Notes under the pieces: generated by a model
What the model saw: only the letters and a program-made list of their open reading frames with translations
Told to the model about the DNA's origin: nothing
The model's database searches: none
DNA from: Protoeuglena noctilucae
Lineage: Eukaryota
NCBI GenBank assembly: GCA_958009085.1
Contig: OY253674.1
Location: 1,116,001 to 1,180,000 of the forward strand
Direction of reading: 5' to 3'
DNA length: 64,000 nt
In this document: positions 1-64,000 of the stretch, one piece after another
Layout of the letters: every line of letters starts with the position of its first letter
Position numbering within the stretch: the first letter of the stretch is position 1
Made by a program: the position numbers and the translations under genes

Positions 1-1904
1 ACCAGCGGATGCAGCGGACGGCCACGCTGCGGTGTCAGCTGGCCTGGCAGCAGGTGCGAGGGATGGGGTGACCACGCGGCACCACGGCGTGTTCACTGAG
101 TCCCAGGGTGTCAGCGTGTCGTGCAATGTTTCTTAACAACAGAGTTGATGCAGCCTCGCTAGGCCTCGTGTCGGAGAGTCACAGCTCGTGTACGCGTCAC
201 CACCACCAACCGCGCCCTGCCTGCAGTTGGAGCTGTGCGTGCACACGGGCCTGCTCGGGAGGGACGCCCGGGAGCGCGCCACGCTCCGCCTGATGTCGAA
301 GCGCCACCATTTGAGCAGCGTCATCTCCCGGCTGAAGGCCGAGGAGGCGGGGTCTCACGCCACCATCACCGCCGACCTACGAATCCAAAACGGCCCACTG
401 ATCGCGACGCTGGAGCGCCTGCGAGACGGCAGCTACAAGGACGACGTTGCGAGGTTCGGGAAGGAAGAGGCGGAGGTCCGCAAGCAGGCCCGGGAATGGG
501 ACCTGGCGGAGTCAGGGAGGCTCGAGGAGCTGGCGTGGGCGCTGTCTGGGACGCTGATGAAGCACCTGACCGTGGCGGCGCTGGCCATCGCCGAGGGGCG
601 CAGGACGGGTGAGGGAGGGACGAGACTGCGAGAGCTGCGGCTGGTATGGGCATGGCATGGGCAGGCTTGCAGCTGTAGTGAGGTCGTAGCTGTGCAATTG
701 CCGTTCTCCTGAACACACAGTGCACGTCACACAACACAGGTTCTCTAGGCCTCCTTTGTTGCGCTGACCTCCCCTCCTGTCCCTAGCACTGTGTGCATGT
801 TACTCGCCGCCTCCCTGTGCAGGTCGCCGCGTGGAGTGGGTCAGCCTTCTGCAGGAGATGGATGCGGAGTTGGAGGAGGCGGCGCTCGAGTCCCTCGCGC
901 AGAACGAGGGGGGGTCAGTCGCCGAAGCCCCGAAGCCCAAGCAGGGCCCAAAGGCGGAGTCGGGGCTGGCCAGGCTGGAGGCGCTGTTGGCCGAGGGCGA
1001 CAGTGGGGACGACGACGACATGCGGAGCGCTCACAGCCGCGAGAGCGCGGCGGAGGACGCTCTGGCAGCGCTGGCAGGAGGGCGTGGGTCAGGTCCTGCC
1101 GTGGACTCTTTGCTGTCGCCTGGGGCGATGCGCGGGCAGGCGCTGGAGAGCGTGCTGATGGGCGGGGCGGGGCAGGGGCAACGGCTGCGGCCGTTCCAGT
1201 TCTCCCGCGGGGCGACGCCCGGCATGGCGCAGGTGGTGGCGCGGCTGGCGCGGTGCCCGGACAGGGACCTGTATGCCATGCTGGGGTCGTGGCGCGAGGG
1301 CGCGGGGCTGGGCGTGGAGAAGGACAACGCGCGGCGCAGCGAGCGGGACCTGGCGTTCCGTTCGGGGTTCTTCCGGCTGCTGGGGGCGCTGCATGCGGGA
1401 GAGGACGCGGCACAGGTGACGATGGGTCGGGTACGGCGCATGGCCAGCTCTGCTTTGGCGGGTCACCCACCTCGTGTCCCTTCGTCCTCCTCGCAGCCGC
1501 ATCGGGGTGCGCATGCCGGCACTGCGCAGGGCCACTCTCATCGCGCCGCCCCTGATGTCCTGGCAGCCCCGTCGCTGTCGAGGTGCAAGCACTGCAGGGT
1601 CCTGCTGTCCTTTCGAGCGCCACGCAAGGGCCGGGAGGGGGGCGACGGGGACAGCGTGGGGCGCGCGGGGGTGTCTATAGCTTCCGATGGCACCAGCGAG
1701 CTTGGGTTGAAACGGGGCTGGGATGGTGCGGGGCGGGAGGGCAGGGGAGCAATGGCTGTGCAGGCCAGGGGCAGCGATGGGCGGGGTGCGGAAGGGGCGG
1801 GGGGTCGCCGGCCTTTGCGGATCGATTTGGAGAGCGAAGCGTCGGAGCTGGGGGCACGGGCGGTGGTGGGCCGAAGTGCAGACAGCGCACCTATGCGGGT
1901 GTGA
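1..1904 (+). CDS. 3' part of a spliced hypothetical protein (helical/acidic), 5' end outside window
   Basis: Coding-like exons at ~226-608 (LELCVHTGLL...), ~823-1414 (VEWVSLLQEMDAELEEAALESL...) and ~1598-1904, flanked by CAG acceptors and GTGAG/GTGAC donors. No recognisable domain. Confidence 0.5.
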
Positions 1905-2188
1905 TTGTGGAAACCTAACCACGGGAAGTGGATGCGAGCGCCTTCGCTTAGGAATTGAATGGATACCAGCACATCCGTGCCGAGCTGCTCTCGACCAATA
2001 GTCATACATGCGTGCGCTCGCTAGCTGGTTGCCGTGGGTGCACGGCTGGGTAACAATATGGCAGCTGCTCCCTGAGCAAGTAATGCAGCCAAGGGGGTTA
2101 GCAACTACACTCGTTTATCCGCTGCCCATGACATGACATGTCTTTGCGGGGAATCTGCTGCCCCTCTGCCTGCCAACTGCGGGCCGGC

Positions 2189-4115
2189 TCATTCCGCATC
2201 CGTTGCAGCGAAAGCCTCGACCCTCTCCGCGCCCGTCTGCCCATCCGACTCTGCCGCGACTCCCTCCTCCTCGCTCACGCTCTCCGCGTCGTCCCTGCCG
2301 TCGCTGTCCCGCTTGTCAAAGAGATAGATCTCCTCGAACCCAAACGACTGCCCGTTCTCCTTCACCCACTTGCCGCTGTAGGTGGTGTTGTAGTTGTAGA
2401 TGAGGTAGTCGGTGAGCTCCGACTCCTTGGGGCGGTGGTGGTTGCACCGGGCCCGGTCGACGAAACCGAAGGCGAACATGGTCGACAGCACGATCGCGTC
2501 CCCTGAGTGGGGGATCTCGCTGGGCACGTGCCACTCGAACTGCGCCTTCTCGGGGTGGAACTGGAACCCCGTGATGGTGCGGTAGGGGTCCTTGCTCTGG
2601 TAAATGGCCACGGACTCGTCCCCCGACTTGTCCTGCGGTGCGGGGGCAGGCCGCAGTCACGGGCAGTTGCACAAGGAAAAGCAGAGAGTTATGAGGGCTG
2701 CACTTAATTAGTAAGAAAGGTGCACAGGGAGTGCCAATGGATCAGGGTTGAGAGCCCACCGCAGCCAGCCACGACAAGCTGCGGACAGGCAACCACAGCC
2801 GCCCTCGCCTTCGCGGTGGCCAGGACGTTGAGGTTGCGCGAGATGGTGGGGTTGGTCTTGAACTCGTCGAGGGAGAGGCCGCGGTGGTGGTTGAAGTAGA
2901 GAATGGCGTCCGAAGCGGCCTTGTTCAAGAAAAAGTACGGGATGCCCTTGATGAGGCGGGAGAAGAAGAGAGCAGGGGTGAAGCTCAGCTGCGGGAGGGG
3001 CAATGGCGAGCCATGAGGGGCGGGGCAGCCATGACGTGTCCCAACAAAAACGATGCACTTGCCAGCTGTGATGGTGCATCCCAGTGACGCAGCCACTTCC
3101 TCGTCTCATGCACAGCGTGAACCGAGTCTGGCATGGAAACGAAACGCCAGTCTCTCGCCTTCTGGACGTAGTCCTGACCGTCGAAGTGGCCACAGACGGT
3201 GTCGTCCATCCCGGCCAAAATCTCCGAGAGGACCTCCAGGCCCAGGCACGTGCCGTGGATGGGGTAGTTGCCTGCAGGGGCAAGGAGGGCGACCTTATCG
3301 GGGGCAGCAAACATACATGTGTGGTGCACGCTCTATGCGCTGTGCACTAACCCTCGTCCATGGCCCTGCTGTAGAGCTTGGCTGACGTCTCTAAGTAGGG
3401 CGCCCCGAGCTCCATGGACGCCTCCCCCCCGGGAAACAGGAGCCCGTGCGTCATTCTGCGGGGACGCTTGCACGCCGTTGTCACATACAAGGTCGGCTCG
3501 CGGTCCCCGCCACGCCAACTCGCAACGCGCTCACTTGAACTTGCGGTCCAGCTCCTCCGTCGAATCGTCCGCCATGATGGGCAGGACGCGAGCACCCGTC
3601 TGCTCGATCCAGCGGACGTAGGACGCCGCGATGTACGTCTTCCCGTCGAAGCTGGGGACATCCTCGGACTCAATGCTCGTGAAGTTGGCCGGCTGCGACA
3701 GGATCCCGATGACGGGGCGGTCAGTGCGCGTCTTGCACCCTGCGCGAGGTCGGCGAAGGGTTGGCGTCGGATTGCGCAGCCACTGAAGCAGGGCGAGCGC
3801 AAACAAGGCGAGCGCAACTAGCGCTGGTGGGCCCGGCCCGGAACGCGCAATCCCCGACCCGACGCCGGTCGCGGTCGCACACAGACGGCAAGTCGATGCC
3901 AACAAACGGTGGCCAAGCCAGGATGGACAAGCGTCCGACTCACATGGGTCCCCCGAGTCTTCGTGGTGGCTTCGCTCCGCGACGTCCTTCTTGGCGTCGG
4001 GCATCGCCTCGGGCATCCCGGTGTACGCGTTCCGCAGACCACATGCTCCGAGAACAGTGACGAGAACGACGGCGAGCGCCAGCGCCGCGCGGATGGCGGA
4101 CGCCCTGCGCGCCAT
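2189..4115 (-). CDS. GGH: Gamma-glutamyl hydrolase (peptidase C26, folylpolyglutamate hydrolase) with N-terminal signal/anchor
   Basis: Spliced motifs [48 protein letters not shown] (catalytic Cys), [18 protein letters not shown] (catalytic His), LIYNY. Hydrophobic N-terminus [23 protein letters not shown]. Confidence 0.93.
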
Positions 4116-4410
4116 GCTGTGCGACCAGTTCGGGCTTTCCTGGATTCCCCGACTTCCCAAAGCAGATTCCCCGATGCAACTCGCCAGTGAGCCATTCGTT
4201 CTTGCCACAAAAGACTCAAGGAGAGGACGGGTGGGGGACCCTACTGGCAGGAGAAAGCCAACAAGCGACGAATTTGACTGGCCCGTGTGTGTATTGGTAC
4301 CCTCTCAACCCCAATTAGCTCAGGTGGCCAACTTCTCTTTGCCAGGTTGTGCCTTGAAGCCGCAATTCAGGACATCCACGTGCTCGGGCCACCACACACG
4401 GCGGCAGCGC

Positions 4411-4884
4411 ATGGCAGGCAGGGAGCTTGCGTGGAAGGCCGTGACGTACACAGCCGTGTTTGCCGCGGGGACCGTCGCGGTGCAACAGGGCCTCATCCGG
4501 GTGGACGTGAAGGAGAAGGGCGAAGACGCCTCTCGTGCGTAGCAATCGTGGAGGTGGGACTGCTCCAATGCCACTCGCTGGGCCTTCTATGCCGCAAACG
4601 TCGTGTGCTGCAGTGCGCATCGCGCGGGAAGTCTTGGGCGAGACGGAGGAGCCCGGGGAAGCGCGGGAAGTCTTGAGTCTTGGCGACGCCAAGTTCGCCG
4701 CGCTCGGCATCATCGGCGCCGGCTGCGCATCAGCAATAGGTGAGCACCTGCCTGTTGGCTTGCTGGACGTCGCTGTGCTGCTTTCATCGCGATCATGCAC
4801 ACGTTCGCAGGGGTCATGCTTTTGCGGCGAGGTCGCGCCCCGCGAGGGGAGCGCCAGAGTGTGGCTTACAAGCTCCGCAAATGA
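4411..4884 (+). CDS. Small hypothetical protein with two hydrophobic segments (3 exons)
   Basis: Exons ~4411-4534, 4614-4739, 4811-4884 join in frame through GT-AG introns: MAGRELAWKAVTYTAVFAAGTVAV...FAALGIIGAGCASAIGVMLLRR...YKLRK*. Confidence 0.6.
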
Positions 4885-5177
4885 TCTTGAAGGATGAGGC
4901 TTTGCGGAGGGGCGTCCTCGTGTCGAGTTCTGGCCGTGCCGGTTCAGACTCATGTGTCAGTTTTCGGCGCGCTCGAGGACCGTTCCTGCCCGAGCAGCCG
5001 TCGAAGAATTACATGTTTGCCGGAAAAGAAGTCCTATCGAGCGAGCGTATCGAAAGAGGCTCTAGCGAACAAACGCACGCTCGCGGTGACACACTCGCCC
5101 AGCTCGCCGCTCCCCGTCGCCCCTGCATCGTCGTTTGGCCGACTCGCAATCACCATTTGACTGCTGCTGCGGTCGCG

Positions 5178-7177
5178 ATGCCTGCCCTGCCGGCGGGGCC
5201 TCCGCTCGGTTCCCCCGGGCTCAGCCGGCACCGGGCATGCAACCCACCTGGCAACCCCGCCGCGGCCGCTACGTGCCCACGCGTCGGCCACCAACTGCGA
5301 GATTCGTTTCCTCCCGGGCCCATCCCACGCATCTGGTCGGCCCCGCGGCCCAAGCCGCGGCCCCTGAGGGCCGCACCCAGCGATGAAGGGCCAGGAGCTC
5401 CTGGGTCAGTCGTGGGCGCGATGGCCATGGTTACGAGCTCCACCGTGGGTGCGGGCATCCTGGCTCTCCCCACGGTCACCGCGCCTGCCGGGTTCGTCCC
5501 GTCCGCGTCGGCCCTGCTGGGCGTCTGGGTGCTGCTGTGCGCTGAGGCTGTCTTCCTGGCGGACGTCTGCTGCTTCGTCCGGGAGAGGCGCGCCGCGAAT
5601 GGCGACAAGCTCGACGGGGTCGTGTCCATCACAGACATGGCGAGGGAGACGCTGGGGGGCCGCGTGGCGGGTGGAGTGACTGCGCTGTATGTCGCGCTCG
5701 AGTACACCCTCCTCGTGGCGTACCTGTCAAAGGGCGGCGACGTGCTGGGTCAGGCGAGGCGTTCCCGCAGTCAGGGTTACATCCTGGCGTCGCTTGCTGC
5801 CAAAGGCCACCCGTGCCACCTGCTCCTGCCCACTTGCATCGCAGATGGCCAACGCAGGCGGCGTCACGCTGCCGTCCTCCGTGTCCGGCGCGGTGCTGGC
5901 GGGCGCAGTCGGGGCGCTGGCCGTGTGGGGCGGAACGCAGGCCACGGACCGTGCCAACCGCGTCATGACAGCCTTGCTGCTAACAACGTTCGCTGCCATC
6001 CTCGCCGCCGGGGCTCCCACCGCCGACTTTGCCTCCCTCATGACGCGGCCCGGCGACTGGGCCAGCGTCCCCAGCGCTGTCCCCGTCATCTTCCTCGCCC
6101 TCGTGAGTGCACCCGTTTTGCTCGTGGCCCCTCACATGCGTGGTCCCTCGCTCACTCCATGGTTGCTGTCTCGCCTCCAGGTGTACCATGACCTCGTTCC
6201 GGTCGTCTGCGCGTACCTGGGCGGCGACCGGGCCCGCATACGCACCGCCCTCTTTGCGGGTTCCCTGGGACCCCTCGCGATGTTTCTGGCATGGGATGCG
6301 GTGTCCTTAGGGCAGCTGGCGGTGGCGGCTGGGCCAGCAGGGATCGGTGGGCCCATTACCGACCCTCTGGCACTCTTGATGACGGGCGACCACGGGACAC
6401 CGTGGCTGCCGGGGACTGTGCTCGTCTTCAGCCTGACGGCCATCGCCACGTCCCTGTGCTGCACGGCCCTGGCTCTCCTCGAGTACCTCAACGCCGAAGT
6501 GACGCAGGCGGGGGCAAGCGGGGGCAAGCGGTGAGACGAAAGAGCATGCCCATGCATGCTTTTCATGGGATGCATGCCAGCGGGGTGACGAAGCGACTGT
6601 CGCCCGCTCGCCTACTCGCAGGGTGGCTGAGGCGGTGCCCGCTGCAGTGAGGGCGGTGTGGGCGCGCATGCAGGAGTCGCGCACGGTCGCTAGCGTGGCT
6701 GCCGCGAAGTATGGCCTGGAGCGCGTGGCTACCAGCCTCCCGTCCTGGCAGCGGCGCCTGGCGTGCGCCGTGCTGGCCCTGGGACCGCCCCTCTGTGTGG
6801 CGCAGACCTCGCGTGACGCCTTCCTCGGGGCCACCCAGGTCGCCGGTGGGTATCTGGACACCGCACTATACGGCATCCTCCCTCCCGCCATGATCCTCGC
6901 CCTCCGCAGTGCGACAGGCCAGGAAGGCGCAGCACCGCGGGCCGATGTGCCCGGGGGGACGGGCGCCCTGGTGGGCGTGGCCGGCGCGGCTCTGGCGATC
7001 GGGCTCTCGCAAGCAGCCAACGATTTCGCCAGGACGGGGAGCGCTGCAGGCCCTGTTGCAGTGACCCCTGCCGCTGTGCCACCCCATGTTCACGCGGCGC
7101 CTGCTGCCGACGGCGGCGGGGCCTATACGTTCGTTACGACTGCGCCCCCTTTGCCAATTACCAGTGTCGAGCTCTAA
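5178..7177 (+). CDS. Tryptophan/tyrosine (aromatic amino acid) permease family transporter, probable plastid transit peptide
   Basis: GAMAMVTSSTVGAGILALP, LEYTLLVAYLSKGG, VPVIFLALVYHDLVPVVCAYLGGD, FSLTAIATS, AGGYLDTALYGILPPAM. Four exons (5178-5753, 5845-6102, 6181-6530, 6622-7177). Ala/Pro/Arg-rich N-terminus. Confidence 0.88.
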
Positions 7178-7347
7178 GACCCCGAGCCTTGTTCCACACG
7201 GACCTTGCCCTAACTGTGCCCTACCTAGCAGCGGCCCATTGCCGCTGGATGCCGCTTGAAGCGCACTGTTGTTTCGAGGCCTTGTACTGCCGTCGTCCGC
7301 TGCGGCGGCGCGGCGCTCGTGGCGCGGGCTCAATCTGCGAGTTTTGC

Positions 7348-9236
7348 ATGCTGGAGCATTTGCACGGCGCGGGCCGCACGGTCCGTGGCCCCGCGCGTCT
7401 CCCACCATTATATGCGGCATCACTAGAAGGACCGAGGTGAAGAGCTGCGTTTTACAGGCCGGATTTCGCAGCAATTTTGGTAACTGACGAGAGGCCTCGT
7501 CAGCACGTCAACCTGGCGCCCGCAGCAGCCATCACTGCGTGCCCTCCTCGCAGCCGTGTCGTAGTTAAGAGAAGAGAAGCCCGACACAGTGCCGCTGCGC
7601 CCGGCTCGCCCACGTGGCCCCACAGCCGTGCCAGCGTGCCGCGCATCCTGCGGCGTGCAGCCCTGCCCCCGGGACCCGGCCGGGCAGCAGTTGCGGTCCC
7701 CGCGACGCCTCCAACGACCATCTTTCCCCTGCGCACCACGCGCCTTGGCCGATGGCTCCGCAGGGCATGCCCTGCCACGCTGGCCTTCGCGGGATGGCTC
7801 CTCCTGGCAGCAGCGATGAACCTCGCCACCTGGGGCCCTCTGTTGATGGGTCTCCACCACCCCTACGCACCCCTCCTCGCATCCTCTGCGTTCCTCTTCA
7901 CCTTCGTTCTCCTCCCTTGCATCGACGTGGTCCTCGGTGCCGAGCCCTTTCCCGAGCCCTTTGCGTCCCACCCTGAGGCCTCCCCGTCGCTCATCCAATC
8001 GGACGCTCTCTTCCGAATCAACGTGCGGGCGCTCGTTCCCGTGCACGCCGCCACAGTGCTCGGCTTAGCCCACGCCGTCACCGTGGCTGTGGCCCAAGGG
8101 GCGCCTGCGGCCGTCTGGGCGGGGTGGGTGGCGTCGCTGGTGCCGTTTGGGGGCCTGGCGTTCACGGCGGCGCATGAAATGGTGCATGGGGACCAGGTGG
8201 GAGGCTGACCAGGGGATGGGTACCATGACCTCAGGCGTAAGTGGTATCGTGCTGTCGCGCTCATCAGCCACTCTGCCGCTGATGCCGTGTTCCCAGACGA
8301 ATCGGATGCTCGCTCGCATCACGCTGGGCATCCTCTGTTACGGCCATTGGGAGAGGGGCCACCTCCAACACCACGCCAAGGTTGGGACGTGGGAAGACCC
8401 CTCCACAGCGAGGATGGGAGAGACTTTCTATGCCTTCGCCATCCGCAACGTCCGGGGCAATCTGGGTGAGAGGCCAGTCGCGACATCCACTCAGCCGACG
8501 GTGCTGCGGGGCGCGGTCAGAGCTACATGGGCGCCATCACATTCCCGACGCTTGCGTGCGTGCAGCGGAGGCTTGGAATTTCGAAGCCCGTCGGCTTCGC
8601 ACGGCGGGCCTGCCACCGTGGCACCCCACCAACATGTTTTTCCGATGGGCGGCCGCGTCAGCCGCCCCTGCCGCCGCAGCATGGGCCCTGTTCGGCGGTG
8701 CAGGGCTCCTCGCCTTCGCCATGCAGGCCTGCGCGGGCATCTTCGCGTTGCAGCTGGCCGACTACATCGAGCACTACGGCCTGGAGCGTTCCATGGATCC
8801 TGCGACGGGCGCTCCCCGCACCCGGGTCTCCGTTCGCGACTCCTGGAATGCGGACTGGATTGCCACCAACTGCGTCCTCTTCGCCCTGCAGCGGCACTCC
8901 CACCACCACGCGCAGGCCAGCAGGCGAGTGGGCGGCTACGTTGGGGTGCAGGCCTAACAAGTGGTGCCATCACCTGGCACAAGAGCAGGCTGCAGCGGTG
9001 ACCCTCTCTCTATGGCCCTTGCATGGCGTGACAACCAGCCTTATCTTCCGTGCAGGCCCTACCAGAAGCTCGCGACGATGGATGGGTCGCCGCAGCTGCC
9101 CATGTCGTACCCTCCCCTGTCACTGACAGCCCTGGTGCCCCCGCTGTTCCAGAGCATCATGGGGCCCAGGGCTGCGTGGCAGCGACACGTGAGCCAATCG
9201 AACTCCGACCATCGCGCAGCAGAAGCGGAGCTCTGA
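7348..9236 (+). CDS. Alkane 1-monooxygenase (AlkB)-like membrane non-heme diiron enzyme, fatty-acid-desaturase superfamily
   Basis: His boxes AHEMVHG, GHWERGHLQHH, DYIEHYGL, LQRHSHHHA, plus EDPSTARMGETFYAF, SWN and RPYQKL...PQLPMSYP, all typical of AlkB. Exons ~7348-7436, 7554-8196, 8297-8465, 8566-8923, 9056-9236. The first exon and start are tentative. Confidence 0.85.
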
Positions 9237-9516
9237 CGGCGCCTGGCTGCCAAGACCCCACGATCCAAGTTGTGTAAGCAAGCACAGTAGATGCCACGCA
9301 CCCTGCTCTGCACCCAGCAAGGGGCACTTACTCTCCCTGCACTCGCACGTTCCGCTGCCAGACTATTCAAGGCTAGTAGTAGTAGAGCTAGAGTATGCGA
9401 GCCCCTCCGGACAAGCGAGGCCATAGCTGCTGGTCTCGTCCTCAACGGATGAAGGCTTAGAAAGTGCAGTCGGCGAGCAGCGGCGCCAAACAGTCGCTCA
9501 CGGCGCGCCCACCGCG

Positions 9517-11786
9517 TCAGCCCCCACCGCCATTCCCAGAACCCGTCATGGCGCCCGACGTTGCGCGTCCTTGCCCCGGCCCCGGCCCCGCGTCCGCGCT
9601 GTGGCCCGCTAAGCTCATGCTCCGCAGGTGCACGCCGCCCACGCTCACGCCCCGGTTCACGTTCGCCGGCACCAACGGCGGCATCGCCGCCTCCAGGTCC
9701 TCTTGCCGGGACGCGTCCCGCCCGCCAATGCTGACGCTCTCCCCGCTGTCGAAGCCCAGCACGCCCCCGCTCATGCCCGTCACCCACGCGCTCAGCCCCG
9801 CGCCCACGCTGCTGCCCCCGGCCGTGCGCCCCGGCCTCAGCACCCCCGGCCCCGCTGATAACGACAGGGAGCTCGCGGCCGAGTCGCGCCCCACGCGCCC
9901 GTTGGCCCCCTCCCCGCGCACGCCGGCCAGCACATCCGAGCCCCGCTTGGCCCGCGCCACGCTGTTGGGGCTGGGGCCGGGGGAGTACCCCGATGTGATG
10001 GGCGACCCGTTGTTGCCTTCCGCGCCGCGCCCGTGGCCCACGTACGGCCCATCGGAGTCGACCTCCAGTGCAGGGACCACGCCGTTCCCCACGCGGTCCC
10101 CCGCGCGCCCGTCGTACTCAAACGCCCTCGGGCCGTGCCCGTTGGCCTCGTGGGTGTACCCTCGCCCCGCGCCCGCCTTCTCGGGAGGGCCGGCGTGGGT
10201 GTCGATGGCCATGCCGCGCGCCGCGTTGTAAGCGAAAATCTGCTCGGCCGTGAGGTAGTCCTCGATGGGGCGGTGCGTGGTCCAGCGGCGCCGCAGGTGG
10301 TAGAAAACCAACGGCACCGTGTACCAGGCCACCACCACGTCGACCGTGTAGTGCTTGCGGCTCGCGATGATGAGGATGCTGATGACGGCGGTTGACAGCC
10401 ACAGGGCCACCTTGAGGGCGCGGTGGGAGCCCATGGCGTTGTAGAAGAGGACGATGTTGAGGACGAAGGTCGTGTGGCTACTGCGGGTGTCGAAGGGGGT
10501 GCGTGCGTGTGGAGTGCGTCAACAGTGGCCATGGCCAAGGCAGATGCCCGTTCGTAGGCAGTGCCACTCTGTGCACTGGAAACCCAAGGCCACGTCTCAC
10601 CTGAAGATGAGGTCCCCGCAGCCGCGCTCCATCTGCTGCTTGACGCCGCCCGCGATGCTGCCGTAGAGCAGATACTGGTACCTGCGGGGTGCAGAGGTGC
10701 GCGATGAGACGCTGCGACTCGCTGCAGCCTCTCCGCGCATCAACACCTCGCGGAGCTACTCGCCAGTGGCGCGGCGTCGGGACGACGGCGGTCGGGGAGT
10801 CGGACCGGCAGTGGTGCCCCGGGCCCGGCAGCCCCGTGACGAGGAAGGAGATGCTGCGGAGCATCTGGCACAGCGACAGGAGGACGAGCATCCGCGCGAC
10901 GACGACGATCGTGTAGAAGCGCCGCTGCTTGAGGACGAAGGGGCTCAGGACCCACAGCGCCCCCGAGCCAAAGACAAAGTAAAACACGACCTGCGTGGGC
11001 GGAAGGCGCGCGGTACGTGGGCGCGATGCGCGCGATCGAACTTACTGTCAAACATGACACTCGGCGCCCCCGGCGCGGGTCCGGCCGCGCCGGGAGCCCG
11101 GCCGTCTGCCGGCGTTGTCGCGGCCGGGCGTTGGGCGGCTCGCGCACGCACCTCGGAGATCCAGAACTTGTTCGGACCGATTTCCGGAAGCAGATTGAAA
11201 CCCATGTCATACAGCGGTTCGCTCTGGGGGATGTGATGGACGTAGGCGGCCTGGGCGCAGAGCCCATGAACGTACTGCCAAACAGCACCCTGCGGCGCGG
11301 CGGGGACCCGGGAGCACCGTCACCGCTGCCGGACGAACGACCCCGAGCATCTCCTCATCGCGCCGCGTGACGCGGGCGCCGGCGACGGCCCGCTGCGCGC
11401 AGAGTCCGCCAGGCCCACCGTCGCCCGAATTGGGGCGGGGGGCCGCGCGCGTCCCCTCACCAGCAAAATGACCCGCCATCGCTTTTTCAGCAGCGGCCAC
11501 TCAATCAAAAACTCGGACACGATGCGCGTGACGATCTCCTTGGCCCACCATCGCGCCCCGGCCCACACAGCTTGCGGCCCCAGTGGGCCCAGGACGCCGT
11601 ACCGGGGAGGCTGCGGGGCGGGTCGGGGGCAGGATAGGGGGCGTCAGCAGGCGTCATTCGACAGGCGGAGCGGCACGCGCCACAGCCCCGCTGCCTACAG
11701 CCGGCGCGCGCCCGCCCCCTGCACGCCCGCCACGTAAGGCGTACCTTCCGCGCCGTGGGAAGCAGCCCGGTGCTCGGCCGCGACAT
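9517..11786 (-). CDS. IPCS: Inositol phosphorylceramide synthase (phosphatidylinositol:ceramide inositolphosphotransferase), plant IPCS/ERH1 type
   Basis: QYVHGL, PLYDMGFNLLPEIG, CQMLRSISFLVTGLPGP, GCGDLIFSSHTTF, LIIASRKHYTVDVVVAWYTVPLV (lipid-phosphate-transferase His/Asp motifs). Multi-exon model from ATG at 11786. Confidence 0.92.
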
Positions 11787-12198
11787 CGATCCACTTCTAT
11801 GCTCGGACCGCCGTTCACCACGCTCGGGCGTCACGCGCTCACCATTCACGGAGAACCCTGCGCCCCCAGGCTCATGGGCGCGGGCTGCGGGGCGGCCGTT
11901 GCACTCACTAAGTTGCCAAGCAATACTTATTCGTCGAGAATCGACGCCTCCTATTCCCCCGCGGCAAGCGGAGCGCGAGAGGGGTCGGAATAAAAAACGA
12001 CGTTGCCAGGAGCGTCCTCGGGCGCCCGGCGAGCGGCTCGGCCACGCGTGAGTCGAGATGTGTTGGCGCCGGGAGAATCGCGCCCCGCGGAAAGGGGCTC
12101 GTCCCTGCCAGACCTGACGCAGGGCCAGGTCTTTCGATACCGGCGGCCTCGAACGGGCGCACGTCTTCAACACGCGCGTCGCGCTATGCAGGCCGCCT

Positions 12199-13596
12199 CT
12201 ACGTGCCCTGGGGCTCCATGGGCAGGTCACAGAGAGCGACCCGGCAGTCCGGCGCGCCCTCCCGGAGCCGCGGCAGCAGGTGGCGGAAAAAGAGGTCCCA
12301 CGTGTCGCCACGCGTCTCGGGCAGCTCCAGGAGGTGGCGCTGCTTGGCGTCCAGCGCGACGTGGAGCACCACCAGCTGCAGCCGCGTGAGCTGGAGGACG
12401 TCCGAGTCCGCCAGCTTGAGCAGGCGGTTCGGCGTCCCCACCGCGGCGCTGACGCAGTGCCCACGGAGCCACTCCTGCTGCTCCTCCACCTGCAAGCAGC
12501 AGCGCAGGGTCACAGGGTCGACTGCGAGAGGCAGCGCCAGGCACGGCACATCTCCTTCGGCCACCGCGCACCTTGAAGTGGCGCGCAAATAGCTTGGCCA
12601 CGCGCGCCGTCTCCCCATTCAGGGATCGCAGCTGCGTGCAGGCGTGGGACGCCCACGCCGCGTTCGGCGTGATCACCAGCACCACCGGCGCGCCTTTCCG
12701 GGTCGCCTTGCCGGCCTGCGAGGCGGGCGAACGGGTCGTGCGGTCAGAGTAGCAAGTGCAAGTGCAGACAAGCACGCTAGTTTCGTTCCGCGCAAGCCAA
12801 AGCTCCCTCACCTTGGTGACAAATTCCTTCCCCCCGCGGTCGGCAAAGGCGATGCAGACTGCCTCCGCCAGGCCTTTGGACTGGTCCAGGCGCACGAGAT
12901 ACTTGGCATCAAACGCCTCCCTCTCCAGCGGGGACCCGGGCTTGTAACGGCCGTAGCACGCCCAGAGCCAGTCTGACTGCTCCGACGCGCCGCTCTTGAC
13001 GATCGTCGCAGCCCTCTCCTTTTCCTGCGCAAACTCTTTCCCTCCCAACCGCGCCTTCTTCTCTCTCAGACGGTTCTTCATTTTCTGCTTCTTCCGCGCC
13101 TTTGCTGCGTCCTCTTGCCCCACCGCCTCGCTCCCCGGCCCACGCCCGGCCTCCGCGCCAGACCGCTGCTCCACGCCGCCCTCCTCCCCCTCGCCATCGC
13201 CCCCTCCCTCGCCTGACGCGACCCAGCCCTCGCTGTCCCCGCCGTCCCCGAGGGGCCCCACCAGATGGTCGTCAAACCCTAGGTCGTCCCCTCCGCCACC
13301 GCCCAGGTCCATGGACAGAACGGCAGCGTCGTCACCCACGTCCTCCGCTCGCTGGCGCTTCTTGTGTCTGCTATCCACCGAAGGGCGCCGTGGGGCGGTT
13401 AGCCAGGCTTTTTGTCCAGCAACATCCATCAACTCCCTTGCTGCGCTCACCCCCTATCCTTCTTCTCGACGCTCTGACTCTCCGCGTCTTCATCTCGCGA
13501 CTTCTGCTTCCTCTTCAGTCCCAGGGCTTGCGGACCGGCTTTCCGGTTGCGCTCGTGCCCCTGCCCCCCCTTCTTCACCCCGCCCTTGGCCTTCAT
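12199..13596 (-). CDS. CMS1/CMSS1-like 90S pre-ribosome factor (helicase-like fold lacking a DEAD box)
   Basis: GAPVVLVITPNAA, RVAKLFARHFKVEEQ, AAVGTPNRLLKL, LVVLHVALDAKQRHLLELPE. Lys-rich basic N-terminus followed by an acidic linker. Confidence 0.82.
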
Positions 13597-13797
13597 GGCC
13601 GCCAATCGACGAGGTCGGGAAGAGCCAATCGAGCAGAATTTCTGTCCCAACACGGAGGAAGCGCGCGCCGGGAAATGGCCGCCGCGCGCCGCCACGCAGG
13701 CTCCTTACCTGCGTGTCGCGGGCACGCCAGCGAAACGGCTCAGTCACACAGCCTCCCGCCCTGCCCGCGGTGCCAAACGCACCGTTCAGCAAGCACC

Positions 13798-14447
13798 ATG
13801 GGCAAGAAGGGCAAGGACAGGAAGGCCAAACGGTCGCTCGCGCTGGAGGACCTCTCTCCGGTGCGTGGGCGCGTTTTACAGGACTGCCGCGGAGCCTCGG
13901 GGTTGCGCGTGACGCTGGACATGTTGTGTTCACAGGCCGCTGACGACGGGTGGAAGACGAGCACAGCGGACATCGCCATGGAGACGGACGACGAGGAGAA
14001 AGATGCGGCGGCGGCCCCCGACGTCATGGGCGCAGACGAGGCCCGCATGGATGAGGAGCGCGCAGCATTGGGCAATCTGTTCAGTCTCTTGGAAGGTGCT
14101 AGCCGTGGACGGCGTCGCGCCTGCGTTTGGACACGCCTGAAGCCAGCGCGGCGGTCCAGAGAGCCTGCCGCGCTGACTGCCTCGCCGCAGGGACGGACGG
14201 GTTGGATCCGAAGGAGATACTGAAGAAGAACAGCCATCTGGTGACACCGAAAGGCGTCAAACAGGCCCTGAAGCTCGGCGTGCGCGTGAGCGTCTCGGGG
14301 AAGCGCGGCAACGCGACGGGGAAGCGCAAGGCCGCGAAGAGGGTGGCTGCGATCAAGGCCATGAGTTTCAGGGACCGGCTGAGCATGGGCGCGCAGAAGA
14401 AGACCGACAAGGCCTTGCGGCGCACCCAGCTCAAGCGCATGTACTAG
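13798..14447 (+). CDS. Small Lys/Arg-rich hypothetical protein, possibly nucleolar
   Basis: Three exons join in frame: MGKKGKDRKAKRSLALEDLSP / AADDGWKTS...METDDEE / TDGLDPKEILKK...KRKAAKRVAAIKAMSFRDRL...RRTQLKRMY*. Confidence 0.65.
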
Positions 14448-14532
14448 GTATTGATAGCCAGGTTTCCTTTTCGTCCCTTCCGTCACTTCGCAGCGATTCA
14501 ATTGCATTGATTTCTCGCCAAGAGCGTCGCCG

Positions 14533-17500
14533 TCAGTACCTCCCGCGGCGCGGGCCTCCCCACCCGCCGTGCCCCCGCCCGCCGCTCCGCACCCCCGCCG
14601 CCAGCTCCATGCGCCGCACCTCCTCCCGCAGCGTGTCCGGCAGATCTCCGAAAGCCACCTCCACCTCCGGGTACTCCCCGTTCCGCGCCTGCCCCACCGC
14701 AAGCGCCTCCACCTCTGTTCTCGGGTTCCAGTATATCACGGGCTTGGCCTGAGTCTTGCGGAAGAGATCGTCCAACGACGGCGGCTCGGGCTCCGGCGGC
14801 GCCGCGTCGCGCGCTCCCCGGCCCCGCAACTCCCGCCCCGCGTCCCCCCGGCCCTGCGTGCATGGAACAGTGCCCCCATGCTGCGATGCGGTCGGAGCCC
14901 CCAGAAAAGTCACTGCAATCGAATGACAGCGACAGCAACCGCCCCGGCCCCGCCCGCGTCACCTCTCGCGCATCGCTGCCGTTGCGCACCCCCGGCACGT
15001 CCCTGGGGTCCATGCCCCGCCCCACCGTCGTCATCCCCCTCAGTTCTTCATCCCTAATGTCGCGCGAGGGCCTGTCCTCCCTGTGAATGCAAGCGGCGCT
15101 GAGGCGAGTCGCATCAAACCAAGCGCGAAGGGGCGGGTTGCAACTCAGCAGGGGCTGCGTTGGGTGCGACCACTCACCGCAGCTCCCTCCCTGGCGACGC
15201 GCCGCGACGAGGCGCGGGGCGCTGCGAAGACGTGAGGTAATTCACTTGTGGATTGCAGTTGCCAGGTTAAATCCTGGCCCGGGCGAGGCATGGGCAAGCA
15301 GCAGCCGCGTCCCATGGGCAGCACACGCTGATGGGACACACGCATGTCACCTCATCCGATCGGCTGCCTGCCGCCATACGGCCCTCTCCGTCGCGCCGGA
15401 CCACCTCCACGACGCGCGTGGCTTTGTTTCTGCGGCGATTTGAGAGATTTGACCCGGTTTTCAAGTCTTGCTTTGCCATAAAGGGGCAACCCCCGCAGAG
15501 AACCCCCGCAGAGTCATGCACAAACGCAAGCAGCCCCGCCTGCCACGTCCTGAGCACCCAAAAGCTTCCACATACACGCATATGCAAGCAGGGACTCGCC
15601 TGGCCCCCACGTCCTGCACTGCTTGGTGCAGCGCATCCCCCAGCAAGCGGTCGGGTGCACGGCCCCTCCTCACAACCGGAGCCCTGTCATCTGCGGCACC
15701 TGCGGGAAAGCGAGGGAAGCCAATGACGACCAACGACACCCGCGTGGCGATGGATAGGCACAGCCACAGCACTCCCGACCACCCCTGTCGACCACCCGCA
15801 CCACCACAGCACTTCCCCCACCCACCACCAACCCCCCACCGGCCGCAGCACCCTGCCTGCTCACCCGCGGCGTCCGCCTCGCCCGCGCCCTGCAGCACCG
15901 CCTCCGACTGCGCCTCGATGATCCTCCTCGCGTCCTCCACGGCCACCAGTGCCGCCGACAGCGTGCGTCCGTCCACGCGGTGGTCGGGGAACCTGAGCCC
16001 CTGCAGGCCCTCCACGGCTCTGGCGGCGGCGTCGGCGTCAGAGAACACGCACCAGCAGTGGGTCTTGATGGTGGGCATCCACAGGCCCTCCAGGGTCCCG
16101 TACTCAGACAAGAGATCACGCACCTGCGGGGCAGGGACCGGGGCTGACCAAAAGATGAGGAACGATGATTGGCATAGACAGGTGTAGATTGGCAGATAGC
16201 ATGGTAGATAGCTCCAGGCGTAGAGAGGCGTAGAGTGTGCGCAGCTGTGATGGGCGCACAGGGTGAGAGCCCCAGTGCCGTGGTCGTGCTAAGGGGGTTG
16301 GAAAGGTCATTGGCGTTGCGGGTTCAAGGGGCCGAAACGCGGCCCGCCTGGCACCAGAAACGGGGAGCGCGGCGGGGCTGGGAAACGTGCTCTGTCGCTC
16401 GCGGCTCTGATGCGCATGACATAACTCTGGACCGGCCACAAGATGGCTGCCAATGGCTGCGCCATCTGCCACTCTGTGGCTAAGCCTGGCTCGCTGTCCC
16501 GTCCTTTGCTTGCAGCAGAGCGTCCCGGGGTCCAAGGCATTTCGCCACCCCCGTCAAATGGGCTCATTCCCATCTCAGCCGCGTCGTTGAACCGCCCAAT
16601 GTCCCCACTCCCATCCACCATTCCCATCTCCCTTATTTCTCCCCCTCTCGCCTACCACCACCACCACCACCATCCCCCTCACGCCATCCACCCCCTCATC
16701 CGCACCCTCCACCCCCACGCACCCACCACCCCCGCCATCCAGCCCCATGCGCACCGTCCCTCAGTTGGGCCTGTCCCAGCGAGAGTCCCCCGTCTTGTTG
16801 TTCCAATAGTAGGTGCGGCCCTGGTCATCCTTGTGCTCCTCCCACCCAGCCGCCACCGCAGACGCCGACAGCCCAGGGCGCGCGGGGGCCGGCGGGGCCG
16901 CAGCAGCCGCGCCGCCGGCCGCACCGCCGCCGTACGCGCCACCCGCGCCCGCATTGTACCCGCCGTATGCAGGGGCACCCTGGCCCTGGCCGGCAGCGGC
17001 GTAGCCACCGGCAGCTCCGGCGCCACCCGCAGGGGCCGGGTACCCGCCGTTGCCCCCCGGGGCTGAGCCGTAGCCCTGCCCCGCGGCCGGCGCAGATCCA
17101 AAGCCCTGCGCCGCCGGCTGTCCACCGTACCCACCGCCAGGCGCAGAGCCGTACCTCGCGGCTGCGGGAGCGGGGTCGTACGCGCCACCACCAGCCGGGT
17201 ATCCCGCGTTGCCACCGGCCGGCGCCCCGTAGCCGCCCGCCGCCGGGCCTGGAGCGCCAGAGCCGTAGCCGCCCGCAGCAGGGGCCGCCTGGGAGCCATA
17301 GCCGCCCCCACCGGCAGCGTAACCACCGCCACCACGCCCGTATCCGCCCGCAACAGGGGCAGCTCCGCCGTAGCCGCCCTGTGCGGGGCCCTGCGCAACT
17401 GCAGCGGGGGCGGCAGCGGCAGCCGACCCGTACCCAGCGCGCGGCTCAGGCGCGCCACGGGCGTACGTGGGGGGATAGTCAGCGGGTGCCCTGTCCTGCC

Positions 17501-20500
17501 CAGCACCCGGGCGGTCGTAGCCAGCGGGGGCGCGAGAGCGGTCATAGGCAGGAGCAGGGTCATAGGCACCCCCGGGGGCGCGGCCCTGCCCGGGGCGGTC
17601 GTAGGGCGCGGGGTGCTGCCCACTCCCGTACCCAGCGGCCCCTCCAGCCGCGCTGCCATAGCCACCAGGCGCACTGTATGAGCCATCGCCGGGGCGGCTG
17701 CCGTACCCGCCCGCCGCCGCGCTGCCGTACCCGGCGCCCGGGGCAGCGCCGCTGCCGTAGCCTCCGCCCGCGGCCGCGCTGCCATAGCCGCCCGCGGCGC
17801 TGCCATAGCCGCCCGCGGCACTGCCATAGCCGCCCGCCGCGCTGCCGTAGCCACCGGCGCTACCGTAGCCCCCACCGCTGCCGTATCCACCCCCCGGTGC
17901 GCCGCCGTAGCCCCTGCCGCCGGGGCCGGGCGGGCCCCGGTCGAAGCGGGACTGCCGCTCGCCCCCGTCGTGGTGCTGGGGCCGGTCGGGCCCCGGGTAG
18001 CCCGGCTTGCCGAAGCCGCCCCCACCGCGCTCGACCCACTCGGCGTACCCCGTGATGCCCAGGTCGAGGCAGCGGTTGACGTGCTCTCCCTTGGCGACCT
18101 CCATGAGGCAGGTGCGGAGGGGCTCAACGCTGCGTGGCGACCCGTAGATGCGGATGATGGCGGGGTCCTGGTGCTGGTCCATGAAGATGCGCGCCCCCTT
18201 GGCCTGCGACTGGAGCTCCTTGATGGTCCGCCCGCCGCTGCCGATGATCTTGCCGCACATGCCCTGGGGGATGTGCACCAGCCACTCGCTCGTGTACTTG
18301 GTCTCGTCCAACAGCGACTGCGGGTGGGGAGGGTACATAAGTTGAGGCAGGTCGCATTTCAACCAACAGCGACTGCAGGTGAGTGGGGCAGGGGACGAGG
18401 CAGGTCGAAGATGACACTACTTGTTGGGTAGAGCATGGTGAAGCGAGCGGCGCGGTAACAGCAACCGCCATTAGAAGTGCAGTCACAGCAACTCTCTCAA
18501 CCCTCCCACTCGCCTTGGCGGGGTTGGTCTCGATGGGGGCGGTGATCATCCCCCGCACGAACTCGGCGCACTCGCGGACGCGGGCGGCGGCCCCCGCCAC
18601 CGTGCAGGTCTTGCCCTCCCCGTCGCCCCGCTGCATGTCGACACGCACGCGGTACTTGGTCATCAAGCCCCGAATGGTCTCCCCCGCGCGCCCGATCACG
18701 CGGCCGACCATGGGCTCCGGGACTTGGATGACCTCCGTGGCCTGGTCCTCTTCCGTGTCGTCCGGGGCAGCGTGGTAGATCTGGTCCATCACCAGCTGCT
18801 CCGCCAGCTCCACGCAGGCCTGGGGGGGGCGAGGTGAGAAGGGATATGATGGGTCAGTGACACGCAGGCCTGGGGGGTGAGGTGGTGAGAGAGACGATGG
18901 GTCAGTCAAGTGTAGGCATGGGGCAATGCAGCGGTGGCTGCTGCGCAGGCGGCCACCAGCGATGCCTGCTCCTCATCTACAGCAGCTCTCGCAGCACAGT
19001 CCGTGTCACAGACTGACAATCAGATGCCTGAGCGAGACTCGCCTTGGACGGCCCCGTGGCGCGGAGGCGGTAGTACTTCCGCCCCGGCTGCTGCCCGCAC
19101 AGCGACCCGTCCACCACCCCGTCCCCGACCACCACGAAGATGCGGGCCTGGGTGCGGCGCATGAAACTCCGCACCAGATCCACGCCGCGGAGCACGAGGT
19201 CGTGGGCCTCGAGGCTGGCACGGTCCAGCGCACCCAGCATGTCGGAACGCAGGCCGGTGGGGAGGGCCAGGTTGCCGATCAGGTCCACTTCCACGAACCA
19301 GTCCCGCGCCTCCTTGTCCCTCGTGAACGCGAAGCCGTCCAGGCCGCGGTCCTGCAGCAGTGAAGCGGGGTCTCAGAGGGTGTTGCAAACACGACACCCA
19401 GGCAGTCACCCGCATCAACCTTTCATACATGCACCATGCGCATGTGCGATTGTCAAGCGCCAATGGCTGAGACTTGCTGCGGCGCTCACGTTCTCGAGCT
19501 CGGAACTGGTGCCCGGGCCCAGCATGCGGAGCACGTCCTCCTGCGAGTGATGCACACGTATTGCAAAATGAACGTCACGTCATGCCACCCACAGCGCGAC
19601 ACCATGCCATGCCCAAAGCACTCGCTCTATGCGGCATGGCGCTGGCGATAAGAGAGACGCTTATATCTTATCGGCCGCACTATGTACTCACCGGCTTGAG
19701 CTTGATGGCGGAGGGCTTGGCCGTTGCAGGGGCAGGGCGGCCCTCCTTCAGATGCTGGGCCACCGCAGCTGCCGCCGACGCCGCCGCTGCCGCCGCTGCG
19801 GCTGCGAGCTTTTGCTGATCGCCCGCGGTTGGCTTGGGCTGCTCCTGCAAGGGCAGAGACGGACGGGCAAGCTTGACAATCAGCGAATCCGTGAAAATCA
19901 CGCATAAGTGGGGTGCATGGCGGGCATGCTGAAAACCACCATGCCATTGATGACTAAGCGAGGGGTCACTGCTGCAGCGGAGCTCAGGCGGAGGGGGGGG
20001 GACGGGGTGGACGGGCAGAGGGGCGGAATCGAGTTTGTGGTTCGGTCATATGCCGGATGTGCGGGGGAGAAGCGCAGGTGCGCTAATCTGAGCGAGTGCT
20101 GGGCAAAGAGGGCCTCTCGGGTAGGGCTTGTGCATGTCGGTGAATGGAGGGTGAGGTGCGGGATGTTGTACGGGGCCGTGGATTGCAAGGGCCGTGGGCG
20201 GTGGTCGGGACTCGGTGGGGTGGGATCCGTATGGCGCTTCCTGTGAGGCCAGAGGGAGCGCGTGTGCCGGGGAGGTTGGGTGTGGTCGCTGCCACCACGC
20301 GTGATCGTGGGCGAAGGATCAAGGCATGTGCGTACGTCGCGCAACGCACCTGGTCAGCGTGAGCCCTCATGATACGGCGCCTCCGCTCTTGCGTTTGGCA
20401 CCGCCGAAGCGCAGGGGCGTGTGGGAACACCAACAACGCCCCAGGCTTGGATGGCCGTGTCATCTCTGGTGACGCTCGCGCCCAGCCTGCCTGGCTGCCC

Positions 20501-21533
20501 ACCCTTCCACCCTTCCAGGCCGGCCATCACACGGGTCCATCCCGTAAGTACATTGGCTCGCCATTCGCCCGCCTTGGGCTATCGAAACGGGCAATGGCAG
20601 GAAAAAGAAAAGGCCTCCCTAACGGGCCATGAAAACTCGAAACTCCCCATTACAGGGGCAAAACGGCATGGAAAAGGGCACAGGCCCGGCAAGCGCAGTG
20701 CGTGAACCATGCATGCAGACAGCAGCCACCCATTGCGACACGCCAGGGCCACTCACGTTGTGCTCCCGCAGGGGTCGCACGAATCCCTCCACCTTGATCG
20801 CCGCCGACGCCTCCCCGGCCCCGGCGGGCTTTTCCTCTCCCGGCGCCTCATGCTGCGAGCACAGTGGACACAGCTGCTGTGTGGACCAACATGCGGGGTG
20901 GTACCCATGCCAACAAGCATATGCACAGCAAAGGCGCAGCGAGCAGCAATTACAACTTACAATCACTTGCTGCATGCATATATGTGCCAAAACGTTCTCG
21001 CCTTCGCCTCCTTTGCCGGTGCCTCGCCCTCTGCCGCGTCCTCTGCCGGACGCTTGCGTGACTCCGCCGCACTCTCCCCTGCGCCAGCCTGGTTCTCCGT
21101 CGCCGGCACCTCCTCCTTCACCTCCAGCTCCTCATGTGTCTCCTCAGGCTTCTCCTCATGCTTCTCCTCAGGCTTCTCCGCACCCTCGCCATCACCCACT
21201 GCCTGGCCGTCCACTGCGCCCGCAGCCTCGTGCGTCTGGGCCGGCTCCTCCTCCTCCTCGTGCGGCGCGTCGCCCTGCTTGGCGTAATGAATCAACAACG
21301 TCAGATGGTTGCGCCAAGGCAAGTCACGCGCGGCCCCAAGCGCGTGGGCTCACCGCCACGGGCGGTGTCGGCGGAGGGAGGACCTCCCCGCGCGCCTCCA
21401 GCGACTCCAGGTGCGCGCGCAGACGCTCCTGCAGCTCCGCCTTCTTTCCCGTTCCCGGGAGATCGTAATTGGCCAGTTTCGCCTTCAGGTCCGCGACCCG
21501 CAGCGAGGCAAGCCATGCTTCGTCCACTGGCAT
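14533..21533 (-). CDS. ACIN1: Acinus (ASAP/EJC-associated splicing factor): SAP domain, RRM and RSB motif; its 4633-nt intron 3 hosts a nested gene
   Basis: SAP domain LASLRVADLKAKLANYDLPGTGKKAELQERL (21533-21354). RRM split between IKVEGFVRPLREHN (ends 20757) and VRDLLSEYGTLEGLWMPTIKTHCWCVF (starts 16123), joined in phase 0. C-terminal RSB motif SLDDLFRKTQAKPVIYWNP (~14775-14720). Confidence 0.88.
16761..19845 (-). CDS. KH-domain RNA-binding protein with Gly/Tyr/Ala low-complexity region and C-terminal WW domain, nested in the Acinus intron (start exon uncertain)
   Basis: Phase-0 exons 19845-19692, 19540-19490, 19351-19043, 18819-18514, 18317-16761. KH motifs VPEPMVGRVIGRAGETIRGL and IPQGMCGKIIGSGGRTIKELQ, a divergent KH-like segment upstream, and WW GWEEHKDDQGRTYYWNNKTGDSRWDRP*. 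Confidence 0.88.
17000..17910 (-). repeat. Coding low-complexity repeats (GGYGSAA/GGYG units)
   Basis: Near-tandem 21-nt units (e.g. GCCATAGCCGCCCGCGGCGCT on +) at ~17770-17890 encode GGYGSAA. Dispersed GYG motifs continue to ~17000. Confidence 0.85.
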
Positions 21534-22136
21534 GGCTCCGCGCGATGCTCCCGCGGGCGAAGCCCAAGAGACTACTGCGAACAAGAGGGTCTGATACAGT
21601 CACGTATGTGACAAGGATCGCGCGGCGGGAGCGCCCCGGAAAAGCGGCACGGGACAGGGAAGCGCAGGCTCCTTTGGGGGCGCGGGAGGCTTCCCTCCCC
21701 TTCCCTGACACCATGCACGATGCCCCGTGGATCTCTGAGGGTCATGACATTTACCAGAGTACCGCACGGAGCCAACGCGGGCCGAAACAGCGCCAAGCAG
21801 CCCCCCTTTCGATAGTTACAAGCTCCCCTTCGCCCCCGGCACGGTGTAAGTCATCCCCCGCACGCGTCCAACAACCTACGCCAATCACGCGTGCGATCCC
21901 CCGGCGGCGGCCCAGCCGCGGAGCCCAGAAAAGAAGATCGCCGGGTCGGCGCCACGCAGCCCTCCGTCGACCCCGTCAGCGAGCCAGGGACTATCTTGTC
22001 TGCTGATAATCACAGGACAGCCCAAGAAAGCTCCATCGCCGCTCACCTGTGCGAGGGGGACGCCCGAACAGCCCAAGACGTCAGAGAAACGATTAAATGG
22101 CACCTGTTTCTCTACAGTGCGGAACTAATAAGCCGC

Positions 22137-23258
22137 ATGGACCTGGAGCGGGCCCCGTTCACCCGGAGGAGCCGGCTGGCACATGGCACTCTGGCGGAAC
22201 TTTTCCCCACGAAAGGCCCTAGCAGCTCAGGATTGCGGTAATTTCGCAAAGAGCGTCCCGTTGAGCCTGCCGCCCCACAAGGTTGGGAGCTGCCGTTCAC
22301 GTAGAGAGCCAAGGGGTGCCCCGGAAGAAGCGCTCGTGCGTTGGAGCGACGCCCGCGGGCGGGAAGCTGGTGCGGGCCTCGCGCGCCTGCATGCCTCGCT
22401 CCTGTGCACGCGAAGCTCGCCGCGCACAGCCCCCCGCGCTTGCGGACCCGCCGGCATGCGGCATGCCGGCGAGGCATGACATGCGGTGGCCGTCGCTTCC
22501 GCCCCGACGATCGTTGCCGACGCAGCGCCGTTCACCTGGCCACAGATTGGATAGGGGATGGAGGCGGGGCACCTGGAGGAGGGCACGGTCCAGGTTCGGG
22601 CCCGCACGTGCGGGCTCGGCTCTGCGAGTGAGGGCGCGCTTCTGCTGTTCGGTATCTGGGTGAGACAATGCGTGCGCACTTCTGCATCACAGCCTCGCCG
22701 TCCTCCCCGCAGTCGGGCTCGTCGCACTTGGCGGGGAGCTGATGGCGGTGCCTCACAGGACCGCGTTGACGGGGTACAAGGCGCCGAATGCGTACGGGTC
22801 TCGGCCGACCATGTCCTCCGAGACGACGTACCGCGCTTGCAACAAGGTGCGCATCAGTGGTCCATGTATGCACACATGCCACTAGTTCAGTACCACGGTG
22901 TGCATCCCGGGATGTTCATCCGCAGAAGGTCGCGTTGGTTGGGGAGCGCACGGGAACGCGCAACAAGAAGCTGATGCCGTACTACCCATGGGCAACGAGG
23001 AACCGGCCAACGACGACGCAGCAGAACATCGTGGGGACGCGGTACGGCACGCACGCCACCAGCAAGGAGCGGTACAAGGGGTCATCTACGGTCTCGCTGT
23101 CCAGTGGGGGGATCCACGCCGACAGCCCCTGGCGCACGACCAACCAGGTGTTCAACGAGTGCGCGCTTGTGCGGGACACCGTCGGCCTCACCAACCAGGG
23201 CATCGCGTCCGAGCTGGCCAAGAGCATGCACAAGAAGCAGGGCATTTACGGCAAGTAG
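22137..23258 (+). CDS. Hypothetical protein (5 exons), possibly flagellar-associated
   Basis: Phase-consistent GT-AG exon chain MDLERAPF... / EPRGAPEE... / WIGDGG... / TALTGYKAPNAYGSRP... / KVALVGERTG...PWRTTNQVF...NQGIASELAKSMHKKQGIYGK*. The function is a guess from composition. Confidence 0.55.
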
Positions 23259-23537
23259 GGAGCGGTCTTGTGTTGGCTTGAAAGCATAGCATCACTTTCA
23301 ACCTCTCTGGGCTGGTATTGCCGCCATCGGCACCCTCACAGCACGATGCCGTCGTCTGAAACAGCCCTCACATGCAAGCCTTGAAGCAGCTGGCATTTCT
23401 CCCCGGAGCTATGTTGCCGGAACCATCGCTCCAGGGCCTGGTTTGTTCAGTATATGTCGGGGCACGGGCAAGTGAACCCGGCTGAAGTCACAGGAGTCCG
23501 ACGCCTGCCACAGAGCCGTCCCCAGCAGAGGACGGTG

Positions 23538-25438
23538 ATGGCGTGCTCTTCAGTTAGCCTCGCCGCGCCCTGCGGCTGCGGGGTCAAGGCGCCGATACAG
23601 CTGCGCGCATGGAACCGCTGGCGTGTTGACCCACTCGTGGGCACGCCGCACCCCGCGCTGCGCGACCCGTCCGCCCGGGCACTGCGGACGAGGCGCGACC
23701 GCCGCAGTGAGGTTCAGGTGTGACCGCGAGGCCGGCGGCTGCGGCGCGCTCTCGCGGCTCATCACGAATGTCTTTGCTCATCTTGTTTCGCCTCGCGAAA
23801 GCAGGGCTCCGTCGCTCACGCGACTCGTCGCGAACACTTCTGCTCGCTCCGTGTCGCAGAAGCAAGGCTCGGTCATCCCCGAGAAGGGCGAGGAGGTGAG
23901 GACGTTCGACGAAGCCGTCGTGAGGGTTAGGTCCGGCCGCGGAGGCGACGGCGAGCTCGCCGAGCGCGGCAAGGGCAGATACGTGCGGAACTTCAAGTAT
24001 CGTCCCGGGCGCAACGACCCGAAGCAGATATGGCTGCCGGACTCGAAGCCGGCGGACGGGGAGGACGGTGGCGACGTGGTGGTCTACTGCGACCCTGCTT
24101 GCCAGAGCCTGCTGCATCTGTCGGACAAGGAAGTGCTGGTGGCGCCCTCGGGCGCGAACGGCAACCCGGCGGACGGCAGCCGCGGCCCGAAGCGCCGCGT
24201 GGGCGGGCGGGGCAAGGCGCCCGCGCTGAAGGTGCCTGTCCCGCCAGGCACGGCGGTGTTGCGGGGCGGCAAGCGGCTGGCTGAGCTCGTGCGGCCGGGG
24301 GACTCCGTGGTGGTGGCGCGGGGCGGGATGGGGGGCTCGGGCGTGGTGGGCCAGTCCCGTGAGCAGAGGGCGAGGGACCGTGCAAGGCAAGCAGAGGCGG
24401 AGACGAGGGGAGAGGTGGTGGTGAACGACGTCAACTGGCGCGCAGACGCTCGAGGGCAGGCTGGGGAGCAGGCCACGCTGGTGAGCTCGGATGCTTGGTG
24501 GTGGCTGCGGGTGGCGGTCGTTAGTGGTGCACCTACCAGGGCAGTCCTCGTCTGTGCTCGCAGAAGCTCGTGCTGCGCGTCGTCGCGGACGTGGGGCTCG
24601 TGGGACTACCCAACGCCGGGTCAGTACGCAGCAGGGGCGGGCTGGCGTGACAGGTGGCTGCATGCTATGGCACATTGCGATGCGTCTACCCCTGACGTGA
24701 CTGCAGGAAGTCGTCGTTGCTGAAGGCCGTGACCAAGGCCAGCCCGGCGATTGCCGACTACCCCTTCACGACCCTCACGCCCAACCTGGGCGTGTCTGCG
24801 TCTACGGGTGCCACCCTGGCGGACTTGCCCGGGCTGATCGGGGGCGCCCACCACGGCCGGGGCCTGGGCCGCAACTTCCTCCGCCACCTGCGCCGCGCCC
24901 GCGTGGTCCTGCACGTCGTCGACGCGTCCGCCGAGGACCCCGTCGCCGACTACCGCGTCATTCGCGATGAGCTGCGGATGTACAACCCCGAGTACGTCAT
25001 GCGCCCGCACATAGGCGAGTGTGGGGCAGCTGCGGGCGATGGAGCGGCATGCAGGCTGGTGCGGAAAGGCGACTTGTTCCTTTTCCGGACGCAGTGTGTT
25101 TGAACAAGATCGACCTGGCCGGGGTGCCTGAACGGCTGGGGGAGGTCGAGGCGGGCATCCGGCGCGTGGCAGGTGAGGCACAGGGGTTTGGGCGCATGAC
25201 ACGTGAGCCTGCGCGGCGACGACGTTCTTTGTGTTCGCTTGCCGCAGTGGAGCCCTTCCGCCTTACAAAAGGGGACGTGGCGGAGGATGTGGAGCCGAAA
25301 GAGCCCGTTGCGGTGGTGGCCATCAGTGCCTTCGCGGGCCTGGGACTCGACGAGCTGCAGGTTGCGATCCGGGAGACGTTGGGCACCGAGGAAGCGGACA
25401 ACTTTGATCTGGATTTCGATCTTGAGAGCATCCCCTGA
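23538..25438 (+). CDS. Obg-family GTPase, plastid OBGC2-like
   Basis: FDEAVVRVRSGRGGDG, GEDGGDVV, VPVPPGT, VVARGGMGG, LVLRVVADVGLVGLPNAGKSSLL (G1), ADYPFTTLTPNLG (G2), LADLPGLIGGAHHGRGLGRNFLRHL (G3), LNKID (G4), ISA (G5). Transit-peptide-like first exon. Confidence 0.93.
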
Positions 25439-25792
25439 CTGGCGGGTTCTGACGGGGCCCGAAGCGGGTCGCGGCGGCCTTTTGAAGGATTTGGTGCGAT
25501 TGTTGCGGCTTGAATTCGAAAGTTTTTGGGACCCGGCGCTGCGGAGGGGCAAGCGGACGGACTGGTAGGGTTGTGGCTGGAAGGGGTCGCGGAGGCACCG
25601 GCACGGACCGGCATCTGCGCTTTCTTGGCCGTGTAGCCGGAGCTGGGGGCGACAGAGTGGCATGTGTGGTCGTGGGGGCACGCGGGTGCTGTGGGAAGGA
25701 AGATGAGGTGGGCTCAGAGCGGCTGGCGAGTTGATTGCAGCTCGCTTGGCGACGCTCAGGAACCCAGCCACTCCGCACGCAGCAAGCGTTTC

Positions 25793-28700
25793 ATGTCAAA
25801 AACGTACCCGGGGGTCCGGACAAGGAACGGGGGCGCGACGTGGATGGGGCACCTTCAATGGACGGAGGATGGCAAGCAAAAAAATGTTAACACCCCCGCG
25901 TACCCAACGGAGGAGGCTGCCGCCCGTGCGCAAGACAAGTGAGCTGCTGAGCTGCCGATGATGCGAAGTCAGGAGGACTTGGAGTGGTTTACACCAATTC
26001 TTCGCGCTCGCCCCCAGGCTGCTGTACAAGCTGCACCAGGAGGGCTACGAGGACAAGGTCAACCACTTTCGGTTTGCCTTCGACCTCACCGATGCGGAAA
26101 AGAAATGGCTGGAGACGCTGACGCTAGAGCAGCTTCGAAACCACCTCAAGGTGCGTGACACAATTGGGCATGCCATGTGCCGAGTAGTCTCTGGCAATCA
26201 TGGTGTGCGTGCAGACCCCTATTCGCAGACAAGCGTGAAGGCAAAGAGGTCCGAGGGGAGGACGTCGCAGTTTCGTGGCGTGAGTTTTGAGAAACAAATG
26301 GGGAAGTACCGCGGTCAGATACGCTCCTGCCCCTGCAACTGCACTGCGCACCTCCTGGGTTTCTTCGAGGACGAGGACGAGGCCGCGTTGGTCTACGACC
26401 GCGCCGCCATCTACATCCACGGCAGGTGCGTGCGCCTTCAACCGCACAGCTGTGCAGCGCAGAGGCGACCCCGTGCGAGCCCCGCTGCTTGCCATTCTAT
26501 CCGCAGCAAGGCTCAGACCAACTTCTGGTACGACACGACTGGAAACGGTGTGCCGGACCTGGGGCCAGGCACGGCCAGCCAGCCCGTCCCCTGCCGCTCC
26601 CTTCCAAAGGACGTCATGGCCCTGGCCCTGCTCAAGCCCCCCCGGCGGGTGAGTCATAAGACGTCACTGTTGAATATGCTATGAATACGATGACTACCAT
26701 GCTGGTATGCGTGCTAACACATTCCACGCCACTGCAGGTCAGCATTGAGGAGATTCGCCGTGCGCCGTTCCCGAAGTTCAAGCCTGGCGGCGGGGCTCGC
26801 AAGGCCAAGGTGACATGGATATGGACGTTGTTGTTCACTTGACTTGAGTTGGTTTGGATCACACTCGGTGCAGCTGCTGCAATGACCCTAAATCTTTGTT
26901 CTCCGTCATCACAGGCGCAAAGGCCCCGTGGGGGGAGGGGTGGAGCGGGGCGTGCCACGCCCGCCCGTCGCAAGCGAGAGGACTCAAGCGCATCGGAGCG
27001 CAGCGACAGTGACGAGGACAGCGAGGGCGAGACCGGCCAGGCGGGCGGGAGTGGCGAGGGGGACGGAGGCCAGGGGCGTGGCAGTGCGAAGCCGAGAGTG
27101 ACCAGGGCGAGGGGGAGGGCGGCGGGGGCTGCGAACAGTGACGCGGGCGAGGGAGGGGCCCAGATCAACGACAGCACCCCGCGGTGGGCCATGGCCACAG
27201 AGACGTGCGTGCACTGCCACCAGAGGGACTACCGGCCAGTGGAGGAAGGTGAGATGGGGCTGACAAGGTTAGGATGCATGGAATGCTATGCTTAGTATCG
27301 TTTAGATGCTGCGTGGATGAGGGCTGTTTTGGGAGCGGGACCTGGTTGTGTCGAACGTGCTTTGACCCTTCGTGCAACATGCAGGGTTCGGCCCCCGCAC
27401 CCTCATGACCTGCAGCCAGTGCTGCATCGGCGCGGCGCACGTGGGGTGCGAGGAGGCGGCCAAGGTAAGCATAGCATCTCAAGAGCCAGCATTTGGAGCA
27501 ATGTTTGTCTAATTGTGTGCATGCGTGTGCCCATCTATGTAGCTCGATACCTCAGCCAGCTCAGAGGTCAAACCCCTAAGCCTGACAAACCATCCCCACA
27601 AAGCCCTTCATATGCTTTCATCGCTTCTCACCAGGGCATGGAGCTCGACGTGGAGGAGGTGCTGGGGGATGCAGACTGGTACCGCAGCACGCAGTGTGAG
27701 GTCATCGCGACCTTCCTGGGGGATGCAGCGGGGGTGGCACAGGCGGTGGGGGAGGGGACGGCATTTACGGTGGAGATGGTGCAGGTGGGGGAAGGGGATG
27801 TGGCTATGATGATGGGTGCAGGGGTGGCGTGGCGTATTGATGGGACTAGAGAGTGTCGGTTGTTGTTGTTGCGGAGCATCACAGAAAATGATTACCGCTG
27901 TCTCTGTCCGCAGCACGATCCCGAGGACCGCGAGTCGAAACGTGCTGTGAGCGCGGCCCTGGCGGTGTTCCGGTGAGCCCAGGCCATCGTGCTGCGCCAT
28001 TTGCAGTCCGCTCGCCTGGCTTTACCGATGGCATGTGTGCATCTAGACAGCGAGGCACACAGCAGCATCTACGGCCTGCCTGCCGTGTGTTGCTGCAGCA
28101 TTGCGACCTGCCACACGCCACACATGACCGCGCGCACACTAGTAATAGTAATGGTACAACCACTAACATTGCTGCATCCCTTGCACAGGGAGGCCTTCGA
28201 GCCTCTCCTTCTCGAGGACGGCTCTGATCTGCTGGAGCTCGTCAGCCAGGCGGACGACGGCGGGGACGACGGCACGGACTACAGCGGTTTCAGGCATGGC
28301 ACTGGCAGGGGGTCTGGCAGTTGCAACGGTGTGATGATTGTTTCTGTAGAATGCGTGACTGACCCGCGTATCTGTCGTGGACGGAAGAGGAGCACCATGA
28401 GTTGACTTCTTGTGTTAATTCGTCTGCAGGCTCGTGCTGCTGCGTGCCCGGCAGAGTGGCCCTGGGGGTGGCAAGGGCCCGGTGGTGTGCGCGGCGACGC
28501 TCAGGATCAACGGCGGGCGCTTCGCTGAGATGCCATTCGTGGCCACCAATGCGAGAGGTCATAGACAAGCTGGATGGCTCTGGCATGGTACGAATGGAGC
28601 TTAGGGCAGATGGGTGGCATTCCCTGTTAGCCATGGCTCACATGGCACTTGCATCACACCACGTCGGCGCATGACGCGCATGACCAACCTGACCCATCTC

Positions 28701-31700
28701 TGTGTCTATCCCTTTTCTTATCCATCCTCAGGAGGCCTGGCGTCGCCGTGGCTGCTGCCGCCTGCTGCTGGGCTGGGTGGAGGGCATGCTGAGGCAGCTA
28801 GAGGTTCGATTCCTGGTGGTGCCCGTGGCCAAGGAGGTCTACGGCGTGTGGTCCAAGTGAGTATGCAAGGGGGGGGGCACGAGGCGAGATGATGGTAGAG
28901 CATTGAATGATTGAATGACCTTCCTCAATCACAACGTTGTCATGCATAGTACGTACTATTGTCCCATTGCTTGCACTCCCAGGAAGTTCGGCTTCTCTCG
29001 GGTCACCAAGGCGGAAAGCCGGGGGCTGTCGGGTCACATCGTGGAGCCAGACCCGGACAGGTGAGGGGAGAGGCATGAGAGGGAGCTGACGCGCGCACCA
29101 CTCACAAAGCTATGAGTGAGCCATGAGTGGATGGGGTGCGGCCAGTGTCATGCATGCTCCCCCTGGGTTGTTGCCACACAACCCCGCCTCTGGTCTCTCT
29201 CTCCACAGCGCTGTGTTGATGAAGAAGCGTGTGTTTGTGACGGAGGCGGAGAGAGAGCAGGAGCGACTGGCCAAGGAGACAAGAGCGAAGAAGGTGGCAG
29301 AGAGAGCTGCGGCAAAGAGGGCGGCTGCGGCCGAGGCTGAGGTGGCGGGTGCAGGGCAGGCTGCGGTGGTGGCCATGGGTGGTGGTGAGGGCGGCGTGGA
29401 GGGGCCGGGCCAGCGACTGGTTGCGGAGGAGAGTGGTAGGGAGGCTGTGGCGGCTGGGGTGGAGATGCAAGGGGCGGACGGGGACGTGGCGATGGCGGAG
29501 GGTAGAGCACGTGGCGTGGCGGAGAGAGAGGTGCGTGGGCGGGTACCGGCGTAGAGCTGACTTTGCTGGCACATGGCATGTGTAAATGTGCTTTCGATGC
29601 CACAGCTTTGCAGGAGGATGCGGGCGCTGTGACCGACACCCCCGCTGCGCTGGACGGGGCTGGTCGTGAGTTGGAGGCAGCCGTGAACGCTACTATGGAT
29701 GTCGATGGTGAAGAAGAAACAGTCACTGTTCACAAGCAGCCGACGGGCACCGCAGGTGAGGTCACGAGCAGTCTCATCTTAGGAGCAACGGAGAACTCAA
29801 TAACAACAAACATCTTTGTTCTCTTTCCTTCGCAGCCATGCAAACGGGCACCAGCACCCCCACCGGCCCTGCCGCAGCCACCCCCTCGCCACTGCAAGCG
29901 ACCCCCGCCACCGCACCTGCAACCACACCTGCGCCAGCACCCGCACCTGCCTCCCAGCCTGCGCCCGTCCCTCTGACCCGCCAGGCGCTGCTTCACGGCC
30001 TGGTGACCCTGGCTCGCACGGACAGGCACCCGCTGGATGTGGAATTCGCCCCACCAACGCCCGACCAGGCAGCGAGGGGTCTCTTCACGCGATGGGTGAG
30101 TGAGCAGGCCGGTAGATGATGGATGGAGACCAGAGAGGGGCAATGAAAGGGAACTAGTTACTAGTGAAGAAGTGATCGTCGTCTCATATCTACCTTTGCC
30201 AGTCGCCCACCCCCCCGCAGCGCCCTCCCACCGTGGCAGCCGTCGCCGCCATCCTAAACGGCGTGCTGTCCATCTACACTGAGCCAGCCGCGGCTGCTGA
30301 CACTGGGGAGGTGGATCTGCGAGCAACGATCACTGACGAGGCCATCCATGCCCTCCTGCATGTCGTGTTCCAGTGAGTAGTGCTGTGAAACGTGCTGTGA
30401 CGACCCACCTCGTGCTTTGGTATGACTGGGCTGACTGGTTCGCGCGACCCACCTGCGCTCGCATCCATTCAGCCATTGCCACCCAATGTCTCCGGTGGGG
30501 GTACCAAGCAACTCTGATAGTGTGTCAATGGTATTTGTGACAATCCTTCAATCGCCAATCAACTGCACCACAGGTCGTTTGAGGGCATGCCGGCGTACCT
30601 GGGTGCCCACCTGGCGCGTGTGCTGCACGACGAGAGCTTTGAGCACTTCTGTGGGTGGACACATGCCAAGGCGAGAAGCGCAGTCGCTGAATGGGAGACG
30701 AGACGATAGTCGCGTGTATCTATGAGGTCTTGCTTATAAGCACAGTCTGCAAGTGGCATGCTTGCATGCGCAGCTGTTATGATGTGCTTAGGATGATGCG
30801 CCCTCTCTCACCTCTCGACCACTCCTTGCGAATACTAACTACCCTCCACGCAGCACCCACGGTCACTGGTGCCGCATGCCAGCAATGCCAGGCAGGGCAG
30901 TGCGGGGCAGGGCGCATTGGAATCAGTCACGGTGGTGGCAGGGACGCAGGCGGTGCTTGGCATCAAGGTGAGAGCAGGGAGATGGATTGTGGGCATTTGT
31001 TGTTTGGATAAGCTCGCCATAAACACCAGTGTGACCATCCCTGCAGCTGCCTATTGAATAGTGGTCCTCACCTTGACCTGTACTCTCACCCTGTCGCTCT
31101 TACTCGCATCCGCAGTGGCGGGCGGTGCCCACAACAGCGCATGCGGACCCCCTTGCCGTGCGTCGCATCCGGGAGATGTCTGGGAAGGGCAGCACGGTGG
31201 GCGACTTTGCCAGAGAGGACGTCGAGGACGCAATGCAGGTGACAGCACGATGATGATAGGGTCAGACCCAGGTGGCTGCAAACAGACAGAAGAGGTCATA
31301 GCACGAATGCTTTTGATAGTGACGACAGCACTGTGAGTTTGCATGCGTGGTATGCTATCACAAATACATCCCATCATCTTACCAGCGCTTGCCTGCAGCT
31401 GGCCACGTCGCAGCCGGGGATGCCGATCGATGGCACAGACGGACTGCCTGCGGAAGCCCTGAGGTGAGACGCAACCGTAAGAGCACAAAAGCACAGCACC
31501 ATGCAGTATGCAACACACACCACAGCATCACTGCAGCACTGCAGCATGCGACACCACTGCATACCTGCCTGCCTATGATGTACGACACCCACCCCTGCTG
31601 CCCCATCTCTCTTCCCACCCAGGGCCCTCGCCGGTCTCCTCGACGGCTGCGCGGTTGTGCCTGCCACAGTCGACGAGATCTGCGCCCCTGCAGTGTGGGG

Positions 31701-32579
31701 CAGGGTGCATGGCATAGTGATGGGCAGAGAGAGCATGGCGGTGACGGTGGACGCCGGCCCTCAGAGCGACTTCTCCGTTCACGGTGAGAGAAGATGAACA
31801 AGATTGTGTTTTAAAGCATGTTGATATCGGTATTGTACCTATGTACACACAGTCCAACATGCTTGGCTCCCACTCGCTCGCTCCCTCACCACCCTCCTCA
31901 CTCCCCCATCGATCGCCCCCATGCTCTCTCCATCCCCCCAGCTCTCCAGTGCGGCTTCCTCGTCATCAAAGGCCACTTCTCACCCCCCAGCACCAGCACC
32001 AACACTTCTGCCACCCAGCAAGCACCCTCGCCCTTCCATTGGGCCCGCGTCATTCCCACCCAGGCCACCATCGACCCACGCTCCGTGCAAGTCACTGCAC
32101 CAGCACGCGGGCAGACCCAGGCAAGTGGTCACTCACTGAAAGAGGTAGAAGCATCAGAGGGTCTATTGTCAGATTGACCATCTGCCCAATGCCCTGACCC
32201 ACTGTGACAGTGTCACACAGGACAGATAGGGTAGCCCCCATGCATGTTTCATCATCTAACAACACCCACCCCTCTGCCATTGCTGCAGATCCGCATCTCT
32301 GTGCGCCGCACGGGGCTCCCAGCCAACCGCACGCTGCCCAGCAAGCGCCCTGGGAGCGCCAGCACCCCCGCCACAGCATCAACCTTGGCCGAGCAACTGA
32401 AGGGCCTGGGGTTGGCTCAGGCGGGCATGTGGTGGGATTTGCTGGCTGGGGCGGGTGGCAGCATGCTGAGTGGGGATTTTGCGCGAGCCGTCGCGTCTGT
32501 GAGAGCGGAAGCGGTGAAGAAAGCGGCTGCGGGTGCGAGGGGCTGCGGGTTGGGGCGGGGGAAGGAGGGGGGACGGTGA
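25793..32579 (+). CDS. Multidomain chromatin protein: two AP2 DNA-binding domains, PHD-like finger, IDM1-type GNAT acetyltransferase, long C-terminal region
   Basis: AP2-1 KTYPGVR...YPTEEAAARAQDK. AP2-2 TSQFRGVS...LGFFEDEDEAALVYDRAAI...AQTNF. PHD CVHC...LMTCSQC...HVGC...WY. GNAT EAFEPL...DLL...DYSGF, VVCAATLRINGGRFAEMPFVAT, RRRGCCRLL...EGMLRQLEVRFLVVP...VWSKKFGF. Exons after ~29600 are less certain. Possible upstream ATG at 25703. Confidence 0.75.
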
Positions 32580-33022
32580 GAGGTGGAGGGCGGTGAGGGG
32601 GAGCGGCGAAGGGTTGAGGGCAGTGAGGGGATGGATGGGGGGTTGCAGCGGAGGACTGGCGGGGGCAGAGCTGACGAAGACAGGAGCGGGACAAGCGAGT
32701 GGTAGTATCGCTCTTGTCTCCTTGCTTCGTCGGTGGACGATACACTATCATGTAGCATGTAGCATGTGAGAGAGACGAGAGGGTGGGGTGTACGCTTGAA
32801 ACGCGTGCCGGGCAAACGGGCACACTGGGACAAACACCACTGTCTTTTAAACACGCATGCACACGCACACAGCCACAGCATGGACAGTGGCCAAAACCCC
32901 GATCCATGCATGCCAGCTCGCCACTGCACAAACACCTGCCCCATGCGCAAAAACCATCTCTCTGCCCCAACCCCTGTCACTCTAAGCGAGCACCTGCCGG
33001 GCAGCGATGTCCCACAGGTCCG

Positions 33023-34401
33023 TCACATGGCGTCGAGGGCCCTGGAAGCATCGATCTGCGTGAACACCTTCGCCACGTAGAAGTAGATGACGAGGCCGCT
33101 GCTGTCGACGATGGTCGTCATCAATGGGGCGCTCGTCACGGCGGAATTGGCACCCAGGCGACTGGCCAGCTGCGGGGGGAGAGGGGGTAGGTTTATGGTT
33201 CCCATCAAGTCACACTGCCATGGCCCCTATACACTCCCCAGGCACTCCCCAGGCACTCACGAGGGGGAGGAAGGCTCCAAGTAGGTTGGCCCACAGAGCC
33301 ACGAGGGGCAGAGACACAAAGACGGTCGCACCCACACGCGGCCCCACGCTCTCCACCACCGTACTTCCCACCAAAATGACCAGACCCAGTGCCGCGCCCA
33401 TGAACACCCCCGCCGTCGACTCCATGAGCACCACCCACCGCACGTCGCGCCAGCTTATCTGCTTCAGGGCGATCGCGCGGATGACGGTCGACACTGGGGG
33501 CGGGGCGGGGGGGGGGGGGGGGGCAGGGTTGTTTGGGCGGAGTGGCATGGGGGATTTGAGAAATGGGGCAGGGCTAGTGGCGGGGTGACAAGGGTGCGGT
33601 GCGCTATGATGATGCTACACAGCTGCACCTGCCGCGGTCACCTATCCATCCCATCACGTGAGCACTCAGCACGTGTAGTGAAAGTATCAATAGCACTGCA
33701 CACCCCGATCATGCCTCCCTCCTCTCACCAGACTGCGACCCCGAGTTGCCCGCGTGGCCGATGAGGAGGGGCATGAAGTACGAAAGCGCCACGTTGCGTT
33801 GCAAGACCTCCTCGAACTCCCCCACCACAAACGCCGCCGCCAGGAGACCTAGAAAGAAGAAGGCCAGCCACCCCATGCGGCTCCCCACGACCGATCTCAG
33901 GCTCTCCTCCTGCATTGGTGGGGAGAGGCGAAGTGAGGCCTGTTCCTGTGCGTTGGAGGGAACGACAGGGATCGACAGATGCAGAGGGAAGCCAGGACAT
34001 GAGATGGGATGAGAGCACTCCACTGCTATCCCACACTGTCACTCGCCTTGTAGTTGTCCGTCCCCACGGCTCCCCCATGGCCCGCGTCGACTTGCAACGG
34101 CGCGGGTGGGGTGGTCGCTGCTCGCTGCGGCACACGAAAGACACGCCGGAGCTGGTAAGTGCATGAATCGCATCGAGTCTCGCTTACGATTTCGCCCGTC
34201 CCTGCATGTGCGCGTATGCCTCACCGCCGCTCCCCACGCGGGAGGCCCAGCCGCCTTCTCCTGGGCCCGTGACTCCACATCCACCCCTTCGCTGCCCGGC
34301 CGTCTTCGCGATGCGACCACGCCCGGCGGTGCTTGGCTCCCGGGGACCCCTCCATTCGCGGTCGTCGGAAGCTTCACATACGTTGGGAGCTTGCTGCCCA
34401 T
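33023..34401 (-). CDS. MgtE-family magnesium transporter (membrane domain only)
   Basis: RMGWLAFFFLGLL, FEEVLQRNVALSYFMPLLIGHAGNSGSQSVSTVIRAIA, WANLLGAFLPL, SAPLMTTIVDSSGLVIYFYVA (TM5 Asp). No CBS domains seen. Confidence 0.9.
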
Positions 34402-36238
34402 GGGCGCGACGCCCGCGGCCGGGTCCCGATCCCGCTCGGCCTTGTCGGCCCACCGCAGGTCCTCGACACTGCGATAAAGGCAGCGAGGACGGTCGCCGTG
34501 CGCGTCGCGGAGCTTTCCGCGAAAGAGGCGGGCGAAAAGGACGCACGAAGCATCGAAGGGGCTATTTACTCCCACGATGCGCGCGCGGACCCGTCGACGA
34601 GCCTATCCGCTTATCGTGGGCAAATAGAAAGCCTCAAGCCGTATCTCGGCGAAGCGAGCGATCCCTTGCGCACGCAAACTGTACCTGTCAGTTGGCGGGG
34701 CTCGATCCCGCCCCGCCACCAGAGACTGCGGCGGGTCCGGCCAATTCGCGTGGTTTCCTTCGACACGTCGGAAGTCTCCGCGGCGCGATGCGCTCGCGGC
34801 GCCTCGCCGCCTCGCGGCTGCCGGGCCCGGGGGCGTGCGCTGACACCACCGCCGCGCCCCCCGCTCGCACAGGCAGCCAACGCGAGACGAAGGGCCGGAT
34901 CCGTTGACTGCAAGGGCCAAGCTCGGCGATGCAATGAGCTGCAGCGCGCTCCACCCCATCTGCATCACAGACGCGCGGGGAGGGCGAGGCGCGGTGGTTC
35001 TATCACAAGAGAGTCTGCCGCGATGCAAACGCGATTTGCATGTGAATACAAAAAAGGAACAGTCACGTTCGGGGTGCGCCGGTCGCGCCTTGGACCGCTG
35101 CGCTGACACGCCCGGGACGTGTCAGGGCAGCACCGAGGTGCCCGCGAAGCAAAACGCGAAGTAAGCCCTGCGCGTCGTTCTCTCAATCAACATGCGATGT
35201 GGCGCTGCGACCGGGGGTCCTGAGCCGCCCGATCTTTGCTAGGAAAGGGTCCTTGAGGCTCGCGAGTTTGGCGAAGCATCCAAGCGCCATGCGCGATCGC
35301 GCGATGCGCACCTCGTGCTCCGTCACGAAGAAGCTTCCGCTATGGTCGCGCTCGTGCGTGCAGGGATCCAGCTCGCTCGCTCCCAGCTCGCACACCGTTC
35401 CCTGAGTGTTTGAAACCCTGCTGGACTCAACCGGCCGGCCGCTCGGCAGGCTTGGAAAGGGTGGAACGTCTGAACACGAACACCGATCTCGCCAGCGCCT
35501 TCTGAGCGGCATTCTCGCGAACCTCGCTCCTGACACGTCGCCAGGAGCAGGTTTGCGCAGCTGACACCACCATCCAAGCGCCTGGATCTTCGCGCGCGGT
35601 GCTTCAAAGGCTCGCATGCCTCGGCATGTTGGGCGCTGTGGGGCTCTATCAACGAGGGGCGGAGGGCGGCGTGTCAAAACTTGGCCAAACCCGCGCCCTT
35701 GGTGATTGCCGGCCATAAAGAAGACACAGAGAAAAGATGAGTCTGCAAAGCAAAGGTGCGCCTGCGGGACGGCGAGGCTGCCGTCTCAGACATCTCGGGG
35801 CTGTAGAGTAAGGGGCGAGAAACGAGCGACCCCCGGGCCACGAAGTCTCTGAGAGCGCCGGGGGTCGAGAGTATGCAACTGCGCACGAAAGGCGGCGGCC
35901 TAGACCCGCGGTCACCCCGCGGCCGGGCCGCCGCGGCACCCGAACCACGACGCCCCTGCCGATGGGGGGCGAATGAACTGGGTAGGAAGACATTGCTACG
36001 AAACGATGTCATGCCATCGAAATGACGGCGCAGTCTGCACGCGGCACGCTCGCGGGCGGAACCCGTGCGGGGCAGACAACAGACACATGGGCAAGCCCAG
36101 TGGGGCCTCGCCCGCAAGCACTCACGCCGTTCCCTTGCTCCCCTTGCTCTCTTCTACCTCTCTCATGGCCAATGATAACACAAGTGGCGCGCCGTGAGCG
36201 CCCCTGGCCGGGCCGTGCCTTGCCTTGCCGCCGCCCCC

Positions 36239-39200
36239 TCAAATGACGGGGCCCGGCGGTTTCTTGCGCGCGGAGGTGGTGCCAGTGACGCCGGTCTGAC
36301 TGGGGGACCGGAGCATCGGGTGCCTGCGTGGGGTGTGACGGGCGAGGCGAGATGAGATGTAGAGAGTACATGAGGCGGGTCACAGCGACGCTCGTTGTGA
36401 CCCAGGCTTACGGTCTGCCCACCCAGGCCCTCTCGCAGCTGCCCAATTCCCCTCTCCAAGCCCCGCTGCTCTCGCCAACCCACCCCTCACCTCTCGCTCG
36501 CAAAGAAGCTCGACATGTAGGCGGCGCTGGGCCCCGTCGGCGGGGAGGAGGACACGGCTGGGGCCTCGGCCGACGCACGACGCATCTGCAGAGCACAAGA
36601 GAGAGATTAATAAGCCATGTAATGAGAGACCGACCATTGCCATGGCTGAATGTATAACTGCGGGGTATACAACTGCCTCCATGCCACCTGCCGACGCTCG
36701 CAATCACACGCCATGCATGCACACGCTCTGCACCCCACACGCCACCGCCACACCGCCCCAGCCCGGCCGCATCAGCCCCACATCACACAACAGCTGCTCC
36801 GCACCTCTCGCCGCATCCCCGGCGGTCCCATCCCGTCCGCCGACGCGCGCGCGGGCCCTCCCCCGCTCTTGCGCCCCGTCTTGGGCCAGTCCATGCTCGA
36901 TCGCGACCCCCGCCTGGGCCGTGCCTGGATCGGGAACTCCTCAGGCTCCCCCGTCTCCGAGTTGAACAACACCGGTCGGAAGTTCTTGTCCTCCTGCAGC
37001 AGCAGCATGCTGTTCTGGAAGTGCGTGGTGAGCGCGTCCTTGCCCTGGATGCGGGCGTATGACAACTGGCAGACCTTCTCTGCAGGAAACGAGGGCAGGG
37101 GAGGGGGTCGCAGGGAGCGAGGGAGACGCGCGGGGAGTCTTAAGTGGGACAGATACACAACAAAACACAACAAAGCTCCATGCAAGTGTGCCGAGCGTGG
37201 CATGACGCACCAACGACGCAACACAGACGCGCGCGCATCGACCCACGCAGGCTCGTCATCACCGCTGCCCATGACTGTGACTCGCCTGAATTGAAGTGGG
37301 CCCACTTGGAGTCGTGGAACGCTTCATACAGAGGCACGATGTCCTCCGGGGCAACGAGGTTGATGAACGCGTACCCCACGTTGCAGCCGTTCTTGAAGTC
37401 AATGGGCAGGTACAGAAAGTCGTACCGGCCCTTGACCACCTCGTCCAGCGTGTCCAGCAGCATCGCCTGGGTGTACTTGTTCGGGATGTTCTTGATCATG
37501 AGCGTCGTGCGGGGGTCCTGGCCACCGCGCACGCGCTCGATGCTGCGGGGCAGGGAAAAGGGGCAAAGCGAGTGAGTGAAGGTGAAACCATTTCGACGGT
37601 GCGAATTCTGTTACCAGAAGCTGCACTGCGATCCGGTTGCCAGCGAAACGACCAGCCGCGCCCCACAGGCGCACGGCAGCCCTCGCAAGTGCAAGTGCAG
37701 TCCGTCTCAGTCCGTCCCACCTGAGGCTGAACTTGATGTCCTGCTTGAGCTTCCTCTCCGCGTCCTCCAGCTTCTTGATGGCCTTGACGGCGGCGCTGGC
37801 AGCAGAGGCAGCCGCGTTGAGGCTCGCGCGGTGCGGCCCGGGCTGCATAAACGCCGGCAGCGAGGAGGTCGAGTCCGCGGACCCCCGGCGGCGCGAGTTG
37901 ATGTTGAGGGAGACGTTGGACTCGACGCTGCCGCGGCGGGAGGCTAAGATGTTGCTCCGCCCCTCGGAGATCCAGGGGAAGGGGTCCGGGACGCCCGCAG
38001 CCGTCAGGCTCGTCACGCCCTCCAGCGACACCCGGTCCGCGCCCTGCGGGGAGACGAAGCGAGAGATGAGAGGTGCAGTGCAGCCAATAATACCATCCCA
38101 GCCACCCTCGTTACTTGTGCGTCGACTCTTGCGTATCGCATCTGCATCGACACTCCCGACCCGCCACCCACCTCTGCCACCGTCCGGCTCCGCCTCACGC
38201 CATCCGCCGCGTCCGCCGGCGCCGCCACGCCCTCCCCGCCCATCAGCGGGGCCCCCAGCCCCTCAGCGCGCGAGGTGCGTGCGCCCGTCGCTGCCGACGA
38301 CGCCAGAAGCGACCCCCGGGGCTCGCTGAACCTCTCCTCCCCCACCCCGTTTGCGCCCCTCTCCGCCATCCCTCCCGCGCCCTCCTGCGCCTCCGCCCCC
38401 GCCCGCTCCTCGCCCCGCCCCTCGTCCCCATCTGTCTCCCCAGCCTGCAGCTGCCGCACCCGCACCAGCACCCGCTCCAGCGCCCGAGCCGCCGCCCCAC
38501 TCCCGTCCGACAGCAGTAACGCCTCGATCGCCTGCTCGTGCGCCGCCAGGGCCTCCCCGGCGTCGTCCCTGCCATCCTCCCCAGCAAACGCCTCCCCGCC
38601 CCCGGACAGCAACTGCCGCACGGCCGCCAGCACCCCGGGGGCGCCTAAGCCCCTCGCCGCCGCGCCCACGGCGCTCCCGGGAGTGGCGGTGCCGGAGCCG
38701 GGCGTCGAGGCCGGCAGGGCCGCGCGCCGGGCCACGCTGGGGCGGCTGTACTCGACCTTGATGGCGTTGCCGCCCACCACGGCGTCCGCCAGCCCTTGCA
38801 TGGCCGTCTCGGCGTCGCGGATGTCGTAATACTCCACGAAGCGCTGCTGGGGCTTGCCGGGCGCCTCGCGCACCTCCATGACCTTGCCGAACCGCGAGCA
38901 CAGGGCGAGCACCTCGTCTTTGGTGACGGACGCCGGCAGGTTGAAGAGCACCAGCACGCCCTGGTTCATGTCCCGCTCGTACGCGGAGTCCTTGGGGATG
39001 GAGAAGTGAATGTCGATCTTTCGCCTGCGCACCACCCGCCCCTGCAGGCGCTTCATGGCGGCCTTGGCGGCGCGGATGTCGTAATACGACACCATGACGA
39101 AGCCGCGATGCTTGCAGGCCGTGTACATGCTCCGGATCTTGCCGAACTGCTCGAACTGAGGGGGGGGGGGGCGGGGCAGCGGGTGCTTGGATTGTGCGCT

Positions 39201-41330
39201 GACACTCAGGCAGAGGCAAGCAAGCAAGCGGCCAGTCCCACCACCAGCTGCCTCACAGCTACCACCCGCACCCTCACTAGGTGCCTCACTGCTACCGCCA
39301 CCCCTACCAGCTGCCTCACCGCTACCCCTGCACCACCTCTACCCCCACCCTGACCGCGTAACCCCCCCCTCACCCCCAGCTCCATCACCAATGCTACCCC
39401 CCCCCCCCCCCCCCTCACCAGCTGCACCAGCTCCTCGTTCTCTACCGAGCTCTTGATGTTGCGCACGAAGAGCGTGCGACTGGGGTACTCCCCATTTGGG
39501 TGCTCCCCAGGACGCAGACTCGCAACGTCAAAGCCGGCCACGCTCGGGTCGGGCGAGATGCCCGGGGCAGGCGTGACCGAGTCTACTGCGCTGGACAGCG
39601 TGGAGCTAGACCAGTTGCGGTCCATCCCGGGAGCCCTGCGCGCGCCGGGGGGGCCCCCTGGGACACCAATCCCGGGCTGGCCAGGGCGGGAGAGACCCAG
39701 GAGCGCCGGGTGGCCGCCGTTGCTGCGCAGGGGCACGCCCGCCCACGTCCCGTTGGCCTGCAGCGTCGCGGACGCGCCGAGGACGGCCTGCAAGGCGTCG
39801 GGGGGGCGCGCCGCGGGTCCCGGGCCCATGGGCGGGGGCTTGGGCAGCATCCCCGGCGCCAGGGCCCTGTGCGGGATGCCCGCCATGGCCTGCTGCGGCA
39901 GGCTCATGTTCCCGTTCATTCCCATCGCGGAGTTCTGGAAGGCGACGGGGCTGCGGGCGGGGAGAGGCGGGTGCGAACGGGTGAGCGTGCGCTACGTGGG
40001 TGATGAACAAAGTGCGAAGAGGGTGGGCCATGAGCGAGTGGGCCATGACATTGCGTCCTGCGCATCGTGGCATGTCGTGTCGCTCCTGGCGGGGCTCACT
40101 TGTACGCCTGCTGCGCCTGCGCCTGCCGCCGGGCGTTGAGGAGGTGCGGCGCCGGCAGGCCCTCGTGCGCGAGGGTGCCCCCGGGGACGCCCTGCTGCTG
40201 CAGGAGCGCGCCGCTGGGGACGCCGCTAAACTGGAGCTGCAGGGCCGCCAGCGTCTGGATCTGCAAGAACGAGGAGTCAGCGATTGGCGACCAGAAGTGG
40301 GCATGGAAGCGGCGGGCCAGTGCGCGCGTTCCTCGCAGCCCGGTCACACCTGGTGAGAAAGCAGCACGGACTGCGGCTGGCCCGCCCCACCGTACACCGG
40401 AGGCGCGGAGGCGGGCAGGGGCGGCGTCCGGTTCATGGGGTGCATGGACTGCTGCTGTTGCTGCTGCTGTTGTTGCTGGAGCTGCATCAGCTGGTGCATG
40501 AGCTGTTGTTGCGACACCGCGGCCTGGGTCGTGGGGGGGCGGTGCATCGGGACCTGGGACATGGGCGGCTGGCCCCGGGCGTCGGCAGACGAGACGGCGA
40601 GGATGAGGTTGCTGAGGTGCGCCTGTTGCGCAGCCGACGGGTTCGAAGGGACCTGCGCGCGCCCCTGGGCCAGGTGCTGCCCCAACGCCGCCAGGAGGGC
40701 CGCATCGGCCGGGTTGCCGCCCCCCCGCTGCTGCCCGGCCGCGAGGCGCGCGGCCGCCTGCGCCAGCGCGTCCTGGGACACGGCCGGCGGCCCCGCATCG
40801 TAGCTCGCGGGCCCGGTTGGGAGCGCGTCGCCCCGTGAGGTTCGGTTGGCCCCGCCCGGGGCGGACGACAGGCCCAGGTCGCCGAAGGGGCCCTGGAGGC
40901 CCAGGTCCGGGAACGAGCTCGGCTCCTCCCTCGCCAGATGCGCATCCCCGGCGGCCTCCGTGAAGAAGGAGTCGAAGCGGTTGAAGCTCGACCAAAACTG
41001 CGGGTCCTCCAAGTCGTGCCCCTCCCCCGCCCCGCTGCGCGCGAAAGTGGGAAAGGTCTTCGCGCGGTGCCACTCTGCCTTCATCCAGAACAAAGCAGCC
41101 AGCTGAGGGCCTCCCCCGCGCCCCGGAGCGAACGCCCACCTGGCAGGGACGTGTGTGGCCGGAAAGGCGCCCTGGGCTCCTGGGTCCGCCCCGGATGAGC
41201 TATGCATGGGCCCCGCAGCCCACATGCCGCCGTTCGGATTGGCGCCGTGGCGCCCGCCGTCCCACGCGGGGAACGAGCCGTCCCCGGAGACGCTCACGGT
41301 CGGACCCCTCCCCTCGTCCAGATCCGACAT
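36239..41330 (-). CDS. MEI2-like RNA-binding protein (3 RRMs, AML type)
   Basis: RRM1 [10 protein letters not shown]...[20 protein letters not shown]...[12 protein letters not shown]2 [10 protein letters not shown]...[13 protein letters not shown]3 [16 protein letters not shown]...[22 protein letters not shown]...[17 protein letters not shown]. PolyQ at ~40450-40505. Terminal exons tentative. Confidence 0.93.
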
Positions 41331-41979
41331 CTCGACCTCTGCACGCAGAAACGCGCAAGATCTAGCGCGGTTGGACTTACGCCCGCGTTTCGCAGGCCAG
41401 GACCCACGCAAAGGTGACAAAAGGCGAACGGGGGGCGCAACGCGCCGATCCGTCGCCACAGACGACAAACATACCAGCGAAGACCGGCATCACGGGAGCA
41501 GGGGGGCTCGGGGGGACGCGTGCGACCCCCGGGGCCGAGCTCAGAACGAATTCCCTGTCTCGAAGGATTCGGACACACACAGCGCATCCCAACCTCAGGG
41601 GGCACGAGAGGAGCTCGTCCGCATGCGGAAGCGCACGGCCCCGGGTGCGCGCAGGCAGCGAGCGCCACGCAGCCCTCCGCGCGTCGCGTTCCCCACCTGA
41701 AGCCTCAGGATCCGGCCCGGCAAAGGCCCTGCCACGCGTCCATTCACTTCAATGCTGTCTCTTCACCAGTGGCTAAGCTCGGACGGCTTCTTTGGGGCGA
41801 CAGAGCGGCGAGAGCATGACGCACAGGCCAAGCAGAAGTTTAAAGGCATAACACCGGTCTCTTGCCAACACGCAGTCGCCAACGGACGGAAATGGCATGA
41901 TAGAGTTCTGGCGACGCAGAGTACGGCCAAAGACTGGGTCGGACGTGCGACAACAGCCCCTTCTGACAAAAACGCCAAG

Positions 41980-44900
41980 CTACCAAAGGCCCATGCTGAC
42001 GGCTCGGGTGACAAACGACTGCGATCGCGTTCCACGAGTGCGACCGAGATCTTGGAGATCTTGGGCCCGCACCGGATCCCGAGTCACAGGCCCCTCGCGC
42101 GGGATCACGGCCAAGTCCTCGCCAGTGGCTGTGGCGGGCAGGGCGATTGGGGGCAGGGGCCCGGCGGTGACGAGGTCGTGCCACGCCAGCAGCACCTCTC
42201 GGCTCATGCGAATGATCTTGCGCGCGCGCACGCGCCAGATTCCCTGGTACAGCACCTGCGTGGGCGGAGCAGCGAGGGGCGTGACGTGTGACCTGCAGGC
42301 GGCCGATCGCGATCGCCAGGCGCGTCCGCCTCTCACCTGCCACTCCAGCAAAGCGTTATCAGCTTCCTTGGTCGCCGCCCTCGCCGCCCGCGTCTCTTGC
42401 GACACGTCCAAGCCGGGGGAGGGTGCGACATCCTCGCCCCCGTCGCCCTCCGCCCCCGGGCTGGCCGCAGGGGTGCCGCCAGCCAGCCCCGCCCGCTCGC
42501 CGCCCGCCTCGCGCGTGCCTCTGCGCTCGGCGTGCGCCTGTGCGGGGCTAGCAGTGCTGAAGGGTGCCTGAGCGGGTCTTGGTACAGCTGCCCTGTCGGG
42601 GCTAGCAGGGCTGAATGGCGCTCGCTCGGAGCTCTCTGGGCTGTAGACGGCGTTGGAATAGACGACGAAGGGGCTCTGGCTCCCCAGCGCAGGGACGGGG
42701 CTTGGGGCCACCCCCGGCGCAGTCGGGGCACCGGGTCTGTCAGGGACGGGACCCACACTGCGCTCCTGGGGACCCGTGGCAGCCGTCTCCGCACCCGCCA
42801 CGCCCGGTGCCCTGCTCTGCCCTTCCTGGCGGGGCGAGGGTGACTGACCCATGAGTGCGCATGACCCCGACTGGGCTCTCAACCCAGGTCCCGGGCTGTG
42901 AGGGTGACCCGCAAATGGGCTGGCGCTCTCCGGGGGCCTGGGAGGAGAGACAAATTGTTGTAAGTGAGACGGCCGGGCGCATAGGCATCAACATAAGCTG
43001 CTTGCAGCGGTTCATGTTGCTGACGCCTCACCTGGGGGAAACACGGCCGTCGTCATCGTCGTCATCCGATGCGTCAAACGGGTCACATGCGGCCCCCGAA
43101 TGCGCGTGCTCCAGCGCTGGTGCCCCGCCAGGACCCACGGGCGCATCCGCCGCAGCGACCGGGCCGCCCGTCTCGCGGAGCACAGGGTCAGTTGCACGAC
43201 GGTCGCCGCCATTGCTGCCGACTGCCCCGGCCCCCGCGTGTGCTCCCCTCGTGACCTCTACCTGTCCATTGCGGCTTTGGCTCCCCTCTCTCGGCTCCCC
43301 GACCGCCCCTGCCCTCCCCCCACTCGCGCCAACACCCCCAGCCCCAGGCGAATCCATGCCGGCCCCCTTCCCAGCACCCCCATCACTCCCCACCCTTTCC
43401 ATCTCCTCCATCAGAATCAACTCCGCTTCCGCGTCGGCCAGCAAACCCCGCAGAGAAAGGCCCCGCGACCCCGGCCCCGCCCCCGCTGCCCCACCCCGCC
43501 GAAACGCATGGCCCGCACCCCGGCCCCCTCCCCCTCTCGCTGCGGGCAGCTGGTCCCCGGGGCCCAGACTGATCTCGCTGTGGCTGCTCCGCGCGCTGCC
43601 CCCTCCGTCGCCCCTGTCCGGCACCGCCGATCGGTGCGGAGGCGGCGAGGCAGGGGCTGGCCCGGACCCACCCGAGCCTGGCCTGGCCCGGCCGGCGCTG
43701 GGCTCGCCGCCATCCAAGCGGACGGGCACCGCGCTGAGCTCCGCCAGGCGCCGCACAGCGCCCTGCCGGTCCCGGAGGCCACCCTGGGGTGACGTGCCCA
43801 TTGCAGGGGCCAGGCCAGTCTCGGACCATCCCCCTGCACGCCACCACAAAGCAAAAGTAAGGGTTCGATACGCATCAGCTGGCCACCGGCACTCGCCTCC
43901 AAGCGTGGCCGGCATCGGTGCAGCGACTGCCTGGGTGGTACTACCAGCAGCAACACAGCATGACTGCCGTCGCCCCCACACTCACCCGTCCTCCTGTCGT
44001 CTGCGTGGCGCATCGCGAGCCTCCAGGCATGCAGGGCCCTGCGGGTGAGTTGCCTCCGGCGCAGGCGTGTCGATGCTTGCACCATTCGCTTGGCGTCCAA
44101 CGCAGCCCGACCCAGGTCGGCCCAATCCCGGAAGGCACGCCGCGTCAGGGAGCGCAGGTACGCGACCCCAATCGACCGGTCCATCTGTGGAGGCGGTGAG
44201 GCGGCATGGTGAGATGAGCGACGATGGAACGATGGGTGCATGCAACATGCCGCAGCAAGCAGCCCCTTAGGTATCTATCATCCTACACAGGGTTAGGGCT
44301 CAACACCCAGCTGCCTCGCTCTCAAAGCCATCACCCCACACCAACACCCCCCCACGCTGTCCAGCTCAAACCCATCACCCCACCCCTGTACACCAAAACC
44401 CCCGTCGCCTCACTTGCTCGAGTCGTGACTGATCGACCGCAGCCTCCATGGCCCGCACCGCCTCCTCCTCGGACACCAGCCCGCGCTGCACTGGCGACGT
44501 GCTCGCAGTTTCTGGCGAGATCTCCGACACCTCGCCCGCCCGGTTGACCGGCGAAGCGGCTTGTGACGCCACTTCGTGCAACCGGGGGCTCCCGTCTCCC
44601 TCCACAGAGACGTCCATGAACGCCACCGACTCCTCCCCGCCGTCCGTGTTATCGGTTCGATCCACGGCGGCGTCTGAGACGCTCGTGTCCACCAGAAAGA
44701 CCGCCGCCCGGCCTCCCCGCGCGGCCCCGCATTCCCCGCCCAGGGTACCCACGCGCGCCGCCGACGCCTCCGGAGTCGCCGCGGCCCGGGCGGCGTCTGC
44801 TGAAACACGCGCACTAGCACCGGCACTGGCGTCCCCGGCCGGGGTGCCCCGCGGGACGCTGCGGCTGCGATTCCCCCCTTGTGCTGCTTGGGCTCCTGCC

Positions 44901-47512
44901 GGGGCGCCATACCTCGCACGTGCCAGCTCCTGAAGCTGTGGGGCGTCAATGGGGGGTGGTAGTGGTGAGCATATTACCCCTGCGACAGATACACTGCAGA
45001 CGCCCACATCCACCCCGCTGTCCTTTGCAACACCTCCCTCACACATGTTGCACTGCGCCACTGCCACCCTCCTCACCAGCATGCTGCACTGCACCACTGC
45101 CGCCCTCCTCGACCAACATGCTGCCCCGCATCACTGCCACCCTCCTCACCAGCATGCTGCACTCCACGTCCCTCTCTTCCAACTGAGCCATGGCCTCCTT
45201 GATCACACGCTGCTGCTCCTCAACCTGCCGACGCAGCAACTCCACCTTGCGGTCCCGGTGGGCCAGAGCCTCCCTGCCACAACGAGAAGGGCAACGAGGG
45301 TCGATGGTGACGAGGCCAGTCCTTGTGAGCCAACGCATCACAACTTATGAGGGGAAGCATTCAACACTGTTGCCCCCCCCCCCCCCGCCCCTCCGCACTC
45401 ACCGCAGCACCCCCACGGCCCCTCCCCACTCACCGCAGCATCCCCGCCTGCTCCTCCGCCCGCCTGGCCCTCTCCGGCGCCTCCGGGTCCGTCCAAGGCC
45501 TCGCGGCGTCCGCCCCCGCCGCCTGCGGGTGCCCCAGTGCCACGTCGCGCGACCACGACGCCACGGGCCGCCCCAGCAGGTCCTCCCAGGTCACGCGGAC
45601 GCGCAGGTCGTGCGAGACGCGTGCCCCGTGGCTGTCGCGGTCCGTCACGCCATCAGGGTCAGGGTCGCGTGGGTCCATCGCCACCGACACCGACAGGCGG
45701 CCCTTGGCGCGGAGGCCGCGGGTGGCGCCGCGGGGAGCCGACGAGGCGCCCACGTTCACCGACTGCGGGAGACGGGGGGCAAGGGGTGCGGGTTTGCACG
45801 ACAGGGGCATTGCCGTTTCGTATTTCGGACATACTGATACTGAGCAACAGCAGATGCAACGCACACGACGGCCCGGGTATCGTACACGCCAGCCTGGCGC
45901 ATCTGAGACCCTGCACCGTCTCCCATGCCCCCATGCGACCACTCGCCTCGACCTTGCCAGTGGCTCGCATCTCAAAACGCTCCAGCATGCCCCCGCCCTC
46001 GCGCTTGCTGGCCGCCATGACCAGGCTCGGCTGCCCCGTGATGTGGAAGGGGCCGGAGCCCCGCAGCGGCACCGTCAGTCCCGATGGGGGAGCGGGGGAG
46101 GCGTACCGGCGATGCGCTGCGACGTACTCCGTGGAACGCTGGGGGAACGAGCGACGGGGGCGGTGGGTTTGATGATGAAAATGCGTAGAGAAGCAGATGC
46201 TATGAGCCCGATTGTATAGCTACGGTAGGAACATCTCGCTTTGCCCCGTTACTCCCCACCAGCGGTGGTAAGCGCCCAGAGCCTCACCACCGCCACCATG
46301 CAGCCCTCTCCTGCCCTCCCCTCAGCTCTCACCTCTCTCCTCGCCCACAGACACCCTCTCCTGCCCACCCCTCACCTCTCTCCTGGCCCAGAGCCACACC
46401 CACCCCTGCCCACCCCTCAGCCCTCACCTCTCTCCTCGCCGGCGACCCCCACGCGTGCGAGAAGCTCTCGTCCCCCGACCGCAGCGAGCGGTTGAAGGAG
46501 GTGGGGGATGCCCTGGCGGGGTCGGGGAAGTTCTCTCGCAGTGACCGGTGCCAATCTGACACGCGGGCGTGGAGCGTGGCCTCCCTGGGACGCAGGTAAA
46601 GAGAGGGAGAGTCGTGTGTGAGACGGTGACTAAGATGGTGATGACATGGAGCTTTGCAACAGAGCGCCTCTGTGTGAGCGCATGCAGTAGCACAGCCGGG
46701 TTTGCTTACAACGTCTGTAAAGATCAGACCAAGCCGGGTACCGGTGGGCCACTGCACCGCTCCTGAGATCGCTCACCGCAGGCCCTCCCCAAAGCGCCGC
46801 TCCCGGCCACTCAGGAAGGACGGCAGCATCCCGGAGCCCCACGACACTTGGAAGCTCCGCTCGCTGGACATGGCGCGGAGCTGCGGGGTACGAAAGGGCC
46901 CTGTCACGTGTACTTGTTCCGAAAAGCACGTCACGCTCGCTCGTCCCAGGCAAGCGCTGGGACAAACTCACCCCGGCAGTGCGGCTGAGAGGAGAGGCGA
47001 GGCTGCGCCATAACGAAGTAGCCCAGGCCGGGGTAGCGGCAGGGGAGGGGCCCCCGCCGGCAGTGGAGGGGCGGGGAGGGATGTCGACGGTCGGGTGCAC
47101 GCGTGGGGTGGCGCGGGGACCAAAGGGCCGCTCGGCGCTGGGGCGCGGCGCGTCCCACTGTGCGCCAGCGACGGCCGGGCGCGCAGCCGGGGCGCTCGTC
47201 GGCCTGGCAGCAGGTGCGGGCGCGGGTGCGGGGGAGGCGGGGCCGAGGCCTGCCCCTCGAGCCGGGACCCGCGGCCGCAACTGCTCCCCAGCCGGGGTGC
47301 GGGTGCCCGCGGCGGGCATCGGTGCGGCGAACGCGGCGGGGGCGTCGAAGGAGGCGGCGGCGGGTGCGGGTGGCCGCCTGCGTGGCGTGGACCCACCCCA
47401 CGGCGCCGGGGACGCGTGGGCCGCCCACAGGTCCGGGGCCATGATGTCGCACTTGCCGACCTCGGTGGAGAGCTTGCGCTTGAGGACTCCCGAGGGGCGC
47501 CAGGGAGGGGTC
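41980..47512 (-). CDS. Large low-complexity/coiled-coil protein with Sfi1-like (centrin-binding-type) Trp repeats; 5' end uncertain
   Basis: Segments LRSLTRRAFRDWADL, RRQLTRRALHAWRLAM and RMSREVLLAWHDLV. Coiled coil EALAHRDRKVELLRRQVEEQQRVIKEAMAQLEERDVE. Many GT-AG exons; further upstream exons up to ~48600 are possible. Confidence 0.5.
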
Positions 47513-48895
47513 TGCCCGCGTTGAGGGGAACTGCGGAGGGAGTGACAAGGTGCAGTTGCGCCCCATGGGGCCCTGCGCGCCCGGGACCAAGCTGGGACGT
47601 CTCCCATGAGGTCCTGTGCATTGACACATGCTATATACTGCTCGCCTGGGTCGCATCCTGGCGCTTGGCGCTCCCGGCGATCCGAAGCGGCCGTCCTGCG
47701 GCACCTGCTTGCAGAGTAACCAGCGAGCGACACCATGAGGCAAGGCGGCGTGGCACGCTGCACTACGAGATGAAGTCGCGTGGCAGCTCGCGCACCTGCT
47801 CGCAGTCCGCCCGGACAGGGCCACGCGACATGCTCATCGTTGCAGCCCCCAGCTGGCGGCCTGCCGCGACCCCGAATGCTCGCGAGAGCTTCACGCCCTC
47901 GAGTTACGCAGCCCTGACGCCTCGCGTGCTTGTGGCTCCGCGGACACGCCGATTAGGGAACGCACTAGGGCGTTGTTGACGCCTGCGTATGTTGCCGCGA
48001 TGACGCCCTGTCACGTCGCGATGCCCTCACGGAGTGAGCGGACGTCAACCAATGTTTCGACAAAGCACGTGGCGGACCAGGCAGGGCGAGGTTTCCGCTT
48101 GGGCGAGCACACATGCTGCAACAACAGCTGGCGTGAGCCCTCGCGACGTATCCGCGCTCGTCAGGCCTAGCTGAGCGCGCGGCAGTGTGAAGCTCCGCTG
48201 GAGTCGAGGCATGGCGGGCTCTTGGGTCCCCTGACGTGGGTCCAGACTGGCGCGGTCTGGCGCACGGCGCTCGCTCGCTCGCTCCAACCGGCCCTGGCAT
48301 CCGTTGGCCCCGGCAGTCTGCCGTGGATCCCTGGTGTCTGCTGCAACGCCGTGTGAACCGCTGATCCTTGAAAGCAGCGGCGAGGACCTGGGAACTTCGC
48401 ATGCGCAAGCCGCAGGTGAGTGGATGAACATCTCTAGCTTACATCTCATCTGATATCACGATTTCAGAGCGAGCGGCGGGGCCCCACCGAGGCCGGTGGA
48501 GGCCCGATGCGTTGACGCGGCCCCAGAGTCGGCCCGCGGGTCCCGATGTCGCCGGAAGCGCCGCGTGCTGCCTCCCATCTGTGCGTTCATCATGCTCCGA
48601 GTCGCCACTGCGCCTTCGCGCCGCCCGGATGCGCGCTGGTCGCGGCGTCAGCGCGAAGGCTGCGGGTTGACGCTCGATGCGGACCGTAGCGAGCAGCCTC
48701 TGGCCATCTCCGCTTGAAACTAGCGTCGCGCGGGCCTCGCAGAGGTCGTTGGTGCACCGCGGGCTCTGCGCGGCCGTTTCCCACACCCAAACCTTGTCGA
48801 GCGTTTCCCGTGCCGCTCAGCGCCTATCCTACCCGATTCTGTTCTCAGTGAGGAGCTACATCGCTAAAGAAGTGCACGACAGGGCGCGGACGACG

Positions 48896-51800
48896 ATGAG
48901 GCGCTCCCGCGTCGTGGCCATGCTGGCCGCGGTGCTCTGCATGTGTGGGCCTCGCGCAGCGCCTGCGCAGCGTCGTGCGGGCCCCTACCGCCCTCGTCGC
49001 AACGTATACAGTCGATCCTTAACGTCGGTTGGCTCATTCCCCCTCCGCAGGCTTCTGCTGGGCCTGGCGGGGGCGTCGCGGATGGGCGTCTTTGGGGACG
49101 CGGACTCGCGCGATGCCATCGCCGCGCAGGGCCCCCTCGAGGATGCCCTCCGGTTCCGTGGCAGGGCTCTCATGGAGTACAAGGCGAGCTGCCGCGGGAC
49201 GAGGCGGGCTCCCCGGGGCCGGCCCTGCTCGCCACCAGCCCCGCTGCCACGGTGGGCCGCCCGTGACGACAGCCGCGACCTCCGCCCGCAGGCTCCCTCG
49301 TACCGGTGGCCCTACAAGCAGCGCTACGACCCCCGGACCGGCAAGCACTACCAGGGCGGCTTCGTCAACCCGTTCGACTCGAGCGCAAACGGCAGCCTCA
49401 GCGACCAGAACTCGGCCAGCTACAAGTACCTCGTCAGCACGGCCGCGCTGGGTCTGCCATTCTTCGCCCTCATGATCATCTTCTTCATCTTCTACCTCAT
49501 CTTCGGCCTCGTCCGCTTCATCGTGAGTTGCCGCCAGACCGCGGCGTGCATGGTTGCCCATGTCACCCGTCGAGAGCTCTGCCGCGAAGCAAGAGCCGCG
49601 TTGCCCCGCCGCAGTGCTGCTGCTGCGGCAAGGGCTGCTGCCCGCGCCCCAAGGAGGGCGGCTACAGCGAGACTCACCGGTGGGTGGTGCGCGGTATCCT
49701 CACGGCCCTCACGGTGGCCATCATGATCGGCGCCATCCTCGTCTACGTCTCCGCGGGCGACATCCCCAAGTCTGTCGGCAACGACTACCACGGTGTCAAG
49801 GCAAGGCATTTGATGCGCAGTCAAGTGTTGTTAAGCGGTCGCGACCGTGGCATCCATGTCCGCTGTTACTAGAGCACCAACAGCGTCGTCTGTGCCTGTG
49901 CCGTTGTTCTCTGGCGCCGCCCTCACTCTCTGCCCCTGCTTGCGCCATCCCCAGGGCCTGGTGGGCGTGACGGTGGACGACACAGACGCGATGCTCACGA
50001 TGGTGGACGACATGATCAACCTGGTCGACTCGACGGGCACGAGCATGAAGAGCGTGGTGGACAGCCTCGACACGTCTTTGAAGGCGCGGGGAGTGCCCGT
50101 GACGTTCAACTCCAAGGACGTCGACAGCGTCATCGACTCGGCCATCAGCGCCGTAGACAACTTCCAGGCACGCACCGCAGGCCCTGCTGTCCCTCGCTGT
50201 TCATGGGTGAATCCCCAACTTGTGGATTCAAGTCCACTTCCGTCCCGCCCATACCTGCGTCATTGCATGGGTTGGAAGGGTTGCGGGTTCGAATCCCTCT
50301 CTCGTCCGTCCCCGCAGAGCAACGTGGACAGCCTCAAGACCAAGATCAACAACGCGGTGAAGGACGTGGACAATTACATGTCTAAGATCAACACGTACAT
50401 CATCATCGCCGCCGCCGTCTTCGGGGGCTTCTCCATCATCCTCCTCCTCTTCGCCCTCTGGGGGATCAAGGCGAGACCAGGCGGCACGCTCGTAGGGATT
50501 CGCATGACGTTATAGATGTTATGAGCATCTACGTAAACATCTGTGGCATCCGCTGACGAAGACAGCGACACCCGCCCCGTCGCAGGCCATTGTCGTCATC
50601 GGCTTCATCCTCACGCCCGTCTTCGTGGTCATCTCCCTGCTGCTGGCCGGCGTGGGCATCATCCTCGCCACCTTCCTCACTGACATCTGCTTCGAGCTGC
50701 AGGTGAGCACGCCGCTCATGCTCCGCCCGCCCCACAGCACGTTTCCGGCCCCACACCCGCCCAAGCACCCATCAGTCCCCCAGCCAGGCCTGCCGTGCAC
50801 CCATGCCGGCCCCGCTAACCACGCATGGATGCCTGCCCCGCCCGCTTACGCACCTATGCCAACCCCCCCACACGGCCACACACGCAGAAGATGATCGACG
50901 TCTTCGACACCCAGGGCGCCAAGGAGGCCTCGCAAACGCCCATCGCCTCGGGCATGCTCCCCTGCCTCAGCGACAGCCAGGTCGACGAGGTGCTGCAGCC
51001 CACGCTGCAGTTCGGCAACACGGCCGTCTACATCCACCAGTTCGCCCAGGTGACAACTCGCAAAGCATGCCCCCGTTTACCTCCGATGCTTGCGCGGACC
51101 CACCAAACAGCTCCCTGCGATAGGCTACGCTGCTCGGCTCAGTTGCCTGTTGTTGATGAACCGCTGCAGTGACTATGTGACTCTGTGTCCCCGTCCCATC
51201 GACTCCAGATCTCCGACAAGGCCCTGGCGTACAAGAACAAGACGACGTCCGCGCCCACGGCCGCCGACCGGGGCAGCCTGTGCTTCCGCTACGACACGTC
51301 CTGCACGGTCGTCAACGAGACGTCGCAGCCCAGCTACAACGAGCAGTGCGTGGCGACGTGCTCCGAGACCACGCAGGACGCCGTCGCGGGGCCCAGCAGC
51401 AGCAGCAGCAGCAGCAGCAGCTCTGGTGTCTTCCCCACCGCCAAATGTGAGACGCAAGCGCTGATGCCATCTATGTCATTGCCCTGCTGTTGTGCCGACC
51501 CCGCTGCTCTGCCGACACCGCTCTCCTTGCCGCTCCGCTGCGCAGTACCCAGACCTGTAAACGGGGGTCCGCGTGGCGCTGCCTGACCACCCATCCTACT
51601 GCCGCGCCTGCGACCCACGCCGCACCCTCGCCCCCGCAGCTACCATCGAGACGATCGCTTTGGCCAACGGCGACGCGTCGTACAAGTACAACCTCACCGT
51701 GCCGTTCGTCACGTCCAGCAACACGACCCCGGGCCCCAAGTACGTCTCGGTCCCGTCTACCGTGTCGTCTTCCGACATCAGCACGTACCAGACCAACCTC

Positions 51801-52676
51801 GACGCCTTTAACAGCGGCTTGCCCTGGCAAGACACCAAGGACACCTCCAGCTACGACTCGTTCAAGACCGTTGGGAAGAACGCCCTCGACCTCATGCCCA
51901 GTGAGTGGCGGCTTGATTGAAAGGGGGCGCGGGTCTGCACGTGACGGTCATTCGCTGTTGGGAGGGTGGTGGGGCGACAATGTGGCCGACAGCAGCAAGG
52001 AAGTAGCTGAGCACGACCCGCCCCACCCCACTCAATTGCAGACGTGGAGACGCTGATTGGCGACAAGAGCAACAACGTCGAGTTCTTTGGCCGCTGCCGC
52101 TTCATCTACCGCATCGGCAAGGACGTGGTCGACAAGAACTGCCACAAGATGGACCAGGCCTTCGGATTCTTCTTCGAGGTGAGGGAGAGGATGATGAGAT
52201 GGGGATGGGGTGCCCATGTTCACGGTTGACTGATCGTGATGCCAGACGAGTGGCAATCCTCATGTGGTTGGGGGTGTATCCGGCGACACGACGAACCACA
52301 CGAGTGTCTCTGGCGCGCGTTCCGTCGACCTTAGAGTCCCACTCCGCGTCGCCGCCCCCGCAGGGCTTCGCCGTGATGGGCATCGCCTATGCCGTCGCCT
52401 CCATCTTCTACATCGTGGCCATCCAGCGACTCCCCAAGTCGGCGATGGCTACGAGGGGCAAGATGATCGAGGTGAGAGTCAGTGCCGGGCCACTATGCCA
52501 AGCGACAATCGACTCATCCACATACGTACACAGTAACCCCAATTGGTACCCCGGTTGGTCGCAAATTCATGGGCTCGCGGCCGCATCGATGAATCTGCAA
52601 TGTGGCTCTGCACCTTTAAACGTTTCCCAACGTCTCCCTTCCTCCGCAGGAGGGCGACGACGACGACAAGGCATGA
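48896..52676 (+). CDS. Multi-pass membrane protein of Tweety/prominin-like architecture
   Basis: Signal peptide, TM1 followed by a CCCCGKGCC cluster, TM2, long helical ectodomain, TM3/TM4 then FLTDICFELQ, LPCLS, Cys-containing second ectodomain, final TM FAVMGIAYAVASIFYIVAI. Phase-consistent multi-exon model. Confidence 0.65.
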
Positions 52677-53297
52677 AGCGGCATTAGCATAGCACAGCAC
52701 GGCGCAGCATGCGCCGGCCTTGTCCCGCATGTCCCCCAGAGCACGTATTTGCCACCCCTTTCCCTCTCCAACGCCCCTCCCACCCTCCTAGCTGCACGCC
52801 GCCGGCTGCACGTGGCACGTGATGCAACAAACCTCGCAGCAAAAAAGGACGTCACAGTCTTTTGATGCCGAAATGCTAGACATTCCGTTTCGTTCAATAT
52901 GTGTTTTCCGTGCACATCATCAAGGGGCCCTGCCCCTTTCGTGCCATGGTCAGACTGTGCTGCTGTCAGAATGTGCTGCAGTCCCAGCGAGCCGGCTCTC
53001 CTACCCTCCACGCCCCGCAGAAGGGGCGAGCGTGGGAGGCATGACGCGATCACAGGGTCATGGCGAAGCACGTACCATGGCTAACCTAGAGTGGTGGAAG
53101 AGAGAGGGCGTGCGGCCAGGGAACCATGAGCACAACACATGAGAGAGCATTACTCTCCGCGCGTCTTCAGCTCCCTGTATATATACGTGACAATCATAGG
53201 AACACGGCTTTCAAGTTCTAGCACCGTACGCTTGGTCACATCAAATCGTCCAGCAGTGCTATGCTTGGCCGTCTACTGCAACGCTGTTCGTCGTCAA

Positions 53298-56181
53298 TCA
53301 CCGCCTCGACCGCCGCAAGCACGCGTGCTCCACGACACCGATGCGGACGTCCATGTCCCGGATCTGCGATACGACACGAGGCGATATCAAGATGCGCCTC
53401 ACGCAAGCGCCCAGAGCCAGAGCCCAGGGTGTGATACGCATTGGCTTACCACCAGCTCTTCAACCATCAACCACATATTGCGTGCCTCACCTCTCTCTCC
53501 AGCGTGCGCATGGCCTGCTTAGTGCGGATGAGCGGGCTGGCGTTGGTGTTGGTGCCTCCACGCTCGTCCAGCTGACTGCGGATCTCCTCCAACTGCAGCA
53601 GACAAGGGGATGACACAGGAGTGAGTAATGAGTATGCACACAGTGCGTGCGTGCCACACGAGTGCAGCTGTGTGGGGCACAGAGCCACTCCACAGCCGCA
53701 CCCCACCTCACCTGAACCATGCACAGCTTAAGCCCCGCCGCCCCTCACCTCTGCCTCGCACCGCTGCAGCTCGTTGGTCATTGTCAAAGTCCCTCACCTC
53801 TGCTTCGCACCGCTGCAGCTCGTTCGTCAGCCGCGCCACCTCGTCCGCCGACAGGTTATACCGCTGCCTCGTCGTGTCCAGCCCCTGCCTGGCCGCCCGG
53901 TACTCTCCCCGCAGCGCCTCGAACGTGTCGTTCACGTTGCGCTCCCGCGTCGCCAGCTTGTCCAACTCCTCCGCCAACCTGCATGTTTAAAGGACGCACT
54001 ACTATAGGTTATACCAAACACAAGGACCCGATGCTGTCCCTGCGTCGCCACCCTGCTCATCTCTCTCAGCTACGCCACACGCCCCACGGCCCCTTGTCCT
54101 TTCCGCACCCCCCAGCTACGCCACCATCTCCTCTGTCATGCCCACCCCTAGTAACCCTCACCTCTGGTGCAGCCGGTCCAGAAGCGCCCTCGTCCCCTTC
54201 ATGCCCACCCCTCTCCCACCCTCACCTCTGGTGCAGCCGGTCCAGCAGCGCCCTCGACTCCGGCAGCGCCTTGGACATCTCCCCCGCGTGCCCCGCCGCC
54301 TGGTCGACGTGGGAGCGCCAGTCCCGGGCGTCCGTCGTCAGCCGCAGCTTGGGCGCCTGACGCTCCACCTCGGCGCGCCACCGCTCGGCGTCCACGTTGC
54401 GCGCCGTTAGGATGGCGCGCTCCTCCCGGTCCGGGCCCGGGGCTGCGGCGGAGCAGAGTTACGCAGTTCATGACGCGTGTAAAGTCATCACAACCGCGTG
54501 CTGACAGGGGAGACGTGTGTCAGCCATCGCACCCGCATGCATGTGCGCCATCGCGACGTCCCATGCAGCCCACGAGCGATGCTAAGGGCTGACCAACCCC
54601 TGTCCGACCCAATATCTCCCCCTCTCTCTCACCTTCCTGCTTCTTCCCCAGGCCCGGCAGCCCCCCCGTGCCTCCCAGGGCCGGCAGCGCCAGCTCCCCA
54701 TCGAACGAATCCTCCAAGCCATGCCCCACCACGTCCACCACGTCCGCATCGTCACTCTCCTCCTCCTCCACCACCTCCACCTGCGCACGCGAGGCCGGGA
54801 CAGGGCAGGAGGTGATGTGAACAGGGTCACATGGCTGGATGCTCCTGTCTGCACCTGGAGCCAGTCGCCATAAGCAGCCCTTCTCACATCTCACCTCTCC
54901 TCTAACTCCAATCTTCCTCACACCTCACCTCGTCTCCCCCCTCCTCGGCTCCCCTGATGGGCTGCTCGAGTTTGATCTTGGCTGTCTCAATGGCCAGGTC
55001 CGTCAGCGCGTCCAAGAGACCGCACACGGCGTCGCCCCACGCCTGCTGCATCTTCTGAAGCGTCAAGCCTGCGGGGACGGAGCATCAAAACTACTGCTTA
55101 TGCCGCTGCTGCTGCAGCTGCCCATTTGTTGATGCAGCTGCGCCCTGCACACCCCTCTGCCGCGAGATGCGGCCCCGCAACCACGTTTCGTGTTTCTAAA
55201 AACCCACTCACCCGTGGAGCTGAAGCCTCCGTTGCGCAGGGACGCCTGGATGGCGGCCAGCACCTGGGCTGGGTTGTCGTCGAGCGCCTGCGCAGCAAAA
55301 GGCACCTCGTCACGGTCACCGCGCAGCTCCGGCAAGGCGGAAGCGTTTGCTTCATGAACAAACCACACTTAAGAACGCGGCGTGCGACGGGGGAGGTCAG
55401 AGGGCGCCCGTGGGAGTGCAGGGAGCGGAAACACGCAGACACTCACCGGTTCCGGGGACGCTCCCAGGCCGCAGATGCGCAGGAGCCACAGGACGAGGTC
55501 GACCATGTAATAATAAGCTTGCGTCTGGTCTTGCGGCGAGGCGTGCGGCATCACGAAGCTCAGGCGGTGCAGGGGCTTCTGCGGACGTCGAGCGAGCGGG
55601 GAAATCGCTCGAAGCGCTCGAATCATCTCCCTGGGCCAGGCACAGATAATAGAATCCGAACGCGCAAGCATAAGAGTCGGCCAGCTCGCCTTGACGGGCT
55701 GTGAGGCGCGGCAGAAGGCCTCTTCGTAGCCCAAGAGCTTGAGTTTTTCGACCACGCCCTCCATCAGCACGTCCGCCGGAGCCGCAGGGTCCACGCTGCG
55801 CCCCCCCGACGCCGCCGCTTCCCGCGACTGGATGTCGGCGAGCGCCCCGATGCCGCTCGCGGCCGCGGGTCCCGATTCCTCCCCGGCACCGGGGTCCAAG
55901 GACCGTGAGCTCGCCCCCTCGGCCTTGCTCTTGGGCCGAGAGGCCGTCTTCGTCGGCTTTGGGCGCGCCTGGGATGGATGGGATTGAAGGGACCGCCGTT
56001 CCAGCCAAACCGGGCCCGCAGCTTCCACAGACATGCACTGCCGCGCGGGCATGCCTCGCGCGAGCCCCGGCGGGCCGCCCGCTGGATGTAGCAGGTGTGG
56101 GCAGCATGGAGCATACGAACAACTGCTGGCCTGGCGCAAGTGACGCGGGGCGCCCGGCTTTGAGCGACGTTGAGCGTCCAT
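53298..56181 (-). CDS. IFT57: Intraflagellar transport protein 57 (HIPPI)
   Basis: MEGVVEKLKLLGYE, AYYYMVDLVLWLL, AWGDAVCGLLDALTD, VDAERWRAEVERQAPKLRL...DARDWRSHVDQ, LDKLATRERNVN, ASPLIRTKQAMRTLERE, IRDMDVRIGVVEH. Start codon uncertain. Confidence 0.9.
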
Positions 56182-57978
56182 GCCCACCCCTCGCTACCCA
56201 CCGCGCTCATGGCCGCCCCCGCTCCCCCGCTGTGCCTCCTCGGCGCGTCCTCCTAAGCGGCTTTTCCCAAATTCTCACTCCAGGATCGAGTCTCGGCAGC
56301 CACGGCGTACGTCTACCTCGTGAGCGCAGAGAGGCTCCGGCAGATCACGTCAAGGAGCAAAGCGCGGCCAGCCTTGCAAAGCGGAGCCTTTGCCGCGGAC
56401 CTGGGTAGGGCACTGACGCCGGGCTAACCCGGCAGACGAAAAACGACGGGACCGTCTCCGCAGTCGTCCAGCGTCCAGACTGCACATAATGACGATGTAC
56501 TTGTCACTGCCACCTCACGGCCTCGCCCCGTCATTCCCATGCGAGCGATGTTTGTGCTCTCGAGGGACCGGCCCGGCGCCTGCGGGCCCCGGGCCGGACC
56601 ACCCCGCCGCTGATAACCTGCAGTATAGCACATAGATGTCGCTCTTTGGAGTGCGTTCCCCGGAGTTGGCCGGGAGTGCGCCTTCTGCGCGCGGGAAGAC
56701 GATGGGTCGGCAAGCCCGTTTTCGGTCCGGACGGTCACCCGCGTCCCCGCCCCTGGCGCTTTTCGTCGAGGTCAGTCGCTCGCGCGTGTGGGCGGCAGAG
56801 GAGGGCCGGCGCCGGGGCGTCACGGAGGCCGAGGGCGCCACTGCGTGAGCTTCCCCCTAGGCGAGCCTTGCTGCATGTGATCCGAAGGTCCGCAAGCAAA
56901 CTTCTCTCCCCTCCTCTCCCACAGGAGATGAGGGAACTTTACACGAGACCTTTGTGGACTACACAAGCTTCCGTCGGGTCTTATTCGCTGTGAAGGGGCG
57001 CGCCGCCCGCGCCCCAAGATGGCGAACGAAAACTGGGAAGCTTACGTTCCCCACAATGGCTTCGTGCATGGTACCCTCCATCTCCTGTGGCCGCCGATTT
57101 CCCGCCGCCCTCTTCATCCCCCGGCCTCGTCAACAAGGGACAAAGGCCACGCGACCACGTGAGTGAGTGCATGTGCTCGGCATACGGGCCTGTGGAGGTA
57201 TTCCTCATAAACATGTTAGCGAAGAAGGCAGACATGTCTCACGTGAGTGGCCACGCACGCCGCGGGGCAGCGTAGCGCATCGCACGGTTCGCCGCCGACG
57301 CACTCGCGCAACACCTCTAGCACCGGCTGTGACGTGATGCCTACAACCAACGGTGCATGCAGAGCTACTGGGCACCGAGACCCTCCTTAATCGCGTCGAC
57401 GTCTCGAAGGCGAGGAGGGGCCGGCGTCTGAGACACCGAGAGCCCCCATCAGGTCCGGACCTGATGGACATGCTCATGGCCGTCAGCCGAGTTGCGGCAT
57501 CCGCCCCGCTCGTCCGCCCTCGGCTCCCTTCCAAGAACTCGACATTCAGCTGCTCGAATTTGGCGGTCAGTGTCTTGACGACGGGTTCGCACTCGAACCA
57601 TCACGTCACGAAATGGACGTCGCGTGGTCCGAGGGACCTGTCTTCAAGCCTCTGGCCGTCAAGCTCGCGGGGCTCATCGTTGGGTTCCTGAAAGGGAGGC
57701 GTGTGACGATACGCGGGAGTGGGGCCGTGGCTCGGCTTTCATCGCGACCGTCCGCCCTCGCCAGCGTGCGAACCCGCGAGCCACACCTCGCCTTTCCAAA
57801 ACCTTGGTGAGTGCCGCACGCTCGCGCGTATGCCGTCGTCTATTCCGCGCCCGGATGTGCCTTGATGCGACGCGCGCGCCTGCTATGGACATCTGGCAGT
57901 CTCTTGTTGGCGTGCTCCCATGACATGCGTGTGAGTCGAGCAGTACCCCGCGCCGGCTGCACGCGCGCAATGGCCTAC

Positions 57979-58117
57979 GCCGACTCGACAGTAATGGACT
58001 TGCGAGGTGAAGTGCTCCGCTTGCTGCAGAAAAGAGGGGGAACGGGTCGAGTGTTCCCCCTCTTTTCCGCAACGAGCTAAACAGTTCACCTCCCAGGTGC
58101 ACTATTGTCGAGTCGGC
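57979..58117. ncRNA. Long imperfect inverted repeat (65-bp arms, 9-nt loop), pre-miRNA/hpRNA-like
   Basis: Arms 57979-58043 and 58053-58117 align ungapped as reverse complements, with 53 of 65 Watson-Crick pairs. Expression not shown. Confidence 0.55.
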
Positions 58118-58295
58118 ATGGGACCCGTTCCTCCAGCGGGATATGTCAGGTGTGCAATTGCTGGGGGTTGTTAGTGGGGGGGCCCAAGGTTGCGGGGCGT
58201 GGGCGGGGGGGGGAGCGGAGATGAGGGGGACGTGCCATGGCTGGGTTTGCTGCGGGCTGTGACCTGGAAGACCTCCTCTAACCGGTGACCGGTAG

Positions 58296-58399
58296 GCAGG
58301 TTCCGAGGCTTCGTTACACAGGCGGCTTACGTCACAGCTGGTGACCTCGTGACCCGCTTTGACGGCAAGCCGCCTGTGTTACCCAGCCGTGGAACCTGC
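58296..58399. ncRNA. Second imperfect hairpin (~50-bp arms, very short loop), pre-miRNA-like
   Basis: GCAGGTTCC...ACACAGGCGGCTT...GTGAC-CTC-GTGAC...AAGCCGCCTGTGT...GGAACCTGC, with perfect 9-bp and 13-bp blocks separated by mostly symmetric mismatches. Confidence 0.5.
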
Positions 58400-58849
58400 A
58401 CACCATTTGGGCTCTGTAGGTACCCAGTGTTCTTTGCTGGTGGAGTTTGTGTGCCGAGCGTAACCCGATTAGGCTTTGCGCGGACAGACAGGCTGAAACT
58501 CGTTTTCCTGAGTCCAAATTCCTGAGTCAGAATTACGACCGAGTTCTCCCTCGACTCCACGCCGACGAGGCCAGGAGAGGCCAAAGTATTCCAGCCTTGA
58601 TAATATATGCATGCGATGGCCGCCTCTTAGCGTCGGGGCCGCTCGGGCTACTCCGCAAGGTTGACCGTTAGATGTACCCGCTCGAATGGTAAATCGGCCC
58701 GCTCATTGAGACTATCGATCCTGCAACTGAGCGGTTCCCATCTCGTCTCTCACGCGGGGCCCGCCATCGCGTGACACCGGTCTCCGAGGTTCCTTTGGGA
58801 GCCGCGTGGCCTTGGCGCTGCGTTTGCAGCTCGCTGGGCGACCGGGGAT

Positions 58850-61800
58850 ATGCCCGGGCTCGACGTGCTCGCATCGAACGATGCGCCTGGTTCGGGACAC
58901 GTCTCGTCGCCGGGCGCGTCGCACGACTGCGGTCGCGCGGGGACCGATCACATCTCGGAGAATGCGACCTCGGGGCGGCCATTGAGCGCCGGCCAATCGC
59001 GGATCAGGCGCACCCTCGCAATCGGGGCAGAGACGGACGATCGCAAGGGCCGCGCAGGCCCCTCGGCGCTGATCTCGAGGGTGGGCTCGGCCATGCACGC
59101 CCGTCGGGGCGTGCCTCCCCATTCCCTGGGCGCGCGACACGCGGGCCTGCCCCAGGAGTCGCTGCGGGTCAAGTGCGTCAACTTACAGATGGCCCTCTCC
59201 TCCCGTCGACAGGCCTCGTCGCCCCCTAACGCCTGGTCCGCTCCGTGAGTGCGCCCAACGCCACGCGCCCTGCCGTCTGCCGCGGCCCATGCTCGCCCTG
59301 TGATCCCGTGCCGATTCCCCGCGTCATCCACTCCATCTCCCCGTCATTGATCATCGGTGGCCACCCTGCGCTTGCACCCAGGGAGACGCCGCGCCCGTTC
59401 GACGTGTCTGGCGCGAGCACACCCCGCGACAATGCCGCAAAAGCTCCTCCCCGGAGCAGCCGCGTGCGCGCCGCCATCACCTCGGCGATCCGCAGGGCGG
59501 CGGCCGGCCCTGCATGCAAGGGCCCCCGCCCCACCGACAGCGACCTGGGCACTGCAGTGGCCCAGGCCTTCCCTGCCATCGCCAGCATGCCGGCGAGTGG
59601 CCAGCGCAGCAAAATGCATGACCCCGCGTCCCTTTGTCTTTGCACAGACCGGCCCAGCCCAAACGCCACCCCCGCACTTGCGCCCGAGTGCGAGCCACGT
59701 CTCCCACCCCAACCCACCCCTCGTCTTTCCCTGCAGCCCGCCCAGGCACGAGTCCTCTGCGCCGTGGCGTCCGCGGAGGCGACCCTGCGCGTCCTGGGCA
59801 GCGAGGCCTTCGCCGCTCGCGCGAACCAGGTCCCCCCATCGCCGTCACGCCCAGGGTACCCCCGCCAGGCTCGCCCGGGCCTCCGCCGCTCGCTGTCGTG
59901 GCTGCCGCGCCGGATGGGGTGGGGCGGGGGAGCCGGGGCGGGGCCAGAGGGCGCAGACGACAGCGTTTCCTCGGATGACGGCAGCGACATGTTGGCTGCC
60001 CTGTCGCGCATGCCAGCTGAGCTGATCGGCCTCGTGGCGCAGCGGTCCGTGGGTTGCGTGGACGCCTGGCCCGGCATGACCGGCGCGGACCTGGCGGCGC
60101 TGGCGGGGTGCCCGGGGGTGACGTCGATTGATCTCAAGGGCCGCACCTTCCGGCTGCCACAGCTGGTGCTGGCGGAGCGAGGGCTGCGGATCGCCAACGG
60201 CTGCCTGTGCCTGTCAGGCGCACCCACCACGCTCTCGGACGCGGTGGCTGTTACCAAAGCCATGCCTGGTGGCGGGCCTGGGGACGCGCAAGAGAGCAGA
60301 GGTGCTGACGTGGTGGGTGCGGTGGGGTCCGAGGTGCCCGGGGCTGGGGTGGCGAGCCGCGCCCGCGGGGTGAGCCTCGAGGCGAGGCGGCGGTGGTCGC
60401 TGGAGATCCCACGGGGGGAGGAGGGGACCAACCCTGGGGCCATTGATGCTGGCACTACTCATGTCATCGATACGGGCACCCCTGAGGCCATCGATACGGG
60501 TACCACCCCGGAGGCCATCGATGCCGGGGCTGGCGGGTCGAGCGTCGCGTCAGTCGAGGAGACGGAAGCCGGGCCCTGGGGCCGGTTATTAAGGGCCACC
60601 GAGGAGGCGGGGGCGATAGACACTGCGACCATGGCAGCGCCTGCGAGGTCCGAGGGGGAGGTCGAGATCGACGCTGTGGAGGGGTCTGACGCTTTGCGAA
60701 TGCCAACCATTCCATCGCTGACGGCGACGGGCGCGGCGCCACCCCCCGTCCCCCTGGGCCGGCGGGTGCTGACGCGGTCGGTGACCATCCACCGGCGCGA
60801 CGCAGGCATCCGCCGGGAGGAGGCGCGGCTGGAGCTGGCGGCGGAGGAGGGTGTGGAGCCCCGGGCGGCGTCCGCCACGCCCATGACCCTCTCCCGGCGC
60901 AGGCTAGGTGACGGGCGATGGCGGCGGTGCATTGTGTGTGGACATCTACGGGACCCTGCCTGCACTGTTGGGTTGGAATGACAGGTGGCGGTATCGTGGC
61001 ATCCAAACCGTATCACAGTATGATATTCAAACCACTGCCTGTCTTCCCTGCACGCAGACGACGATGCAGATGCTTGCGTGGACGCGGGCCTGGTCATCCG
61101 CGCCCCCGGGTGCGTCCTGGAGGGCGTGCGCGTGTGCTGCACGCGGGGCTACGCGGTGCTGATCGACGCGGGCGAGCGGCTCGCGGGCCAGGCTCAAAAA
61201 GGGACAGGGCTGACAGCGGGCGCCTCCACCATCGCTTCTGCTGACGCTGACAGCGGCGCGGGGTTGTTTGGGGCGACCGGGGCCCTGCGCAGGTTCGCGG
61301 GGGCGAGGAGCAGCGTGGACGCGAACGAAGTGGAGGTCAGTGTGAGGCAAGAGGGCGAGCGCCCGTGGCAGGGCGGTGATGGCTGGGAGGTGCGGGCGAC
61401 GGGCGAGGTAGTGTCTGGGGTGGGTGCGGATGGGGGGCCGGGCGCGGGTGGGGCGGAGGGGTGGGGCGCGGAGGCGGTGGCGGGGCGCGTGGACGGTGCT
61501 GCGTTTCAGGGCGCAGGGCTTGCGGAGGACTGGGTCGCGCTGCGGGGGTGCACGGTCGAGGGAGGGGAGGGCCGGGGAGTGAGGTGAGGGGTGGCGCAGG
61601 GTGGGTCAAGTAGGTGAAGCAAGTGCGTGCTGGTGACTGAAATGTCTCGGCATGCCACGTTGCTGCTTGGCGGTGTGCATGTCCCATGGACCGACTACTT
61701 GTACCCAAGCAGACCACACCTCGCCTGATCGCTACACCCAGGGTGCACGGGCCGGGCACCCTGGCTCGCCTCACCGACACGTCCATCCTGCGGTGCAACG

Positions 61801-64000
61801 GGACGGCCCTGTCCGTTTCTGGCGGGTCGCGTCTCCACGCCCAGCGGTGCCAGGTGTCGGGCAACGGCAGCGCGGGGGCGGAGGTCTCAGGGCCGGGCAC
61901 CGCAGCGATGCTGGAGCAGGTGAGAGGGCACGGTTATTACGCGATGGACAGTCGCATCATCAACCACATCCATGGCAGCTCTTCGTCTAGATACCGAGCG
62001 CCGCGTTTCGGCTTCTCACCTCGTCAGCACGAGATACATACGGAAGCCAGCCAGCCATTCGCAGCCCAGCGGTCTGCAACCCATTTCGCCCCTGCAGTGC
62101 TTCGTCTCTCACAACGCCAGCGGCCTGCAGGTGTCTTGCGGGGCTTCGCTGGCCCTGCGCGGGGTGGTGGCGGACGGCAACCGCGGCATCGGCCTGAGCG
62201 CCGCGGGGGCGGGCACGCTGCTGGATGCTTCCGACGTGCAAGTGCGGGCGAGCCACCTGCACGGCGTGGAGGTATCGGGCAAGGCACGCGGGCTCCTCAG
62301 GTGACAATGCTGATTCAGTAGTAGTAGTAGTAGTTGTTGTTGTTTGGAGTACCATAGAGTGGAAATAGGCGTGGAGTGTCAGAGAGTGGGCTGCTGTTTA
62401 GGTGACCAGGGAGTGCGACAGCAGACACGCGATCGTTGTCGCACTCGCGGTCTCCACACCCTTACCCCTCCCCGCCCCTCCCCCGCAGCAACTGCACCGT
62501 CTCCCGCAGCCTCGCCTCGGCCGTGGTCTGCTACGGGGGCGCCGAGCTGCGCATGTGGGACTCGATCCTGACGCAGACCAAAGGGTCCGGGGGACTCATC
62601 GCGTTCATGGGAGCACGCGTGGCTTTCCATTCCGTGTGCATCGAGGACGGCGACGGATGCGCGGTGCGGGTGCGGCACGCGGGGACGCGAGTGGACCTGG
62701 AGGGGTGCACGGTGTGGCGCCACCGCCACCGCGGCATCAAGGTGTCGGACGGCGGCGCCCTGTCCCTGCGCCGCTGCGACGTCCGGGACGTGCGGCTGGG
62801 GCACGCGGTAATCGTCACGGGAGAGGGCACCCGCGCGGCGCTGGCGGAGTCGCGGGTGGCCGGGAGCCGGTGCTGCGGGGTGGCGGTGGAGCGGGGCGCG
62901 GGGGTGACGCTCGTGGGGACCGTGGTGGAGCGGTCGGGGAGCCACGCGCTGTGGGTGTCGGGGGTGGGTACCCGGGCGGTCGTGACGGGGAGCGTGCTGA
63001 AGAGCGCGGGGGAGTGCGGGTGCCTGGCGCGCACGAGATGCGTGGTGCAGCTGGCGGGGACGCGCGTCACGGGGGCGGGGGCGTGTGGGGTGCACGTGGG
63101 CGAGAAGGGCGCCATCGTGCAGCTGCGCGAGTGTTTAATAGCCGGCAGCGCGCGGCAGGGGCTGCGTGCGTCGCAGGGGGGTCACCTAGACGTGCGGGAC
63201 ACGGTGGTGGCGCGGAGCGGGGCGGCGGGGGCGGGGGTGGCGGGGCAGCGGGCGCGGGCGCGGCTCGAGGGGTGCGCTCTGACGGACAACGCCGTGAGGG
63301 TGGTGGCGGAGGAGGGGGGACTGGCGGAGGTGGACGGGTGCCGTGTGGCTAGGAGCAAGCGGGACGGCGTGCTCTCCCGGGGACTCTCCTCCACGGTAAG
63401 TGGCGTCACTACCTCATGCTCAAACGGTGATGGTACCCTATTGATACCCTATGCCCTATTGGTACCCTATTGGTTCGCCACGGCATTGCTTGGCTATGAA
63501 CGCGACGGTCCTTGATTGTCATTGTTACTCTCGCAGGTGGCCGTGACCAACTCCGACGTGAGCGACTGCAAGAACGGAGCGGTGGCCGACCGGGGCGGCC
63601 TGCTCCGCGTCTCTAACTCGGTGCTCAGCGGCAATCGGCGTTGCGGAGGGCGAGCCAGCCACGGGGGCCGCCTGGAGCTGTCCGGGCAGTGCCGCGTGAC
63701 GGAGTCGGGCAGGGCAGGCGTGCACGCCGAGCGGGGAGGATCCGCGACGCTGCGGGAGTGCACGGGTGCGGCCGGGGTCGCAAATTAACAGCCTGCTTAT
63801 GATATGCGCCTCGCAGCGTTGGCTTGGGCGCAACGCAGCTAGCAACGAGCTAGCAACGAGTGCAACCGGCGACTCGTGCTTGCAGTGGAGCGGAGCGGCA
63901 GCTGCGGCATCAGCGCGGTGGGCCGCGGCTCCCATCTGACGGCGGAGAGCGGCTCGTTGTTGGGGAACGCGTCGACCATGTCCAAGGACGTCTACTCGAC
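58850..64000 (+). CDS. Right-handed parallel beta-helix (pectin-lyase-fold) repeat protein, runs off the window
   Basis: Many repeats such as LEGCTVWRHRHRGIKVSDGG, LRECLIAGSARQGLRASQGG, LEGCALTDNAVRVVAEEGG and VTNSDVSDCKNGAVADRGG across phase-consistent exons. Start tentative. Confidence 0.8.
60432..60530 (+). repeat. Short coding tandem repeat (P-E/G-A-I-D-T/A-G-T, about 4 copies)
   Basis: NPGAIDAGTTHVIDTGTPEAIDTGTTPEAIDAG, encoded by 21-27 nt repeated units containing CATCGATACGGG. Confidence 0.75.
62318..62344. repeat. Intronic microsatellite (GTA)n(GTT)n
   Basis: gtagtagtagtagtagttgttgttgtt read directly. Confidence 0.85.

Follow-up and report, generated by a model that had tools for sequence, protein, structure and literature searches.

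How can the coding exons of one RNA-binding protein be accommodated within a single intron of the gene for another? This question arises on the minus strand of the window (the whole 64,000-nucleotide stretch analyzed here, from a GC-rich alga), where the RRM of an Acinus gene is interrupted by a 4633-nt intron (20756..16124) containing, on the same strand, exons that encode KH, KH, a Gly/Tyr-rich stretch, and WW. The sequence-only reading of this DNA had regarded these exons as a gene in their own right, nested in the intron. We consider it probable that Acinus and KH-WW are not host and nested gene, but belong to one transcription unit that can end in either of two 3' modules.

The Acinus gene and the exons inside its intron

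RNA support for the exons of this locus consisted of contigs assembled from environmental metatranscriptomes. Three RNA runs were used (X1, X2, and X4), which come from environmental samples containing a near-identical organism and not from the sequenced strain in culture, and X1 and X4 are 2 samples of one study. X2 holds unspliced pieces (for example 15597..16051, 14575..15007, 19053..19466, and 21385..21613) and is thus uninformative on splicing, so joints missing from it were not counted. Across the RNA runs, cover was absent from 20028..20575 and 21672..21945.

The most upstream exon detected is a 5'UTR exon (22047..22101), of which only the last approximately 55 nt were seen; it is spliced to 21574 over a 472-nt intron by a joint present in one X4 contig (21574->22047, CT..AC on the plus strand, side 55). 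Exon 1 (21354..21574) contains the ATG at 21533 and encodes an N-terminal SAP domain (PF02037, E 3.1e-12). Exon 2 (21002..21274, phase 0) encodes an acidic Glu-rich linker and ends in a GC donor (AAG followed by GCGAGA). The joints on both sides of exon 2 (21273/21353 and 20852/21002) were found in X1 and X4. Exon 3 (20757..20852) ends with the residues REHN immediately before the GTGAGT donor at 20757/20756, and the next Acinus exon, R1 (15865..16123), begins with VRDLLSEYG after a CAG acceptor at 16123. These ends were checked against the sequence and coincide exactly with those proposed for the split RRM in the sequence-only reading; an RNA joint with the same ends is present in X1 and X4.

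R1 encodes the remainder of the RRM. It matched the Pfam RRM_1 profile at positions 16–69 of 70 (E 1.4e-4, 22.1 bits; cutoff, 20.7), and its sole PDB match was the RRM of human Acinus (6g6s_A, E 1.3e-3), starting from chain residue 24. Because the 2 matches begin at position 16 and residue 24, respectively, the first RRM strand must come from exon 3. Exon 3 alone produced no Pfam or PDB match, and its last 14 residues were assigned by inspection, on the basis of length, pattern, and frame, to RRM_1 profile positions 1–14 as the putative first strand. Downstream of R1, the exons R2 (15600..15699, with a GC donor) and R3 (15351..15429) have joints in X1 and X4, and R4 (15178..15221) has its upstream joint in X1 and X4 and its downstream joint in X4 only. 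R5 (14963..15080) was placed by frame and RSB homology. The intron that follows it (14962..14854, 109 nt, GT..AG) is predicted, the sole contig across it (X2, 14575..15007) being unspliced. The last exon, R6 (14533..14853), encodes the RSB motif (RNPS1-SAP18 binding; PF16294, E 6.5e-9), an Arg/Gly tail, and the stop. This motif also matched the Drosophila Acinus RSB in the ASAP core (4a8x_B, E 4.4e-5), while a word-index protein search with the RSB exon was empty, a weak result given that such searches miss relatives (see below). Acinus, or ACIN1, is the SAP-RRM-RSB component of the ASAP complex. Judged by its sequence, in which all 3 hallmarks were found, the 489-aa product is an Acinus orthologue with a predicted role in this complex.

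The 5 inner exons, named K1 to K5, are phase 0 at both ends. K1 (19844..19692) is the first KH-WW-specific exon, is Ala-rich, and lacks a Met (RNA joints, frame, and codon scan), and K2 (19540..19490) has 17 codons with the first Met of the KH-WW-specific part (RNA joints and frame). K3 (19351..19043) encodes a degenerate KH-like domain without GXXG, and K4 (18819..18514), the joints of which are present in X1, encodes a KH domain; K3 and K4 both end in GC donors. K5 (18317..16761) encodes a second intact KH, a Gly/Tyr/Ala-rich region of approximately 370 residues, and a C-terminal WW, and the reading frame closes with TGA at 16763..16761; an X1 contig covers 16738..18317. Pfam recognized KH_1 twice in the inner exons (K4, E 1.7e-11; K5, E 7.1e-12) and WW once (E 2.7e-10), the latter at residues 490–517 of the 518 encoded by K5, after the Gly/Tyr-rich spacer. 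The earlier description of 5 same-strand, phase-0 KH/KH/Gly-Tyr/WW exons with a stop at 16761 is thus borne out by frames, by Pfam, and by an X1 contig with all 4 internal joints. Most other introns are small, as had also been noted: 10 of 13 minus-strand joints skip 79–223 nt, and the outliers skip 472 (in the 5'UTR), 912, and 4633 nt.

Splicing of exon 3 to two acceptors

The joint between donor 20757 and acceptor 16123, which produces the Acinus form, was found in X1 and X4 (2 of the 3 RNA runs) and removes the distal intron of 4633 nt (16124..20756; joint 16120->20754, cut +3, GT..AG). It has 27+3 letters on its shorter side, which is below the 31-letter bridging rule of the tool. A single X4 contig runs through exon 1, exon 2, exon 3, and 30 nt of the RRM exon. 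Acinus mRNA therefore skips the 5 KH-WW exons, as had been proposed. The same donor is also joined to acceptor 19844, at the start of K1, in one X1 contig of 2428 nt that has 30–31 letters on the exon-3 side and carries all 4 KH-WW internal joints. In this KH-WW form the proximal intron of 912 nt (19845..20756; joint 19843->20756, cut +1, GT..AG, side 30) is spliced out. The joint was not seen in X4 or X2, in both of which cover of the KH exons is thin. In addition, an X1 contig of exons 1–3 terminates exactly at 20757; a graph built with k = 31, the value of this assembler, breaks in this way at a true branch.

Could these pieces have been brought together artificially? A misassembly, in which unrelated genes were wrongly put inside the Acinus gene, is extremely improbable. 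Canonical splice junctions from exon 3 to 19844 and to 16123 occur in RNA contigs of independent environmental samples, which indicates that all pieces lie on one pre-mRNA in that order, and no evidence supporting a misassembly was found. A 53-kb DNA contig in the DNA run examined (X5) also spans the whole stretch with 0 differences, although it may be the assembly's own source and is for this reason not independent support.

Phase 0 is shared by exon 3 and K1, and either spliced form can be read without interruption from the ATG at 21533, so that one donor and 2 acceptors give open frames of 489 aa (Acinus) and 974 aa (SAP-KH-KH-GY-WW, form B), the arrangement expected of an alternative 3' exon module. 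In the model that we favor, transcription would start upstream of 21574, and the 3 exons common to both forms would supply the SAP domain, the acidic linker, and the first strand of the Acinus RRM. Use of donor 20757 with the distal acceptor 16123 would complete the RRM and add the RSB, yielding the 489-aa Acinus orthologue, whereas its use with the proximal acceptor 19844 would add the degenerate KH, 2 KH domains, the Gly/Tyr-rich region, and the WW, yielding a 974-aa FUBP-like protein. Since the 2 acceptor choices are mutually exclusive for each pre-mRNA, the amounts of the 2 RNA-binding proteins would be coupled through 3' splice-site choice. The earlier proposal that the output of Acinus hinges on a splicing decision around the KH-WW exons is supported by the 2 acceptors of donor 20757.

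The 5' edge of the KH-WW module bears most directly on whether it has a start of its own. The first base of K1 directly follows a pyrimidine-rich CAG acceptor; the exon is joined to exon 3 and open in phase with it, and the X1 contig crosses this edge unbranched. No ATG occurs in K1 or in the 67 in-frame codons between the last upstream stop and K1. Furthermore, none of the 3 RNA runs has a contig within 19845..20755, yet one contig joins across it; the lack of cover at 20028..20575 was counted as evidence only because a contig bridges that stretch. These observations do not support the view of KH-WW as an independent gene that starts within the intron, and make unlikely the corresponding alternative, a true same-strand nested gene with a promoter within the 912 nt or immediately before K1 and with the K2 Met as start, in which the exon 3 to K1 splice would be a minor by-product of the Acinus pre-mRNA. 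Such a gene would be compatible with the in-frame Met in K2, which an independent transcript could use, with the detection of the exon 3 to K1 joint in only 1 of the 3 RNA runs, and with the non-additive depths of the X1 contigs (exons 1–3, 40.1; Acinus bridge, 39; KH chain, 22.5), by which the 2 forms were not ranked because the tool warns that depths cannot do so. Contigs lose rare variants and cannot reveal RNA starts or ends, so a weaker internal promoter would escape notice. We nevertheless favor the single transcription unit, in which the SAP-headed form would be the main or only route to the KH-WW protein.

At the other end of the module, RNA contigs continue past the KH-WW stop to 16094, over the 16123 acceptor (X1 piece 16094..16634; X4 piece 16267..16624), and we regard 16094..16760, which is unspliced over this acceptor, as the probable KH-WW 3'UTR. 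Within it, 16645..16685 was repeat-masked by the tool. TGTAA and AATAAA are absent between 16760 and 16124 and also after the Acinus stop, which says little because this organism may use another signal. The 3'-end signal claimed inside the intron is thus putative, with an RNA contig running across the acceptor and neither motif present. The run-on contig and the lack of a recognizable poly(A) signal between the KH-WW stop and the 16123 acceptor suggest that in some KH-WW transcripts the Acinus exons may serve as a long, spliced 3'UTR. If they do, the KH-WW stop would lie ahead of several exon junctions, and the stability of these transcripts would be tied to the exon-junction machinery to which Acinus belongs. 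The same 2 observations would also fit a KH-WW branch that is mainly a non-productive decoy, in which use of the near acceptor ends the frame at 16761, well before the remaining Acinus exons, and leads to RNA degradation, so that only the Acinus level is tuned. This is quite improbable, because the KH, KH, and WW domains are all intact within the 791 KH-WW-specific codons and stand in the conserved order of the family, which is not expected of a decoy, and the depth of the KH chain in X1 is similar to that of other parts of the locus.

The KH-WW protein and its relatives

Because an exhaustive search did find relatives, we treat the empty word-index protein searches with K3, K4, and the RSB exon as weak evidence. 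FUBP-like KH-WW proteins of algae and other eukaryotes have two or three type-I KH domains. K3 also had no Pfam match and no usable match in the ESM Atlas. Among the 150 best relatives of the second KH, 18 combine KH domains with a C-terminal WW; these KH-WW relatives were chosen by BLAST match to the WW end, and the WW is present in all of them, with one (P0121) scoring 26.3 bits, just below the cutoff of 26.9. Only 1 of the 18 has a SAP domain (P0034), and 15 start with Met. The 17 relatives without SAP indicate that the family does not require this domain, a point in favor of a nested gene with its own start.

The exception, KAK9917735.1 of the green alga Coccomyxa subellipsoidea (WJX75_007636, 588 aa), points in the opposite direction, since it has an N-terminal SAP (E 5e-14) in the same place as form B. 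The 2 proteins are collinear in blastp from the degenerate KH to the WW (E 4e-25 and 1e-8), with residues 278–533 of form B matching residues 199–444 of the Coccomyxa protein at E 4e-25. They share the SAP at the N-terminus, 3 collinear KH positions, the Gly/Tyr-rich spacer, and a WW that forms the last approximately 30 residues. They differ in that the Coccomyxa protein is recorded as a stand-alone protein, has 29% identity over the KH part, and retains an intact first KH; K3 aligns with this KH, but without its GXXG loop. "Far upstream element-binding protein" is the name that one source gives to a fragment in the KAK9917735.1 cluster. A stand-alone SAP-3xKH-GY-WW protein in Coccomyxa supports the SAP-headed form as the one likely to be functional here. 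The SAP-to-SAP match between the 2 proteins is weak (E 0.011), and it does not distinguish a SAP of KH-WW origin from one of Acinus origin.

We also searched the whole window by tblastn, with the 18 KH-WW relatives as queries, for a second KH-WW copy or a remnant SAP, and only K4 and K5 were matched. In the closest relative locus found, which is metagenomic (L001), it is Hsp70, not Acinus exons, that comes after the KH-WW gene; a Pfam scan of its plus strand (72 open frames of 40 aa or more) detected only KH/WW and Hsp70, and no Acinus families. With Hsp70 in this position, the merger of Acinus and KH-WW looks lineage-specific.

Origin, regulation, and comparison with known loci

Acinus and KH-WW are separate where checked, in the stand-alone Coccomyxa protein and in the metagenomic relative; here, both proteins would be made from one promoter with a common DNA/RNA-tethering SAP head. 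We infer that a KH-WW gene formerly equipped with its own SAP head inserted into this intron of Acinus and has since relied on the Acinus head. Acinus elsewhere helps to splice neighboring and long introns. An autoregulatory switch at this locus is conceivable purely by inference. The fuller scenario, that selection of the near (19844) or the far (16123) acceptor is a regulated switch, possibly self-regulated by Acinus or the KH protein, and that the locus arose from a SAP-headed KH-WW gene that lost its head and captured that of Acinus, a merger that would have done no harm because both genes began with the same domain, seems to us unlikely.

If the single-unit model is correct, the locus offers a natural instance of mechanical coupling, through one 3' splice-site choice, between the outputs of a splicing regulator and of another RNA-binding protein, and a clean example of an intron-landed gene that was absorbed into its host as an alternative ending rather than remaining autonomous. 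It is also a warning for annotation, as a gene caller would fuse, split, or drop one of the 2 proteins. Within the parts of the literature covered by our full-text searches, no paper on a shared Acinus/KH-WW locus or on SAP-KH-WW proteins appeared.

Compared with Acinus/ACIN1, the 489-aa product has the SAP, the Acinus-type RRM, and the RSB motif in canonical order. It differs in that a 4.6-kb intron with the coding exons of a second protein interrupts its RRM, and in that its first 3 exons would also serve this KH-WW protein. Like same-strand nested (intronic) genes, the KH-WW exons make up a complete coding module, stop included, inside a same-strand host intron, but no first exon, start codon, or promoter of its own was found here, and the module joins the host exons in frame. 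Further parallels are loci in which shared 5' exons precede alternative blocks of 3' exons, such as calcitonin/CGRP and Drosophila lola and mod(mdg4). As in these, one promoter and a shared N-terminal domain would be combined with alternative C-terminal modules that confer different binding specificity. Unlike in these, the modules here are 2 otherwise separate, conserved RNA-binding proteins, and the shared part ends within a folded domain, the RRM, of one of the products.

Exon organization and domains of the two spliced forms

We read the minus strand of 14000..22500 and assembled the exons by coordinate, which verified all coordinates of the sequence-only reading. The coding sequence opens with an ATG at 21533 (minus strand), and exon 3 ends in ...REHN followed by a GTGAGT donor at 20757/20756. 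Acinus resumes after a CAG at 16123, giving an intron of 4633 nt. The five KH-WW exons proposed within this intron are present on the same minus strand, all in phase 0: K1 (19844..19692), K2 (19540..19490), K3 (19351..19043), K4 (18819..18514), and K5 (18317..16761), the last with a TGA stop at 16763..16761. From the single ATG both spliced products are open, one of 489 aa (SAP, acidic linker, RRM, and RSB) and one of 974 aa (SAP, acidic linker, an orphan RRM strand, Ala-rich K1, K2, a degenerate KH, KH, KH, a Gly/Tyr/Ala-rich region of approximately 370 residues, and WW). In the Gly/Tyr-rich part of K5 (17641-17880), 21-nt tandem units encode repeated GGYGSAA (family D1).

By Pfam, exon 1 carries SAP (E 3.1e-12), K4 and K5 each carry KH_1, and WW occupies the final 28 residues of K5. 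In the Acinus part, RRM_1 falls on the exon starting at 16123 and the RSB motif on the last exon (E 6.5e-9); in the PDB this last exon matches 4a8x_B, the Drosophila Acinus peptide in the structure of the ASAP core. The RRM_1 match begins only at profile position 16 of 70, and the sole PDB match of that exon, the human Acinus RRM 6g6s_A, begins at chain residue 24. Because both align without the RRM start, the RRM is truly split by the intron, as had been claimed. The last 14 residues of exon 3 have the exact length to fill RRM_1 positions 1-14; since alone they match nothing in Pfam or the PDB, they were assigned to the RRM start by inspection. With SAP, RRM, and RSB, the Acinus half has each of the three sequence hallmarks of its family; its binding in ASAP is putative.

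RNA joints and the choice of acceptor

A word search identified four metatranscriptome runs, all from one study, with 34-47% of the window's sampled words, while DNA runs of 'organism A' contain all sampled words of the stretch. Assembled contigs of three environmental RNA runs (X1, X2, and X4) and one DNA run (X5) were aligned over 14000..22200. The RNA contigs gave 13 minus-strand joints, all GT..AG or GC..AG after stated shifts; ten measure 79-223 nt and the other three 472 (5'UTR), 912, and 4633 nt. Among the introns of the two spliced models, 4 of 13 have a GC donor (AG/GCGAG; 15599, 19042, 18513, and 21001, minus strand), an unusually high GC-AG share; all four are backed by RNA joints, as are 12 of the 13 introns overall, one being inferred. 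In two KH-WW introns (18824-18919 and 18308-18388), the 3' splice site and first exon bases are duplicated in tandem just upstream of the real acceptor (repeat families D11 and D16), and these copies could be alternative acceptors or a trace of intron origin.

The 912-nt and 4633-nt joints start from one donor, 20757. The 20757->16123 junction predicted by the sequence-only reading was found in X1 and X4, where a 540-nt X4 contig consists of exon 1 (142 nt), exon 2 (272), exon 3 (96), and 30 nt of the RRM exon. The 20757->19844 joint was found in X1 only, in a 2428-nt contig comprising 16738..18317, the other four KH-WW exons, and 30 nt of exon 3, so that the whole chain of five exons is joined in one contig. 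The X1 contig of exons 1-3 ends exactly at 20757. This is the pattern of a true branch, at which contigs of a de Bruijn assembler end k-1 letters past the shared node; the Logan contigs were presumably built with k=31. The short sides of the two long joints (27+3 and 30+1 letters) are at or under the tool's caution limits; a 30-letter exact match on the locus's one canonical donor, in frame, is not chance in an 8.2-kb target. A misassembly can be almost entirely discounted because RNA splices across all parts in order; a 53-kb X5 contig also covers the stretch with 0 differences, X5 being maybe the assembly's own source. X2 yielded mostly unspliced pieces and is uninformative on splicing. Its low-depth contigs run unspliced through introns (14575-15007, 15597-16051, 18403-18684, and 19053-19466) and represent pre-mRNA or else DNA carried over into the library, a caution that coverage by RNA-library contigs does not prove mature RNA.

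K1 starts at a pyrimidine-rich CAG acceptor. No Met occurs in the 67 codons from the last in-frame stop to K1, nor in K1; within the KH-WW-specific part, Met first appears in K2. No RNA contig lies within 19845..20755 in any of the 3 RNA runs, and one contig joins across. Of the nested gene described earlier, the exons and frame inside the intron stand, whereas a separate gene is unsupported: in the X1 contig its first exon is spliced in frame from exon 3, and neither K1 nor the open stretch before it has a Met. The shared ATG, the Met-less K1 at an acceptor, and the empty 19845..20755 interval make one transcription unit the simplest reading, in which the exon-3 donor would pick the near or the far acceptor. 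We consider it probable that a common promoter and common SAP exons, with mutually exclusive 3' splice-site choice, give two RNA-binding proteins. Alternatively, the KH-WW exons could be driven also or mainly by an internal promoter and translated from the Met in K2, the splice from exon 3 to K1 being a by-product. The support of that joint in one run only, the non-additive contig depths, and the KH-WW relatives without SAP, which are the majority, leave room for this arrangement, which we nevertheless regard as unlikely. At the 5' end of the locus, a 472-nt 5'UTR intron (21574-22047) was seen in X4 and an X2 piece (21385-21613) is unspliced across 21574; there may be two alternative 5' ends.

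Relatives of the KH-WW part and conservation of the arrangement

Neither K3, K4, nor the RSB exon gave a match in word-index protein searches. When the N-terminal 132 residues of K5 were searched exhaustively, 1120 proteins scored E <= 0.001, and comparisons used the best 150 of these. Local blastp with both spliced forms also matched the WW end in 18 of these 150, and the common N-terminal 183 residues and the Acinus-specific part in none (E <= 1e-3). By Pfam, all 18 contain KH_1 and WW (one WW at 26.3 bits, just below cutoff), which places the KH-WW half, by sequence, in the eukaryotic KH-KH(-KH)-WW family. Only one of the 18 has SAP (residues 6-41): P0034, a 588-aa Coccomyxa subellipsoidea protein (KAK9917735.1, locus WJX75_007636) with three more isoform records by cluster look-up; a fragment in its cluster is named 'far upstream element-binding protein' by one source. 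Phmmer with two SAP segments found SAP-like heads among the best 150 only in P0034, P0003, and, weakly, P0004. Residues 278-533 of the 974-aa form align with 199-444 of P0034 (29% identity, E 4e-25), and so do the WW ends (E 1e-8; both blastp). By this alignment the Pfam-silent K3 is collinear with the first KH of P0034, which has a GXXG loop whereas K3 does not. Coccomyxa thus has, like the 974-aa form, SAP-3xKH-Gly/Tyr-WW in a single protein, which supports the SAP-headed form being a functional protein rather than splicing noise. We consider it very improbable that the KH-WW branch acts mainly as a decoy reducing Acinus output, its domains being intact and family-typical.

P0011, the closest relative by coverage among the best 150 (36% in local BLAST, 41% by phmmer), is encoded on a 23-kb metagenome contig, L001, of which tblastn with both forms matched the KH-WW part alone. 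In a Pfam search covering all 72 of its plus-strand open frames that reach 40 aa or more, KH/WW was found in 151..2541 together with an Hsp70 that lacks introns (6386..8419), and no SAP, RRM, or RSB within 10 kb downstream or in the available 1.3 kb upstream. The KH-WW gene is thus found there and Acinus exons are absent downstream, the upstream side being too short to judge. Because Acinus exons do not follow this gene, the Acinus/KH-WW merger looks lineage-specific. L001 is 71% G+C, its KH-WW gene is one open frame (151-2541) from both KH domains through WW, with Hsp70 approximately 3.8 kb downstream, and its organism appears intron-poor relative to that of the window. Within the whole window, tblastn with the 18 relatives matched K4 and K5 alone, which leaves neither a second KH-WW copy nor, within the 912-nt intron, a remnant SAP exon.

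3' ends and comparison with known loci

After the KH-WW stop, RNA pieces were found in X1 (16094..16634, 541 nt) and X4 (16267..16624). Since X1 covers no other intron of the locus, this stretch belongs to mature RNA and is most simply the KH-WW 3'UTR, and the X1 piece shows that some molecules at least cross the 16123 acceptor unspliced. No TGTAA or AATAAA occurs in 16760..16124 or after the Acinus stop, and the host's poly(A) signal may differ; the separate KH-WW poly(A) site assumed in the sequence-only reading is putative, as contigs cannot settle RNA ends. A convergent plus-strand gene (14093-14576; open frame ending at 14447) has one 95-nt GT..AG intron at approximately 14094-14188 in X1 and X4, and its RNA contigs reach 14476-14576, so that its 3' end meets or overlaps that of Acinus at 14533.

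The locus couples a splicing regulator to a second RNA-binding protein, and the autoregulation suggested earlier is possible. Full-text searching (titles and abstract openings) returned no shared Acinus/KH-WW locus or SAP-KH-WW protein. Nothing established is overturned. Alternative 3' modules on shared 5' exons are familiar from calcitonin/CGRP, lola, and mod(mdg4); here, in a well-supported example, an intronic gene appears to have been absorbed as such an ending.
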